64,000 bases of DNA, taken from an uncultured Gemmatimonadales bacterium (GTDB lineage: Bacteria; Gemmatimonadota; Gemmatimonadetes; Gemmatimonadales; GWC2-71-9). This document shows, piece by piece, positions 1-64,000 of this stretch (the first letter of the stretch is position 1; each line of letters opens with the position of its first letter). The stretch lies in the NCBI GenBank assembly GCA_963695555.1, contig CAVOGR010000001.1, forward strand, positions 448,001 through 512,000, given 5' to 3'. The position numbers and the translations under genes were made by a program. Below the pieces are notes generated by a model, which made no database searches, had not been told where the DNA came from, and saw nothing but the letters and a program-made list of their open reading frames with translations.

Positions 1-171
1 CTGTTTCTCGTCAAGGTCGCGTTCGGGCTCCTGGGCATCGTGTGGAGCCTCTTCTGGACCGTGGTCGTGTTCGCGGCCATCGGGTTCGTATTCTACTTGA
101 TTCTCCGGTTGATCAGCCCGCGGAGCGCGGACAAGGTCGAGGACATGATCAAGGGCAAGAAATCCGCCTGA
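1..171 (+). CDS. Small membrane protein, 3' part (truncated by window edge)
   Basis: Frame 1 is open from base 1: LFLVKVAFGLLGIVWSLFWTVVVFAAIGFVFYLILRLISPRSADKVEDMIKGKKSA*. It is hydrophobic, has a GC3-rich codon pattern and is not in the ORF track. Confidence 0.7.
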   Translation: MFLVKVAFGLLGIVWSLFWTVVVFAAIGFVFYLILRLISPRSADKVEDMIKGKKSA

Positions 172-190
172 AGAAACCGACTCCGAGGCA

Positions 191-222
191 CGAGCGCCCG
201 CACGGTTCCGTGCGGGCGCTCG
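191..222. terminator. GC-rich hairpin between convergent genes, probable terminator
   Basis: Perfect 14-bp stem CGAGCGCCCGCACG / CGTGCGGGCGCTCG with a 4-nt loop; no U-tract. Confidence 0.55.
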
Positions 223-250
223 CTGCAGCAATCTGGCGACCAGTGCTGCC

Positions 251-2434
251 TCAGTTCCCACTCGCATGTTGGCGTGAGTCCGAGCCCGTTGTCTGAATTG
301 TGGCAGCGACCTTGCGCCGGAACCAATCCAGCGTGTCGGACGCCGTTGTGAGGTCGAGTCCGCTCCTCTCCCATGGATCGGCGACGATGTCGTAGAGTTC
401 CTCCTGACCATCTCCATACCGGATGTAGTGGAGGCTTCCACTCACCAGCGAAACAATCCTTCCACTCTGCACGAGTGCCCACGACGGAGCCCAGGGTCCA
501 GGGCGGAGCTCGGCCAGCAGTGGCGTTTGCTCGGCCTGGTTTTCCTGACCGCCTGAATCCCAGAAACGTGAGAGAGGATTCCCGGGCAAGGCCGGCGCCA
601 TGCCTCCGAGCCTGAGGATTGTGGCTGGGAGATCAGCGGTCGTTACAGGCCGCGTGATTCGGAGACCTTGCGGGACCTTTCGTGGATGTACGATGACCAG
701 CGGGACCCGAAGTACAGGCAGGAACAAGCTCCTGCCATGTTCCGCCGAGCGTTGATTCTCACCGAATTCCTCGCCGTGATCGGAGGTGATGACTACCAGG
801 GTATTCTCCAGCAGGCCCCGGGCATCCAGTTCTTGGAGGAGTTTGTTAAGGTGGAGGTCGAGGAAGGCAATCTCCCCCTCATAGAGCTCCCGTAATACGG
901 CCAGCATACGGGGGTCGCCGAACGCACCGCTGGGCCTCGTCCATACAGGCGCAGAGGAAGATCCCCCCGTCAGCTGCCGGTGGGGTCGGTACGGTGAGTG
1001 CGCATCCATGTAGTTCAGGAATGCGAAGAATGGCGTGCTAGTGCGGGCGGAGCGATTGGAAAGCCAGGTCAGGAATGCTTCGTTTATATCGGGAGCGCTC
1101 TTCACCTCGCGTCCCCACTCCGATCGTTCGTCCCCAAATAACCTGAGCAGGAGACGTCTCCAGCCCCGCAAGCCCCCAAAACTCTCCACCAGTAGGGGCA
1201 GCGAGATCTTGTGGTCTTCGTAATGTACGAAGCCCCGGCTCAAGCCAGAACTCCGAGCAGTGTAGATCAAATTCCCTACAAATCCTGCAGTTTCGTAACC
1301 CTGGGTGAAGAGGTACTCGGCGAGGGTGAGGTGCGTCGGACCGAAAGGAACCCTCCAGTCGGCCAAGAGTTCAGTGGGGAGTCGCCCGGTAAAGATCGTC
1401 GCATGTGAGGGGAGGGTCCACGAGGCCGTGGCCAGTGCGTGGTCGAACACCACGGCGCGGTCTGCTAGTCGCTCGAGATTCGGGGTGGTGGGGCGGGAAT
1501 ACCCGTAAAGGCTCATGCTCGGGGCACGCACGGTGTCGAGGATGAGCAACAAGATGTTCGGCCGCATCGGTGAGGATGCAGGGAGACCTGCAAGCGCTCG
1601 CCGCTCCGAGTTCCACCTCGAGAGACGCTGGGCCGACCCCAGGAGTAACACTATAGCGGCGAGCCCGGCGGTGACCCACCGGGTAGTGCCCAGGAAGCCT
1701 CCTCCGCGAGTGCGCGTGAACCGCAGAAGCTGGAGGGTGATCCCTGCCGCCAAGAGGACGCTGCCGAAGTACATCAGACCGGGCAACCACACACGCAGGA
1801 GGATGAAGACCCCGTAGAACGCCACCCAGAATGAGAATTGGAGGGTTGGGCGGCGACGGGCGATTGCGAGCCCTGCCAACATCATGAGACCGAGAGCCGC
1901 AAACAGAATCGCCCCTGCCACCGGAGCCATCCAGATCACGTCCCACGAATAATCCCAACTTGGCCGATGCTCGATCCACTGCCGAATAGCCGCGTACGAG
2001 GCCTCGCCGCCGCCGGTCAACAGGCCAAAACAAACGGCCACGAGGAGGAAGTCTCGACGCCGTATGGGGACGGCGGGCCCGACCGCGAGGATGCGGGACG
2101 TGTGGTCTCTGATCTGGGGCCCGAAACGTCGCAGGATGTACCCGAGCCCGACCAGGGCAGCGAGGCCCATCGTCAGTGGGCGAGCGACGGAATTCCAGAA
2201 TGTGAGATATGTCTCGAGCGGGTTGGTTGCCTGACCGGTTATGATGGCGTTAAGGAACCCGAGGCTCCGGCCGTAATAGGCCGCCTCGATGAGTCGAGGG
2301 ACCACCCAAGTCGCGACCCCAGCCCAGGCTAACAAGACTGCGAACGCAAGCCACCAGTATCGACTATGCCGTCCGGGTGCAGTCTTCCTAGGTGAGGTCA
2401 TATGTTCCATATCTTGCGCACCGCTCGACACCAC
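251..2434 (-). CDS. Membrane-anchored sulfatase-like hydrolase/transferase (alkaline phosphatase superfamily)
   Basis: Multi-TM N-terminus, then PNILLLILDTVRA, ASWTLPSHATIFTG, NYMDAHSPY, TSDHGEEFGE and EELYDIVADPWE motifs. Confidence 0.85.
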   Translation of the reverse strand: MVSSGAQDMEHMTSPRKTAPGRHSRYWWLAFAVLLAWAGVATWVVPRLIEAAYYGRSLGFLNAIITGQATNPLETYLTFWNSVARPLTMGLAALVGLGYILRRFGPQIRDHTSRILAVGPAVPIRRRDFLLVAVCFGLLTGGGEASYAAIRQWIEHRPSWDYSWDVIWMAPVAGAILFAALGLMMLAGLAIARRRPTLQFSFWVAFYGVFILLRVWLPGLMYFGSVLLAAGITLQLLRFTRTRGGGFLGTTRWVTAGLAAIVLLLGSAQRLSRWNSERRALAGLPASSPMRPNILLLILDTVRAPSMSLYGYSRPTTPNLERLADRAVVFDHALATASWTLPSHATIFTGRLPTELLADWRVPFGPTHLTLAEYLFTQGYETAGFVGNLIYTARSSGLSRGFVHYEDHKISLPLLVESFGGLRGWRRLLLRLFGDERSEWGREVKSAPDINEAFLTWLSNRSARTSTPFFAFLNYMDAHSPYRPHRQLTGGSSSAPVWTRPSGAFGDPRMLAVLRELYEGEIAFLDLHLNKLLQELDARGLLENTLVVITSDHGEEFGENQRSAEHGRSLFLPVLRVPLVIVHPRKVPQGLRITRPVTTADLPATILRLGGMAPALPGNPLSRFWDSGGQENQAEQTPLLAELRPGPWAPSWALVQSGRIVSLVSGSLHYIRYGDGQEELYDIVADPWERSGLDLTTASDTLDWFRRKVAATIQTTGSDSRQHASGN

Positions 2435-2535
2435 GCCGGCGCGCGCCAGGAGGATTGCCTTCCTTGACGTAGTCTCATTGGGCGAGTCTCCTCGTTCGGA
2501 ACAGGGGGGCGATGTGGTGGGTGATTACTGAGGAT

Positions 2536-3303
2536 TCAAGACGCCGCCCGTGGTTGGGCGGGCAACACTACCTTCGTGAGCTTGAGCGTGATGGTGCCGA
2601 AATCGAGGCTCGAGCGAATCTGAACCGGAATCCGAAGCTCGTCATCGGTGATCCAGACACGCGCATCGGCGCGTTTGGAGAACATGCCCTGGTCGCCGAT
2701 CGTTGGATGCAAGACCAGGCAGGCGACCTTCTCTCCGTTGGGTAGCTTCATGATCTCCCGCTTTTCCACTTTCACCACTAGCGGGTTCTCGCTGTCGTTG
2801 TAGTACCGGTGGTACCGATATGTCTTGCCCAGGGTGAGCGGCGTGACCCGCATGAAATACAAGAAGGCCGTATCATCGAGCGGCTTCTTCGGGGTCGGTT
2901 TGACGCCTTCCTTGCCGACTTGGATATAATGGCCCGAATCGGGGAAAATCTCGTAGGTATATTCGCGGAGGCGCTTGCCCTCCTCGAGCTCCTTATGGAA
3001 CCTGAGGGAGACCAGATCTGCCGTGGCGCTCCACGACTGGAGCTTGTCCCGTAGCGTGAAGCCCAGGGCACCGCCTTCCAGGCCGAATTCGAAGCGGAAC
3101 GTCTCCACTCCTCGCAACGTGTCGATGCCGGAGACCTCCATGTACCCCTCGCCCAGCTTCAGAAGGCCGATTTTGGCGTCGTATTCGAACCGCTCTCCCA
3201 CGGCAAACGGATAGTCGGAATAGGTGCGAGCCTGCTCCGGCATCGGCGAACCGGCAGTGGCGCCTGCGCCTTGGAGAGCCAGCAACAGCACGAGTCCCGT
3301 CAT
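2536..3303 (-). CDS. DUF3108-like exported protein
   Basis: Signal peptide; PFAVGERFEY near the start and VWITDDELRIPVQIRS near the C-terminus, typical of DUF3108. Confidence 0.75.
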   Translation of the reverse strand: MTGLVLLLALQGAGATAGSPMPEQARTYSDYPFAVGERFEYDAKIGLLKLGEGYMEVSGIDTLRGVETFRFEFGLEGGALGFTLRDKLQSWSATADLVSLRFHKELEEGKRLREYTYEIFPDSGHYIQVGKEGVKPTPKKPLDDTAFLYFMRVTPLTLGKTYRYHRYYNDSENPLVVKVEKREIMKLPNGEKVACLVLHPTIGDQGMFSKRADARVWITDDELRIPVQIRSSLDFGTITLKLTKVVLPAQPRAAS

Positions 3304-4097
3304 GATGTCACCGCCGACTTCGGCGGCCGCCGAGTGCTGCCCGCGCCGTTGGCCCGCTCAAGTTTGGCGGGTTGGGGAATGACGAGCTCGCGGCTCTGGC
3401 GCCAGAGTCCGCGGGCCGTCTTCCATGGGTGGATGCGGGATGGACGCTGGCGGAGATCGTGCCGCTCGGTGGTCGAAACGGTCTCGACCCGGCGTGCAAA
3501 GGCCCCAAGCCGGCCCACCAGCTCCGCGTTGGCCCCCCAGCCGTCCAACATGAGCAGTTGTCCATGAACGGATTGCAGGAGACTCCGAACCGTGAAGAGA
3601 CGTGCGGCAAGATAGCCGCTGCACAAATCGGAGACGCCCGGCACCGCGACCTTCTTCCGGAACAGCCGCGGCGACCAGCGCCGCACCCAGCGGTAGGCGC
3701 GCGATGGCGCCCCGGCCAACTCCGCCTCGGCAACGACCAAGTCCGCCCCGCTCTCCATTCGCCGAACCAAGTCGGGAATGGTCTCGGCATCGTGGGTGAA
3801 ATCGGCTGACAGCAAGATGAGGGAATCGCGCTTCGGCTTGTCCGTCAGATCGACGGCGTGACGGAACAGAGTCTCGACTGCGGCGGGGTATCCGCGATGA
3901 GTGGCCTGCCGATAGATCGTCAGCGGAAGGACCTTGGCGTATGGCTCGAGCACCTCGGTGGTCGCGTCGGTCGAGGCGTCGTCACACACCAGGAGCTGGT
4001 ATTCGCGTGGAAATGCGTCGAACACCTTTCGGATCTTCCAGAGGAGGACCCCAACGGTGCTGGCTTCGTTGTGACACGGTATGCAGACATAGATCAT
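3300..4097 (-). CDS. Glycosyltransferase family 2
   Basis: MIYVCIPCHNEA...VCDDASTDAT GT-A motifs; ATG at 4097 overlaps the upstream stop (ATGA). Confidence 0.85.
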   Translation of the reverse strand: MIYVCIPCHNEASTVGVLLWKIRKVFDAFPREYQLLVCDDASTDATTEVLEPYAKVLPLTIYRQATHRGYPAAVETLFRHAVDLTDKPKRDSLILLSADFTHDAETIPDLVRRMESGADLVVAEAELAGAPSRAYRWVRRWSPRLFRKKVAVPGVSDLCSGYLAARLFTVRSLLQSVHGQLLMLDGWGANAELVGRLGAFARRVETVSTTERHDLRQRPSRIHPWKTARGLWRQSRELVIPQPAKLERANGAGSTRRPPKSAVTS

Positions 4098-5173
4098 GGG
4101 CCGCCAACCTCTTTCTGCATCGAACGATACACGGACGCGAGCGCCTCGGCCATTCTGACATCGGTGAAGTCGGTGACGCGCTCGGCCGCGAGACGCACCA
4201 TTGCTTGGCACTCATCACTCTGAGTCAAGATCCGGACCACGGCGTTCGCCACGTCCGCGGGTGACCGCGGAGGGACCAGGAGTCCCGCCCCTCCGCCCAC
4301 CAACTCCGGGATTCCGCCTACTTCTACCGCCACAACCGGGACTTCCATGGCCATCGCGTCGAGGATCGAGGTGCCGAGGCCCTCCTGTAGAGGGGTGGCG
4401 ACCATCACGTCGGAGCCGCCAATGAGGGCCTCCGCGTCGGTAAAATGTCCCAAAAGATGGACATATTCGCCCAGGCCGAGACTTTGGATCTGGCTCTCCA
4501 GGGCCGCCCGTCGGTCACCCTCGCCTGCCAGGATCCAGTGGAGATTCGGCAGCCGGGCTCGGGTCTCCGCCGCAGCCGCGATGACGATGTCCTGCCCCTT
4601 GTGGCGGTCCAGCGCCCCAACGGCCACGGCAATCTGTGCATCGGGTCGGAGGCCGAGCAGCGTCCTGGGATCGATCCGCTGCAGCATTCGGAGTGCATCG
4701 AGGTCTATTCCCGAGCGGATGACCGTGATGCGATCAGGAAGTACGCCGCTCTCTCTGAGTATTCGTCCGACGGCCTCCGATATTGCGATCACCCTATCTG
4801 CCCGGCTCCAGAAGCCTGGCCTGGTGAGCGGGAACGCCGTGCGTCGGGTCGCGACGAACCGGCAACCCCTGAGTCGAGCTGCCAGCCCGGCCAGGATCAC
4901 GGCATGGGAATCGTGGGCGTGGAGGATATCGGAGCGGCGGCACTCCGATAAGGTTGCCCAGAGCGCGCGAGGATCGAGTCCCATAGTCCAACCCGGCGTT
5001 TGCACCGGGATGGAGGCCTGCTCGAGACGCCGCGCAAGCTGCGAGCCCCGACTCGTGACGACCACCTGTTCGATATCGGGGAGGTGGCCAAGCGCGCGCG
5101 CGGTGAACCAGACTTGGCGCTGACCGCCGCGCCACTCGCGTCCTGAAGCCACGTGCACGACGCGGATACTCAC
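4094..5173 (-). CDS. Glycosyltransferase family 4 (GT-B)
   Basis: WRGGQRQV, ILHAHDSHA and EGLGTSILDAMAMEVPVVA motifs; likely GTG start at 5173. Confidence 0.88.
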   Translation of the reverse strand: MSIRVVHVASGREWRGGQRQVWFTARALGHLPDIEQVVVTSRGSQLARRLEQASIPVQTPGWTMGLDPRALWATLSECRRSDILHAHDSHAVILAGLAARLRGCRFVATRRTAFPLTRPGFWSRADRVIAISEAVGRILRESGVLPDRITVIRSGIDLDALRMLQRIDPRTLLGLRPDAQIAVAVGALDRHKGQDIVIAAAAETRARLPNLHWILAGEGDRRAALESQIQSLGLGEYVHLLGHFTDAEALIGGSDVMVATPLQEGLGTSILDAMAMEVPVVAVEVGGIPELVGGGAGLLVPPRSPADVANAVVRILTQSDECQAMVRLAAERVTDFTDVRMAEALASVYRSMQKEVGGP

Positions 5174-5224
5174 GACTCGCCTGGGCGTTGCGTGGTCGGC
5201 GGATGCCCGCGCTGCTGTTGCTCG

Positions 5225-5354
5225 CAGCTTGGGCGCCGGCTCTTGGTCTCCGCGGTTCGAGCCATCATGTGAAAGGAGGTGCAAGCCTCTTTTTCGGAGG
5301 GGAACGTGGGTGTGGCCCGCTGGCTGTACCAATTCGCTCCCCGGTGTCGTGCTG
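5225..5354 (+). ncRNA. Candidate structured non-coding RNA (long bulged rod, 6S-like shape)
   Basis: Nested pairings read by eye: CAGC/GCTG, GGCGCCGG/CCGGTGTC, TTGGT/ACCAA, GCGGTT/GGCTGT, CGAGCCAT/GTGGCCCG, CATGT/ACGTG, and an apical GAAAGGAGGT-GCAA-GCCTCTTTTTC hairpin. Many G-U pairs favour the + strand. Confidence 0.45.
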
Positions 5355-5367
5355 GCACGTCGTGTGC
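5353..5367 (+). promoter_or_regulatory. Putative sigma54 (-24/-12) promoter
   Basis: TGGCACGTCGTGTGC has the GG-N10-GC spacing and lies ~80 nt upstream of ATG 5446. Confidence 0.5.
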
Positions 5368-5445
5368 GTGCCTATCGAGGCAGTATAGTCTCTATGGAAG
5401 CGGCACAGGGTACCGGAGTGCGGGGGAGCCTCGGAGGAACACCGC

Positions 5446-6145
5446 ATGATCCTAGCGGACACTCGGGGACGACTGACCGGCGATGACGTCGAGTTGGTCA
5501 TCCTGGTTCTCAGCAATGGCTCGGCGAACAGGCGCGCGAGTCTCGAGCGTCGCCTCGTGGCCGAGGGGCCGGATGTCCTGTTGGACGAACCCGGACTCGT
5601 CGAGCGTTTGCTCGCGCTCCCGACCCTCATGGTCCCATCGCAGCCGCTGCTCTTCTACGTCCTGGTCCGGCACGCCCTGCTCCGTTCAGGAATCGACGAC
5701 AGGGATTTGGCGGATTATCTCGCCTCCATGCTGTCCACGTTCGGCCAGCGCGACCGCGCCTGGCGGATCGATTGGAACGACGACCACCAACATCATTACC
5801 TCATCGACATCGTCTCGGATTTGGAGGCGACCCAGGGAAACCGCCAATTCAAGGTGATGGCCCATCTGGGGAACTACGCTCTCTGGGTGGCAGGCGTATT
5901 CCCCGATTACATCACGGCGCGGCAACGACGTAAGGGCGGGCCCGACGTAAGCTACTACGAGTCATGGGGTCAACGGGGCTACCGACTGGCTGCCCGCCAC
6001 GAGCTGGCGGACCGACTCCGGCCTCGACCGGGTGTTCGACGTGGCGGCCGACCGATTCTCCGCGGTGCGGAGCGCATTCAACGAGCTGAGCGCCCAGCTC
6101 CATTTCCCTGGGCGGCTGGCTTCCGGGTTGGATCCCCTCCACTAA
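5446..6145 (+). CDS. Conserved hypothetical protein with a +1 frameshift near 6016
   Basis: Protein-like sequence (HLGNYALWVAGVFPDYI, PDVSYYE). After HELADR the plausible sequence continues in the next frame as SGLDRVFDVAADRFSAVRSAFNELS...LH* with TAA at 6143-6145. Confidence 0.7.
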
Positions 6146-6168
6146 CCGACAACCGAGCAGTCGGCCTC

Positions 6169-6885
6169 CTACTTCGTTGCCTGCCCAACCAATGCCCGGA
6201 AGAGGCTCATGTCCGGCGCGGCCCTATCCCGCCAAAAACTCTCAGGATGCCATTGGACGCCGAGCAGCCAGCCGTTGTCGTGCTGCTCGACGGCCTCGAT
6301 GACCCCGTCGTGCGATTCAGCTGACACGGCGAGGCCGGGCGCCAAGTCTCGAATGGCCTGATGATGAAAGGAGTTGACCGCGAGCGTGTCACACTCGAGC
6401 GCCGCATTCAGCTGACTCTGGGGATGGATGGTGATGGCGTGGCTCCTCACGTCCCAGCGCTCGCCGATGTCGTGGTTGAGCGGACCGCCGAATTCACTGG
6501 GCAGGTCCTGCCACAATGTGCCGCCGAGCGCAACGTTCACCAACTGCAGCCCGCGGCAGATTGCGAGGGTGGGCAGGTGGCGCTCCCTGGCGGCGGCGAA
6601 CAAGATGAGTTCGAATTCGTCGCGCCGGCGATCGATCTTCTTCAACTTGGGGCTGGGTTCGGCCCCGTATCGTGCCGGGTCGACGTCCTCTCCGCCTGAG
6701 AGGATCAGGGCATCGCATCCGTCGAGCGCGTGGATAGTGTGGCCGATGTCCATGAGGGGGGAGAGCAGGAAGGGCATCCCACCGGCGCTCGCCACCGCGT
6801 GAACATAGTCGACGTTGACCCCCGTTCGGTGCTTCCCGCCGTCATCGGTCACTCGTCCCGAGACGGCGATCCGCGGGGGCCTCAC
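6169..6885 (-). CDS. Gamma-glutamyl-gamma-aminobutyrate hydrolase family protein (peptidase C26, class I glutamine amidotransferase)
   Basis: LSGGEDVDP, LAICRGLQLVNVALGGTL, VNSFHHQAI and GVQWHPE motifs. Confidence 0.9.
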   Translation of the reverse strand: MRPPRIAVSGRVTDDGGKHRTGVNVDYVHAVASAGGMPFLLSPLMDIGHTIHALDGCDALILSGGEDVDPARYGAEPSPKLKKIDRRRDEFELILFAAARERHLPTLAICRGLQLVNVALGGTLWQDLPSEFGGPLNHDIGERWDVRSHAITIHPQSQLNAALECDTLAVNSFHHQAIRDLAPGLAVSAESHDGVIEAVEQHDNGWLLGVQWHPESFWRDRAAPDMSLFRALVGQATK

Positions 6886-7373
6886 GGAAGGACGCTGTCC
6901 GGGAAGAAGGGGCAGCCCGGCTGCTCGAACTTGACGGAATCGAGCTGGATGCCAATGAGCGGGACCAGTTTCGACCCGATCGAGACCTGCCCGATTTGGG
7001 GTGCCCCCGTCACTTTGGCGCCCTCGTATACCATGAGCCCCCGGGCCGTTCCATCAGGGTTGAGAACCAGCACGCCGTATTCGGGATCGGTGTTCTCGGG
7101 AAAGGTTCCCTCCACGCCGATCACCCAGCCGGAATCCGACCGGCCCACGAAGGCCGGGTAGGCCGGACCCACCGCAAACCTGGCCACGAGGGTCTCCGGC
7201 AGGGTCGCCGGCGGACCTCCAAGGGTTTGATCGGGTGTATTGAATTCGGAGAGCAACAGCGTGGGCCCCGCCAGGGCGGCAATGCCGCAGCCTGCGCGAC
7301 CCGGGCCCTCTCGGCCGCCGCAGCCGGCGATGGCCAGGATGGTGACGCCGGCCCAGACGTAAGGGCGTCGCAT
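6882..7373 (-). CDS. Hypothetical lipoprotein
   Basis: Lipobox IAGC; RBS GAGG upstream; stop overlaps the next start. Confidence 0.7.
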   Translation of the reverse strand: MRRPYVWAGVTILAIAGCGGREGPGRAGCGIAALAGPTLLLSEFNTPDQTLGGPPATLPETLVARFAVGPAYPAFVGRSDSGWVIGVEGTFPENTDPEYGVLVLNPDGTARGLMVYEGAKVTGAPQIGQVSIGSKLVPLIGIQLDSVKFEQPGCPFFPDSVLP

Positions 7374-7452
7374 GGCAGATATCCTCGGTAAGTTGTGGCA
7401 CCGCTAGGCTTTCTAAAGATATCATGATGCCGGGTTCCCGGCCCGGCATCGC

Positions 7453-7481
7453 TTGACGCCCCCGAACGGGAACCCTAACAT
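7453..7481 (+). promoter_or_regulatory. Putative sigma70 promoter
   Basis: TTGACG-N17-TAACAT, ~30 nt upstream of GTG 7512. Confidence 0.55.
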
Positions 7482-7511
7482 ACTTGAGCCTCACAGACTG
7501 GAGATATTGCT

Positions 7512-7676
7512 GTGGCCTTGTACGAGTACCATTGCACTGCCTGTGGCCACGACTTTGATCGTTTCATGTCCCTCGCGGAGCATGAGCGGGCTCGGGTGGG
7601 CTGTCCGAAGTGCAAATCGACCAAGGTCGAACGGGTGTTCACGCCATTCTATGCCAAGACCGTCAGGAAATCCTGA
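7512..7676 (+). CDS. FmdB-family zinc-ribbon protein
   Basis: MALYEYHCTACGHDFDRFMSLAEHERARVGCPKCKSTKVERVFTPFYAKTVRKS*, 54 aa and absent from the ORF track; YEYxCxxCG...CPxC signature; GGAG RBS. Confidence 0.85.
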   Translation: MALYEYHCTACGHDFDRFMSLAEHERARVGCPKCKSTKVERVFTPFYAKTVRKS

Positions 7677-8254
7677 TGGTCTTTGAGGGTCTGCGGGAAC
7701 GTCTCGAGCGCTTGCTGGCAGAGGACGACCCTTTATCCCGCACCCGGGCACAGCTTGCCCGCTTCAGGGATACCCTAATCGACGCCAAGGCCGGCGTGCA
7801 CCAGATGCGCGAAGCACTGGTGCAGACGGAGCGGAATCTGGAGCGGGAACGGAAGCATCTGGTGGATGCCGAACGCCGCGGGCGCCTCGCGGCAGACATT
7901 TCTGATCGAGAGACAGCCGAGATCGCCGAGGAGTTCGCAGCCAAGCACCGGGAGCGGGTCGCGGTCTTGGAGCGAAAACTGGCGGCGCAACGTGACGAGT
8001 TGGCGCTAGCGGAGCGTGAAGTCGCGGATATGGCGCAGCGCATGAAGGATGCGAAGCTTGGTCTCCCAACGGAGGACGTGAGCGACAGCGTCAAGCGAGC
8101 GTGGCGTGACTTGGAGGCCGCCGGTGCCCCCAACCCCGAGACGGACCTCCGCAACGAGTTGCTCGGTTCCGAACTGGACCAGCACGCCAAGGAGCAGGCG
8201 GTCGAAGCCCAGCTTGCCCATCTCAAGGACAAGCTCAACCGCGACAAGAAGTAG
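7676..8254 (+). CDS. PspA/IM30-like coiled-coil protein
   Basis: All-helical charged heptad sequence ending VEAQLAHLKDKL; ATG overlaps the FmdB stop (TGATG). Confidence 0.6.
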   Translation: MVFEGLRERLERLLAEDDPLSRTRAQLARFRDTLIDAKAGVHQMREALVQTERNLERERKHLVDAERRGRLAADISDRETAEIAEEFAAKHRERVAVLERKLAAQRDELALAEREVADMAQRMKDAKLGLPTEDVSDSVKRAWRDLEAAGAPNPETDLRNELLGSELDQHAKEQAVEAQLAHLKDKLNRDKK

Positions 8255-8381
8255 ATCCCGCCGCGCCGATTGCTGGGTGTGGCGATGCGTGACCGGCACC
8301 GCTGGGTGTCGCGCAGACGATGTGCATGACATGTTGCGTCCGTTTCACAGCCCATAGCTCCCTCAGGGGGACGACCAAGCG

Positions 8382-10082
8382 ATGACAACGACGACGATCA
8401 GCGAGAAGACCTTCTTCGGCCACCCACGCGGCCTGGCCACGCTGTTCTTCACGGAGATGTGGGAGCGATTCTCCTACTACGGGATGCGGGCGCTCCTGGT
8501 CTTGTTCATGACCGCACCGATCGCCATAGCCAACCCCGGCCTCGGGTACGGCCCGGCCAAGGCCGGGGCCGTCTACGGCCTCTACACGTCCATGGTCTAC
8601 TTGCTGGCCCTTCCCGGCGGCTGGGTCGCAGACAACCTCTGGGGCCAACGCCGGGCGGTGTTCGTCGGCGGCTGCATCATCGCCCTCGGCCACTTCACCA
8701 TGGCGGGGCCGCTGATGGGGCTGCCCGAAACTCCCACGTTCTTCGCGGGACTCATGTTCATCGTGATCGGCACCGGGTTGCTCAAGCCCAACGTCAGCAC
8801 GATGGTGGGGGATCTGTACCCCAGTGCTGAGGCTGCCGGGGACGACGAAGAGGCCCATCTCCGCGCCGAGCAGCATGGTGCGAGGCGGGACGCCGGGTTC
8901 TCGATCTTCTATATGGGAATCAACCTCGGCGCCATCCTGGGGCCGTTCGTCTGCGGCACGCTGGGTGAGAACGTGCAGTGGCACTGGGGCTTCTCCGCTG
9001 CCGGGTTCGGCATGATTCTCGGGCTCATCCAGTACAAGCGCGGCGACAAGTACCTGGGTAAGGTGGGCTATCTGCCGGAGAGCGACTCAGCCGAGACCGC
9101 CCGGAAGAGCCGGACGTTCTATTTCGTGGCCGGCATCGTGGCGGCGATCGCCGCGCTCTTTGCCTTTCTCGCCATCGGCGGCACCATTGATGTGACGCTC
9201 GAGGGATTCGCCACGTGGCTCGGATACGGCATCCTGTTGCTCACCATTCTCTTCTTCACCTACCTCATCATGAGCGCGAAGTGGGCTGCGGGACTGCTGG
9301 CCGTGTTCGTGGTGCTCGTGATCGGGCTGGTCCCGTCGCTCGGCACCACGGTAGGCGGCCGCTACGCCATCGCCGCGGTGCTCGGCCTGTTCATCGTCAT
9401 GAACATAGGATTCCTGGCATCCGGCGGGGAGAAGGTCACCACCACCAAGAAGCGACTCATGGTGATCTTCTGGCTGTTCCTCATGGCGGCCGTCTTCTGG
9501 TCCGGCTTCGAGCAAGCGGGCTCGTCGATGAACTTGTTCGCTCGAGATCTGACCGACCGGGTGTTCTTCGGCTGGGAGATGCCGACGACTTGGCTCCAAA
9601 ACGTGAACCCGATCTTCATTGTGGTTCTGGCCCCGGTGTTCGGCTGGCTGTGGACCTGGCTGGCCCAACGGGACGCGAACCCGTCGATTCCCTTGAAATT
9701 CGGGCTCGGCTTGATGGGCCTGGCGGCCGGCTTCTTCGTCATCTCCTGGGGCGCAGCGCAGGCCACGGTGGAAAACCCGGTCACCCCAGCCTGGCTGGTG
9801 GTCACCTACTTCCTCCACACCTGCGGCGAGCTCGCCCTGTCGCCGGTAGGGCTCTCATCGATGACCAAGCTCGCTCCCAAGGGACGGGTGGGACAGATGA
9901 TGGGCGTGTGGTTCATCGCCGCAGCGCTGGGGAACCTGATCGCCGGGCTGGTGGCGGGACGGATCGAGACGCTGCCGCCGGATCAGCTGTTCCAGACCGT
10001 AGCGCTGATTGCTGGAGGGGCTGGTGTCGTCGCGCTCCTGGTCAGTCGCCCAGTGAAGCGGCTCATGGCCGGCATCGAGTAG
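8382..10082 (+). CDS. Proton-dependent oligopeptide transporter (POT/PTR family)
   Basis: FFGHPRGLATLFFTEMWERFSYYGMRA (ExxERFxYY), GTGLLKPN, FSIFYMGINLG and GELALSPVGLS motifs. Confidence 0.95.
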   Translation: MTTTTISEKTFFGHPRGLATLFFTEMWERFSYYGMRALLVLFMTAPIAIANPGLGYGPAKAGAVYGLYTSMVYLLALPGGWVADNLWGQRRAVFVGGCIIALGHFTMAGPLMGLPETPTFFAGLMFIVIGTGLLKPNVSTMVGDLYPSAEAAGDDEEAHLRAEQHGARRDAGFSIFYMGINLGAILGPFVCGTLGENVQWHWGFSAAGFGMILGLIQYKRGDKYLGKVGYLPESDSAETARKSRTFYFVAGIVAAIAALFAFLAIGGTIDVTLEGFATWLGYGILLLTILFFTYLIMSAKWAAGLLAVFVVLVIGLVPSLGTTVGGRYAIAAVLGLFIVMNIGFLASGGEKVTTTKKRLMVIFWLFLMAAVFWSGFEQAGSSMNLFARDLTDRVFFGWEMPTTWLQNVNPIFIVVLAPVFGWLWTWLAQRDANPSIPLKFGLGLMGLAAGFFVISWGAAQATVENPVTPAWLVVTYFLHTCGELALSPVGLSSMTKLAPKGRVGQMMGVWFIAAALGNLIAGLVAGRIETLPPDQLFQTVALIAGGAGVVALLVSRPVKRLMAGIE

Positions 10083-10106
10083 ACGTACCTTCGTATCAAG
10101 GCTTCA

Positions 10107-10143
10107 AGCCAAACGGGCGCCACAGGGTGGCGCCCGTTTGGCT
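10107..10143. terminator. Hairpin terminator between convergent genes
   Basis: Perfect 17-bp inverted repeat AGCCAAACGGGCGCCAC-agg-GTGGCGCCCGTTTGGCT. Confidence 0.75.
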
Positions 10144-10160
10144 ATCTATGCAGAGCTTTC

Positions 10161-11099
10161 TCAGCGTGTGGCGACGGGAAGTGGCTTAGCATCGCCATGC
10201 CGCGGCAGGCGCCAGCGATAGATGGCGGATTGTCCGTCGTGCACGACGTCGGCATAGATGGTAGAGCCATCCGGGGCCCACCGGATGGCATGGACTGGCG
10301 ACCCCAGCACCATGGGATGATCCGGCGGCGCGTCGAAGGACACCACGAACCCGCGGGAGTTCCCCGCGAAGCTGCCGAAATGCGGCGTGACGGTATACGC
10401 CAGCCGCCAGCCGTCCACTGACAGGCGCACGTCCCCTATGAAGAGCTTCATGCCCGGAAACCTGGGCGCGCGGTGCATCGCGAAGACCTTTCGCGGGTCA
10501 TGGGCGTCAACGATGATGACCAGCCTGCCGCGGGCATGGGCGATGTGAAAGGGCCCGACGGTCTCGGACTCCTGCCAGGCCTTGTCGTCACGGGAGCACG
10601 GCCCTCGGTAGGCAAACGGCTCGCTCTCGATGGCCTGCCACTCCGGCTGATCGGCTGCCGGATCGATCCCCAGGTAGCGGCCGAATTCGTTGTGCACCAC
10701 CACGCGGCCGCCGTCCGGGATCCAGCATCCTCCGTCGGGGAACACGGCCGCTCCGCTCGCGACGAGCTCCCGAGCCCCGGCGCTCAGCCCAACCGGGGTT
10801 CCTTCGAGGAGGGTCACGTCGTAGAGCACGAATGTCTGGAGCTGGCGCAGCGTGAACGACTCGAGATCCTCCGCTCCGTCGGCGGCGTCGACGATTGGCT
10901 TGGAGAAGAGGAGCCATCGGCCATCGGGCGAAATGGAAAACGGGTGTCCGCCGAGGTAGTCGAGGCCCTCGGTGCCGGGAAGCAGTTGCCCGCCCGTGGT
11001 GCCTGGGTCGAGCGGCCCGGGCCCGCAGGACGCCACCACGAGCAGAAGGACTCCCGTTCGGGTGACCTGCCTGATGAGCCGGGGGGTGAAGGAGTGCAT
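10161..11099 (-). CDS. Lipoprotein with TolB/PD40-like beta-propeller motifs
   Basis: Lipobox VASC; SISPDGRWLLFS, LSVDGWRLAY and WAPDGSTIY repeats. Confidence 0.65.
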   Translation of the reverse strand: MHSFTPRLIRQVTRTGVLLLVVASCGPGPLDPGTTGGQLLPGTEGLDYLGGHPFSISPDGRWLLFSKPIVDAADGAEDLESFTLRQLQTFVLYDVTLLEGTPVGLSAGARELVASGAAVFPDGGCWIPDGGRVVVHNEFGRYLGIDPAADQPEWQAIESEPFAYRGPCSRDDKAWQESETVGPFHIAHARGRLVIIVDAHDPRKVFAMHRAPRFPGMKLFIGDVRLSVDGWRLAYTVTPHFGSFAGNSRGFVVSFDAPPDHPMVLGSPVHAIRWAPDGSTIYADVVHDGQSAIYRWRLPRHGDAKPLPVATR

Positions 11100-11188
11100 T
11101 GCTGTCGCAGACCTTTCGTGTTCTTGAGCTGTGCCGCCAATGTAACCAGAGGGCGCTCCGCTGCCGACCCTGGTACATTACGCGCGTG

Positions 11189-11824
11189 ATGTGGTTTGGA
11201 TCGCGTACCCGGGCGGCTTCGGCCCTCGCCGTGGCTGGCACGATTGCCCTCGGCTGGAACGCCGCGTGCCGCGGAAACGACGGCGCGCCGGCCGACCCGG
11301 CGGGCGGTGGTGCGGTGGCCCTGGCCGAGCCGGTGCCCAAGGTCCCGTTCACCCTCACCGCCACCGATGGGACCCCGTATCACTTCGTCGAAGAGACCGA
11401 GGGTTTCGTCACCTTGCTGTTCTTCGGCTACACCAATTGTCCCGACGTCTGCCCGGTCCACATGGCGAACTTGGCCGCGGTACTGGATCGCCTGCCGTTC
11501 GAGGCGTCGTCCGCGATCAAGGTCGTTTTCGTGACTACCGATCCGGAGCGCGATACCCCCGAGCACATCCGTGAGTGGCTCGATCAATTCGACCCGAGTT
11601 TCGTTGGGCTCACCGGCACGCCCGGTGAGCTCGTCGAGTTGCAGCGAGCGTACCGGCTCGCGCCGGCCATCCGGGAAGACATTGACGAGTCGAGGTATCT
11701 GGTTAGCCACGCCGCCCATGTCCTGGCCTTCACCCGCGACGACTCGGCCCATGTGGTGTTCCCCTTCGGCACCCGCCAGTCGGATTGGATGCGCGAACTG
11801 CCCAAGCTGGTCGAGGCGCGGTGA
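11189..11824 (+). CDS. SCO/SenC copper chaperone
   Basis: FFGYTNCPDVCP (CxxxC), TTDPERDTP and the distal His in YLVSH. Confidence 0.92.
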   Translation: MWFGSRTRAASALAVAGTIALGWNAACRGNDGAPADPAGGGAVALAEPVPKVPFTLTATDGTPYHFVEETEGFVTLLFFGYTNCPDVCPVHMANLAAVLDRLPFEASSAIKVVFVTTDPERDTPEHIREWLDQFDPSFVGLTGTPGELVELQRAYRLAPAIREDIDESRYLVSHAAHVLAFTRDDSAHVVFPFGTRQSDWMRELPKLVEAR

Positions 11825-12345
11825 GCTGCTTGCGACTGGGAGCCGGTCGCATCGTGACGGTGCTGGTCGCGGTCGCAGCGATGGCGTCCTGCCGAGCACG
11901 TGAAGCCGATGACAGCCCGCCGCAGGCGAACGTCCGCGTTGGCGACCTGGTAATCTCGGACGGCTACGTGGCCGCGCCCATGGTGGATCATTTGACCATG
12001 GCGTATTTCACGATGGAGAACATCGGGACCGAGCCCGACGCCCTGGTGGGTGCCAGCAGCGACGTCGCGGCGCGGATCGAGCTGCTGTCACAAGTACTCG
12101 ACGGCCCCCTGGGCCGAAGGTCGCCCGTCGAGCGAATCGTTATCGCGCCGGGCCATGCCGTGACGCTCGAACCTGGCGGCTTCCACCTGATCCTGGAGGA
12201 CCTTCGCGTGCCGCTCGCGCCGGGAGACTCGGTGACCATCCGGCTCCAGTTCGAACGCGCCGGAAGAACCCAGGTGCGCCTGCCGGTCCTCCCACAAATC
12301 GAGTTGGTACGCCGGCCGCTGGCGATCCAGGAGAACGCCGGGTGA
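11821..12345 (+). CDS. PCu(A)C-like copper chaperone homolog with degenerate metal ligands
   Basis: AYFTMENIGTEPDALVGASSDVA...VTLEPGGFHLIL..GDSVTIRLQFERAG fold signature; lies between SCO and CtaG. Confidence 0.8.
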   Translation: MSCLRLGAGRIVTVLVAVAAMASCRAREADDSPPQANVRVGDLVISDGYVAAPMVDHLTMAYFTMENIGTEPDALVGASSDVAARIELLSQVLDGPLGRRSPVERIVIAPGHAVTLEPGGFHLILEDLRVPLAPGDSVTIRLQFERAGRTQVRLPVLPQIELVRRPLAIQENAG

Positions 12346-13226
12346 CCTGGTGGTGTTCGGCCCGGGATGTCGCGTGGACCTGGAGCTGGCAGGCCTATCC
12401 CGGGGTCTGGGTTTTCGTCGCGGCGCTGGTCCTGCTGTACGTCGCCGCAATCGTCACGCTGGGGCCACGACACACCGCACCGGATGAACAGTCGGCGCAC
12501 CCCGGGCGCATGGCGTCGTTCGGCTTCGGGATTCTGGCACTCTGGATTGCAACCGACTGGCCGCTCGGTGCGCTCGGCGCCGGTTATCTCCTGAGCGTGC
12601 ACACGGTCCAGTACCTGCTTTACACCTTTGTCGCCCCACCGCTCATTCTGCTCGGCCTGCCGCGCTGGCTGCCCCTCGTGCTCGAGCGCCGACCCACGGC
12701 CTGGCGCCTCCTGTGCTTCTTCGCGCGACCGATCGCCGCACTCGTGACCGTGAACGCCGTGCTCCTGGTGACCCACCTACCGCCCGTGGTCGACGGCTTT
12801 CGCCGGTCGCAGCTCGGCTCGTTAACCATCGATCTTGCCTGGCTATTCGCCGGGTTGATCATGTGGTGGCCGGTGCTCGCACCCCGACCCGAAGCCGGAC
12901 GGCTCAGCGAACCCTGGAAGATCGGATATCTCTTTCTCACTACCATCGTCCCGACCGTCCCCGCCGGGTTCTTCGTCTTCTCGGATTTCCCGATCTATGC
13001 GCTCTATGAGTTGGCGCCCCGGGTCCAGGGAATTGCAGCCGGTGCAGACCAGCAGGCAGCCGGGCTCCTGATGAAGGCCGGCGATCCCATTATCTGGCTC
13101 GCCATGTTGACGGTGTTCGTCCGGTGGAGTACCCGGGAGGCCAAGCTGGACGAGCGCGATCTGGCCGAGCACCGACGAGCGGCCGCCATGGGGAGGGGTG
13201 GGGGTGAGGGGACTCGGGCCGAGTGA
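12342..13226 (+). CDS. ctaG: Cytochrome c oxidase assembly factor CtaG (caa3 type)
   Basis: YLLSVHTVQYLLYTFVAPPLILLG, WWPV and DQQAAGLLMK motifs; multi-TM. Confidence 0.8.
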   Translation: MTWWCSARDVAWTWSWQAYPGVWVFVAALVLLYVAAIVTLGPRHTAPDEQSAHPGRMASFGFGILALWIATDWPLGALGAGYLLSVHTVQYLLYTFVAPPLILLGLPRWLPLVLERRPTAWRLLCFFARPIAALVTVNAVLLVTHLPPVVDGFRRSQLGSLTIDLAWLFAGLIMWWPVLAPRPEAGRLSEPWKIGYLFLTTIVPTVPAGFFVFSDFPIYALYELAPRVQGIAAGADQQAAGLLMKAGDPIIWLAMLTVFVRWSTREAKLDERDLAEHRRAAAMGRGGGEGTRAE

Positions 13227-13819
13227 ATTTTTTGGCCCATCTCTATCTGGCGGACGACTCCCCCGGATCCCTCATTGGCAACCTCCTGCCCGACCTGGTT
13301 CGCGGAGTAGGGCCGCCGACCGACGAGCTTGACCCCGCCGTTCGGGCAGGCGCCGCCCTCCACCACCGGGTCGATATCTACACCGACCGCCATCCGGTGT
13401 TCCGCGAGAGCAAGGGCCGGATCCGCGGCCGACATGGGATCTTCTCCGGCATCCTGATCGACGTGTTCTATGACCACTTCCTGTCGGTCTCCTGGGATCG
13501 CTATCACCCTGACCCTCTGCCTCAGTTCATCGCGCACGTCTACCAGACCTTTGCCGATCACACCCACCTGATGCCGCCGGCCATGCGATGGGTCACCGAG
13601 CGCATGGCGGCCCAGGACTGGCTGTCGAGTTATGGCTCGGTCGAGGGGATCGGCCTCATCCTGGAACGGATGTCACGCCGATTCAGGGCGCGGTTCGAGC
13701 GGGACGTGGACCTGGCCGCTGCCGTGGCCGATCTCGACCAGCACTATGATGCCCTGCAACGCGACTTCTCCAGGTTCTTTCCCGACCTCGTTGCGGAGGT
13801 CGGGGCAACGGCGCCTTAG
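13223..13819 (+). CDS. acpH: ACP phosphodiesterase family protein
   Basis: MNFLAHLYLA, GNLLPDLVRG, LHHRVDIYTDRHP, DVFYDHFL and WLSSY motifs. Confidence 0.85.
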   Translation: MNFLAHLYLADDSPGSLIGNLLPDLVRGVGPPTDELDPAVRAGAALHHRVDIYTDRHPVFRESKGRIRGRHGIFSGILIDVFYDHFLSVSWDRYHPDPLPQFIAHVYQTFADHTHLMPPAMRWVTERMAAQDWLSSYGSVEGIGLILERMSRRFRARFERDVDLAAAVADLDQHYDALQRDFSRFFPDLVAEVGATAP

Positions 13820-13835
13820 ACATCCCTCCCGTGCA

Positions 13836-13877
13836 CTGTGCAAAGGCTTTGGGGGCTGCTCGAGACCCTTTGCACAG
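13836..13877. promoter_or_regulatory. 11-bp inverted repeat (terminator or activator binding site)
   Basis: CTGTGCAAAGG-N20-CCTTTGCACAG, between the acpH stop and a sigma54 motif. Confidence 0.4.
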
Positions 13878-13898
13878 CGAGCGAGCGGGCAGCCGCTC

Positions 13899-13914
13899 TG
13901 GCACATCTCCTGCT
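13899..13914 (+). promoter_or_regulatory. Putative sigma54 promoter
   Basis: TGGCACATCTCCTGCT, ~80 nt upstream of ATG 13995. Confidence 0.6.
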
Positions 13915-13994
13915 CTAAAATCAGGCGTTTTTGGACCCCTAATGTGGGCGTCTTCTGGAGCCCGAGCATTCCCGGATGAGCCCCGAGGACCACC

Positions 13995-14672
13995 ATGGCA
14001 CCCGACGAAGGCTGGCTGGATTTCCTCGAGGAAGAAGAGGACGAGAAGCCCGAGCCCGCCGGGCCGTATGTTGCGCTGGCCGATGGGGATCTTTCGGCCA
14101 AATGGGACCTGGGAGATTTCCTCCACAGGCTGGGCGGGGTGTTCCTGCTCGGTAAGAAGGAATGGAAAGACCCCGAGTACCTGTACATTCCTAACTTCTA
14201 TCTGCGGATCCTGGACCTCGTATCGGTGGTGGTCTGGGGACCCGACCGCCCCAAGCCGGTGCTCACCAAGGCCCAGCAGCGCCGCCGCCGCATTTGGTCC
14301 TACTCCTTGGCGGCCAGCGGTCTGGTAGCCTTTGCCGCTCTGATGGTGTCCATCGTTCCCACCCGGCTGGAGTCCCTGCCCCCCGACCTCGTAGGTATCT
14401 GGCAGACCACCGCCGCCGGGTACGCCGACCGGACCTTCGAAATCGCCGAGGATGCCTTGGTGTTCCAGGTCGGTGAGGGGGAGACGGACTTCCAGATCCA
14501 CCCCATCACCCGGGTGCGGCGCAGAGGGCGAGCGGAGGATGCCAGCCTCATCCAGATCCAGTATGGGACGGAGGATGCCCCGCTCGAGCTGGCCTTTTAC
14601 TACGAGCCCGGGCCCGAGCCGCTCATCCGGTTCCAAAACCAGGCCGAGCTGGTGTGGAGGCCCCACCGCTAG
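13995..14672 (+). CDS. Hypothetical single-pass membrane protein
   Basis: RBS GAGGA; acidic N-terminus, RRRR followed by a TM helix, and a beta-rich C-terminal domain. Confidence 0.7.
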   Translation: MAPDEGWLDFLEEEEDEKPEPAGPYVALADGDLSAKWDLGDFLHRLGGVFLLGKKEWKDPEYLYIPNFYLRILDLVSVVVWGPDRPKPVLTKAQQRRRRIWSYSLAASGLVAFAALMVSIVPTRLESLPPDLVGIWQTTAAGYADRTFEIAEDALVFQVGEGETDFQIHPITRVRRRGRAEDASLIQIQYGTEDAPLELAFYYEPGPEPLIRFQNQAELVWRPHR

Positions 14673-14803
14673 GACTGCGTTCCCTCCGCGCGGCTGTGCC
14701 GGGTCCAATGCCTCGAGCGCGTCTGATAACCTTCCCGTCGCTCCCAAATCCATCGGTCAACGACCGACCGCCCATCATGGAGCGCAGCCCGCATGTCGCT
14801 CGA

Positions 14804-14819
14804 CGTGATCTACATCACA
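14804..14819. promoter_or_regulatory. CRP/FNR-family binding site candidate
   Basis: CGTGA-TCTACA-TCACA versus the consensus TGTGA-N6-TCACA. Confidence 0.45.
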
Positions 14820-15025
14820 AAAAGTTGACGCGGCGATGACACACTAGGCCGATGGACACCTCGCCCCTGAAATCCTTGCCAAAGCCCGTGATTTTGGGGA
14901 CAGATCATAGCTAACACCCAGCGGTCGAACAGGTTAGTGACTGTCAAAGAACGAGCCGGTTGATACTTGGGTTGACCGCTCTCACATTGCGGCTTTCTGA
15001 AGGCAAGCTGGTGTAGTTTGGTCGC

Positions 15026-15053
15026 TATACAAGTAACTCTAAGTTATTGTATA
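15026..15053. promoter_or_regulatory. AT-rich palindrome upstream of the pilin promoter (possible DNA-bending or regulator site)
   Basis: TATACAA(G)TAACT-CTA-AGTTATTGTATA within an AT-rich island in a GC-rich genome. Confidence 0.4.
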
Positions 15054-15080
15054 CCAGATTGTTAGTGCTTGTACGCATAC

Positions 15081-15095
15081 TGGCACGGCGCGTGC
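15081..15095 (+). promoter_or_regulatory. Putative sigma54 promoter of the pilin operon
   Basis: TGGCACGGCGCGTGC, 50 nt upstream of ATG 15145. Confidence 0.6.
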
Positions 15096-15144
15096 CATGA
15101 ATAACCTGCGTGGAAGTGTCTATTTATTTGACTCTGGGAGCCTG

Positions 15145-15603
15145 ATGGGAAACCGGGGCTACAGTCTCACCGAGCTGGTGCTGGCGATGGTGGTCATCGG
15201 CGTCGTGGCGCTCATTGCCGTGCCGCGGATGGCCTCTCAGCGGCGGTCGATGAGTTGGCGGTCGGTGGTGAACGAGTTCATCGCGGCCCAATCGCTCGCC
15301 CAGGCGACCGCGGTGCGGCGGGGCCGGGTCGCCGAGCTCCACATCGATGCCGCGGCGGCCCGCTTCTGGATCGAGGTCGACACCAGCACGGCCGGCGGTG
15401 TGATCGATACGGTCGGCCCGGTACGGCAGATCCAGGATCCGACGGCTAGTATGTCCAGCACCCGGACCCTCCTCTGCTACGACGCACAAGGCCTGGCTAC
15501 CACAGTAGGCGCCTGTGAGGAGGGAGACGCGACGGTCACCTTCTCCTTCCCGGGGTACTCGAAGACGGTCGAAATGACGCTGTTGGGGAAACTCTTGCGA
15601 TGA
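15145..15603 (+). CDS. Type IV minor pilin, FimT/FimU/GspH-like
   Basis: Class III signal RG|YSLTELVLAMVVIGVVALIAVP with Glu5; GGGAG RBS. Confidence 0.85.
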   Translation: MGNRGYSLTELVLAMVVIGVVALIAVPRMASQRRSMSWRSVVNEFIAAQSLAQATAVRRGRVAELHIDAAAARFWIEVDTSTAGGVIDTVGPVRQIQDPTASMSSTRTLLCYDAQGLATTVGACEEGDATVTFSFPGYSKTVEMTLLGKLLR

Positions 15604-15968
15604 GAACACCCGCGCCCAAGCGGCAAAAAGACACCGGGGGATTCTCCGTGATCGAGGTGTTGGTGGCCATCACCATCTTCTCGATCGTGGTGCTCGGCGT
15701 TGCCGCAACGGGTGCGGTGTCCGCTCGCAATCTGAATTCCGGGCAGGAATCGACCTCGGCCGCGACCGCGGTGCAGAGCAAGGTCGACTCCCTGACCTCG
15801 CTGGGCTGGGACGCGCTCACGTCGCAATCCGGCACCGATTCCGTCCAGGGGCATGCCGTGAATTGGACGGTCACCGGGACCAATCCGCGCCACGTGGTGG
15901 TGGTGGTCCAGCGCCAGGTCATGTCGCAAACCTTTGCCGACACCATCGTGACCTATGTCTCGAAGTGA
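15600..15968 (+). CDS. Type IV minor pilin, PilV-like
   Basis: G|FSVIEVLVAITIFSIVVLG; 122 aa. Confidence 0.85.
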   Translation: MRTPAPKRQKDTGGFSVIEVLVAITIFSIVVLGVAATGAVSARNLNSGQESTSAATAVQSKVDSLTSLGWDALTSQSGTDSVQGHAVNWTVTGTNPRHVVVVVQRQVMSQTFADTIVTYVSK

Positions 15969-15981
15969 CCGGTGCCCGCTC

Positions 15982-16821
15982 ATGAGCTCGCCGCGAGGCC
16001 TGCGCTCGGCCCGGGGGTTCACTCTGGCCGAAATCATGGTGGCCCTGGTGCTCGGCATGATCGTCATGACGGCGGTGCTCGGAGTGATGATCTCACAGCT
16101 CCGCCGCTACGACCTGCAGCAGCAGACCGTGGATGCCAGCGAGACCGTCCGCGGTGCCGCGGCATTCTTGGGAGATCAGCTCCGAGCGGCCTCGGCCTCG
16201 CGCGGTGACCTGACCGGCCTCGGAGCCTTCTCGGTCACCGTGCGGGCGGTCCAGGGCAATGCGGTCGCGTGCGCCAAGGACAACACGCTGCCGCGCTACG
16301 CCCTCGACATGCCGACCGGGACCTTCCAGGGCACGGTCGACGACAGTGTCTTGGCCTACAGCCCGGCGAGCGGCACCTGGAAGAGCCTCAAGGTCGCGGC
16401 GGTGTGGACCAATCCGGCCGCCGTGGGCATGGCGGCCTGCAATGCGCCGTCGACGGCGACACCCGACCTCGTGATCGAGGTGGTTCCGGGGGACACGGCA
16501 GGCATCGGCATCGGGTCGGACATGATCGCCTTCCGCCGGACTCAGTACGGCATCTTCCAGCAGGGTGGGCGGTGGTGGCTGGGGCGGCGGCTCATGAGTG
16601 CGCAGTCGTACGACCGGCTGACCGGGCCCCTGATGCCGCCGGCCGATAGCGGGCTGGTGTTCCACTACTTCAATGCGGCAGGCGCGGAGACGACAGACAG
16701 TGCCCAAGTGGCTCGGGTGGGCATCGCCATCCGGGCCCAGAGCTTCCGGCGGGTAAGGACCGGGGCCGGAGTGGCCGAACGACATGATTCCACGGCGTTC
16801 GCCGTGTCGATCCGGAACTGA
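15982..16821 (+). CDS. Type IV minor pilin, PilW-like
   Basis: RG|FTLAEIMVALVLGMIVM; C-terminal V-x-I-R-N ending (VSIRN). Confidence 0.85.
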   Translation: MSSPRGLRSARGFTLAEIMVALVLGMIVMTAVLGVMISQLRRYDLQQQTVDASETVRGAAAFLGDQLRAASASRGDLTGLGAFSVTVRAVQGNAVACAKDNTLPRYALDMPTGTFQGTVDDSVLAYSPASGTWKSLKVAAVWTNPAAVGMAACNAPSTATPDLVIEVVPGDTAGIGIGSDMIAFRRTQYGIFQQGGRWWLGRRLMSAQSYDRLTGPLMPPADSGLVFHYFNAAGAETTDSAQVARVGIAIRAQSFRRVRTGAGVAERHDSTAFAVSIRN

Positions 16822-16835
16822 AGCGGGAGAATATC

Positions 16836-18035
16836 GTGACCTACATGCGCCACGGCCCACCAGCCATCCGCACGCGTCAGTCTGAGCGGGGTATTGCCCT
16901 GCCTATGGTGCTGCTGGCTCTGGTGGTGCTCTCGGTGGTGGCCGTCACCTCGATTCAGATCGCCGGGCAGCAGAAGCAGGCCGGCGGCGGGTCACTCCAG
17001 ACGACCAAGGCGTTCTATGCCGCGGAGGCGGGTCTCCATTCCGTGATAGCGAGTTGGGACTCGGCCCGCTACGACACCATGACCGCGTTGGCCGGTGCCG
17101 GCGATAGCCTCTCTCTCGGGAAGCAACTCATCCCGGAAAATGGACAGGTCTATCACGCCATCATTTACCACCTCGGCGACAGCACCAGCAAGCAGTACCG
17201 GATCACCTCCGAAGAGATGATTTCGGGGATGGGCCGGCGGGTGTCGGTCACGGTGGCGGCTGAAGAGCAGTTCGAGTTCGTGCTGTTTTCCCTAACGGGA
17301 ATAGTGCACACCCAGTCGGACATCATCGGTGACGTGGCCGCCAACGGCAGCATCAGCATGGAAGCACCGGTGACGGGGAATGCCTATGCGGGGGGTACGG
17401 TCTCCGATCACTCCCAGGTCTCGGGCATAGTGAAGGAGGGGGTGCCATCGAGAAACTTTGCCAGCGTGGCGTGCCCGACCAGTACCACTCAGTTCCAAGA
17501 GGATACCGACGGCCCCTCCTACGGCCAATACGGCCCCTTACCGATCGGGCAGAGTGTGACCCTGGACCCGATGTCGGGAGACCTTACCATAACCGGATCT
17601 ACGCCGACCACATTCATGGAGGGCACGTATTCCTTCCACAATGTGTTTGTCGACGGGTCCGGTGGCCTCGCCGTATCCCCCGGTGCATCCGTGAAGATCT
17701 ATGTGAGCGGCAACTTGACCATCGGCGGAAGCGGCTATGTCAACCAGAACGGCCCGGCGGCCAACTTCAAGCTCGTCGGCTGTGGCGGCGCCAACGCCGA
17801 ATGGGTCCTGACCAACTCGCGCGAGAGTTGGCTCCAGGTAATGGCGCCGGACAATGCCCTGAGCTTCAACAACAGCGGTGACAACCACGGGATCTTCGTG
17901 GCCGGCAAGATACTAAAGGACGGATCGGGCATCGTCACTTACGAGGCACCGGACGGTGGCACGCAACTCTCGCCTGCCGGCGGGTCCGGCAGCTTCAAAC
18001 CCATTTCGGGCACCTGGGTCGATCTCACAGAGTGA
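16836..18035 (+). CDS. PilX-like pilin with large C-terminal domain (copy 1)
   Basis: ERG|IALPMVLL without Glu5 (PilX/GspK trait); KAFYAAEAG motif; Gly/Asn-rich beta-solenoid-like C-terminus. Confidence 0.8.
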   Translation: MTYMRHGPPAIRTRQSERGIALPMVLLALVVLSVVAVTSIQIAGQQKQAGGGSLQTTKAFYAAEAGLHSVIASWDSARYDTMTALAGAGDSLSLGKQLIPENGQVYHAIIYHLGDSTSKQYRITSEEMISGMGRRVSVTVAAEEQFEFVLFSLTGIVHTQSDIIGDVAANGSISMEAPVTGNAYAGGTVSDHSQVSGIVKEGVPSRNFASVACPTSTTQFQEDTDGPSYGQYGPLPIGQSVTLDPMSGDLTITGSTPTTFMEGTYSFHNVFVDGSGGLAVSPGASVKIYVSGNLTIGGSGYVNQNGPAANFKLVGCGGANAEWVLTNSRESWLQVMAPDNALSFNNSGDNHGIFVAGKILKDGSGIVTYEAPDGGTQLSPAGGSGSFKPISGTWVDLTE

Positions 18036-18121
18036 TGCAGCAACGCTGAGCGCTCGCAGAGCGCAGCATGGGGAAGTGGATGGATGGGCCGAACAAGGCC
18101 GGTTCCCGCTAGGAGTCGTCG

Positions 18122-18137
18122 TGGCGGGAATCTTGCA
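18122..18137 (+). promoter_or_regulatory. Putative internal sigma54 promoter for the second pilX
   Basis: TGGCGGGAATCTTGCA with correct GG/GC spacing and a TTGCA -12 element. Confidence 0.5.
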
Positions 18138-18155
18138 AAGCGGGGACAGCAGCCT

Positions 18156-19346
18156 ATGCACATCCTAGCCAACCGAATCGGCCAAGGACGACGCTCGGAT
18201 TCGCGGGAATCGGAGCGGGGCATGGCCTTGCCCATCGTGCTGCTTGCCTTGGTGGTGCTCTCGGTGATCGCTGTCACGTCGATGCAAACGGCCGGACGGG
18301 AGCGTGAGGCCGGTGGCGGATCGCTCCAGTCGACCAAGGCGTTCTACGCCACCGAGGCAGGCGCCCATCAAGTCATCGCCGAGTGGGACTCGGCCCGCTA
18401 CGATACCCTGACCCCGAGCCCCGGCGACAGCGCCGACTTGGGATGGCGAGTTTTGCCGGACAACGGCGCAGCCTACCGGGCGGTGTTTCACCGGGTCGAT
18501 GATGGCGGGGACAAGCTCTTCAATCTGACGGTCGAGGGCAGTGATGGGCCGCCGCAAGGCCAGCGAAAGATCGGTGCGCTCCTTCAACCGGGCTTTCTCC
18601 TGCCCAAAGCCGCGCTGACCACTCGGGGCACCATCAGTCTCGTTGAGGATACCACTGCGAGCATCGACGGCAACGACACCAATCCTCCAGGCTGGACCTG
18701 CGACTCGGCCGGTCCGGCCGTGCCGGCGGTGGAGGTGGCGGCCGGAACCTCGGTGACGCAGGGCGTAGGGGCCCTCATGGGAAATCCCACGATCCGGGTC
18801 GACTCCGCCATGGACGACACCCGGTTCTCTCAGTTCGGCTCCTACACCTACGCCGACCTGGTGGCCATGGCCGACAAGACCTACACTGACTCGATCGTGA
18901 CCATGTCAGTCGGTCCGGTGGTGGACGACGGGCAGTGCGTGACCTCGGCTTCGAATAACTGGGGCGCCCCGCTCAATCCCGGATCGCCCTGCGCGGACTA
19001 CTTTCCGATCATCCACTTCTCGAGCCCGAATGACGTCCAATTCAGGCTTGCGGGCAACTCCGCGGGACAAGGGATCCTACTGGTCGACAGTCGGCTCGAC
19101 CAGGATCAGACAACCGGTGGCCTGCAATTCTACGGCCTGATCATCACCCCGACCCGGTGCGATTGGGAGCACGGGGCCACGCTGTACGGCGCCATCCTCT
19201 GCTCCAACGCGTTGAACGGCAGTCAGCAGACTCACGACGGCTCGGCCATTCATTACTCGAGGTGCGCACTCGAGAAGGCGACCGCCCGGTTGGGTGGGAG
19301 CGGGGTCAAGGTGGTGCAGGGGTCCTGGAAGGAACTGTCTCGGTAA
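18156..19346 (+). CDS. PilX-like pilin with large C-terminal domain (copy 2)
   Basis: ERG|MALPIVLL; KAFYATEAG; Cys-containing C-terminal domain different from copy 1. Confidence 0.8.
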   Translation: MHILANRIGQGRRSDSRESERGMALPIVLLALVVLSVIAVTSMQTAGREREAGGGSLQSTKAFYATEAGAHQVIAEWDSARYDTLTPSPGDSADLGWRVLPDNGAAYRAVFHRVDDGGDKLFNLTVEGSDGPPQGQRKIGALLQPGFLLPKAALTTRGTISLVEDTTASIDGNDTNPPGWTCDSAGPAVPAVEVAAGTSVTQGVGALMGNPTIRVDSAMDDTRFSQFGSYTYADLVAMADKTYTDSIVTMSVGPVVDDGQCVTSASNNWGAPLNPGSPCADYFPIIHFSSPNDVQFRLAGNSAGQGILLVDSRLDQDQTTGGLQFYGLIITPTRCDWEHGATLYGAILCSNALNGSQQTHDGSAIHYSRCALEKATARLGGSGVKVVQGSWKELSR

Positions 19347-19799
19347 CTAGGGCGCCTCGGCCGGTGTAGGTGCTTCGCTGCTTTGGTCCCGGTCTTCGGG
19401 AGCTGTCACCCCGGCGGCCGCCCGAACGCCGCCCAGCAACTCCCGCATGCGAGCCTCGATCACCTCCATCTCCAACTCCGCAGTTCGTTGATCGCGGAAC
19501 CCGCGCTTTTCGTCCTCGGCAATCCCGTTCAGGCGCCGGATCTCGGCCAGGAGCTGGACCGTCTGGCTCCGGAGCTGGTGAAAACGGCGCCTCGGTCCCT
19601 CCGGGGTGGTCCAGCTGGTCCGTTCCGCCTTCGGCAGCTGCGTCGAAGTCCACACGATGATGGCGAGCAGCGCCACACCAAGACCAGAGCGGAGCAGCGG
19701 GCTCTCGCCTTGATAGATCAACACGGTGGTGACGATGAGGGCGACAACCAGAATGACGGTGAGAAGCACGGCGCGGAGGTTCGAACGTAGAGCTGGCAT
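19347..19799 (-). CDS. Hypothetical two-TM membrane protein
   Basis: Two hydrophobic helices followed by a coiled-coil. Confidence 0.6.
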   Translation of the reverse strand: MPALRSNLRAVLLTVILVVALIVTTVLIYQGESPLLRSGLGVALLAIIVWTSTQLPKAERTSWTTPEGPRRRFHQLRSQTVQLLAEIRRLNGIAEDEKRGFRDQRTAELEMEVIEARMRELLGGVRAAAGVTAPEDRDQSSEAPTPAEAP

Positions 19800-19934
19800 C
19801 GCGTATCCCCGTTGCGGTTCCAATCAGAGCCTGATCACGGCTGCACGAAGCTAGAAGTTTCCTGGCGAATCTGCCAGCCTCGAGATGGTGCGCGAGCTAC
19901 CGTTTTCAGTCCTTGGATTGTGGCGGTGGCACAG

Positions 19935-22719
19935 CTAGAACGCGATCTCGATGCCGAGCCGAACCAGCCTGGGCGGTCCGTAAACGAAGAGCGGCTGGGT
20001 GAAGTCCCGGGCGGCCGCCTCGAACAGCGGCAACAGCTCGTCCTGTCCCTCGATCAACCCATTGCCGTCGAGATCCGCCTGGGCCCGGTACCGCGGCGAT
20101 TCATATGGGATCGCCTCCGGGTGCTCCTGGTACGCCGCCTCGGCCAGGTCCTTGATGCCCTGCTCGTCCAACTCGGGCTCTCCCGTGTCGCGCCGGACGG
20201 CAACCAAGTTTTGCCGGTTGAAGACGTTCCGCATGTCGAGGTAGATGCTCCCCTGCGTTCCCCCCAAACGGATCGACCGGCGGACCAGGAGGTCGATGGT
20301 TGACTGCGATGGGAGCCGCGAGTCGTTTGGCACGCCGACCAAGGAATCGCCGGCCGCGTTGGTCCGGGAGAAGGGAAGCCCCGAACCATAGCGCACGATC
20401 ACTGCGGACTCGAGGCCTGCGAGGGGGCGGATGCCGGCCACCACCGGGCCTACGGTCTCAGGGATCTTCCCCTGCAGGATGATGGTGAGTCCGTGGCGCC
20501 GGTCGAAGTCGAGCGGAAACTCGACCCGGGCCGGAAAGACGGTGTCGCCGCTCGTGGGATCGATGACGGCGGCCTGACGCAGTAGGAAGGCGGACGTCGA
20601 CGTGGCCGTGGCCTGTTGCAGGGTGTAGGTGACCCGTGCGCCGAACCCGTCGAAGGGCTCGCGCTCGAAGATGATCTCGCCGCCCTTCACCGTGCCGACG
20701 TCGGTGTTGCCAAACACCGACGAGTCGGCGCTCACCCCCAAGGGAACCGATGCTACCAAGCCCTCCAACCGCTTGACGAAGGCGTTGAGCCGGAGCGAGA
20801 AATGTTCCCGCGGTCGCGCGCGCAGACTCAGCTCGAATTGGGTCGCCTTCTCGAAGCCGAGGTTGGGGTTGCCGCGGCGGAAGCGACCGGTGCGTGTGGT
20901 GTCATCGAAGGCCGCGTCCACCAGAAACTGGAAGTCGGGCGGCTGGCTGAAGAGACCGTAGCTCGCCACCACTGTGGCGCCGGCTAGGACGGTCGAGACG
21001 GCGGCGCGAGGACTCAGCCGCTGGCGAGCGCCGACATTTTGGCCCGGGAGTTTGGCGCCTGGTGCATCGAACAGGTCGTACCGCAGGCCGCCGGTAAACG
21101 CGACATCGGCCACGCGGACCTGACCCTCCGCGTAGGCGGCGCCGATCAGCGGTGAGAGCTTCGACGCCGTAGCGGGCGGCACCGCGCCGCCCACCGGCTC
21201 GTAGCCCTGCACCCGCTGGAAGGTCTGGACCCGCTGGGTCACCAGCTCGCCACCGGCCAGAATGTCGGTAGTCGCTCCAACGCCCAGGGTCAGGTCAAGT
21301 TGTGAGCGGAACTCGCGGAACCGATTCCAGGCGATCTCGCCGCGGGAGCCCTGACCCAGGAAGAAGGCCGACACGCCCCACGGGGTGCGGTCGCTCAAGT
21401 CGGGGGGGAGGAGCCCCGGGATCGGTGACACGGCGCGGACGGTGTCCTGGGCCCTGGCGATGTCCTCGCCCACAAAGTGGAACCGTTGGCCGGTGATGGC
21501 TCCGAACCGATAGTCGACCGAGTCCTGAAGGGTGCCACGTACGAATGTCCGGTTGTAGAAGCTCGCCCGAAGATCGACCACAAACGGCAGCTTGGCGCTC
21601 GCGCCCGAGGCATGCTGGAAGTGGCCGGTCAGGAGATTCCCGACGGTCCGTCGGCCCGGTGACAACTCGACATCGTACTTGTACAACGGATCGTAAAGCA
21701 GACGTTGGTCTTCGGAGTGAAGCCCGAAGAAGCGGAGCGTGTTTTGGCCACCCGCCGGAATGGTCACTTTCGCGACGGCATCGATCTGCTCGCCGCTATT
21801 GTGCGGCAGCATCCACGGCCGATCGAACCGTGGGTCGCGCGGATCGGCCGGCCGCGGCGCGTTCACCGGGTCGGCATCGAGCCGGCCTGAGATGTCGATC
21901 GCGCCCAGCACGCGGACCCCGCCGCCGAGCGGGCCGTCCGCCGTTACCACGGCGCGGTCGAGCCCCAAGTCCCACGATTGCCAGAGTGGCCGGTCGGTCT
22001 CGTAGAGCACGCGGCCGCTCCACCGCTCGCCGCCGTCTCGCGTCACCACGTTGATCATGCCGGAAAGCGCCTGGCCGTACCGGGCCGAGAAGCCGTTGGT
22101 GACGAGCGATGCCTCGGTGAGGATGTCGGGCGGAATGCGGACGCCGAGCGGACCGCTCGATGCATCGAGTTGGTTCTTGACCCCGACGCCGTCCACGATG
22201 TACGACTGCTGGCCGAGCCGCCCGCCGCGGTAGCTCTCGCCGACGGTGCCGGCGGAGAGCGCGATGCCTTCCTCCAGCGTGGTGACCGGGAGTTCCCTCA
22301 GGTTGGCCGCGGTCACCTTCTGCTCGGCCGACGTAGCCAGCGGGTCGAGCACGGGATCGGGCCGGGCCTGGACCACCAGCTCTTCAACCTCGATGGCCAT
22401 CGCCGTGAGCATCAGGTCGAGTGCGTGGTCTCCCCCCGCGGACCAGCACGCTGTCGAGCCGAACCGGCCGGTACCCGATGGCCCGGACGCGGACGGTGTG
22501 GATGCCGCTCCGGATCACGCGGACGCGGAACCGGCCGTCGGCGCTCGTGACGGCCCCACGCCCGCCCTCGTCGATGGTGATTTGCGCGTTCGCGATCGGT
22601 TGGGTGGTGCCGGCATCGCGCACCCGCCCGCCGATGGCACCGCTGGCCTGCGCTGCCATAGGCGTGGTCCCCAGGAAGACCGCGAGCCCGAGCAGCAGAC
22701 CGATGCGCGGCCCGATCAC
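19935..22719 (-). CDS. TonB-dependent receptor with N-terminal carboxypeptidase-regulatory-like domain (frameshift near 22420-22437)
   Basis: Signal peptide and GAIGGRVRDA..PIANAQI in ORF 22384-22719; plug motif TNGFSARYGQALSGMINVVT, GNPNL and terminal LGIEIAF in ORF 19935-22412. The break lies at a G homopolymer. Confidence 0.88.
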
Positions 22720-23822
22720 GGGAGCGTGAACAAGTAGAGGTCCGCTCTTCGATCGACGCTGCCCGGAAGAACCTGATACCGCTCAACCACGAGTTTCAGG
22801 CCGTCGGGTGACAACGCGGGACGCCGGTACACCACCGTGGGGCTCGGGTCGAGCACGGTCTCGGTACTGGTTGCGAGATCGACCATCGTGAGCACGCCGC
22901 CCTCGTCCGGCTGGACCGGGCCGAGGACGGGATCGTCGATGAACTCGACGCGGCCGCCGACGATGGCAACCAGCGTGGTCCCCTTCACCGAGACGTCGCG
23001 CACGATGGTGCCGGTGCCGAAGTCGTGAATCACCGTCGTCGCGCCGCTGCCGAGGTCCCTTCGGTACACCTGCGAGTCACCCGACACGGTGTAGTAGATG
23101 GTGTTGGGATTCTCTCCTGGAGTAACCGATGACGCCAGGCCGGTGTTGGGTTCGGCCGAGAATTGCGGGCTCGATCCGCCGAGCTCGACCACCACGATAT
23201 CGCGTCCGGTGGGCAGCGTGTCCGGCGCCGTGCCGATCGTTCCGACCGGCAAGCGGATATAGAAAATGTCCTGGCCGACATACACCAGCCGGGAGTCGTC
23301 GAGCCATGCGAGGTGGGAGATGGCCCCGTGGAATTGCCCGGTCGGCAGCGTGTAAGGAGTGGTTGTGAGCACCGCCGTCGCGAGTGCGTCGGACAGCGGC
23401 GCCAGCAGGAGTGAGGAGCTGAACTGTGGGGTGTGAACACTCGCGCGGGCGCGGAATACTACATAGGCCAGTTGTCCGCCGGTCGAGACGGCGGACGGAC
23501 CGAAGGCATCGATGGTGTCGGAGGTCTCCGGCTGCGGGTCGCAGATTTCCAGCCGGCGCGTTCCGCCATCCGGTGGCAGGATGCCCAGACAGCGATCGCG
23601 GTCGGAGCGGCCGGGAACTTGATAGGAGTAGAGAATGCCCGACCCGTCCGGCAGCCAGGAGGCGTCGAGATCGATGAGCGGGTTCAGGGTGAGGCGGGTA
23701 GGTTGGCCCGGCAGGAGCGGTTGGTTGGCACTCGGCACGTCCGGCGTAAACGCCTCGCCGTGCGTACAGGCGAGCGCCAGGAGGCTCATCCACCTTACGG
23801 ACCTGCCGATCCGGTGGCGCAT
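22716..23822 (-). CDS. TolB-like beta-propeller lipoprotein
   Basis: Lipobox ALAC; SWLPDGSGILYS and PALSPDGLKLVV; overlaps the start of the receptor gene. Confidence 0.7.
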   Translation of the reverse strand: MRHRIGRSVRWMSLLALACTHGEAFTPDVPSANQPLLPGQPTRLTLNPLIDLDASWLPDGSGILYSYQVPGRSDRDRCLGILPPDGGTRRLEICDPQPETSDTIDAFGPSAVSTGGQLAYVVFRARASVHTPQFSSSLLLAPLSDALATAVLTTTPYTLPTGQFHGAISHLAWLDDSRLVYVGQDIFYIRLPVGTIGTAPDTLPTGRDIVVVELGGSSPQFSAEPNTGLASSVTPGENPNTIYYTVSGDSQVYRRDLGSGATTVIHDFGTGTIVRDVSVKGTTLVAIVGGRVEFIDDPVLGPVQPDEGGVLTMVDLATSTETVLDPSPTVVYRRPALSPDGLKLVVERYQVLPGSVDRRADLYLFTLP

Positions 23823-23919
23823 GCTGAGGCGCTTTCTGGAAAAGAGTCCGGACGCTGCTGAGACCATGGACGTCCTGGCGCGCCGTTCGTGCACAGCCCG
23901 GCCGACGGGACGCATGACG

Positions 23920-25326
23920 CTAGCGCCCCGCTCGCGGGAACACGACCACGCTTTCGCTCCCATCCTCACTGACGGAGGCAACCCCAAAGAAGTAGTTGTC
24001 GATGACCAGGCCCTCGAACGTGTGCTCGGTGGCCAGGCCCACCCAAGCGCTCCGGTCCCACGTAGGCGAATCGGTCGCCCGCCAGTAGACCCGGAAACCC
24101 GCGAGGGCGGAAGTTTCCTCCGGCGGCTCCCACTCGAGGCGCGCGGCCGGTTGAACCGCCCCGCTAATGGTGACGTTCCGCGGCGGAGCCGGAGCCCCGG
24201 CCAGCGAGGCCAGGGTGGCTGCGTTCAGGGCGGTGAGTTTGGCCGCGTAGGCAACATCGACCCCCTCGATCACGTCGCCGTAGGCGATGCCGTCCTCCAC
24301 CCGGATGTCCTGGTGCTGCCGGGTGTAATTCTCGTTGGTCTCCATGACCCGGACCGCCGGAAAGCCGACGTCGGCAAAGGGGCGGTGGTGTCCGCCCCGG
24401 CCGAAACGGTCCAGCCGGTAGATCATCATGACGTCGAGCGTCGGAAAGTAGCGGTCCGCTATCCGGTCGACGTAGCGTGCCAGCTGGCGTGAGACCCCGT
24501 CGACTTCGCCCCCGGTAAAGCGCCGCCGCTGCCGCTCCGCGTCGGTCTCGGTGGGTGGCGTGCCGTCCGAGAAGACCCGTGCCGTGGTGTTGTCGACGTT
24601 TCCGTTCACGCCCTCGATGTTACCGATCATGTCGTTGTTCAAGACTCCGATGACATCCCACCCGCGCTCCTGTGCGTAGCGGGCTACCGTGCCGCCGCCA
24701 TAGAGTCCTTGCTCCTCACCCGAGAGCGCCGCATAGACGATCGAGCCCTGAAACCGCATCCGGCTCAGGACCCGAGCGGCCTCCAGCGTACCCGCGAGGC
24801 CGCTCGCATTGTCGTTCGCCCCGGGTGCGGAATCGGTCGCGTTCATCCCATCACTAATTCTGCTGTCGACGTCACCGCTCATGATGACCACGCGGTTGGG
24901 ATCGGTGGTGCCGCGCTGAACGGCCACGACGTTGACGATGTTGGTCTCCGCGTCGGGGCGGAGCCGCCTGCTTCCGGCGGGAAAGACCTCACCCACAAAC
25001 GAGACCTCCAGACATCCGCCGCATGCAGCGCTGATGACCTCGAATTCCCGTTTGACCCAGCGCCGCGCCGCGCCGATGCCCCGGGTATCGGACAGCGTGT
25101 CGGACAGGGTGTGACGCGTGCCGAAGCCCACCAGGGTCCGGATGTCCGCTTCGATTCGCTCCGTGGAGACGCTCCGGATGATCTGATCGATGCGCACATC
25201 GACTGCGGATGTGGTCTGTGCCATACTGGTGCCCGGAAACATTGAGACGAGGACACCGAGGGAAAGAAGGCAACGCATGGCCGGCCACCGTAGCGAGTGG
25301 GGTGATTCTGCCTTCGGTATTACCAT
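23920..25326 (-). CDS. M28 family metallopeptidase
   Basis: FGTRHTLSDT, APGANDNASG, SGEEQGLYG, LNNDMIG and GRGGHHRPF motifs; Fn3-like C-terminus. The exact start is uncertain. Confidence 0.9.
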   Translation of the reverse strand: MVIPKAESPHSLRWPAMRCLLSLGVLVSMFPGTSMAQTTSAVDVRIDQIIRSVSTERIEADIRTLVGFGTRHTLSDTLSDTRGIGAARRWVKREFEVISAACGGCLEVSFVGEVFPAGSRRLRPDAETNIVNVVAVQRGTTDPNRVVIMSGDVDSRISDGMNATDSAPGANDNASGLAGTLEAARVLSRMRFQGSIVYAALSGEEQGLYGGGTVARYAQERGWDVIGVLNNDMIGNIEGVNGNVDNTTARVFSDGTPPTETDAERQRRRFTGGEVDGVSRQLARYVDRIADRYFPTLDVMMIYRLDRFGRGGHHRPFADVGFPAVRVMETNENYTRQHQDIRVEDGIAYGDVIEGVDVAYAAKLTALNAATLASLAGAPAPPRNVTISGAVQPAARLEWEPPEETSALAGFRVYWRATDSPTWDRSAWVGLATEHTFEGLVIDNYFFGVASVSEDGSESVVVFPRAGR

Positions 25327-25367
25327 GACCGGGACCGGCCGGCAAGGTGCCCGATGAGAGCGCCTGA

Positions 25368-25823
25368 CTACATGCCGAGGGTACGGGCCACCGCCGCCAA
25401 GCCCTCCCTGCCCAGCAGCTGGCGGGCCATGGGGAAGAGGACGTGGTCCTCGCGGTCGATGTGGGCGCGGAGCAGATCGACCAGCGCGTGGGCGATGACG
25501 GGGGCCTCAACGACCGGATGCTCGCCGTCCAAAGCCGTACTGAGCTTGTGCTCGAGGTCGCGGAGCTGTACGTGCTCGTCCGCGAACATGCCGGTCGGCG
25601 CATCATCTCCCAGCAGTGGGAACAGGGCCCGCTCTTCGTTGTCGTTGTGCTCGCGTACCGCGGTCGAGAGGAAGGTGTGCACTTGGCGCATCGTCTCGAG
25701 GTGCTCGGCGGGATCTTCCCCGTCCTCGAGCCCCTCGGCGGCCCGCTCGAGCCGCTCGAGCTCGCCGAGGGCGTGATGATGCTCGTCCTCGAACCGGCTG
25801 AGTGGATCTGATGTTGGCATCAT
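25368..25823 (-). CDS. Hemerythrin/HHE cation-binding domain protein
   Basis: EHHH, HNDNEERALFP, DEH and HIDREDHVLFP motifs. Confidence 0.85.
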   Translation of the reverse strand: MMPTSDPLSRFEDEHHHALGELERLERAAEGLEDGEDPAEHLETMRQVHTFLSTAVREHNDNEERALFPLLGDDAPTGMFADEHVQLRDLEHKLSTALDGEHPVVEAPVIAHALVDLLRAHIDREDHVLFPMARQLLGREGLAAVARTLGM

Positions 25824-25852
25824 GGCGCGTCCCAGTTTGATGTCACCAGCTT

Positions 25853-25924
25853 CTACGCCCTACTCCCCGCTCCCTACCCCCTACACCTCCTACCTCCTAC
25901 CTCCTACCTCCTACTCCCTCCCTA
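25853..25924. repeat. Degenerate heptamer tandem repeat (CTACCTC)n
   Basis: ctacgcc ctactcc ccgctcc ctacccc ctacacctc ctacctc ctacctc ctacctc ctactcc fills most of the had-hemerythrin spacer. Confidence 0.85.
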
Positions 25925-26944
25925 TGGTGTCACCACCCACCGCACGCCCTTCCCCTGGCGCATGCGGTCGAAGCCCTCGTTGATATCCTCGAGGGGCAGG
26001 GTGCCGCTCACGATGGGGTCGAGGGTCAATCGGCCCGTCTCGACCAGCTTCATGATTTCAGGGTACTCCCCGCCGCCGCACCCGAGGCTGCCGACCACTT
26101 CCAACTCGTAGAACATGAGCTTTCCGGCGTTGAGGGGCACCTGCTCGTGGGCAAACCCGATGACACAGAGCCGGCCGCCCTTGCGGAGCAGGTTGAAGCC
26201 CAATGTGATCGTGGCAGGCTGGCCGATGGCCTCGAACGCGATGTCGACACCGCCGTCGGTCAGGGTGCGCACATGCTTGTCGACGCGCTCGACCTCATTC
26301 GAGTTGATAGTCTCGACCGCCCCCAGGCTGCGTGCCGTTTTCAGGTGTTCGTCGTTGATGTCGATGGCGATCACTCGCGCGCCCGCCACAGTGGCGCACT
26401 GGACCACGTTGAGCCCGAGGCCGCCACAGCCCACCACGGCCACGGTGTCCCCGACCCGAACCCGGGCCCGGTTCTTGACGGCGTGGTACGGGGTTGAGAG
26501 CGCGTCCGCGATGACGCAGGCACGTTCCAGGGGCAAAGAGGCTGGGACGGGCACCAGCACGGCCGCGGGCACGGTGACGAAGTCGGCGTAGGCTCCGTCG
26601 ACATGGTTGCCCAGCATGATCAAACGCTCGCACAAGTTTTCCCGGCCATTGCGGCAGTACTCGCACTGGCGGCAGGAATAGACCGACGGGATCAGCACCC
26701 GATCGCCGACCGCATGGGTCTCCACCCCCGCTCCGAGCTCCGCGATGACGCCGGCGGCTTCGTGGCCCAGCACGATCGGCGGCGGTTTGAAGGTCTTGAC
26801 CCCATGCTCGAGATAGTGGAGATCGGTGTGACAGAGGCCGCAGCCATGCACCTTGATGAGCACCTCGCCGGTGGTGGGCTTCGGCGTCGGCACCTCGGTC
26901 AGGTCGAGCGGCCGGTTCGGCCCGTGGTACACCGCGGCTTTCAT
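25922..26944 (-). CDS. had: Zn-dependent dehydrogenase, probable 6-hydroxycyclohex-1-ene-1-carbonyl-CoA dehydrogenase
   Basis: GLCHTDLH, LGHEAAG, CRQCEYC...C and VVGCGGLG motifs; lies in the bcr cluster. Confidence 0.8.
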   Translation of the reverse strand: MKAAVYHGPNRPLDLTEVPTPKPTTGEVLIKVHGCGLCHTDLHYLEHGVKTFKPPPIVLGHEAAGVIAELGAGVETHAVGDRVLIPSVYSCRQCEYCRNGRENLCERLIMLGNHVDGAYADFVTVPAAVLVPVPASLPLERACVIADALSTPYHAVKNRARVRVGDTVAVVGCGGLGLNVVQCATVAGARVIAIDINDEHLKTARSLGAVETINSNEVERVDKHVRTLTDGGVDIAFEAIGQPATITLGFNLLRKGGRLCVIGFAHEQVPLNAGKLMFYELEVVGSLGCGGGEYPEIMKLVETGRLTLDPIVSGTLPLEDINEGFDRMRQGKGVRWVVTP

Positions 26945-27255
26945 GGTTCCTCCCCCGGTTGCTTCGTCCGGGTATAGATCGTCGTGAAGTTGAGCAGCAT
27001 GACAAGCTGGCAATCGTCACAGTCGGGTCCGACTTCTTCCTTCCTGAGCGGCTTGGCGCACACCTCGTAGCCCAGGCTTCGATAGAGCTCCATGGCCTCG
27101 TCCGCGCGTTGCTTGTCTGCGATGAACCGGCGCTCCCATCCGGCCGCGACGAGCTCCGGGTCGGCCGTCAAGGCGGAGTCGGCGAGGAGCCGCCGGGCCT
27201 CCGCTTCGACCACGAATCCCAGGCGATCGGCGAGGTCTGAGTCGTTGTCAGACAT
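26941..27255 (-). CDS. Small conserved-looking protein with CxxC inside the bcr operon
   Basis: GWERRF...[10 protein letters not shown]...DCDDC...TIYTR; overlaps both neighbouring genes. Confidence 0.75.
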
Positions 27256-28087
27256 CGCGCGCCAAGCGCCCCACTTCGGGGGCGGAGGCCGTCTCCATCA
27301 ATTTCTCGACCCGCCGCTGCCCGAGGATCGCGGCGCCGAGAGCGGCGGTGAATTGGACCAAGTCGTTGCCCGGCACGTTGACCTCGGAGCCCAGCTGCTC
27401 GCGCACCACAGTCGACCATCCTCTCGAAGCGGAGGATGCCGCCGATCAGCGTGAACTCGGGCTCCATCCGAACCCGCTTCATCAACTGGACCGAGCGCCC
27501 GACCAGCGACACGATGGCGCCGTGCATGATGTCGGCCGGTGGCATGCCCTCGGACAGGTGGTTGATGACCTCCGACTCGGCGAACACGGCGCAGACGCCG
27601 GAGATCGGGACCGGCGTCTTCGAGGTGCTGACCAGCGGCCCGATCTCCTTCGTGCTGAACCCCATGTAGCGCGCAGTCTTCTCGAGGAACGCTCCGGTGC
27701 CCGCGGCGCACTTGTCGTTCAAGCGGAACGATTTGACCTTGCAGTCGTCGCTCGAGTCGGCTGGCCTTCATCGTCTGGCCGCCGACGTCGAGCATGGTGC
27801 GGGTGCCGGGGAAGAGGAAGGTCGCGCCGCGGGCCGCGGCCGTGAGGTCGGTGACCTGGACGTCGGCCGAAGTCCACTTGGTGGCGGCCGAATCCCGTCG
27901 ACACGATGTAGGCGATGCGGTCCAGCGGGACGCCGGCCTCGGCCGCGGCGTCGTGGAGTACCCGCTTCGCAACCTCCGCCAGCTTGAAACCGGTGGGCTC
28001 GATCGCCTGGCCCACGATGTGGCCAAGGGGCCCCAGGATCACGGCCTTGGTGTAGGTCGACCCGACGTCGATGCCGGCGGTATTCAT
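27248..28087 (-). CDS. bcrD: Benzoyl-CoA reductase ATP-binding (activase) subunit, D-like; frameshifted
   Basis: [37 protein letters not shown] and [10 protein letters not shown] are spread over several frames. Confidence 0.75.
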
Positions 28088-28913
28088 TAGTCCGCTCCGT
28101 GGGTCAGGTTGGCAGGGGCGCGGCTGGCCAGGATCCGGTCGAGCGCGAAGAGGGCGGCGCCGATCGCGCCCATGAAGTGCGACTCCTCGCTGACGTTGAC
28201 CTTGAGGCCCAGGCGTTCGTTCGAGCGCCTCGATCATCGCCACGTTCCTAGCGACGCCGCCGGTGAAGGTGACTTCGTCCTCGATGCCCACCCGGCGCAA
28301 CAGCCCGACCGACCGCGACGCGATCGACTGATGCACGCCCGAGCAGGATGTCCTCGATCTTCTTGCCCTTGCCGAGCCAGGAGAGCACCTCCGACTCGGC
28401 GAACACCGTGCAGGTGGTGCTGATCTTGACGGGCCGCTCGCCTCGGAGCGCGGTTGGTCCCAAGTTGCTCGAGCGGGATGTCGAGGGCGCTCGAGGCCGC
28501 GCCGAGGAACCGCCCGGTGCCGGCCGCGCACTTGTCGTTCATGCAGAAGTCGACGATCTCGCCCGTGGGCGGCCACGCGGATCGCCTTGGTGTCCTGGCC
28601 GCCCATGTCGACCACGGTGCGGGTGTTCGGGAAACATGTGCACCGCGCCGCGCCCGTGGCAGCTGATCTCGGTCACCTGGGTGTTGCCGAAGGTGACCTT
28701 GTAGCGGCCGTAGCCGGTGCCGACGACGTACTCGACTTCCTCTTCGCGGAGTCTGCCGTCGGCGAGCGCCTCGCTCGAACGCGCACTGCGGCGGCGCGCA
28801 CCACGTTGGCGCCGGTATCGATGAGCGCGCGGCCGACGATCGCGCTTCGCCTCGTCGATGATGACCGCCTTGGTCTGGGTGGATCCGACGTCGACTCCTG
28901 CTGCGTAGGCCAT
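28087..28913 (-). CDS. bcrA: Benzoyl-CoA reductase ATP-binding (activase) subunit, A-like; frameshifted
   Basis: [52 protein letters not shown] and CTVFAESE are spread over several frames. Confidence 0.75.
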
Positions 28914-28926
28914 GGTCTCCTCGGCT

Positions 28927-30245
28927 TCAGCGTCCGGCGTCGCCGGCTGTGCTGTCGTTTGCGGGTCGCCAGGCCCTCGAAGAAGGCGTCGACCCGGTTC
29001 TTGATCTGCGCTTCGGAGACCACCCGCCGGTCCATCATGTCGGACTCGATGAACAGGCTCGCGATATCGCGTTTGTCCGATCAGCGCCCGCCGGCTGTCG
29101 GCCAGCCCGGTCGAGACGGTGCGGCAGCTCTTGATCGGGTGGTAGACGACGCCGTCGGCGCCGAAGTCGTCGATCATGCCGTCGAGGATCGGCGGTCTGG
29201 TGGAACATGCTGTCCATCGCGTCGCGCACGCTGATCAGCACCCCCTCGGCGAGGCTCTCGAGCGGCCGCTCGAGGTCGTACTCGAAGCCCAGGTTCGAGC
29301 CGCCCGAGGCGAACCAGAGGTAGGTCGAGTTGACGAACGTGCCGCCCCATTCGGTGAACAGCTCGTTGAAGCGGCGGAAGATCGGGTAGCAGGGGACGCC
29401 GACGAAGAGCAGGCGGTACTGCTCGTCGGTCAGCGTGCCGATGCCGTGCGCGGCCTTGTACTCCATCTCCTCGACCAGATCCGTGAAGTAGGCGGCGCCC
29501 GCGCGGCGTGCCGCGGAAGCCGTTGGCGACGCCGAGGTAGATGGTGCCGTCGGTGAGCGCGTTGAAGAGCGACGGGCGGCTGCGGTTGAGCTCGAGCACC
29601 CGCTTCCAGCCGCGGCTCATGGTGTTGGCGTGAGCCATCGCCTCGCGCAGCCGGTCGATGTCGAAGTGCTTGCCGGTGACCTTCTCGCAGAGCGCGATGA
29701 GCTCCGCGATCTGCGCCTCGACGTAGCGGCGGTCGTTCTCGAAGTCGCCGTCGCCGGGCCAGGTCTGGCCGCCCGGCCGCGCGTGCCGGGCACGTCGAGG
29801 GTGAAGATCGGGATCTCGTACATGCGCTCCCAGATCTCGGCCCACTTGATGTAGGTGTTGCAGGCGTTGGTGTAGCACCGCGAGGGCCGGCTTCGGGATC
29901 CGCCCCATCGGGATGCTGCGCCGCCGCGCAGCTGCACGGCGACGTCGGCCTTGACGTAGCCGCAGATGTCGGGCGAGTAGCCGTAGTCCTCGGCCTCGTC
30001 CAGGTACTCGTGCGCGACGCGGCGCACGGCGGTCTGCAGCGAGTTGATCTCGGGAAAGACGATCGGAAGGTCGAAGGCCTGCGAGGAGCTCGGCCAGGCT
30101 GCCCATGACGAAGACGTAGGCGGCCGCCTCGGCCTCGCTCGGCGCGCCTGCGCCGAGTTCGGCGAACCACTGCCGGAAGAGCTGGGCGCCGTCGCGGTTG
30201 CCGCGTCCGACGAGTGCTGGGATGCTCGCTCTGCGTGTCGGCCAT
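28927..30245 (-). CDS. bcrB: Benzoyl-CoA reductase subunit B-like (2-hydroxyacyl-CoA dehydratase family); frameshifted
   Basis: [44 protein letters not shown] and [14 protein letters not shown] fragments; 3' end approximate. Confidence 0.8.
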
Positions 30246-30260
30246 GGAGTCTCGCCTGGC

Positions 30261-31449
30261 TCAGTGCGAAAAGGAGGTTCTCGACGAACGTCTCGAGCTG
30301 GATCTCGAGGTGGTCGAAGCTGGTCATGCTCTCTTCGAACTCGCTCACGAAGTAGGGAATGCCTTGCTGGTCCAGGGCGCTGGGTGTAGGCGACCTGCTC
30401 CTCGAGCCCGGGCTCGCACATCTTGGCGGCCATCACGATCGCCGCGTCGGCCCCGGACTCGGCGAATGCGCTCGAGCAGCATCTCGCTCCTTGGGCTTGC
30501 GCAGGTCGTGCTGCACCGGGCTGTAGGACGATCGCTCGAGGTACGCCTCGGCGAGGTTGTCGAGCGGGTCGCCGTCGACCGAGCACGTCCTCGACGATCC
30601 AGCGCAGGCCGATCAGCAGGTCGTCGTCGACGACGTAGCAGGAGCGCCCGATCATGCGCATCAGGTCGAGCGGCGGTTGCTCGCAGAAGCCGCCCTCGAA
30701 GACGCACTCGGATCTTGTCTTGGCGCTTGGCTGCCGGCGCCGCGAGCATGGGGCAGGACTGTCCGGAGCAGCTCGTTGTGCTCTTCGCGCGGAACGAGGC
30801 CGCCGACCGCGACGAGGGCGTACGCGTCGTCCGCCGACACGAGCCACGGGGATCTCGCGCTTGAGGCGATAGAGCTCGCCGCAGCAGCGCGCGGTTCTCG
30901 TTGAAGACCGCGATCGAGCGCGCGGAGCGCGTCGTCGGTGACCGGCCGGCCCGCCACGGCCTCGATCGCGTCCGCGCAGGCGGCGTACTCGCCGCGCAGG
31001 TACTCGGCGGCGTGTGCCGAGTTGGCGTTCTGCGGCAGGTAGAGAATCTGGCAGGGGTAGGGGAAGTTCCGTCCCCAGATCGCGCGCCAGGTTGCGGGCC
31101 GCGTCGCAGATCGGATGGGTGACGAACATGTCGAGCTCGACCCGCTCGCTGAGCGACCAGCTCGAGCGAGGTCTTGAGGATCGAGCAGAGGTAGGAGCCG
31201 AAGCGCGAGTCGGCCTGCGTCGCCTCGATCGGGGCGCCACGCACCTTGAAGGGCAGCATCCCGGCGGCGTGCGCGATCTCCTCGGGGAAGTAGACCTGGA
31301 AGTGCCCGAGAACCTTGCCGCCGCCGCCGCGCCAGCGCCTGACGGTGGGGAAGTCGGTGTCCTCCACCAGCTCGCGGCACTGGTAGAGCAGCTCGTCCGA
31401 GCGGCGTGTCGCGCCACTCGGGAAAGATGACGGCAGGCCGTGTGCTCAT
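30261..31449 (-). CDS. bcrC: Benzoyl-CoA reductase subunit C-like; frameshifted
   Basis: [65 protein letters not shown] and QLETFVE fragments. Confidence 0.8.
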
Positions 31450-32201
31450 TGGTGGCTCCAAACCGGAGTGCGCTTTTCCTGGAAGGCCGTGAGCCCCTCC
31501 ACGGCGTCTCGCGTTGCCATCAGCTCATCCATGTAGAGCTGGCCGACGGCATCGAGCGTCGCGTGGCGGTTTCGCTGGAGCGCCCGTTTGGCGAGTCGGA
31601 GCGCTGCGCCGCTGTGCCGGGCAATACGCTCGGCGAGGGCCGTCGCCTCGGCTGCGAGCCGGTCGTCCGGCACCACCCGCTGTACCAGCCCGATGGCATG
31701 AGCGTGCGCGGCCGAGACCGGATCGCCGGTGAAGACGATCTCCGCTGCGGCGCCGTACGGACAGCGCTCCGGGAGGATGACGCAGGCGGCCGGGGGCAGC
31801 ACACCCAACATGATTTCCGGCTGGCCGAAGACGGTGCTCTCCCCGGCGATGACGATGTCGGCGGCCTGCACCAGCTCGAAGCCGCCACCCAGGCAGCGTC
31901 CGTGCACCACGGCTACCACGGGCACGGGGCAGGCCTCGATCGCGGCGACGGTCTCGAGGAATTCGGGGATCATGTCGCGGAAGTCGGGCGGCAGGTGCTC
32001 GCCCACGTCGGCGCCGGCGGAGAAGTGCTTGCCCGCGCCTGCCAGCACCACGACTCGGAGATCAGATTGGGCTGCCAGCGACGCGACCGCATCCCGGATT
32101 TTCGTCAACACGTCGCGGGTGAGGATGTTGAGCGGAGGATGGTTGACCGTGATGCGGCCAATGCCGTCGGTCGCGGTTCCTTCAACCAGCGTGCCCGTCA
32201 T
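31446..32201 (-). CDS. dch: Enoyl-CoA hydratase, probable cyclohexa-1,5-diene-1-carbonyl-CoA hydratase
   Basis: HFSAGADVGEH, GRCLGGGFEL, GQPEIMLGVLPP and LYMDELMATRDAVEGL motifs; directly upstream of bcrC. Confidence 0.8.
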   Translation of the reverse strand: MTGTLVEGTATDGIGRITVNHPPLNILTRDVLTKIRDAVASLAAQSDLRVVVLAGAGKHFSAGADVGEHLPPDFRDMIPEFLETVAAIEACPVPVVAVVHGRCLGGGFELVQAADIVIAGESTVFGQPEIMLGVLPPAACVILPERCPYGAAAEIVFTGDPVSAAHAHAIGLVQRVVPDDRLAAEATALAERIARHSGAALRLAKRALQRNRHATLDAVGQLYMDELMATRDAVEGLTAFQEKRTPVWSHQ

Positions 32202-32911
32202 GCGGTATCCCCCAGGAGTTGGCCGCCGTCGATCGGCAGCACGGCGCCGGTCATGAAGCCCGCCTCGTCGCTACACAGGAATCGCGCGGCCGCGGCGATA
32301 TCATCGGGCGAGCCGAGCCGTCCGAGCGGGGTGCGGGACACGGCACGGGCCACGACCTCGGCGGGAAGGGATTGCGTCATCGGTGTGTCGATGAAGCCCG
32401 GTGCGATCACATTGACCGTGACCCCGTTGCGCGCCAGCTCGAGGGCGAGGGAGCGCGCCAGCCCGATCAGCCCCGCCTTGGATGCGGCGTAGTTGGCCTG
32501 CCCGAACCGGCCCCGGATGCCGTTGATGGAACTGATGAAGACCAGCCGCCCGCGCGGCGAACGGCGGAGCAGGGGAGCGGCGGCACGGGCCGTGTTGAAC
32601 GTGCCGGTCAGATTGACGGCGATGACCTGTGCCCAGTCCTCGTCAGACATCTTCCAGCTGACCCGGTCGCGAATGACGCCGGCCGCGCAGACCACCCAGT
32701 CCAGTCCGCCGCGCTCGCCCTCGATCTGCTCGATCGCTCCGGCAACCGCCGTCGGGTCGGTCACGTCCACGGTGAGTTCGCGGGCGGCCGGGCCACCAGG
32801 TTCGGGAAACGCCTTGTCCAGGGCCGCCACCCAGGCGTCCCGGGCGAGGGCGCGCACCACGGCCGCCCCTATGCCGCGGCCCGCGCCGGTTACGAGAGCC
32901 GTCGGCCGCAT
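32198..32911 (-). CDS. SDR oxidoreductase (FabG / 3-hydroxyacyl-CoA dehydrogenase-like)
   Basis: TGAGRGIG, GQANYAASKAG and VIAPGFIDTPMT motifs. Confidence 0.88.
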   Translation of the reverse strand: MRPTALVTGAGRGIGAAVVRALARDAWVAALDKAFPEPGGPAARELTVDVTDPTAVAGAIEQIEGERGGLDWVVCAAGVIRDRVSWKMSDEDWAQVIAVNLTGTFNTARAAAPLLRRSPRGRLVFISSINGIRGRFGQANYAASKAGLIGLARSLALELARNGVTVNVIAPGFIDTPMTQSLPAEVVARAVSRTPLGRLGSPDDIAAAARFLCSDEAGFMTGAVLPIDGGQLLGDTA

Positions 32912-33954
32912 ACGCCGCAGAAGGTGAGGTCGGCCGGCAGGTTGGTGGCGTTGCATCCGTCACAGGACCGAATCGGCGAACCCCAGGGTGTTTCGGACGA
33001 CCGGCCTTCGGCGGCCCGTTCCCGCAGGAGGTCGTAGCGGGCCCCGCGCTTCTCGACGAAGGCCTGCATTCCCTCGGCAGGTTCCCAGCAGGTGTAGTGG
33101 AGCGAGAGCCAGTCCTGCGCGTGCCGCACGGTGGAGTGCCAGGCCAGGTCCTTCCAGAAGTTGACCTGCTGCTTGGTGTAGCGGGTGCATTCCGGGAACG
33201 ATGCCAAGAGCTTCTTGGCGAGTTCGGCCACGAACTCGTCCAGCTTCGAGAGGTCGATCGAATACCCGTTCTCGCCTCGCTGCGCCTGCTTGATCTCTTG
33301 GGCGGTGGCCTCGTCGATCCAGGCGTCGTCGCGCTTCACCGACGGGACCACCCAATTGACCAGTCCCCAGTCGAGCGCCTTGAGTGCCGGAAGAGGCTCG
33401 TTGAGCATGAGGATTTCCCGGGCCCGCTTGTCGCCGACGACGATTGGGAGCCATTGGGTCGAGCCGCCGCAGGCCACCGAGCCGACGTGGGTGCCGACCT
33501 GCTTGATGAAGGTGTGCTGCGCCATCACGGTGAGGTCGCAGGCGAGCTGACTCTCGTTGCCGCCCCCGACGGCCATGCCGTTCAAGCGTGCCACCACCGG
33601 CTTCCCGGTATTGAGGATGCTTTCGATATAGGCGCGAAAGAGACCCATGTACTTCCAGTAGTCACGCGGTGTTGCCACGTACTTCTCGGCGTATTCCTTG
33701 ACATCGCCGCCGGTGCAGAACGCGCGGTCGCCGGCACCCGTGTACACGATTACGCCAACGCTGTCGTCGAAGCTCGCATCGCGAAACGCGGCGGCGAGCT
33801 CCTCGAGAGCGGGCGTGGAATACGCGTTGTAGTTTTTCGGCCGGTTGATGGTGATGGTGGCGACGCCGTCGCGCTTGGTGTAGAGAATCTCTTGGAAGGA
33901 GAAGGTGGCGGCGTCGCGGTTCGGGAAGTAGCGGTCTAGGGTTGCGGTCGGCAT
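32890..33954 (-). CDS. oah: Crotonase-family ring hydrolase, probable 6-oxocyclohex-1-ene-1-carbonyl-CoA hydrolase, with C-terminal zinc ribbon
   Basis: NRPKNYNAYST, AFCTGGDVKEYA, NGMAVGGGNE, GSVACGGST, DLSKLD and FPECTRYTK motifs; CxxC...CxxC tail. Confidence 0.82.
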   Translation of the reverse strand: MPTATLDRYFPNRDAATFSFQEILYTKRDGVATITINRPKNYNAYSTPALEELAAAFRDASFDDSVGVIVYTGAGDRAFCTGGDVKEYAEKYVATPRDYWKYMGLFRAYIESILNTGKPVVARLNGMAVGGGNESQLACDLTVMAQHTFIKQVGTHVGSVACGGSTQWLPIVVGDKRAREILMLNEPLPALKALDWGLVNWVVPSVKRDDAWIDEATAQEIKQAQRGENGYSIDLSKLDEFVAELAKKLLASFPECTRYTKQQVNFWKDLAWHSTVRHAQDWLSLHYTCWEPAEGMQAFVEKRGARYDLLRERAAEGRSSETPWGSPIRSCDGCNATNLPADLTFCGVCGRRLS

Positions 33955-34562
33955 CTCAGTCCTCCGACGAGTTGATCGGCGAATCCACAGCCCAGTTCAG
34001 CGGTGCGGATGGGACCTTCGGGTTGGTACCAGCGGGCGATCCAGTTGATGGCGCCGAGGATCGCAAACACGGCGATCTTCGAGTTGACCGAGCGGAATTC
34101 GCCGTCGCGGATTCCATGCTCGATGATTTTCCGGAGCCCGCGTTCGTAGCGGTCGCGGGCGCGAATGATCTCCTGCTGTCGCTCGTCCGAGAGTGCGGTG
34201 ACCTCGAAAGCCAGGGGCGAGCCCTCCAGGGTTTCGGTCATCACCCGCACGTGCTCCTGAATGATGTAGCGCAACTGCTCGTCGGCTGTCGTGAACTGCT
34301 GGCGAGCGTCTTTGACGAACCGGTCCACCTCCGCGAGGGATTCGCGATGGCATTGGTAGAGAATCGCCTCTTTGTCGGGGAAGTAGTGGTACAGCGCCGT
34401 CTTCCGGATGTCGAGTCGCTCGGCGATATCATCGAGGGTGGTGGCGTAGTATCCCTTCTCGCGGAAGGCGCGCAGCGCTGCGTGGAGGATCTCCGCCTGC
34501 CGCCGCCGCCGCTTCTCGCGGATGCGGGGGGACACCATGGCTGAATGGCCGTGGCTAGCCAT
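33936..34562 (-). CDS. TetR/AcrR family regulator (KstR2/PaaR-like C-terminus)
   Basis: HTH FREKGYYATTLDDIA...ALYHYFPDKE; ILGAINWIARWY. Confidence 0.92.
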   Translation of the reverse strand: MASHGHSAMVSPRIREKRRRRQAEILHAALRAFREKGYYATTLDDIAERLDIRKTALYHYFPDKEAILYQCHRESLAEVDRFVKDARQQFTTADEQLRYIIQEHVRVMTETLEGSPLAFEVTALSDERQQEIIRARDRYERGLRKIIEHGIRDGEFRSVNSKIAVFAILGAINWIARWYQPEGPIRTAELGCGFADQLVGGLRCRPQP

Positions 34563-34586
34563 AGGGGAACTCCCGGATCGGGATTA

Positions 34587-34604
34587 TTTGACCAACAGTT
34601 CAAA
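34587..34604. promoter_or_regulatory. Putative TetR operator
   Basis: Imperfect palindrome TTTGACCAACAGTTCAAA 25 nt upstream of tetR in an AT-rich patch; overlaps a second palindrome, TTCAAAATTTGAA. Confidence 0.5.
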
Positions 34605-34900
34605 ATTTGAAGCTCGGGTCGAAATCCTGCAAGCGACTGGCGAGGAGTTTCAGGCAAAGTTCATGAATCTTTCACGAAAGGCTGCCGGAGGCGGTTGTTT
34701 CGCGATCGTGATCATGCACCCCGGGCTCCGGCAACCGAACCCAGTCTTTCCGAACCGCTCCGTTCCCCGGTGCAGCCTTCTCGGGGCCTCTCCCCTCGGT
34801 TGCTTGCTCCCCGCTTGGCACCGCCGGTAACTTGGGTGCCCGCGGTAAGGCAAGCATCTTCGCGCCGCCTCATCCCGCACTTCAGGAGTCCGCTGATTTC

Positions 34901-35941
34901 ATGAAACACCGAGCGTCTCGAGGCATTGCTGCGTGGAAGCTCCTGCTGGTCCTGACGGCGGCCGCGGTCGCGATTGGGTTCCTGTCTTACGCCACAGGGA
35001 GAGGGACGGGCCAGGACCGGGTGCTGGCCGTGGTGGGAGGCAAGCGCATCACGGTGGGCGACATTGAGGGGGTGAATGCCGGTGCGTTCAGGCAGCTCGC
35101 GCGGCAGCGGCACGACCTTCTCGAACAGGGTCTCGAGGAGGCCATCGGCCGGATGCTCCTCGAGGTCGAAGCCGAGTCTCGAGGCATCACGACCGACGAA
35201 CTGTGGGCGAAGGAAGTGGAAGGCCGTGTCGTGGAGCCGTCTGATCACGTGGTGGATTCCTTCTACCAGGCCCGCCGGATCGGTGTTGCGAAGGACAGCA
35301 TTGCGCCTCGCATCCGCCAATTTCTGAAGGAAGAGCAACGGGCCGGTGCCGCCCGGGCATTGTTGGCCTCGCTCCGTGAGAAACATCCGGTCAAGGACTA
35401 TCTCGAGCCCGAGCGGGCCGAGGTCGAGGCGAGCGGCTTCCCTTCCAAGGGTCCGATGGACGCGCCGGTCACGATTGTGGAGTTTGCCGACTTCGAGTGC
35501 CCGTACTGCCGTCAGATCCTGCCCAGTCTGGCGCGGCTGGAGGAAACCTACGGGGACAAGGTGCGGTTAGTCTTTCGACAGTTCCCGTTGAACAGCATCC
35601 ATCGGCACGCCCAGAAGGCCGCCGAGGCGTCGCTCTGCGCCCACGAACAAGACCGGTTTTGGGCAATGCACGACGCGATGTTCGGGGAGCCGCCCGCCTT
35701 GGGACTCCAGGACCTGAAGGAGAAGGCGGCACGAGTGGCGATGGACGTCCAGCAGTTCGACGAGTGCCTCGATTCGGGGAAATACGCAGCCGAGGTCGCC
35801 GCTGATCTCGATGCGGCCCTTCGGCTTGGCCTCACCGGAACTCCTGCCTTCTTCATCAATGGCCGCTTCCTGAGCGGTGCGCAGCCGTACGAGACGATCG
35901 TGAACATCGTCGACGATGAACTCCGGCGGGCAGGCCTCTAA
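34901..35941 (+). CDS. DsbA/thioredoxin-fold protein with N-terminal helical domain
   Basis: VEFADFECPYC, FRQFPL and GTPAFFING motifs. Confidence 0.9.
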   Translation: MKHRASRGIAAWKLLLVLTAAAVAIGFLSYATGRGTGQDRVLAVVGGKRITVGDIEGVNAGAFRQLARQRHDLLEQGLEEAIGRMLLEVEAESRGITTDELWAKEVEGRVVEPSDHVVDSFYQARRIGVAKDSIAPRIRQFLKEEQRAGAARALLASLREKHPVKDYLEPERAEVEASGFPSKGPMDAPVTIVEFADFECPYCRQILPSLARLEETYGDKVRLVFRQFPLNSIHRHAQKAAEASLCAHEQDRFWAMHDAMFGEPPALGLQDLKEKAARVAMDVQQFDECLDSGKYAAEVAADLDAALRLGLTGTPAFFINGRFLSGAQPYETIVNIVDDELRRAGL

Positions 35942-36079
35942 CCGGCACTCGCAGCCCGCTGTCGGATGCCGCGTCCTCCGTTCTCCGCGACCCCGGAACC
36001 TTTTGTCAGGCTTCACCGTCATGTCGGCACATGGTGGAGGCCGTGCAGACACGTGAACTCATTCGAAGAGAGGGGTCAG

Positions 36080-37897
36080 ATGGCAGCGAAATTCGATCTC
36101 CGCTGGGCGACGGGTCTGGTCGTAGGCATCGTGGCACTGGCAGGCTCGGCGGAGTCCACCTGGGCCCAGGCTCCAGCTTCGATCTCCGATGTCCGCTACG
36201 CTGTGACCTTTGACTCGACTACCGCGGCGAGCCGAACCATCAAAGTGGAAATGTCGTTTCGCTCAGGTGCAGATAAACCAGTCCGCCTCTCCCTCCCTGC
36301 GTGGACGCCGGGTTCATACGAGCTCGACAACTTCGCCCGCAACGTCTCGAACTTCTCCGCCCGCACCGCCACTGGCCCCGTCAAGTGGGACATGACGGAC
36401 TACGACACCTGGCGGGTCTTTCCCGGTCGGGGACAGACCGTCACGGTGGGCTTCGACTACCGGGCCGACACGCTGGACACCGGCATGGCCTGGTCCGCCG
36501 CGGACTTTGCCTACTTCAACGGCACCAACCTCTTCCTCTACCCCGAGGATGCGTCGCTCGATTTCCCGGCCCGGGTCACCATCACCACCGCTCAGGGATG
36601 GCAGATTGCCACCGGCATGACCTCGATGGGTCCCGCCACGTTCACCGCCGGCAACTACCACGACCTAGTGGACATGCCGACCTTCGTGGGCCGGTTCGAC
36701 CTGGACAGCGCCCAAGTCGGCCGCGAGTGGTATCGGCTTGCCACGTATCCGGCGGGCGCTTTAGCGGGAGCGGCGCGGGACAGACTCTGGGACCAGATCC
36801 GGAGGATGGTGCCGCCAATGGCAGCGGTGTATGGCGAGGTGCCGTGGGACACCTATACCATCCAGATGGTCTTCGACGATGGCTTTCCCGGCGCGAGCGC
36901 GCTCGAGCACCAGAACTCACACCTGGGCATCTACGTCACCCAGGCCATCGGCAGCCCGTTCCTGCCGTCCATCGTGGCCCACGAGATGTATCACGCCTGG
37001 AACGTGAAGCGCCTGCGGCCCGCGGAGTTGGTACCCTACGACTACGGCCGGGCGCAACCGACGCCGCTCCTGTGGGTGAGCGAGGGCATAACCGATTACT
37101 ACGCCGATTTAGCACTGGTTCGCGGAGGGATCATCCCGAAGGACGGATTCTACCAGACTACCGCCGGCAAGGTCCGGTCGGAGGAGACCTCCCCGCCTGT
37201 CGCGCTCGAAGATGCCTCGCTCTCGACCTGGATCGAGCCGCGGGACGGCACCGCCTTCATCTACTACGACAAGGGATCGGCCGCGGGGTTTCTGCTGGAC
37301 ATCCTCATCCGTGATGCGTCGAACAATCGATCGTCCCTCGATGACGTCATGCGAGGCCTGTATCAGACCACCTACAAGGTCGGCGCCGGATTCACCACCG
37401 ATGAGTGGTGGCAGGTGGTCGGTCGCGCGGCCGGTGGTAAGTCGTTTACTGAATTCAACGCCCGGTACGTCGACGGCCGGGACCGGTTCCCGTGGGACGA
37501 CGTGCTACCGCTCGCGGGCCTCAGGCTCGTGGCCGACTCGCTCCGGGAGCCGTGGATCGGTGTATCGCTCGACCAGGACACCAACGGAATCCGCATCACC
37601 GCCACCATTCCCGGCGGGATGGCGGACGCTGCAGGCGTTCGGCCCGGAGATTACCTGGTGCGCGTTGGCGAAATCACCGTGGGGACACCCATCTCGCGGT
37701 TTCGGGAGCGGTACGCCCGTGAACCGGACGGCACCCCGATCGACATCGTGGTCCGGCGGGACGGGAAGGAACTCACCTTCAAGGGAGGCCTCCGGTTCAG
37801 GACCTCCGTCTCCTACGCGGTCCGGGAGGATTCCGCGGCGTCGCTCAAGGCGATCCGGATCCGAGACGGCATCCTTCAGGGCCGGGTCGATCGCTGA
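36080..37897 (+). CDS. M61 family (glycyl) aminopeptidase with PDZ domain
   Basis: PAWTPGSY, ALEHQNS, AHEMYHAWNVKRLRP, LWVSEGITDYY and YYDKG motifs; C-terminal PDZ. Confidence 0.92.
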   Translation: MAAKFDLRWATGLVVGIVALAGSAESTWAQAPASISDVRYAVTFDSTTAASRTIKVEMSFRSGADKPVRLSLPAWTPGSYELDNFARNVSNFSARTATGPVKWDMTDYDTWRVFPGRGQTVTVGFDYRADTLDTGMAWSAADFAYFNGTNLFLYPEDASLDFPARVTITTAQGWQIATGMTSMGPATFTAGNYHDLVDMPTFVGRFDLDSAQVGREWYRLATYPAGALAGAARDRLWDQIRRMVPPMAAVYGEVPWDTYTIQMVFDDGFPGASALEHQNSHLGIYVTQAIGSPFLPSIVAHEMYHAWNVKRLRPAELVPYDYGRAQPTPLLWVSEGITDYYADLALVRGGIIPKDGFYQTTAGKVRSEETSPPVALEDASLSTWIEPRDGTAFIYYDKGSAAGFLLDILIRDASNNRSSLDDVMRGLYQTTYKVGAGFTTDEWWQVVGRAAGGKSFTEFNARYVDGRDRFPWDDVLPLAGLRLVADSLREPWIGVSLDQDTNGIRITATIPGGMADAAGVRPGDYLVRVGEITVGTPISRFRERYAREPDGTPIDIVVRRDGKELTFKGGLRFRTSVSYAVREDSAASLKAIRIRDGILQGRVDR

Positions 37898-38077
37898 CGC
37901 GGCGCTGGTCCGGTCGGACAATCGCCCCGTGCCGGGGCAAAAGGCCTGACCCCTCGACCTGGGGATGCCGGTGAAATAGGGAAAACGCCGCGTCGAGCGG
38001 CGTTTTCGTTGGCTGGCACAGTTCTCGCCGGAAAATCGTGGTTCAGTCTCGATCATCGATTTCCCGCGACCGCGTCC

Positions 38078-38980
38078 ATGCATCCACGACTCCACAGCGC
38101 TAGTCGATTCCAGGACCTTCTGGTCCGGCGGGCGGAGGACGACCCCTACGTCTTCGCCACCCTCTTTGATAACGACACCTGGCGCTCCCGCCGGCTCTCG
38201 GCCAAGAAACTGAAGCTCCTCAAAGAGATCGACGCGACCTTGCGCGTCATGCTCGAGCCCGGGGAGAAAGTGCACTTCGTCACGGTCGGCAACGGCGTGT
38301 CGTTCTGGGAATCGTACTTCCTCGGATGGGTGGCCTATGCCATCAACCGGCGGGCCATCATCCTGACGGACCAGCGGATTCTTCTACTCCAGATCGACCG
38401 GAAGCTCCGGCCGCATACCTTTCGGTCTCAGCTGCGGTACCTGGCCATTGATCGCCTCACGTGGCCGCGCCTCGGAGGGGTGAGGCTCAAGATGCGAAGC
38501 AAAGAGACGCGGCTGTATTCCTATATACCGCGGAAGGACCGCGGGCGGCTGCGAGAGTTCATCAAACGCAAGCAGATGGAGTTCCGAGGCTATCGCGCGG
38601 AGGCCATGGACCTCGAGAACTTGTGCCCTCATTGTCACCAGCCGGTGGAAGGGCACCCACGCCAATGCCCCGTCTGTCACGCCGGCTTCAAATCGCGGGT
38701 CAAGGCTACACTCCTGTCCTTCCTCTTTCCCGGGCTCGGAGATCTCTACCTGGGCCACAAGCTGTTCGGCGGCGTGGAAATCGCGGCCGCGGTCTTGGCA
38801 TGGCTCTGGTTCCTGCTCGTGGCTGTCAATGGAGCAATAGCACTAGAGGCAAAGATCGTGAGCGCCGCATCTCTGCTGCTCTTTATGCACGGCCTCGATG
38901 CCCTCGTGACCCGCCACGTCGCGAGCAAGGGGCTCTATCCCACCAAGGAAGTCCCCGCGCCGATGCAGGCGGCGGCTTGA
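38078..38980 (+). CDS. Hypothetical protein: PH-like domain, zinc ribbon and TM2-like membrane segment
   Basis: ILTDQRILL, CPHC...CPVC and LSFLFPGLGDLYLG. Confidence 0.65.
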   Translation: MHPRLHSASRFQDLLVRRAEDDPYVFATLFDNDTWRSRRLSAKKLKLLKEIDATLRVMLEPGEKVHFVTVGNGVSFWESYFLGWVAYAINRRAIILTDQRILLLQIDRKLRPHTFRSQLRYLAIDRLTWPRLGGVRLKMRSKETRLYSYIPRKDRGRLREFIKRKQMEFRGYRAEAMDLENLCPHCHQPVEGHPRQCPVCHAGFKSRVKATLLSFLFPGLGDLYLGHKLFGGVEIAAAVLAWLWFLLVAVNGAIALEAKIVSAASLLLFMHGLDALVTRHVASKGLYPTKEVPAPMQAAA

Positions 38981-39022
38981 GTCCCTGCCTGCGCAGGATG
39001 CCTGGGTTTATAGAGGGGGGAC

Positions 39023-39811
39023 CTAGCTGGTCGGCGGACACCCGGGCATGGCGCATCGGTCTCTGAACCGCAGCGTATCCACAATCCGTAGGTGAGTGAC
39101 GGGTAAGTCGAACGCGGTACGACGGAATTCGAATACGCTATTCGCGCTCGACGACACTTCCTTGGCAAAGAACGCGAACGCTCCGGCGGCATGCCCAACC
39201 GAGCGGGAGACCTGACACTCCACATCCATAAGTGCAGGGGCTCGGCATGGCTGACTTGGTGTGTCCGACCGAAGCGTCGACACAGTAAACGTCGCAGTCG
39301 TACTGTTCTCCCAGATGCTGTTGGTGGGTGCGAAGTAGTAGAAGCCGTTGGCGAAGACATTCTCCCCCGATGCCAAGGCCGCCACCCGGTTCGAGGCGCC
39401 TACGGCGAGCAAGGACTCGACGGTCCCCCGATTCCGGTCGAGCCCCGACCAACCCAACACGTTGAGGCTCGACTCGACGAACCGTATGCCCTGAGGAGTG
39501 ATGACGTCCTGATCGATCAGGAAGGCTACCGCGGTGTATGCCGGGTCGGAGATCTCATCGGTGAAGCCGGTGGCCGAGTCGCCGCTCCGGGGGAGGGTTC
39601 CGACGGCAAGGACTTGCTGGATCGCCATGGCCGTGAGGCCGTCACCGCCCAGCACTGGGAATGCCGGGAAATTGACGCGCTCGGCCACGAGCACAAGGGT
39701 CGACCTGAGCGCACCATCGGCCTCGTTTGGGTCCAGTGAGCCTCCGCAGGCTGCCAGCCCGAGGACCCCTGCCACCAGGCACGCCGAGAGCCCTCTCGTC
39801 GGTCGGGTCAT
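39023..39811 (-). CDS. Hypothetical lipoprotein
   Basis: Lipobox LAAC after MTRPTRG; GGAG RBS. Confidence 0.6.
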   Translation of the reverse strand: MTRPTRGLSACLVAGVLGLAACGGSLDPNEADGALRSTLVLVAERVNFPAFPVLGGDGLTAMAIQQVLAVGTLPRSGDSATGFTDEISDPAYTAVAFLIDQDVITPQGIRFVESSLNVLGWSGLDRNRGTVESLLAVGASNRVAALASGENVFANGFYYFAPTNSIWENSTTATFTVSTLRSDTPSQPCRAPALMDVECQVSRSVGHAAGAFAFFAKEVSSSANSVFEFRRTAFDLPVTHLRIVDTLRFRDRCAMPGCPPTS

Positions 39812-40212
39812 ACATCTCTCCACCGCGGGATATCCTGGGGACGACATACGGCCGCCGAAGATGCACGATTGCTGCGGCACGATCTCCGCCTGGCCTCGGG
39901 GTGCGGCGCGACTTCGCGTTTTACTCTTGCCGCTTCGTCGGGTGCTTGGTGAACGGAAGCGCCTACGACGTGGAGACCTACTGTAGGCTGCTCGCCGCGA
40001 CCAGAACACGATGTAGGGTACCACCTCTTGCCACCATGACTAGTGCCAGTGCCATTGCGGCCACCGGCTCGCTCGGCTTGAGGTCGATGGGCGCTGGGCG
40101 CGCAACCCGGACGGGTGTGGGGTGGAGGGGCTGCTCAGCTGACTCCGACTGGCGTTACCTTTCCAGCGACATATTGATCAAGCCACCCGTCCATGTAGCC
40201 CCACTCGAGCCC

Positions 40213-43200
40213 ATGCACATGACGACGGTCCGAAGCCAGCCAGTCCCGCTCACACTCGACGACGCCCGGGCGATTGCCCGCGAACACTACGGTGTGAACG
40301 CTCCGCCACGACAGCTTCCAAGCGAACGCGACCAGAATTTTCTGTTTTGCGCGCCGGCGGGTCCGTGGTACGTGCTCAAGATTGCCGGGCCGAATGACAG
40401 CACAGAGATCCTGACCGCACAGAACACGGTGCTGGAGCATGTGGCCCGGGTTGCTCCGGAGATCGGGGCACCACAACCGCTTCGTACCACGGCCGGCGAC
40501 GGCATTGCCGCCGTCCGTGCCGCGGACGGGACCACCCGCCTCGCCCGTCTCCTGTCGTACGTGCCTGGTCTGCTCTTGGCGGATGTGGCACCGCACACGC
40601 CCGAACTTCTGTCGAGCCTGGGCGCGTTCTTCGGGCGGCTCGACCACGGGCTCTCGGCGCTTGCCCTTCCGGCATTACAGCGAGAATTGCATTGGGATCT
40701 CCAACGCGCCGGCTCGGTCATCGATCGTCACGCAGCGCTCATCAGGGATCCCGCGAGGCTCGCCCTGGTGCGGCACTTCCGTCAGCGTTTCGAGACGATC
40801 GTCGCCCCAGTGCTCCCCACGCTCCGCCAAAGTCTCATCCATAACGACGGGAACGACTACAACATCCTGGTCACTCGCTCCGCTTCCGGAGAGACCGTGA
40901 CCGGGATCATCGATTTCGGCGACATGGTCGAGACCGCAACGGTCATCGAGCCCGCGGTCGCTGCGGCATACGCCATCTTGGGGAAGGCCGATCCGTTGGC
41001 CGCTGCGGCCCATGTGGTGGCGGGGTATCACGGGAGCCATCCCCTCACGGAGCAAGAGATCGGGTTGCTGTATGACCTGATTGCGCTTCGGCTCGCGGTG
41101 AGTGTCTGCCTCGCAGCGCATCAACGACGGCAGGATCCCGACAACGCCTATCTCTCCATTTCGGAGGCACCGGCCTGGGACGCCCTGGGACGCTGGCGGG
41201 ACATTTGCCCTCGACTGGCAACGTATGCCTTCCGCCAGGCGACCGGAATGCACCCGTGCCCGGCGACCCTGGAGATAGTCCAGTGGCTCGACGCCAACCC
41301 CGATCGGATCGGACCAGTCATCGAGCCCGGCCTGGACTCCGGCAGTGTGCTCGTCTTCGATCTTTCCCCCGGCAGCTACCAGTTTATCGACGTGGCCGAC
41401 CCGTTCGACCAGGCCAGCCTCGCTCGGGCGGTCACCGAGCAGATCCGGACAGCAGGGGCCCGGGTCGGAGTGGGGCGCTACAACGAGGCGCGGCGGCTCT
41501 ACCGGGCACCGCAGTTCTGCCCGCCCAATAGCGAGGTGGACGAGTGGCGCACCGTGCATCTGGGCGTGGACCTCTTCCTCGAACCCGGCTCGCCGGTACT
41601 TGCTCCGCTCGACGGCACCGTGCATAGCGTGGCTAACAATCGGGTGCCGCTCGATTACGGCCCGACCGTCATTCTTCGGCACCAACCGGATGATGCTCCG
41701 GAGTTCTTTACGCTGTTCGGGCATCTGAGCGAAGAGTCCCTCACCGCGCTCGGGCCGGGGACGCGCATCGCCAAAGGCGAGCGGGTTGGCGTGATCGGAG
41801 ACATTACGGTCAACGGAGGGTGGCCGCCACACCTCCACTTCCAGATCATCACCGACCTGCTCGACCAATCCGGCAACTTCCCGGGTGTCGCCGCGGCCAA
41901 GGACCAGGCACTTTGGCTTGCACTTTGTCCCGATCCCAATCACGTGCTCCGCATCGACGGGCTCCCCGCGCCGGATACCGGACGGAGCCCCGCCGAGATT
42001 GTAGACGTGCGGCGCCGGCACCTGGGTCCGACGCTCAGCGTGAGTTACCGGCGGCCGCTCAAGATCGTGTCGGGGCGCATGCAGTGCCTGTACGATCATC
42101 TGGGCCGGGAGTTCCTCGATGCCGTGAACAACGTGGCCCATGTCGGCCATTGTCATCCGGCGGTCGTCGAGGCCGCGCAGCGGCAAACGGCACTGCTCAA
42201 TACCAACACCCGCTATCTCCACGACACGATCATCGACTACACGGAGCGCCTTCTCTCGACGTTGCCCGAGCCGCTCCGGGTCTGCTACCTCGTCTGTTCC
42301 GGCAGCGAGGCGAACGAGCTGGCGATCCGGCTGGCGCGGGCTCACACCCAAGCGACGGACGTCGTCGTGATCGACGGCGGCTACCACGGCAACACCACGG
42401 GCCTCATCGAGCTGAGTCCCTACAAGTTCAACGGCCTGGGCGGGGCAGGCGCACCGTCGCACGTCCACGTCGTACCGACGCCCGACTGTTACCGGGGACT
42501 GTACACCGACCCTCGAGAAGCTGGCCGGCGGTATGCCGCTCATGTCGCCGAGACCACGCTCCAGACCAGAAAGCGAGGCCGGCATGTGGCGGCCTTCCTC
42601 GCGGAGTCCTTTCCGAGCTGCGCAGGACAGATCGTGCTGGCACCAGGGTTCCTGGCCGAGAGTTACCGGTTGATCCGGGAGGCCGGGGGCGTGTGCATTG
42701 CCGACGAGGTGCAGGTGGGCTTCGGACGGGTGGGCTCGGACTTCTGGGGCTTCCAGACGCACGAAGTGGTCCCCGACATCGTCACGATGGGAAAGCCGAT
42801 CGGGAACGGCCATCCACTCGGCGCGGTCGTGACCACGCCCGAGATTGCGGCGTCGTTCGACAACGGCATGGAGTATTTCAACACGTTTGGCGGCAACCCG
42901 GTCTCCTGTGCGGTGGGATTGGCGGTGCTGGACGTGATCGAGGGGGAGGGGTTGCAGCAGCACGCCCGGGACGTGGGCGACATGCTGAAGGGCGAACTCC
43001 GTCGATTGGCAGGCGCGCACGAGATCATCGGTGATGTCCGCGGAGCCGGGCTCTTTCTCGGCGTCGAGTTGGTGCGCGATCGCGCGACCCGCGAACCCGC
43101 CGGTCGGGAGGCGTCCTACATCGCCAACCGCATGCGCGATCGCGGCGTGTTGCTCAGCACGGACGGACCGCACGGCAATGTGCTCAAGATCAAGCCGCCG

Positions 43201-43299
43201 ATGGTTTTCGACGTCGCCGACGTTTCGCGCCTGGTCGATGCGTTGGCGCGGGTCCTCGCTGAGCCCAAGTTGAAAACGCTTGCCGCGGGAGATGGATAG
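40213..43299 (+). CDS. Fusion of APH/hydroxylysine-kinase-like phosphotransferase, M23-like domain and class III aminotransferase (phospho-lyase-like)
   Basis: [20 protein letters not shown] and IIDFGD; HLGVDL and [26 protein letters not shown] and TMGKPIGNG. Confidence 0.9.
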
Positions 43300-43314
43300 C
43301 CCCACCGAAGGAGG

Positions 43315-44757
43315 ATGGCGATGCTGAGACCATTGGTGATTGCCGCCTTGATGGTCACTGGCGGAAGGCCCGCGCCGCCAGCCGCACCTCGACCGGATCT
43401 GGCTGGTATCCGCCTCACCCACCTGGGTCTGGCGTTATCAGTGGACTATGAGGACGCACGGCTCGCGGGGACCGCAACGCTCGCGGTGGAGAACACGTCG
43501 GAGGAGCCAGTCTCGCTGATTCCGCTCTTGCTCTACCGGCTGATGACGGTCTCGGAAGTGACCGACGAGGCCGGGGGCGCACTGGCCTTCACCCAAGACA
43601 TCGTCACGATGGCGGACTGGCCACAGTATCAAGCCAATCACATCACGGTCGTTCTCGATGCCCCGCTCGCACCCGGGCAACGCACCAGCGTGCGGGTAGG
43701 CTACGGCGGGTACTTGGCCGGACTCACCGAGACTGGAATGCGGTATGTGAAGGACCGAATCGAGCGGGAGTTCACCATCATCCGTGAGGATGCCCTGGCA
43801 TTTCCGGTGCTCGGCGTCCCGTCATGGGAGCAGAATCGCGCCGTTGCACGAACCCCGTTCAGCTTCCGGGCTCGGATCACGGTGCCCGAGGGCCTGACCG
43901 TTGCGGCGGGCGGCCGCTTGATCCAGCGCACCCTCGCGAACGGCCGAACCACGTTTGACTACCGGAACATCGAGCCGGTTGAATTCCTCAACATCGCGAT
44001 CGCGCCGTACCAGGTACTCGAAGGTCAGAACGCCACGGTGTTCTTCTTCCCGGCCGACTCGGTGGGGGCCAAGCGCATGCTGGGCCGGCTGGAAGCGGCG
44101 TGGGCACTGCTCGGACGGTGGTTCGGAACGATTGAGTCGCATGCGGGTATCACCGTGATCGAGATCCCCGAAGGATTCGGCTCGCAAGCCAGCCTGGCCG
44201 CCGGAATCATCCAGACGCGAGAGGCCTTCAACGACAGCACCCAGTATCGCCAACTCTATCATGAGCTTTCCCACCTGTGGAACGCGCCCGATCTGGACGT
44301 ACCGTCGCCCCGGTGGAACGAGGGGCTTGCGTCCTTCCTCGAACGCAGGATGGCGGCGGAATTGGATGGGTGGCCCGACATGGACGTGTTTATGGACGAC
44401 GCGGCCCGGACGATCGTCACCCGCTTCGACGGAAACCCGACCTATCAAGCGACGCCTTTGATCGATTACGGCAAGGCGTCGCTCACGGACCTGTCCTATC
44501 GTGTGGGGATGCTCGCGTTTTACGCGCTGAACCGGTTGATCGGCCCCGAGGCCTTCAACAATGCCATCGGAACCTACCTGCGCTTGTACCGAGACTCCGG
44601 GGGGACAACGGCAAACTTGGTCACGGCGTTTCAGCAGGCCGTGCCCACCAGCGACATTACCGGCTTTTTCGAGGACTGGTTCTACTCGATGAACTGGTAC
44701 CAGCGCCTACGGGAAAGCGCGTCGTTGGGTGAGTTGATCGAGGGAAGTCGGAGGTGA
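43315..44757 (+). CDS. M1-like (gluzincin) aminopeptidase
   Basis: HELSH followed by WNEGLA; signal peptide. Confidence 0.75.
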
Positions 44758-44760
44758 GCC

Positions 44761-45672
44761 TCACGCCTTCCTGGCCGTGGCCCTCTTGCCCCGAGCGTGG
44801 GCTGACCGCATCGCAGGTGGGTACACCGCATGGGCCCAGGAGTCCTTCTCGCCTCGTTTGACTTCATACATGAGGTCATCGGCCGCCTTGATGACCGACT
44901 GGACGCTTGGGGCCGGTGATTCGAAGGTGACCCCGCCAATACTGAAAGTGACGGGCCATCCGTTCTGCTCCATGGCTTCGAGCAGGCGGGTCCGTACCGT
45001 TTGAAGTACTTCGCGAGCCGATGCGGCATCGGTTTCCGGGAACAAGATCACGAATTCGTCCCCGCCCAAGCGCGCGACGGTATCGGTGGATCTGGTGTAT
45101 GTCCGGAGTGTTTGGGCGACCTGCTTGAGGGCCTCGTCGCCGACGAGATGTCCGTGGGCATCGTTCACCGCCTTGAAGTTGTCGAGGTCGATGGCGCACA
45201 CGGAAAACGGATGCTGGTAGCGGCCGGCACGCCGCAACTCGCGGTCGATCTGCGCGTAGATCGCTCTGCTGTTGGCCAGCCCGGTCAGCGGATCGGTGGT
45301 GGACAGCATCTCTTCACGGGCCAGGTGGCGTCTGATCAGTGCCAGCAGGGCACCGATCAGTACGAAGGCTCCGAGCGCCACGATGCTGTTCAGCAGGGGA
45401 ATAACCGCGTGCGAAGGGTCGTGACCGGAGAGACTGTCTGAGAGCACCCAGGTTCCCGCGGCCAGTATGGCCAGCACGATGGCGGGTCGGAGCCCAACGT
45501 ACCAGGCCGTGATCGCGATCGGCGCGAAATAGAGCGGATGGATGGAAATGATCTCCGGACCGGCCGCGTAATCCATCAGGCCGATGCCGGCGATGAGGGC
45601 CAGAGCCGCCGCAATCTTTGTGCGCCGCGGTGTGCGCGTTAGAAATTCGTCGAACCCTCTGAGGATTCTCAC
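44761..45672 (-). CDS. Membrane diguanylate cyclase
   Basis: Four TM segments, then DPLTGLAN, DLDNFKAVND and RLGGDEF with an RxxD I-site (RSTD). Confidence 0.92.
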   Translation of the reverse strand: MRILRGFDEFLTRTPRRTKIAAALALIAGIGLMDYAAGPEIISIHPLYFAPIAITAWYVGLRPAIVLAILAAGTWVLSDSLSGHDPSHAVIPLLNSIVALGAFVLIGALLALIRRHLAREEMLSTTDPLTGLANSRAIYAQIDRELRRAGRYQHPFSVCAIDLDNFKAVNDAHGHLVGDEALKQVAQTLRTYTRSTDTVARLGGDEFVILFPETDAASAREVLQTVRTRLLEAMEQNGWPVTFSIGGVTFESPAPSVQSVIKAADDLMYEVKRGEKDSWAHAVYPPAMRSAHARGKRATARKA

Positions 45673-45749
45673 CCGTGCCTCGCGGGGCAGGGGACCGAGC
45701 CGCGTCGCTCGGTCCCGTTTGCGGTTGCGCTGCGTATGGCGGAAACCGG

Positions 45750-46973
45750 CTAGGGTCGGGTCAGCACTTCCCGGAGGTGCTGGAGCGCCCATTCGAGGTC
45801 CGCCCGGTCCACCACGAGTGGCGGTGCCAAACGAATGACCTGTTCGTGGGTTTCCTTGGCTAGGATGCCGCGCTCCATGAGCGCTTCACAGAACGGTCGA
45901 GCCGGGCCCGACTCGCGCTTGATCACGATCCCGATCATGAGGCCCTTGCCGCGCACCTCGGCGACATGTGGCGAACCGATCTTCCGAATCTCTGCCATGA
46001 GCCAGCTGCCCAATTCCTGCGCGCGTTCGGGGAGCCGTTCATCGACGATGACGCGGAGGGCGGCCTGCGCGATCGCCGCACCCAGCGGATTCCCGCCGAA
46101 GGTCGAGCCGTGGTCCCCGGGCTTGAACATGTCCATCACCGCCCGATCGGCTAGCATGGCCGACACCGGATAGAAGCCGCCGCTCAAGGCCTTGCCCACC
46201 ACCATGACGTCGGGCCGCACGCCTTCCCAATCACAGCAGAACATCTTGCCCGTCCGTCCCAGCCCGGTCTGAATCTCATCGGCCACCACGAGCACGTTGT
46301 GCTCCCGGCATATGTCGGCCGCCGCCGCGAGGTACCCATCCGGAGGCACGATGACGCCGCCCTCACCCTGGAGCGGCTCGAACAGAAACGCGGCGGTATT
46401 CGGTGTGATGGCGGCGCGCAGCGCTTCGGCGTCGCCGTAGGCAATCACCGGAAATCCAGGTGTTGCGGGGCCGAAGTCGCCGCGCGAACCCGGATCGTCC
46501 GAAAACGAGATGATGGTGGTGGTGCGCCCGTGAAAGTTGTTGTGGCACACGATGATCTCGGCTTGTTCACGGGGGATGCCCTTCACGCGATAGCCCCAGC
46601 GCCGCACGGCCTTGATGGCCGTCTCGACCGCTTCCGCCCCCGTGTTCATGGGCAGCACCTTCTCATAGCCCGTGACCTCGCACAACAGTTTGAGGAACGG
46701 CCCCATCTGGTCGTTGTGGAACGCGCGGGAGGTCAAGGTGAGCCGGTCGAGTTGGTCACGGGCGGCCTGCAGAATGGCGGGATGGCGATGTCCCTGATTC
46801 ACGGCCGAGTAGGCCGCCAGGCAATCGAGGAACTTGTTGCCCTCCACGTCCCACACCCACGCGCCCTCCCCGCGGCCGATGACCACCGGCAGCGGGTGGT
46901 AGTTGTGGGCGCCGTAGTGGTCGACCTCGGCGATGAAGTCAGCGGTCGTCTTGGTGTCGGTAAGAGTCGTCAT
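45750..46973 (-). CDS. rocD: Ornithine aminotransferase
   Basis: GAHNYHPLPVV, YSAVNQGHRHP, LTLTSRAF, MNTGAEAVETA and HGSTFGGNPL motifs. Confidence 0.93.
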   Translation of the reverse strand: MTTLTDTKTTADFIAEVDHYGAHNYHPLPVVIGRGEGAWVWDVEGNKFLDCLAAYSAVNQGHRHPAILQAARDQLDRLTLTSRAFHNDQMGPFLKLLCEVTGYEKVLPMNTGAEAVETAIKAVRRWGYRVKGIPREQAEIIVCHNNFHGRTTTIISFSDDPGSRGDFGPATPGFPVIAYGDAEALRAAITPNTAAFLFEPLQGEGGVIVPPDGYLAAAADICREHNVLVVADEIQTGLGRTGKMFCCDWEGVRPDVMVVGKALSGGFYPVSAMLADRAVMDMFKPGDHGSTFGGNPLGAAIAQAALRVIVDERLPERAQELGSWLMAEIRKIGSPHVAEVRGKGLMIGIVIKRESGPARPFCEALMERGILAKETHEQVIRLAPPLVVDRADLEWALQHLREVLTRP

Positions 46974-48400
46974 GATCGGCTCTGTTCTTTCTGATGAAGT
47001 GCCGTGGATGAGGCCGCACTCGCCCGGCCACGTGCGAGCACCGACCGGGCTTCCTCCACCTCCCGCCGAACCTCCGCGGGAGACGTGGAACCGAATGTCT
47101 GCTTGGATTCTATACTCCCTTGGGCGGTAAGCAATCGTCGGTCGATTCCGGCCGCGCCAAGCGCAGCCAACTCTTGATCGGTGGCCTCCGGCAGGCCTCG
47201 ACCGGATGTTTCCAGAGTCTGAATGAGCCGGCCGACGGCATGATGCGCCGTGCGGAACGGGACGCCGCGACGAACCAGCTCTTCGGCCAGATCGAGCGCA
47301 GTCGAGAAGTCCGGTCCGTCCATGCGTGGCGGTTTGAATTCGATGGAGGCGATCGCGCCGGCCATGACTCGGGCTGAATCCCGAGTCGTGTCCGCGGCAC
47401 GGAACAGTGGCGCCTTGTCTTCCTGGAGATCCCGGTTGTAGGCCAGCGGCAGCCCCTTGAGGAGACCGTGGAGGGTGATGAGATCACCGGCCACCGTGGC
47501 CGCCTTGCCTCTGACCAACTCGGCCACGTCCGGGTTCCGCTTGTGGGGCAGGGCGGACGAGCCCGTGCTCCACGCATCGGCCAGCCGGGCCCGGCCGAAT
47601 TCCTCTGAGGACCACAAGACCACCTCCTCGGCCAGACGCGACAGGTGGGTCATGATGAGGGCGCACACCGAGACGAATTCGATGGCCCAGTCGCGGTCCG
47701 CTACGGCATCGATCGAGTTGCCGGACACCGCTGCGAACCCGAGCCGTTCAGCCGTGGCGTGCCGATCGAGCGGGAACGACGATCCGGCACAGGCTCCCGC
47801 GCCGAGCGGGCAGCGGTCGGCCCGGAGGCCCGTGTCTCGGAGTCTTCCGAGATCGCGCTCCAACGCCTCGAAATGCGCGTGGAGGTGATGGGCCAGCAAC
47901 ACCGGCTGAGCCCGCTGGAGATGGGTATAGGCCGGAACGATGGCCGCGTGGTATTCCTCGGCCTTGGTCATCAGGGCGTCTTGGACGTCGCGGACCGCCC
48001 GCTCGATTTCGAACGAGGCATCCTTGAGCCAGAGCAGCACGTCGGTCACGACCTGATCGTTTCGGCTTCGCCCCGCGTGCACCTTGTATCCCGTCTCTCC
48101 AACCAACGCGACCAGCCGGGCCTCCACCGCGCTGTGAACGTCCTCGGGTAGCGGTGTCGCGTCAGCCGCGGGTGGGAAGGTTCCGGCCCGGACTTCCGCG
48201 GCGATCTGCGCGAGGCCGGTGAGGATGGTGTCGTACTCAGCGGAGCTCAACACGCCGGCGTCCTGCAGTGCGGCAGCGTGGGCCTTCGTCCCCGTGAGAT
48301 CGTACAAGACGAGGCGGCGGTCGACGCCGAGCGATGATGAGAATCGACGCAGCGTGTCGTTCAGTTCTTCTTGGAAGCGGCCGCCCCAAAGATCGCTCAC
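46970..48400 (-). CDS. argH: Argininosuccinate lyase
   Basis: LWGGRF, HAGRSRNDQV, YTHLQRAQP, TGSSALPHKRNPD and YNRDLQEDK motifs. Confidence 0.96.
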   Translation of the reverse strand: MSDLWGGRFQEELNDTLRRFSSSLGVDRRLVLYDLTGTKAHAAALQDAGVLSSAEYDTILTGLAQIAAEVRAGTFPPAADATPLPEDVHSAVEARLVALVGETGYKVHAGRSRNDQVVTDVLLWLKDASFEIERAVRDVQDALMTKAEEYHAAIVPAYTHLQRAQPVLLAHHLHAHFEALERDLGRLRDTGLRADRCPLGAGACAGSSFPLDRHATAERLGFAAVSGNSIDAVADRDWAIEFVSVCALIMTHLSRLAEEVVLWSSEEFGRARLADAWSTGSSALPHKRNPDVAELVRGKAATVAGDLITLHGLLKGLPLAYNRDLQEDKAPLFRAADTTRDSARVMAGAIASIEFKPPRMDGPDFSTALDLAEELVRRGVPFRTAHHAVGRLIQTLETSGRGLPEATDQELAALGAAGIDRRLLTAQGSIESKQTFGSTSPAEVRREVEEARSVLARGRASAASSTALHQKEQSRS

Positions 48401-49632
48401 GCGAGTGCCACCTTGCGGCGCTTCGGGACCGGAGCCGTGAGGCTCTGCCGCTTTGTGCTGGCCACTCGGCTCGGCAGGCCGAAGATCTCGATGAACCCGC
48501 GGGCGGACTCATGGTTGAAGGCGTCACCGGCGGCGTAGGTTGCGAGTGCCGGATCGTACAGGGCGTTGGCCGAGCGCCGCGCAACGGGCGTCACGTGGCC
48601 GCGATGGAGTGTGACCTTCACCTCCCCGGTGACCGGCTGCACGGCCTGGTCCACGAAGGCGGCAATCGATTCCCGAAGGGGCGAATACCAGAGGCCATCG
48701 TACGTGAGACGAGCCAATTCCTGCCCCAGGGCTGCTTTGGCGCGCCGTGTCTCGCGGTCGAGGGTCAACTGCTCGAGCGCCTGCCGCGCGGCGTGCAGGG
48801 TCACGGCGGCCGGGGCCTCGTACACTTCGCGGGACTTGATACCGACCACCCGGTCTTCGATCATATCGATGCGTCCGACTCCATGTGCGGCCGCGCGCTC
48901 GTTCAACTCGTTGAGGAGCTGCACGCCCCCGAGTGCCCGTCCATCGAGCGCTGATGGTACGCCGTGCTCGAACGCGATGGTCACCGGTTCCGGCGTGGCC
49001 GGGGCACGCTCGGGATCGACCGTCATCTGCCAGCAGTCGTGTGGCGGTTCCGCCCATGGGTCTTCCAGCTTGCCCGCCTCGATCGAGACGCCCCAGAGGT
49101 TCTCATCGATGGAGTAGGGCGACTTCTTGGTCGCCGTGACGGGAATGTGGTGCGCCTTGGCCCAGGCGATTTCTTCCTCCCGGCTCTTGAGCTCCCAGCT
49201 CCGGACGGGTGCCAGGCACTGCAGATCGGGCGCCAGCGCCGCGACCCCGACTTCGAAGCGCACCTGGTCGTTCCCCTTGCCGGTGCACCCGTGAACGATG
49301 GTATCGGCCCCGACCTCGCGGGCCACTTCCACTAGTCGCTTGACAATGAGGGGACGGCCGATGGCCGAGCCCAGCGGGTAGACTTCCTGGTAGAGCGCTC
49401 CCGCCTTGAGAACCGGCCACAGATAGTCGCGAACGAATTCCTCGCGAAGGTCTTCCACGTAGGCGGCACTGGCGCCGCAGAGGAGGGCCTTCTCCCGAAC
49501 CCCGACCAACTCGCGTTTCTGCCCGAGGTCGGCGCTAACCGTGACCACCTCGGCGTCGTAATGGACCTGGAGCCACTTGAGAATGACGGAGGTGTCGAGC
49601 CCACCGGAGTAGGCGAGAACGAACTTGGGCAT
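48397..49632 (-). CDS. argG: Argininosuccinate synthase
   Basis: LAYSGGLDTS, HGCTGKGNDQVRFE, YSIDENLWG and GIKSREVYE motifs. Confidence 0.97.
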   Translation of the reverse strand: MPKFVLAYSGGLDTSVILKWLQVHYDAEVVTVSADLGQKRELVGVREKALLCGASAAYVEDLREEFVRDYLWPVLKAGALYQEVYPLGSAIGRPLIVKRLVEVAREVGADTIVHGCTGKGNDQVRFEVGVAALAPDLQCLAPVRSWELKSREEEIAWAKAHHIPVTATKKSPYSIDENLWGVSIEAGKLEDPWAEPPHDCWQMTVDPERAPATPEPVTIAFEHGVPSALDGRALGGVQLLNELNERAAAHGVGRIDMIEDRVVGIKSREVYEAPAAVTLHAARQALEQLTLDRETRRAKAALGQELARLTYDGLWYSPLRESIAAFVDQAVQPVTGEVKVTLHRGHVTPVARRSANALYDPALATYAAGDAFNHESARGFIEIFGLPSRVASTKRQSLTAPVPKRRKVALA

Positions 49633-49675
49633 GAGCGTGTCTCGGTGTGGTCTAGAGTTGGTGGAGTGGAGTGGA

Positions 49676-50155
49676 CTAGTCGACACTGAGCAGCGATGCC
49701 AGACGCTGCCTCAGCTTTGCAGTTTGCTTGACGCGCCGGGGGTGGACGATCACCGTATCGTCTCCGGCCAGCGTGGCGAGAATCTCGGGCATGGCGAGGG
49801 AATCGAGGTACACGGCCACGCCCTGGGCCCGGCCCGACAACGTGTGCACGGCGACCGCCACTTCGTTCGCGTCGATACCGGTGACTTCACTCGCGGCGAG
49901 GCGGCGGAGTTGTTCCGGTGGCGTGGCCGTGTGCGGTCCACCATTCCCGCCGGCCGGCAAGTAGCGGTAGCTGTCGCCGGTGGAGACCCGGGTGACGCGA
50001 AGTTCCTTGAGATCCCGCGACAGCGTCGATTGGGTGACTCGAATGCCCCCCGCCGCGAGCTTCGCGGCGAGATCATCCTGGCTCGCAATCGGCGTCGCCC
50101 CCAGGATTTGGAGGATGGTACGGTGGCGGCGAGTCTTGTCGGTCGTATCGGTCAT
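49676..50155 (-). CDS. argR: Arginine repressor
   Basis: TQSTLSRDLKEL and ATLAGDDT motifs. Confidence 0.95.
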   Translation of the reverse strand: MTDTTDKTRRHRTILQILGATPIASQDDLAAKLAAGGIRVTQSTLSRDLKELRVTRVSTGDSYRYLPAGGNGGPHTATPPEQLRRLAASEVTGIDANEVAVAVHTLSGRAQGVAVYLDSLAMPEILATLAGDDTVIVHPRRVKQTAKLRQRLASLLSVD

Positions 50156-50203
50156 GGCCCGCGGGTCGATGGTCGTGTCCTGGCGGGCCCGAGCGCCCGA
50201 TAG

Positions 50204-50237
50204 TGCATTTATATACAGTTATCGGAATATCTATGCA
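50204..50237. promoter_or_regulatory. Tandem ARG boxes
   Basis: TGCATTTATATACA and GGAATATCTATGCA cores with a 20-bp period, ~50 nt upstream of argR. Confidence 0.85.
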
Positions 50238-50345
50238 AGGGGCCGGCTGCCACCGCTCCGGGGGTGATTCTCCGCTCCGGCGGCGGTAGCTTGAAACGAA
50301 GCCTTGATCGGTGGTGTCCCAGAGTCCCGCAACGAGGAGATTCTG

Positions 50346-50564
50346 ATGCCTGAGCAGATCACGAGAAAAGCGCGGGTCGGACGGGCTGCTGCAACCCTTG
50401 GCATCCTCCTGCTCATCGCGAAGCTCGTCATCTCAGTGTTCGGCCTACCGAGCTCCGGCTCCCGCACACTCATCTTTGCCGGGGTCGTGTTCCTCTTCGT
50501 CGGGCTTGCCCTGATCCAGCACGACAAGCGGTCAGGTCCGAACGACGGGATTCCGCACTCATGA
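50346..50564 (+). CDS. Small two-TM membrane protein
   Basis: Strong RBS GAGGAG; two hydrophobic helices. Confidence 0.6.
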   Translation: MPEQITRKARVGRAAATLGILLLIAKLVISVFGLPSSGSRTLIFAGVVFLFVGLALIQHDKRSGPNDGIPHS

Positions 50565-50760
50565 CCTCCGGGCAGCGACCAGGCAACATGAGGTAAGGCA
50601 GCAGTCGGGGCTTCCCTGCCATGGTCTAGCCCTCGCCTCCTTCTCGCTTCATTCTTGCTTCATCCTATCGCGCGAACTTTGGGGACTATTGCTCTCTCAA
50701 TTGGCTCGTCCCCGTGAGTTTGCGGCCTCGCGCCTCCCTACGTTTGTTCGGAGCATCGCC

Positions 50761-52440
50761 ATGAGCACTTCTGCTGGAGCCGTTCAGGGACTCGATCGGG
50801 AGACCCTCGACATGACGCTCGAGGCCATCCGGGATTTCGCCGATCAGAACCTGCCGCAGGAGCTGCTCCTGGAACTGGATGCCACCCACGAGTTTCCGGA
50901 GGCGCTGATCCGGGCCATGTGCGGCGAGTTGGGCATCCAACTCCTGTTTATTCCCGATGCCTACGGCGGGATGGGAGGCGGCTCGTTCGATGTCTACCGC
51001 GTCTGTGAGCTCATGGGATCCATCGACCTCGGCGTCGCCACCGGGGTGCTGGCCACGTTCCTCGGCAGCGACCCGATTCTCTGGGGCGGCACCGACGAGC
51101 AGAAGGCCCGCTGGATGACCCGTATCGCCGAAGAAGGCCTGCTCATGGCCTACGGCGCGACCGAGCCCGAGGCCGGAAGCGATCTGGGCGCGCTGCGCAC
51201 CACTGCGGCGCGCATCGAGGACGCCGGGACAGTGACCGGCTACCGGTTGAACGGCGCCAAGATGTGGATCAGCAACGGCGGCTTCGCGGATCTGTATAGC
51301 GTGTTGGCCCTGGCGCCCGGCGGACCGACCTGGTTCGTCATGGAAAAGGGCGCTGAGGGGTTCACCTACGGCAAGCCCGAAGACAAGCATGGCATCCGCT
51401 CGAGCAATACGGCGGCGCTCTTCTTCGACAACGTCGGTATTCCGGCCGAGAACCTCATCGGCACGGAGGAGGGCCAGGGGTTGGTGCAGGCGCAGTTGGT
51501 GTTCGGATATACCAGGCTGATGGTCGCCGCGTTCGGGCTTGGGGCAGGATGGGCCGCACTCGACCGTGCGTTGGAATACTCCACTACCCGAATCCAGGCG
51601 GGCGGCCCGCTCTCCGGGAAACAGGGCTACACCCACAAGCTGATCGTGCCGCATGCATGCCGGCTCGAGGCCGGCCGGGCTTTCATCGAAGAGACCGCCA
51701 TGCGGCTGGACGGTGGCGAAGGCAGTCTCAATACCGAGGGTGCCATCGCCAAGTACATCGCAACGGAGGCTGGAAACGATGCCGCGGAGGCGGCGATCCA
51801 GGCCCTCGGTGGGTACGGGTACACGCGCGAGTACATCGTGGAGAAGATCAAGCGGGACGTCCGCATCACCACCATCTACGAAGGCACGTCCGAGATCATG
51901 GAGATGACCATCGCGCGCGATCGGTGGCAAACCCACTTGAAGACGCGCGGGCAGCACTATCATGACGACGCGACCCGGCTGCGGGAGCTGGCCGCGTGCA
52001 GCCCGGGCGTGGGCGCTGATGTGGCTGCGCTCGCGGCGGATGGCCTTGGTCACCTCCTGGAGCGCGCCCGGGTCGGACGGCTCACCCGGAATCAACACGT
52101 GCTGTTCCGGCTGGGTGCGCTGATTGCTCGGGTGGAAGCGGCGGGAGCGCTGGCGCGGCGAGCGGCGGCCGCGGCGAACGGAGCGCTGCCGCCGAAGGCG
52201 GACCAGCGACTGGACCCGGAGTCGCTGGCATTGGCCAGTCGTATTTATGCGCGCGAAGCGGCTTCCGCGGTTGTCTCCGAAGGACTACGCTGGGTGCTTG
52301 GTGCGGACGGGGTGCCGTCGGCGGAGCTCGCGGCATTCGAGGCTTTGCTGGGTACTGGAGCGATCCATTCAGCACAGGCCGGGTTGGTGGACGACATGGA
52401 CCGTCTGGCGCAACGGCTGTATCGGCGGTATGAGGCTTGA
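50761..52440 (+). CDS. Acyl-CoA dehydrogenase family protein with C-terminal extension
   Basis: ATEPEAGSD, LNGAKMWISNG, KHGIRSSNT, QALGGYGY and IYEGTSEI motifs. Confidence 0.92.
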   Translation: MSTSAGAVQGLDRETLDMTLEAIRDFADQNLPQELLLELDATHEFPEALIRAMCGELGIQLLFIPDAYGGMGGGSFDVYRVCELMGSIDLGVATGVLATFLGSDPILWGGTDEQKARWMTRIAEEGLLMAYGATEPEAGSDLGALRTTAARIEDAGTVTGYRLNGAKMWISNGGFADLYSVLALAPGGPTWFVMEKGAEGFTYGKPEDKHGIRSSNTAALFFDNVGIPAENLIGTEEGQGLVQAQLVFGYTRLMVAAFGLGAGWAALDRALEYSTTRIQAGGPLSGKQGYTHKLIVPHACRLEAGRAFIEETAMRLDGGEGSLNTEGAIAKYIATEAGNDAAEAAIQALGGYGYTREYIVEKIKRDVRITTIYEGTSEIMEMTIARDRWQTHLKTRGQHYHDDATRLRELAACSPGVGADVAALAADGLGHLLERARVGRLTRNQHVLFRLGALIARVEAAGALARRAAAAANGALPPKADQRLDPESLALASRIYAREAASAVVSEGLRWVLGADGVPSAELAAFEALLGTGAIHSAQAGLVDDMDRLAQRLYRRYEA

Positions 52441-52496
52441 GTCGACAGCGTGGTTGTCACGCGCGAATCCTCGATGTTGGAAGGCTATGAGAAAGT

Positions 52497-55400
52497 ATGA
52501 AATCGACGGCTGACAGGGCAATCGCTATTGTCGGGGTGGGAGCGGTCCTGCCGGACGCACCGAACGCCGCGTCGTTCTGGACCAACCTTTGTGAAGGTCG
52601 CTACAGCGTGTCCGAGGTCCCAATCGAGCGCTGGGATGTCGCGAGATACTTCGATCCCGATCCCAAGGCCGTGGACAAGACCTATTCGAAGATCGGCGGA
52701 TGGGTACGGGAGTTCGAGTGGAATCCCCTCGGGTGGCGCTTGCCTATTCCACCGAAGGTGAGTGAGGTGATGGACCTCGCCCAAAAGTGGGCGATCGTCT
52801 CGGCCCGGGAGGCCTTGGCGGATTACGGCTATCCCGACCGCGCCCTCGATAAAGAGCGCACCGCAGTGATCATGGGCAACGCACTCGGCGGGGATTATCA
52901 CCTGATGACGGCCATGCGGGTGCTCTTTCCGGAAATCGCCGCGGAACTGACCGGGTCCAAGAGTTTCCAAGCATTGCCCGGGGCAGTGCAACGTGCCGTC
53001 GTCGACGAACTGCGTTCCGGCGTTCAGGCCCGGATCCCAGACATCACGGAAGACACCATGCCCGGCGAGCTGGCGAATATTGTCGCCGGCCGCTTGGCCG
53101 CCCTGTTCGATTTCAAGGGCCCGAACTACATCACCGACGCCGCCTGCGCCTCAGCGATGGCCGCCGTCAACGCGGCGGTCGAAGGGCTGAACGGGCACGA
53201 CTTTGACGCCGTGCTCACCGGCGGCATCGATGCCAACATGAGCCCGTCGACCTTCGTCAAGTTCTGCAAGATCGGAGCACTCTCGGCCACCGGGACCCGC
53301 CCCTATGCGGAGGGAGCCGACGGCTTCGTCATGGGCGAGGGTGCTGCGTGCTTCCTGCTCAAGCGACTCGACGACGCTGAACGTGCGGGCGACCCGATCT
53401 ATGCCGTGATCCGCGGGCTCGGCGGCTCGAGCGACGGACGGGGCAAGGGCATCACAGCCCCCAATCCCGTCGGCCAGCGGTTGGCCGTGGTCCGGGGCTG
53501 GGAGCGACGCGGGCCTGCTTCCCGAGGCAGGCGACTTGGTCGAAGGGCACGGGACCTCGACCAAGGTCGGAGACGTGGTCGAGGTGGAGAGCCTGACGGA
53601 AGTGCTTTCAACGTCACGGTTTGCCAGCGCAATCCGTCGCCTTGGGATCCGTGAAATCCAACATCGGTCACTTGAAGGCGGCTGCGGGGGCCGCGGGCCT
53701 CCTCAAGGCAACGCTCGCACTGCACCACAAGCTCATGCCGCCCAACATCAACTTCCACGCGCCGAATCCCGCAATCGACTTCGTCCGCTCACCGTTCCGC
53801 GTCACCACCGAGCTTCAACCGTGGGAAAAGCCTGGGGTCAACGGAGAGTCAGTACGCCGCGCCGGCGTGAGCGCCTTCGGATTCGGGGGGACCAACTTCC
53901 ATGTCGTGCTGGAGGAGTACGTGCCGGGCCGGCTCGCGCGAGAGCGGACATTGGTGGCTTCGGCCGGACTCACCGCCGGGTCGTCGGAGACAGGTGCGGC
54001 ACTCAAGTCTCCGCTTCGCGGAGCGATGGTCGTGGGTGGTTCCTCCGAAGCCGAGATTGCCAGCCGGCTCCGGCTCATCAAAGCCGAGGCGGATCGAGGA
54101 ATCGCACCGCCGCCCGAGGCGCCGCTCGCACGGGACCTCGCGGCACCCGTCCGACTCGCCATCGACTACGGCGATGCGGCTGACTTGAGCGATCTGGCGG
54201 GCAAGGCGCTGCAGGCGTTCGAGGAGGGACAGGAGGGCAGGTGGCGGGCGCTTCGCAACAAGGGGGTGTACCTCGGACGCGGTACGCCCGGGAAGGTTGC
54301 CTTCCTCTTTACCGGCCAGGGCTCGCAGTACGTGAACATGCTGGCGGAGCTCCGGGCCACGGAACCCATCGTTGCCGAGACGTTTGTCGAGGCCGATCGG
54401 ACGATGGAACCGTTGATTGGACGTCCGCTCACAGATTGCATCTTCGTCGACCCAACCAATGAGGACCTCGCGGCCCAGGCGGCCGAAGGTCTCCGTCAAA
54501 CGGCCATCACTCAGCCGGCCGTGCTCACCGTCGATACGGCGCTCGCTCGTCTGCTCGACGCGTACGGCATCGTGCCCGACATGGTGATGGGCCACAGCCT
54601 CGGCGAGTACGGCGCATTGGTGGCGGCTCAGGCACTCCCGTTTGCCGGTGCCCTGACCGCCGTTGCGGCGCGCGGCAAGGCGATGACCGAACTGTCCCTT
54701 GGAGACAACGGTCTCATGGCTGCCGTGTTCGGACCGGTTGACCGCGTCGAAGCGCTGTTGCGGGACACGCCGGGTTACGTCGTGGTCGCCAACCTGAATA
54801 GCAGGAAGGAATGCGTGATCGGCGGGGCCACCAAGGCGGTCGAGGCCGCGATGACCGCACTTCAGGCGGAAGGACTGCGTGTCGCACAGCTTCCGGTGAG
54901 TCACGCGTTTCATACCAAGATCGTAGAGCCGGCAGCGGCACCGCTCACCGACGTGTTGACGGGGCTCGGCGTTCGGCCTGCCGCAATCCCAACCATCTCG
55001 AATGTGACCGGTGAATTCTATCCCATGGGTCAGGGCGTAGAGCCGCAGATGATCGAACTCCTGGGCCGCCAGATCGGGTCGCCGGTGCAATTCGTGAAGG
55101 GCCTCAACACGCTCTATGAGTCAGGCGCCCGAGTGTTCGTGGAGTTGGGTCCGAAGCGCGTCCTGTACGGCCTGGCCGACGATGTGCTGGGTGAGCGCGC
55201 CGGTTTCGCCGCGTTCTACACCAATCATCCTCGAACCGGAGACGTTGCCTCGCTCAACCGCGCGCTGTGCGGACTCTATGCGGAAGGCCTCGGACGTGGC
55301 GCAGAAGAGCCTGTGCCCGAGATTCATGCCGTGTCACCGCGTCCGGCTTCAGCTCACGCGCGTGCAGGCATACCCGCGGCGCCCGCCGTTCCTCAGCTGC

Positions 55401-58400
55401 CGCGTGTCGGAGATGCCGAGTCTCCAGATCGGCTCCTGACCTTGGGCCGCATGTTTGCCGACTTTCTCGAGCAGAGTTTCGAGGTCTACTCCGGCGGTGC
55501 CGCGCGACAGGTCCGAGTTGGGATCACCGGGGCATCACTCGGTCTCCCTGGCACCGAGCGGGTCTTCGAAGAAACCAACCTCGAGCGCATTCTCGGCGGG
55601 GAGGTGTTGATCGGGAACATTCCCGACAGATTCCGCCGTACCATGGCCGACATGCACGTCACACGCTTGGTGAAGGGAGCGGGTGGCGAGGCCAACTTCG
55701 TGTCGGTCAACGACCCCAGCGGCGTCATCAAGCTCGCCGGCATCGGCGGGAAGCTCGACCTGGCGGGCGAGTACGGCTTTCCCGAAGACCGGGTGCAGGC
55801 GCTCGATCGGATTACCCGCCTGGCCATCGCGGCGGGGATCGAAGCCCTGCGCGATGCCGGCATTCCTCTCGTCCGGCGATACAAGACCGCCACTACCGGA
55901 TCGATGCTCCCAGTTGGCTGGAGTCTCCCCGAGGAAATGCGGGATGACACCGCAGTCATCTTCGGGTCGGCGTTCCCTGGAATCGATGCCCTTGCCACGG
56001 CCATGGATGCCTATCATGAAGATCGCTCACGTCGTGGACGGCGTGACGAGCTCCAGGCGTTGCGGACGGGCCTCCTGGCACGTGACGATGCTGCCGCCAT
56101 CGCCGAACTGGATCGACGCATCGAAGCGTTGACCAGTGAGATCGAGGCCAATCCTTTCGAGTTCGACCGCCGGTTCTTGTTCCAGGTGCTCACGATGGGA
56201 CACTCGCAGTTCGCCGAATACATCGGCGCCCGCGGCCCCAACGTCCAAACCAACTCGGCCTGCGCCACCAGCACGCAAGCGGTGGCACTGGCCCAGGACT
56301 GGATCCAGGCGGGACGCTGCCGCCGCGCCATCGTGCTGACCGCGGACGACATCACCACCGACGCGCTGCTGCCTTGGATGGCGAGCGGCTTCCTGGCCTC
56401 GGGCGCTGCTGCTACCGACGAGCGGGTGGAAGATGCGGCCCTGCCGTTCGACCGCCGCCGGCACGGCATGATCATAGGCATGGGAGCCGCCGCCATGGTG
56501 GTGGAAGACCTGGCGGCTGCGGCGGAGCGCGGGATCCAGCCGGTTTGCGAGGTATTGGGGACCATCACCGCCAACAGCGCCTTCCACGGGAGCCGCCTCG
56601 ACGTCGATCACATCGTCGGCGTGATGGAAGAGCTGGTCGCCGGTGTCGAACGCCGCTGGGGCCTGTCCCGGCATCAGATCGCAGCGCAGACCGTGTTCGT
56701 CTCCCACGAGACCTACACGCCGGCCCGCGGCGGGAGTGCGAGCGCAGAAGTGGAAGCGCTCAGGCACGTGTTCGGCGGTGTGGCCGATTCGATCGTGATC
56801 GCCAACACCAAGGGATTCACCGGCCACGCGATGGGAGTGGGAATCGAAGACACCCTGGCGGTCAGGATGCTGGAGACCGGCATCGTCCCGCCCGTTGCCA
56901 ACTTCCGCGAGATCGACCCGGCACTTGGGGCACTCAATCTCAGCCGTGGCGGCAGCTACCCCGTCATGTACGCGCTCAGGCTGGGTGCCGGATTTGGATC
57001 GCAGATCAGCATGATGCTCCTGAAATGGACGCCGCCGCCGGATGGGGCGAGGCGCTCCCCAGGTGACATGGGCTACCAGCACCGCATCGCGGCCCCCCCA
57101 GCATGGCAAGAGTGGCTGACCCGGGTGACCGGATACGATGCGCCAAACTTGGAAGTCGTCCGGCGGACCTTGCGGGTCAAAGATCAGGGACCACCGAAGC
57201 GAGAGCCAGCGCGCAAGCCGCTCAGGCGTGCGCCGGACCTGCCGCTCGTCGGTGCGCCGGTTCGTGAGGCCGGCCCACCACCGGTCCGTCCTCTGTCCCA
57301 TGTTCCCGCTCCCGAATTGGTGACCCGGTCGGCGGCTGTGGTCCACCCGCCTGCAGCCGCTCCAGCCGTGGCCGTCCCGCCTGTGCGCGCGGAAGCGTCC
57401 AAGGTGCCCGGCGCGGATGGAGTGGCCGAACGAATTCTCGCGATCGTCGCCGAACAAACCGGCTATCCAAAGGACATGTTGGCGCTCGATCTCGATCTGG
57501 AAGCCGATCTCGGCATTGATACCGTGAAACAGGCCGAGATGTTCGCCGCCATCCGGGATGCGTATAACATCGAACGAGATGAGAACCTGGCCTTACGAGA
57601 CTATCCGACCCTCGCGCGGGCAATCGAGTTCGTGTATGAGAAACGTCCCGACCTGAAGCAGGTCGGGGCAGCTGCTCCCATTGCCACGACCGTACCATCT
57701 CCGTCGGCCGCCCCCGCGCCGCCACTCGTCGCAATCCCGTCGGATGGCATCCGGGAGCGGGTCCTCGCGATCGTGGCCGAGCAGACCGGGTATCCGCCCG
57801 ACATGCTCGACCTCGACCTCGACCTCGAGGCCGATCTGGGCATCGACACGGTGAAGCAGGCGGAGATGTTTGCCGCCATTCGGGAGGTCTACGGCATCGA
57901 GCGCGACGAAACGCTCGCGTTGCGCGACTATCCAACCCTCGCGCGGGCCATCGAGTTCGTGTACGAGAAACGTCCCGACCTGAAGCAGAGTGGCGTTGCC
58001 ACTGCCGCTTCTCCAGCAGCTCCAATTGTTCAGCCAACTTCCACGGCTCGACCCGCTGCCGCCGAAGCTGACAGCGTGCGGGAGCGGGTCCTTGCCATTG
58101 TGGCCGAGCAGACCGGGTATCCGCCGGACATGCTCGACTTGGACCTCGACCTCGAGGCCGATCTCGGCATCGACACGGTAAAGCAGGCGGAAATGTTCGC
58201 CGCCATCCGGGAGGTCTACAGCATCGAGCGTGACGAGACGCTCGCGCTGCGCGACTATCCAACCCTGGCGCACGCGATCGAGTTCGTGTTCGAGAAGCGT
58301 CCCGACCTCCGGGGAACCAGGCCCGATGCAAAGGCGGAGCTGCAGGCCGCGCCGCCGGTGGAGCAAGACGTCGCATTACCTGACTCCGACCGTGTGGTGC

Positions 58401-61201
58401 GCGACAGCGTGCTATCGATCGTGGCCCAACAGACGGGGTATCCGCCCGATATGCTCGACCTCGATCTCGATCTCGAGGCCGATCTCGGTATCGACACGGT
58501 GAAGCAGGCGGAAATGTTTGCCGCCATCCGGGAGGTGTACAGCATCGAGCGGGACGAAACGCTGGCGCTCCGCGATTATCCAACCCTAGCGCACGCGATC
58601 GAGTTCGTGTTCGAGAAGCGGCCGGACCTGCGAAGCGGGACCCCGCCCGATGCAAGACCGGTCGTTTCTTCGGACTCAGCGATCGTACCGCCAAGCGCAA
58701 CCACGGTGCATACTGGCCCGGTATACGCAGGCTCGGAAGCGGCGGCGCAGGCGGTGCCGCGCCGCGTGCCGGTTGCACTGCTGCGGCCGCCGGCCTCGCG
58801 ATTCACTCGAACCGGCGTTCAGCTCGGAGCAGGCGACCGAGTACTCGTGGCCTTGGACGTGGGCGGCGTGGGGAAGGCTCTGGTCCGGCAGCTGACCAAG
58901 CGCGGGGTGACGGCTCTGGTCCTGGATGATTGTACCGATCCGGAGGATCTGCAGCGCCGAATCGGCGAGTGGACCGCCGACGGTCCTATCAATGGGGTGT
59001 ATTGGCTGCCGGCGCTCGACCCGGTGAGTGATGCCGACCTGCTCGATCCCGAGGCGAGGTTGGTTGCCATCAACTGCCGGATCAAGTCGCTGTTCCGACT
59101 CATGCGGGCGCTATATGATCAGCCACTGTTCCTCATCACAGCCACGCGGCTCGGCGGGAAGCACGGCTACGATGAAGCCGGCGCCACCGACACGATTGGT
59201 GGTGCGGTTGTCGGCTTTACCAAGGCGTTTGCTAGAGAAAGGCCCGAGTGCCTGGTGAAGGCCGTTGATTTTGCTCCGTCGCGGAAGACGACAGCCGTGG
59301 CCGACCAGCTGATTGACGAGACTCTGTACGACAAGGGTATCGTCGAAATCGGCTACGGGGATGGCCATCGGTGGACGGTGGGTCTCGAGTCCCGGGCCAT
59401 TGAGTTTGGTGACCAACTGAGCGGTGCCGATCGAGTATTCGTTGTCACAGGCGCGGCTGGAAGCATCGTGTCCGCCATCGTGGCCGACTTAGCGGCGGCC
59501 TCGAAGGGAATCTTCTGGCTACTCGACCTTACTCCGGAACCAAATCCCGACGATGCCGACCTCCAGCGGCTCGAGTCGGATCGTGACGGGCTCAAGCGGG
59601 ATCTGTTCGACCGCCTGAAGCGATCGGCAGAGCGCGTGACCCCCGCCATGGTGGAGCAGGAGATCACGCGGATCGAACGATCCCGGGCGGCGCTCGCCTC
59701 GATTCGTGCGGTCGAAGCGCTTGGAGGACACGCTCGGTATCGCGCGGTGGACCTGAGGGATGTCGATCGGGTGGCACAGGTGATGTCCGAAGTCGTCCAG
59801 GAGAGTGGACGGGTCGACGTGCTGCTGCATGCGGCGGGGCTCGAGGTCAGCCGCCCCCTTCCCAAGAAGGAGCCTCGTGAGTTCGACCTCGTCTTCGACG
59901 TCAAGATCGACGGGTGGTTCAACCTGCTTCGAGGCTTGGGCGATGCCCCGCTGGGTGCCGCGGTGGTATTCAGCTCGATCGCCGGCCGCTTCGGCAACGC
60001 CGGGCAGACCGACTATAGCGCGGCCAACGACATGCTCTGCAAGGCCATGTCGGCACTACGCCGCACCAGACCGGATACCCGCGGAATTGCCATTGATTGG
60101 ACGGCATGGGCGGACATCGGGATGGCCACGCGCGGGTCCATACCCGCCATCATGAAGCAGGCGGGGATCGACATGCTGGCGCCCGAGGCTGGAATCCCCG
60201 TGGTCCGTCGGGAATTGACCGCCGGCACCCGGGGAGAGGTGGTGATCGCGGACGGCCTCGGCATCATGCTGGACGAGACCCAGGCCAGAGACGTAATGCT
60301 GGGCGGAGCCGAGTCGTCGGCGGCTGGGCTCATGGTCGGAACGGTCGAATCGTTTGGTCCCTACGGCGGGCTCGTCGTTCAGACCCGGCTCGACCCCGAG
60401 GCCCAGCCGTTTCTCCGGGACCACCAGATCGACGGCACGGCCGTGCTGCCGGGTGTGATGGGGCTCGAAGCGATGTCCGAGGCCGCGCTCGTCGGATTTC
60501 CCGACCGGTTCGTCGGCGCCCTCGAGCGCGTCGAGTTTCTGCAGCCGTTCAAGTTCTATCGCGGCGAGGCGCGCACCGTCACGGTCAAGGTTCAGTACGC
60601 CCTCGACGGTAAGGATATCCTGGCCAACTGCCGGCTCGAGGGGTCGCGGCAGCTGCACGGCCGGACGGAGCCCGAGGTCACGACCCACTTCACCGGCACC
60701 GTCCGGCTTACAGCGAAGCCGCCCGACGAGGCACGCTTACGCAGCGTGCCGCCGGTGTCGGACGCCGTGGTAGGAAGCGATGCGATCTACCATGTCTACT
60801 TCCACGGCCCCTCCTATCGCGTGGTGGGCAACGCCTGGCGGGCCAAGGACGTCCTGGCCGGTCAGCTCGCGCGCGGCCTGCCCGCCGGGCAGGAGCCGGC
60901 TGGCGGGTCTACCATTGTCGCGCCGCGGCTCGTGGAGCTCGCATTTCAGACTGCTGGTCTTGCCGAGATCGCGCAGTCGGAGCGCATGGGCCTGCCGAGC
61001 CGGATCGAACGCCTCGAGTTCCGGCGTGCGGCCAACGGCGAACCGGACGGTTCAACCGCGCTGGTCGAGGAAGCCGGCGATGGAGCATTCGACGTCGACG
61101 TGACCGACAAGACCGGTCGTGTCTTGCTGTCGTTGCGCGGATACCGGACCAACCCGCTGGGCCGGGTTGAGAACGCCCCGTTCCAGGCGCTCAAGGCCTG
61201 A
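52497..61201 (+). CDS. PfaA-like iterative type I PKS/FAS: KS-AT-KS-ACPx4-KR-DH (~2900 aa after removing two +1 insertions near 53508 and 53605)
   Basis: KS1 DAACAS / EGHGTST / NIGHLK; AT GHSLG and HAFH; KS2 NSACAT / SHETYT / TGHAMG; 4x [42 protein letters not shown]. Confidence 0.92.
57424..58633 (+). repeat. Four near-identical ~235-bp ACP-domain repeats
   Basis: Repeat periods of 327, 327 and 321 bp, with variable Ala/Pro-rich linkers. Confidence 0.92.
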
Positions 61202-61920
61202 TGGAAGCGACGATTCGTACAACGGCCGGGCCCGGCACGGTGGTCACGCTGGTGACTGGACGAGCCGGGAAGGTTCCCGCCGGCGACCGGTGGCTTTCCC
61301 CTCTCGAGCGGTCGGTCGAGGCGAGACTCCGCTGGCCCAAGCGCCGGTCGGACTGGCGGCTTGGCCGGTGGGTCGCGAAACGGGCGGTCATCGCCTGCTT
61401 GCAGGACGAGCAAATCGAGCCGCCCGACATCGAAATTCTCGCGCAGGAAACCGGCGCACCCGGTGCCCGCGTTCTCTCGGGCCCGGTCACGGTTCCGGTG
61501 AGCGTCTCCATAAGCCATAGCGATGGAGTTGGCCTGGCCGCCGCCGCCGTTGGCGACGTCGCGCTCGGATGTGATGTGGAGCGGATTGAACCACGCACCG
61601 AACGGTTTGTCGCGGATTACTTCACCGCTGCGGAGCGGGAGCGGGTCGCTCGGACCGTGGCGGTCGATCGTCCGACGGTCGTCACGCTCATCTGGAGTGC
61701 CAAGGAAGCCGCGCTCAAGGTGCTGGGGGAAGGCATGCGTCTCGATGCCAGGGCCGTCAGCGTCGAAGTACCCATTGGGCCGCACGCGGCCTGGGACCAG
61801 CGTTCCGCGTTCCGCGTCCGGCTGCCGGATGCTCGGTGGATTCCGGGGTGGTGTTGGGTCGGCGACGGGTTCGTCTGGACGATCCTGGGTGACCGCCCGG
61901 CGACCATCGCGCTCGCCTGA
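61201..61920 (+). CDS. Sfp-type 4'-phosphopantetheinyl transferase
   Basis: SISHS, LGCDVE and WSAKEAALK motifs; TGATG coupling to the synthase stop. Confidence 0.92.
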   Translation: MEATIRTTAGPGTVVTLVTGRAGKVPAGDRWLSPLERSVEARLRWPKRRSDWRLGRWVAKRAVIACLQDEQIEPPDIEILAQETGAPGARVLSGPVTVPVSVSISHSDGVGLAAAAVGDVALGCDVERIEPRTERFVADYFTAAERERVARTVAVDRPTVVTLIWSAKEAALKVLGEGMRLDARAVSVEVPIGPHAAWDQRSAFRVRLPDARWIPGWCWVGDGFVWTILGDRPATIALA

Positions 61921-62101
61921 TTCTCCAGAACACAACCAGTTCCCCACCAATTCGGCCACACGCCCGGCTTGCTTGGGACCGGGAAGGTTTCCTCCATTGC
62001 GACTCGTGGTCGGGGAAGGGCTCCCTGCCGGTCACGAGGGCGACCAACCGTGCACATCGCTAAGCTCTTGCCCGCCAACACACTCACAATTCTTGGCGGG
62101 G

Positions 62102-62117
62102 TGGTACGGAGAATGCT
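62102..62117 (+). promoter_or_regulatory. Putative sigma54 promoter
   Basis: TGGTACGGAGAATGCT, ~80 nt upstream of ATG 62196. Confidence 0.5.
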
Positions 62118-62195
62118 TCTACCTGTAGATGTGCCCGAGGCGTAGGTGGGCCTCGGCTGGTCGTTCAACATCTAGGACGAAGGAGCTGGACTATT

Positions 62196-62615
62196 ATGAG
62201 CAGGATGACTTCGGGTATTGCCGTTTCACTGTTGGCCCCACTGGCACTCATGGTCGGCAGCACCACCCTCGTGGCCCAGGAGGCCATGGCCGAGCATTGC
62301 AGCGCTTCCTTCTCTCAGGAGACGATCCCGGTTCAGGTCGAGCCGGTGATGTTGAAGGTCACCATGTCGCAAGGGATCGGGGACCTCACGGGTGGAATGG
62401 CGAGCGAGGAGAGCGGCATCGTGGTGAAGGAGGTCAAGACCGCGGACGAGGGCATGATCCTGTCGCTAGACACCAGCAAGGCCGTGGCCGGCGAGTGGAA
62501 GCTCGGCTTCACGGGCTCAGAAGGCGCGTGCGATGGCAAGGTCAAGGTCAAAGCCGCCGCGGAACAGACCAAGGATGTTGAGAAGGCAAAGGAAGTCGAA
62601 AAAGCAAAGGAGTAG
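62196..62615 (+). CDS. Small secreted protein
   Basis: AAGGAG RBS, signal peptide, two Cys and a charged tail (VEKAKE x2). Confidence 0.75.
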   Translation: MSRMTSGIAVSLLAPLALMVGSTTLVAQEAMAEHCSASFSQETIPVQVEPVMLKVTMSQGIGDLTGGMASEESGIVVKEVKTADEGMILSLDTSKAVAGEWKLGFTGSEGACDGKVKVKAAAEQTKDVEKAKEVEKAKE

Positions 62616-62678
62616 CACCCGAGTCGGGCGAGGGTTGAGCATAGAGTACGTCCAGGCGTAGGTGAGACTCGTGGTGCG

Positions 62679-62713
62679 GCGGCTGGGTCCTTGTGGCCCA
62701 GCCGCTTTTTTTT
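62679..62713 (+). terminator. Rho-independent terminator
   Basis: GCGGCTGGGTC-cttgt-GGCCCAGCCGC followed by T8. Confidence 0.88.
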
Positions 62714-62717
62714 GCGG

Positions 62718-63275
62718 CTAGTTGGTGGGGCGGCCCAGGTCGATGTTTTTGAGCCGCCGCAGTTCGTCCTCCAGGCGGCGGAGGACCGCGTCCTTGGCCT
62801 CGACCTCCGCCTGCAGACGCTTCACTTCGGCTTGGAGGTCGGTGAGGCGGCGTCGGTTGGCGCCGATGGTGTCCTGAAGCGCGGTGTGCGTGGCCTCGAG
62901 TCCCTGAACCACGGCTCGCAGCGAATCGAGTTGCTGGCGTTCGACCTTCGCCTGGTCGCTGAGGTCGACCATGTCTCCCAGCAGACCGGCCAGGATCCTG
63001 GCCGCGGGTAGGTGCGGGCTCTGGGGAAACCGCGTCACCATTTGGGCGAGCAGCGCCCGTGCCCGTTCGGGGTTGGATACGGCAGTCCCTGGCGCGGCAT
63101 AGCTCAAGGCCAGCCGGTACAACGCGCGATCACTTCCTGCCACGGACGGGTCTTCTTCGTACGCGCGTGCCGCCAGCTCGTATTGCCCCGCTTCGAAATG
63201 CCGGTCGAGTGCACTCGCGGTACAACCAGCCGCCGCCAGCGTCACAGCCGCCGTGAGGAGAAGTGCGTGCCTCAT
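62718..63275 (-). CDS. Lipoprotein with TPR-like and coiled-coil regions (QseG/YfhG-like)
   Basis: Lipobox AAGC; ends ELRRLKNIDL; overlaps the kinase stop. Confidence 0.65.
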   Translation of the reverse strand: MRHALLLTAAVTLAAAGCTASALDRHFEAGQYELAARAYEEDPSVAGSDRALYRLALSYAAPGTAVSNPERARALLAQMVTRFPQSPHLPAARILAGLLGDMVDLSDQAKVERQQLDSLRAVVQGLEATHTALQDTIGANRRRLTDLQAEVKRLQAEVEAKDAVLRRLEDELRRLKNIDLGRPTN

Positions 63276-64000
63276 GCGACTTCCGCGCGCGGCACCCGCT
63301 TGGCTGGGCTGGCCGGGTGCGAAAACAAATCCGTCGCGGCGTCGGAGGTGAAGGCCTCGGGCAGCAGAAACTCGAAGACGCTCCCGGACGGGGCATGGTC
63401 GCGAACCCAGATAGCCCCGCCGTGGGCCTCGATGATGCGCCGGCTGAGTGCCAGGCCCAGGCCGACGCCGCTGCCCGCTGCCTTCCGGCCATGCAGACCC
63501 TGATAGAACTGGGTAAAGATCGCGTTCCTCTCCCTGTCCGGCACTCCCGGGCCGTGATCGATCACCGCAACCAGGACGTACCCCGATCCACCGGTCGCGC
63601 TGCGAATCTGGTCCCGCACTACTGGGCCGATCGTGGCCGGCATCTCCGCATGATAGGCGACCGACACCCGGATCGGCTGGTCCTCGGGGGAGAACTTGAT
63701 GGCGTTCTCGATCAGGTTTTGCACGACCTGAATGACGTGCGGCCCGTCGCACGCGACCACAACGGGCGTGCTGGGGAGGTCGGCCGTGATGCGTCGGCCC
63801 GATCGCCCCGCGCCGTTGAACTCGGCGAGAATGGTCGTGATGAGGTCGCCCAGGTCTTGCCACACGAATTCGTAATGGAGGCTGCCAGATTCGATTTGAG
63901 ACTGTTTCAGCAGTTTCGAGATCATGTCGGAGAGACGGCTCGCACTGGAGAGATTGAGTTCCACCAGATGCCGTTGCTTCTGGTTCAGCGCGCCGGGGAG
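63272..64000 (-). CDS. Sensor histidine kinase, C-terminal part (truncated by window edge)
   Basis: N box QNLIENAIKFSP, DHGPG, GVGLGLAL and HGGAIWV motifs. Confidence 0.92.
   Translation of the reverse strand, partial: LPGALNQKQRHLVELNLSSASRLSDMISKLLKQSQIESGSLHYEFVWQDLGDLITTILAEFNGAGRSGRRITADLPSTPVVVACDGPHVIQVVQNLIENAIKFSPEDQPIRVSVAYHAEMPATIGPVVRDQIRSATGGSGYVLVAVIDHGPGVPDRERNAIFTQFYQGLHGRKAAGSGVGLGLALSRRIIEAHGGAIWVRDHAPSGSVFEFLLPEAFTSDAATDLFSHPASPAKRVPRAEVA

What the first reader, a model, noticed from the sequence alone, without database searches (positions are those of the whole stretch)
50761..61920. Three-gene lipid/polyketide system: ACAD, dual-KS megasynthase without ER, and a dedicated PPTase
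Seen: one KS-AT-KS-ACP4-KR-DH polypeptide with no enoyl reductase, thioesterase or PfaB/C/D partner, preceded by an acyl-CoA dehydrogenase and coupled to a PPTase. The AT has the malonyl-type HAFH motif. Known: PUFA synthases need a PfaD-type ER. Inference: the flavoprotein ACAD acts in trans on ACP-bound chains as the missing reductase or as a desaturase, giving a compact alternative fatty-acid or specialised-lipid synthase with an unknown product.
Basis: partly seen in the sequence, partly recalled or inferred. Interest (0 to 1): 0.75.

Follow-up and report, generated by a model that had tools for sequence, protein, structure and literature searches.

The report
Lipid synthase with flavoprotein reductase partner
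This is a member of a widespread but uncharacterised bacterial lipid-making gene cluster in which an acyl-CoA-dehydrogenase-type flavoprotein probably does the double-bond reduction step that the giant synthase itself lacks, and whose carrier domains oddly carry threonine where all textbook carriers have serine.

Summary
The three genes are real: an acyl-CoA dehydrogenase (ACAD, 50761-52440), a KS-AT-KS-ACP4-KR-DH synthase (52497-61201) and a PPTase (61201-61920). The architecture was catalogued in 2011 as the "Type R" secondary lipid synthase, product unknown. This scan met it five times before on other genomes.

New here:
- **Constant partner.** The ACAD lies directly upstream in 70 of 70 related genome loci with enough upstream DNA. 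It co-occurs perfectly with the synthase in two genome samples (2/121, 11/101).
- **Electron chain.** In most relatives it sits in a larger cluster: EtfD-EtfB-EtfA-ACAD-synthase-ACC-PPTase, with or without WS/DGAT.
- **Displacement.** A sister clade carries a FabK/PfaD-type enoyl reductase fused in the same position and never the ACAD.
- **Threonine carriers.** Nearly all carrier domains of the family have Thr at the phosphopantetheine serine position (673 Thr, 7 Ser).

That role is not shown.

In this assembly the synthase frame is broken by two 1-nt insertions (53506, 53605). All near relatives and three metagenome assemblies lack them. They are either an assembly error or a very recent inactivation.

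The parts
50761..52440 (+). VLCAD-like acyl-CoA dehydrogenase, 559 aa: ACAD N/M/C core with the catalytic YEGTSE glutamate, plus a conserved ~170-aa C-terminal helical domain
   Evidence: Pfam. PDB sequence alignments. ATG start. 32-sequence alignment with 77% mean column identity. AF2 model with pLDDT 85.5. Foldseek best full-length matches are VLCAD, ACAD9, 2z1q and 3owa.
52497..53505 (+). Synthase piece 1 (frame 0): KS1 N-terminal part with active-site Cys (DAACAS)
53506..53506 (+). Extra G that shifts the frame; absent from all comparators
   Evidence: Alignment to L001 and L002. G023. Contigs of runs X1, X2 and X4.
53507..53604 (+). Synthase piece 2 (frame +1): about 33 codons holding the KS1 catalytic His motif EGHGTST
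   Evidence: three-frame translation
53605..53605 (+). Extra C that shifts the frame a second time; absent from all comparators
53606..61201 (+). Synthase piece 3 (frame +2), open to the stop: end of KS1, AT, KS2, ACP x4, KR, DH
54302..55165 (+). Malonyl-type acyltransferase domain (GHSLGE, HAFH)
   Evidence: Pfam; motifs
55511..57028 (+). Second, FabF-like ketosynthase with Cys/His/His, labelled 'CLF' in the 2011 catalogue
   Evidence: NCBIfam fabF hit. Motifs. Triad conserved in full-length homologues.
57398..58624 (+). Four tandem carrier domains (57398-57649, 57725-57976, 58052-58303, 58373-58624), each reading DLGIDTVKQ with Thr at the phosphopantetheine-Ser position
   Evidence: Pfam (4 stretches). 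Coordinates. Alignment to solved ACPs. Family alignment.
59447..60115 (+). Ketoreductase domain ([16 protein letters not shown])
   Evidence: Pfam; motifs
60362..61171 (+). PKS-type dehydratase double hot-dog ([10 protein letters not shown])
   Evidence: Pfam PKS_DH_N and PS-DH; motif
61201..61920 (+). Sfp-type 4'-phosphopantetheinyl transferase, 239 aa, start overlapping the synthase stop (TGATG)
   Evidence: Pfam ACPS. Junction. Only remote likeness to solved PPTases.

Best explanation
**What it is.** The locus is the minimal form of the 'Type R' secondary lipid synthase cluster.
- A PfaA-like iterative type I synthase loads malonyl units (AT).
- It condenses with two active ketosynthases.
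- It carries the chain on four tandem carrier domains, then reduces (KR) and dehydrates (DH) it.
- It has no enoyl reductase of its own.

**How it most likely works (inferred).** The upstream VLCAD-like ACAD supplies the missing step in trans. It would run in the reductive direction on the enoyl-pantetheine intermediate, with electrons from reduced ETF.
- In most relatives ETF is fed by a dedicated EtfBA pair and an EtfD-type ETF:menaquinone oxidoreductase.
- In this genome it would be the housekeeping EtfAB and ETF-QO.

The result would be a long, largely saturated acyl chain for a non-essential 'secondary' lipid. Acidobacterial relatives add a single-chain acetyl-CoA carboxylase and a WS/DGAT, which points to neutral lipids there.

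**The PPTase.** The co-transcribed PPTase is needed because the carrier domains have Thr in place of the universal Ser. This too is inference.

**State in this assembly.** Two 1-nt insertions break the synthase gene. They are an assembly error or a very recent inactivation.

**Shown:** the anatomy, the family membership by architecture, the ACAD-synthase linkage, the ER/ACAD displacement pattern, and the Thr in the carriers.
**Inferred:** the direction of the ACAD reaction, its carrier-bound substrate, the electron source, modification of Thr, and the product.
For: **1. Architecture.** It matches the published Type R description (KS-MAT-CLF-ACP(3-6)-KR plus PPTase; ACC between them in Koribacter). 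Source: passages of PMC3098273. Window domains.

**2. Linkage of ACAD and synthase.**
- The ACAD (59-95% identity) lies directly upstream in 77 of 80 genome loci. The 3 misses lack upstream DNA.
- It is there in 70 of 70 loci with at least 1.7 kb upstream.
- In 121 genomes of the own phylum, the synthase and the full-length specific ACAD occur in the same 2 genomes.
- In 101 genomes of an acidobacterial order, they occur in the same 11 genomes.

**3. Electron chain.** Tblastn counts among the 80 loci, many of them truncated: EtfA 57, EtfB 55, EtfD-like Fe-S protein 51, single-chain ACC 58, PPTase 44, WS/DGAT 35. The Fe-S protein matches M. smegmatis EtfD (PDB 9ojn) at E 1.6e-86.

**4. Displacement.**
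- Of 12 distant representatives scanned with Pfam, 8 are NMO(FabK/PfaD-type ER)-KS-AT-KS-ACPn-KR-DH; 4 of these 8 also carry a fused C-terminal PPTase.
- Among 63 classifiable metagenome loci: ACAD 26, NMO 14, FabI-type ER 1, neither 22, both 0.
- A KS2 tree splits at SH-aLRT 98 into two sides:
  - an ACAD side of 48 rows (44 ACAD, 4 none);
  - an ER side of 33 rows (13 NMO, 8 with an N-terminal extension, 10 none, 1 FabI, and 1 ACAD on a long branch).

**5. Fusions.** Eleven longer proteins join this ACAD to KS/AT. Two of the 4 scanned are clean full ACAD-KS1-AT fusions.

**6. ACAD properties.**
- The catalytic Glu is kept.
- The fold is VLCAD-like.
- The ACAD fold is known on carrier-bound substrates: prolyl-ACP dehydrogenase 4irn is among the hits.
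- The best NCBIfam hit is the reductive acryloyl-CoA reductase AcrC, far below its cut-off. This is a weak hint only.

**7. No other ER for the synthase.** No PfaD was found in the genome. ETF and ETF-QO are present.
Against: - No experiment or structure shows the ACAD acting on the synthase's intermediates, or in the reductive direction.
- ACAD/ETF/EtfD is the known oxidative beta-oxidation chain in mycobacteria (PMC13083937 passages).
- The Etf subunits of relatives are not clearly of the bifurcating or reductive type. EtfB is closest to the Methylophilus ETF and EtfA to the C. difficile Etf.
- The window genome has no dedicated Etf, EtfD, ACC or WS/DGAT.
- It does hold a FabK-like NMO protein at C5:487593-488609 that could serve as ER in trans.
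- Among wider relatives, 22 of 63 loci show neither an ACAD nor a recognisable ER upstream. Four of these sit inside the ACAD clade.
- The ACAD association looks like essentially one origin on the tree. Its many occurrences are therefore not independent events.
- Some of the ACAD-synthase 'fusions' may be gene-calling artefacts.
- The synthase gene is interrupted in this assembly.
Confidence: 0.5

Rival explanations
1. The ACAD is a true partner but works in the usual oxidative direction, as a dehydrogenase or desaturase. It would put a double bond into a carrier- or CoA-bound primer or intermediate and pass the electrons through ETF (and EtfD in relatives) to menaquinone. The synthase, lacking an ER, would make an unsaturated or polyene chain, or extend a fatty acyl primer from FAS II.
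For: - ACAD/ETF/EtfD is the established oxidative route (PMC13083937 passages).
- A flavoenzyme that dehydrogenates acyl-ACP during fatty-acid synthesis is known: FabX (PMC8626469, listing and start of abstract only).
- Carrier-dependent ACAD homologues that oxidise exist, for example prolyl-ACP dehydrogenase.
- The linkage evidence fits this reading equally well.
Against: - It does not explain why the sister clade carries a FabK/PfaD-type enoyl reductase in exactly the ACAD's place, never together with it.
- A KS-KR-DH cycle already leaves a 2-enoyl chain each round. A 2,3-dehydrogenase would have no saturated substrate unless another ER acts first.
- The ACC and WS/DGAT neighbours in relatives suggest bulk acyl-chain synthesis.
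Confidence: 0.22
2. The ACAD acts only at the CoA level, outside the elongation cycle. It would prepare an enoyl- or branched-CoA starter, or trim or modify the released acyl-CoA product. Enoyl reduction would come from a housekeeping enzyme such as the genome's FabK-like protein.
For: - The ACAD is closest in sequence to ordinary CoA-dependent Bcd/MCAD-type enzymes.
- A FabK-like NMO protein and FAS II genes exist in the genome.
- 22 of 63 wider relatives have no dedicated ER or ACAD next to the synthase, so trans help from housekeeping enzymes is plausible in this family.
Against: - ACAD and fused ER are mutually exclusive at the same position.
- Clean ACAD-KS1 fusions exist.
- The specific ACAD is never seen without the synthase in the two genome samples.
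Confidence: 0.13
3. In this strain the system is dead. The two insertions are real mutations and the synthase is a fresh pseudogene, so nothing is made here whatever the family does elsewhere. This question is independent of the mechanism above.
For: - Two uncompensated 1-nt insertions lie 99 nt apart inside the KS1 catalytic region, and neither is in a homopolymer.
- rpoB, rpoC and dnaE read through in single frames, so the assembly is not riddled with indels.
- The cluster is rare and patchy in the phylum (2 of 121), as expected of dispensable, horizontally moving genes.
Against: - The remaining 2526 codons are fully open.
- The ACAD and PPTase are intact.
- Every comparator lacks both bases: L001, L002, the same-genus G023, and contigs of the 3 of 4 laid runs that cover the sites.
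- None of the runs laid is shown to be the source sample, so a consensus error cannot be excluded.
Confidence: 0.35
4. The ACAD is an unrelated beta-oxidation gene that merely happens to lie next to the synthase.
For: In this window no Etf, ACC or acyltransferase accompanies the pair, and arginine genes lie just upstream.
Against: - Adjacency holds in 70 of 70 loci across at least five phyla.
- Co-occurrence is perfect in two samples.
- The ACAD is 58-77% identical across phyla, with its C-terminal domain conserved.
- Fusion proteins exist.
Confidence: 0.03

Closest known systems
'Type R' secondary lipid synthase gene cluster (Shulse & Allen 2011, PLoS One 6:e20146; PMC3098273, passages read)
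   Same: - One pfaA homologue with KS-MAT-second KS ('CLF')-ACP(3-6)-KR, followed by a PPTase gene.
- No pfaB, pfaC or pfaD.
- ACC lies between the synthase and the PPTase in Koribacter, as in the acidobacterial loci found here.
- The distribution across phyla is patchy and the product is unknown.
   Different: - The paper's main text does not mention the ACAD ('dehydrogenase' occurs 0 times), the Etf/EtfD genes or the Thr carriers.
- It calls the second KS a chain-length factor, although the domain keeps Cys/His/His.
- It lists no DH domain, whereas Pfam finds a PKS-type DH.
- The window has the minimal three-gene form, and its synthase frame is broken.
Bacterial PUFA synthase PfaABCD(E) (NCBIfam TIGR02813 PfaA, TIGR02814 PfaD)
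   Same: - PfaA-like KS-AT...tandem ACP-KR-DH order.
- A trans-acting enoyl reductase is needed.
- A dedicated PPTase is present.
   Different: - No PfaB, PfaC (FabA-type DH) or PfaD in the genome.
- A second KS lies inside the same polypeptide.
- An ACAD-fold flavoprotein stands where a FabK/PfaD-fold ER would be expected.
- Each PfaA model score for the two pieces is below the cut-off (220.5 and 692.3 against 1010.1).
ETF-dependent enoyl-thioester reductases of the ACAD fold: Bcd-EtfAB (PDB 5ol2), CarCDE (6fah), acryloyl-CoA reductase AcrC. Also, recalled from memory and not from a call, the ETF/rhodoquinol-driven 2-methyl-branched enoyl-CoA reductase of Ascaris mitochondria.
   Same: An ACAD-fold enzyme would run towards reduction with electrons delivered by ETF. 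These enzymes are among the best sequence matches.
   Different: - Those enzymes act on CoA esters in fermentation or anaerobic respiration, not beside a type I synthase.
- This ACAD has a VLCAD-like extra C-terminal domain.
- In relatives the ETF is linked to an EtfD-type quinone oxidoreductase, not to NADH/ferredoxin bifurcation.
- The direction of the reaction is untested.
Mycobacterial FadE-EtfBA-EtfD beta-oxidation electron chain (PMC13083937; PDB 9ojn)
   Same: Relatives of the window's cluster encode EtfD, EtfB, EtfA and an ACAD side by side.
   Different: - There the chain oxidises acyl-CoA and reduces menaquinone.
- Here it is wired to a biosynthetic megasynthase with ACC and PPTase.
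- The window genome lacks EtfD.

Membership tests
Type R secondary lipid synthase cluster (Shulse & Allen 2011) | Single pfaA homologue with KS-MAT-'CLF'-ACP(3-6)-KR | tested here: met
   Pfam and NCBIfam domains and motifs: KS1, AT, KS2, 4 ACP, KR, plus a DH not listed in the paper. The paper's definition was read.
Type R secondary lipid synthase cluster (Shulse & Allen 2011) | PPTase gene downstream of the synthase | tested here: met
   PPTase at 61201-61920 overlapping the synthase stop.
Type R secondary lipid synthase cluster (Shulse & Allen 2011) | KS phylogeny groups with the named Type R members (Koribacter, Solibacter, Elusimicrobium, Roseiflexus) | not tested
   No sequence of the named reference strains was fetched. 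Close relatives here are Acidobacteriota/Terriglobia MAGs with the same PKS-ACC-PPTase order that the paper reports for Koribacter.
PUFA synthase (Pfa) | PfaD-type enoyl reductase present | tested here: not met
   TIGR02814 best hit in the genome is 19.9 bits against a cut-off of 449.25. Genome 87.1% complete.
PUFA synthase (Pfa) | PfaC-type KS-CLF-FabA-DH subunit and PfaB | tested here: not met
   tblastn with the window's KS and PKS pieces finds only FabF/FabB/FabD-like genes elsewhere. FabA-type DH domains were not searched on their own.
PUFA synthase (Pfa) | PfaA model (TIGR02813) above its cut-off | tested here: inconclusive
   The two pieces score 220.5 and 692.3 bits against a cut-off of 1010.1. 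The gene is split, so no single score applies.
Acyl-CoA dehydrogenase superfamily, VLCAD-like subgroup | Three ACAD domains, a catalytic Glu, and an extra C-terminal helical domain | tested here: met
   Pfam. YEGTSE aligned to the catalytic region of 5lnx and 1buc. Foldseek full-length matches to VLCAD, ACAD9, 2z1q and 3owa with TMq 0.74-0.79.
ETF-coupled reductive ACAD systems (Bcd-EtfAB type) | Adjacent etfB/etfA genes | tested here: not met
   None in the window; the genome's only EtfAB is at C7:512260-513970. Met in relatives: EtfA in 57 and EtfB in 55 of 80 loci.
ETF-coupled reductive ACAD systems (Bcd-EtfAB type) | Catalysis in the enoyl-reducing direction | not testable with these tools
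   Needs enzymology.
Sfp-type PPTase | ACPS domain duplicated (4PPT_N plus ACPS), with the WSAKEAxxK motif | tested here: met
   Pfam ACPS 64.2 bits; 4PPT_N is weak at 20.1 bits. Sequence motif. Only a remote match to Sfp, E 0.009.
Canonical acyl carrier domains (PP-binding) | Serine in the DSL motif as the phosphopantetheine site | tested here: not met
   All four domains read DLGIDTV. The Thr aligns to the Ser of solved ACPs. Family-wide count: 673 Thr against 7 Ser.
Enediyne PKSE (KS-AT-ACP-KR-DH-PPTase; architecture recalled from memory) | Single ACP, no second KS, PPTase fused at the C-terminus | tested here: not met
   The window has four ACPs, a second KS and a separate PPTase gene. Some distant relatives do fuse the PPTase.

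The most novel reading that the evidence does not exclude
A large, soil-abundant family of type I fatty-acid-like megasynthases departs from textbook lipid synthesis in two ways at once.
- Its enoyl reduction would be done by a VLCAD-like acyl-CoA-dehydrogenase-fold flavoprotein, driven backwards by ETF and ultimately by menaquinol through EtfD or ETF-QO. No NAD(P)H-dependent reductase would be involved.
- Its carrier domains would be phosphopantetheinylated on threonine by a dedicated PPTase. This modification was not found in print in the searches run here.
Probability: 0.3. Interest if true: 0.85.

Novelty: new variant of a known kind. Interest (0 to 1): 0.68.

Why it matters
Type R synthases are common in Acidobacteriota and Actinomycetota and occur in Gemmatimonadota, KSB1, Calditrichota and Bacteroidota. 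One search found 683 cluster representatives at E<=1e-30. Their product has been unknown since 2011.

**What the comparative pattern offers.**
- It turns 'an ER-less synthase' into a concrete, testable proposal: an ACAD/ETF module is the enoyl reductase. That would tie lipid synthesis to the quinone pool instead of to NAD(P)H.
- It defines the full gene set to express: EtfD-EtfBA-ACAD-synthase-ACC-PPTase, with or without WS/DGAT.

**The threonine carriers.** They are a second, independent oddity. In E. coli, ACP S36T cannot be modified (PMC3340395 passages). The family therefore either uses a PPTase with a new specificity or handles its carriers differently. Either result would interest people who engineer PKS and FAS systems.

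Tried and rejected
- **Complex prediction (ACAD alignment A2 + ACP alignment A3 + FAD).** The job never ran, so there is no result either way.
- **The search for related loci with the single NMO-type protein P0237 in metagenome contigs.** It found no confirmed relative. The alignment A4 then worked.
- **Literature on an ACAD partner of a Pfa-like synthase.** Searches gave nothing relevant beyond Shulse & Allen. PMC8692599 mentions only an unrelated CaiA-type cluster.
- **Literature on Thr-linked phosphopantetheine.** Searches found no paper. The library lacks most subscription journals, so absence from print is not proven.
- **Etf type of relatives.** PDB sequence hits are mixed between bifurcating and non-bifurcating Etfs, so no conclusion on direction was drawn.
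- **N-terminal 300-390 aa extension of eight 'neither' loci.** There is no Pfam hit and only weak likeness to the first ~300 residues of the NMO-type proteins (blastp E down to 2.6e-13). It was left unclassified.
- **Programmed frameshifting.** Rejected as an explanation for the two insertions, because all relatives read straight through.
- **Sequencing runs.** Run X3 does not cover the two insertion sites.
- **Earlier notes near this place in the same genome.** None.
Full report
**1. What is in the window**

Between an arginine gene block on the minus strand (argR 49676-50155, then argG, argH, argD) and a small ORF with a strong terminator lie three plus-strand genes.

*Gene 1: the acyl-CoA dehydrogenase.*
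- Pfam finds the N, M and C ACAD domains at residues 38-410 of the 583-aa TTG form, plus a further ~170 residues.
- The start is best placed at ATG 50761, giving 559 aa. Most homologues are 553-572 aa and the same-genus orthologue is a 559-aa ATG ORF.

- KS1 has Cys in DAACAS, His in EGHGTST and His in NIGHLK.
- The AT has GHSLGE and the malonyl-type HAFH.
- A second, FabF-like KS carries Cys, His and His (NSACATS, SHETYTP, TGHAMG).
- Then come four PP-binding domains, a KR, and a PKS-type DH with [10 protein letters not shown].
- No ER or TE domain is hit.

*Gene 3: an Sfp-type PPTase.* Its ATG overlaps the synthase stop as TGATG.

**2. The synthase frame is broken**

- The gene reads in frame 0 to about 53505, in frame +1 for about 33 codons, and in frame +2 for the remaining 2526 codons.
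- Alignment to a 93-97% identical Gemmatimonadales contig (L001) and to L002 shows two single extra bases in the window: a G at 53506 and a C at 53605. Neither lies in a homopolymer.
- The same-genus genome G023 is syntenic from 49001 to 64000 at 91-93% nucleotide identity. It has one intact 2782-aa ORF and lacks both bases.
- Contigs from three public metagenome runs of three studies (X1, X2, X4) cover both sites and lack both bases. X3 does not cover them.
- rpoB, rpoC and dnaE read through in this assembly, so it is not generally indel-ridden.
- I cannot tell a local consensus error from a very recent inactivation. The source reads would decide.

**3. No Pfa partners in the genome (87.1% complete)**

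- The PfaD model scores 19.9 bits against a cut-off of 449.
- The only good NMO-family gene is FabK-like, at C5:487593-488609 beside FAS II genes.
- No further PKS-type KS exists.
- There is one housekeeping EtfAB beside another ACAD (C7) and a canonical ETF-QO domain nearby.
- With the queries used, there is no EtfD homologue, single-chain ACC or WS/DGAT.

**4. The architecture is known**

- The region between the AT and the ACPs finds more than 3800 proteins, of which the best 120 are listed. Full-length forms are 2600-3000 aa with the same Pfam set. They come from Gemmatimonadota, Acidobacteriota, KSB1 and Krumholzibacteriia.
- Passages of Shulse & Allen 2011 (PMC3098273) describe 'Type R' as follows:
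  - one pfaA homologue, KS-MAT-CLF-ACP(3-6)-KR, followed by a PPTase gene;
  - found in Koribacter, Solibacter, Elusimicrobium and Roseiflexus;
  - an ACC gene lies between the two in Koribacter;
  - the product is unknown.
- The window fits this description.
- The 'CLF' label is not apt. The Cys/His/His triad is kept across the full-length homologues examined.
- I found no later characterisation.
- Five earlier notes of this scan on other genomes reached the same filing. I had read the paper before seeing them.

**5. The ACAD is a constant partner**

- Among the 80 best related genome loci, the ACAD (59-95% identical) lies directly upstream of KS1 in 77. These loci span Gemmatimonadota, Acidobacteriota, Actinomycetota, KSB1/Calditrichota and Bacteroidota.
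- The other three (L034, L041, L080) have no upstream DNA.
- With a stricter rule (at least 1.7 kb upstream) the count is 70 of 70.
- In 121 genomes sampled from the window's phylum, the synthase occurs in 2 (G000, G023). The full-length specific ACAD occurs in the same 2. All other ACAD hits are at most 42% identical and cover only the core.
- In 101 genomes sampled from the order of the L004 genome, the same 11 genomes hold both genes. The ACAD lies about 4.7 kb upstream on the same strand. The other 90 hold neither.
- The protein is highly conserved (58-77% identity to the window, 77% mean column identity), including its C-terminal domain.
- An AF2 model (pLDDT 85.5, pTM 0.90) matches VLCAD, ACAD9, 2z1q and 3owa over its full length (TMq 0.74-0.79). 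MCAD/SCAD-type enzymes cover only the core.
- A 'longer proteins' search found 11 proteins that join this ACAD to KS/AT domains. Of four scanned, two (P0273, P0274) are clean ACAD-KS1-AT fusions. Two look like truncated chimeras that may be artefacts.

**6. The wider cluster**

- In acidobacterial loci the order is WS/DGAT, an Fe-S/CCG protein, EtfB, EtfA, ACAD, synthase, a single-chain ACC of about 1860 aa, and the PPTase (Pfam on L004).
- Tblastn counts among the 80 loci, many of them cut by contig ends: ACC 58, EtfA 57, EtfB 55, Fe-S 51, PPTase 44, WS/DGAT 35.
- The Fe-S protein matches PDB 9ojn at E 1.6e-86. That entry is named in the paper on M. smegmatis EtfD, the ETF:menaquinone link (PMC13083937 passages).
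- Minimal ACAD-synthase-PPTase loci like the window's occur in L061 (Bacteroidota), L062 (Calditrichia) and, with other genes between synthase and PPTase, L018 (KSB1).

**7. The displacement pattern**

- A full-library search with the KS2 region returned more distant representatives. I scanned 12 of them with Pfam.
  - Eight begin with an NMO (FabK/PfaD-type enoyl reductase) domain ahead of KS1.
  - The PPTase is fused at the C-terminus in four of these eight, and in all four of the representatives without an NMO hit.
- With an alignment of the NMO forms I fetched 77 metagenome loci and classified what lies within 2.6 kb upstream of KS1.
  - Of the 63 loci with enough DNA: ACAD 26, NMO 14, a FabI-type enoyl-ACP reductase 1 (L125; Pfam), neither 22, both 0.
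  - Ten loci lacked the KS1 start and four had less than 1.7 kb upstream.
- Eight of the 'neither' loci carry an unclassified 300-390-aa N-terminal extension, weakly like the first part of the NMO forms.
- Several others have ACC subunits next to the synthase.
- I built a KS2 tree of 81 rows: the window, 18 hand-picked of the 70 set-1 loci (52 left out as redundant), and 62 set-2 loci.
  - It splits at SH-aLRT 98.
  - One side has 48 rows (44 ACAD, 4 neither).
  - The other has 33 rows (13 NMO, 8 N-extension, 10 neither, 1 FabI, and 1 ACAD on a long branch).
- So the ACAD occupies, in one large clade, the slot that a conventional ER occupies in the sister clade. This is mainly one evolutionary event kept across phyla, not many independent ones.

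**8. Threonine carriers**

- All four carrier domains read DLGIDTVKQ.
- Alignments to solved ACPs put that Thr on the phosphopantetheinylated Ser.
- In the 121 proteins stored at that point, all 365 motifs had Thr.
- Over 270 family proteins a strict motif gives Thr 673 and Ser 7. A few members (P0185, P0231, P0244, P0248) carry Ser in otherwise homologous domains. This argues that the position is the functional one.
- The NMO-type clade shares the Thr.
- E. coli ACP S36T cannot be modified (PMC3340395 passages).
- Four phrases for Thr-linked phosphopantetheine occur in no paper of the library.
- A cluster-encoded, sometimes fused PPTase that is only remotely like solved PPTases fits a dedicated Thr-modifying enzyme. 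That is inference.

**9. Mechanism**

*Best reading (about 0.5).* The ACAD is the trans enoyl reductase of an otherwise complete iterative synthase, fed by ETF.

The following points rest on recall, not on calls:
- The enoyl/acyl-thioester couple (about -10 mV) lies above menaquinone (about -74 mV), so menaquinol-driven reduction through ETF is thermodynamically feasible.
- Ascaris mitochondria run an ACAD-fold enoyl-CoA reductase from rhodoquinol through ETF.
- Bcd-EtfAB, CarCDE and AcrC are reductive ACADs.

*Rivals.*
- An oxidative desaturase role (0.22; precedent FabX, abstract only).
- A CoA-level starter or product role, with a housekeeping ER doing the reduction (0.13).
- Chance adjacency (0.03).

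None of these rivals explains the ER/ACAD exclusivity as simply as the main reading does.

Other notes of this scan propose ACAD/Etf modules as enoyl-ACP reductases in FAS II operons of anaerobes. I treat these as leads, not as evidence.

**10. Verdict**

- The locus is a member of a catalogued but uncharacterised family, so its architecture is not new.
- The ACAD/ETF partnership, the ER displacement pattern and the Thr carriers were not found in print in my searches. Together they make the family a good experimental target.
- Supplements of the cited papers were not read. Figure S2 or the tables of Shulse & Allen could show neighbouring genes that I did not see.

Noticed in passing
window 57398-58624; family-wide in P0001-P0271: Every carrier domain has Thr where the phosphopantetheine Ser should be (DLG[IV]DTVKQ). 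The family count is 673 Thr against 7 Ser. No paper on Thr-linked phosphopantetheine was found.
   Followed up: partly
window 62196-62615 (+) and 62678-62706: A small 139-aa ORF with a signal-peptide-like N-terminus and no Pfam family. It is 84% identical in the same-genus genome. A strong terminator follows (12-bp stem, T-run). It may end the transcription unit that starts at the ACAD.
   Followed up: partly
window 39727-43299 (+): A 1190-aa ORF that joins an APH-type phosphotransferase domain, an M23 peptidase domain and a class-III aminotransferase. This is an unusual fusion.
   Followed up: no
P0157, P0182, P0189, P0237, P0247, P0249, P0252, P0265; loci L088-L095, L098, L114, L116, L132, L145, L151: A sister clade encodes an almost self-contained polypeptide: two NMO-like domains (ER), then KS-AT-KS-ACPn-KR-DH, and in four of the eight a fused PPTase. 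Lengths are about 3200-4000 aa. It also has Thr carriers.
   Followed up: partly
L096, L099, L105, L107, L119, L123, L138, L139 (first 300-390 codons of the synthase ORF): An N-terminal extension with no Pfam family. It is conserved among these loci (34-84% identity) and only weakly like the first part of the NMO-type proteins (motif RG.EAGG). It may be a degenerate or novel reductase-like domain.
   Followed up: partly
L125:9179-9958: A FabI-type enoyl-ACP reductase gene lies directly upstream of a related synthase. This is a third kind of ER in the same slot.
   Followed up: no
P0273, P0274 (also P0272, P0277, P0278): Predicted proteins in which the specific ACAD is fused in frame to KS1-AT of the synthase. 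Whether they are real fusions or lost-stop artefacts was not checked on DNA.
   Followed up: partly
L058 15268-20891 and other long-read MAG loci: The single-chain ACC region shows no long ORF in L058 although tblastn finds it at 73% identity. This suggests frameshift errors in that assembly and is a caution for reading breaks in such MAGs.
   Followed up: no
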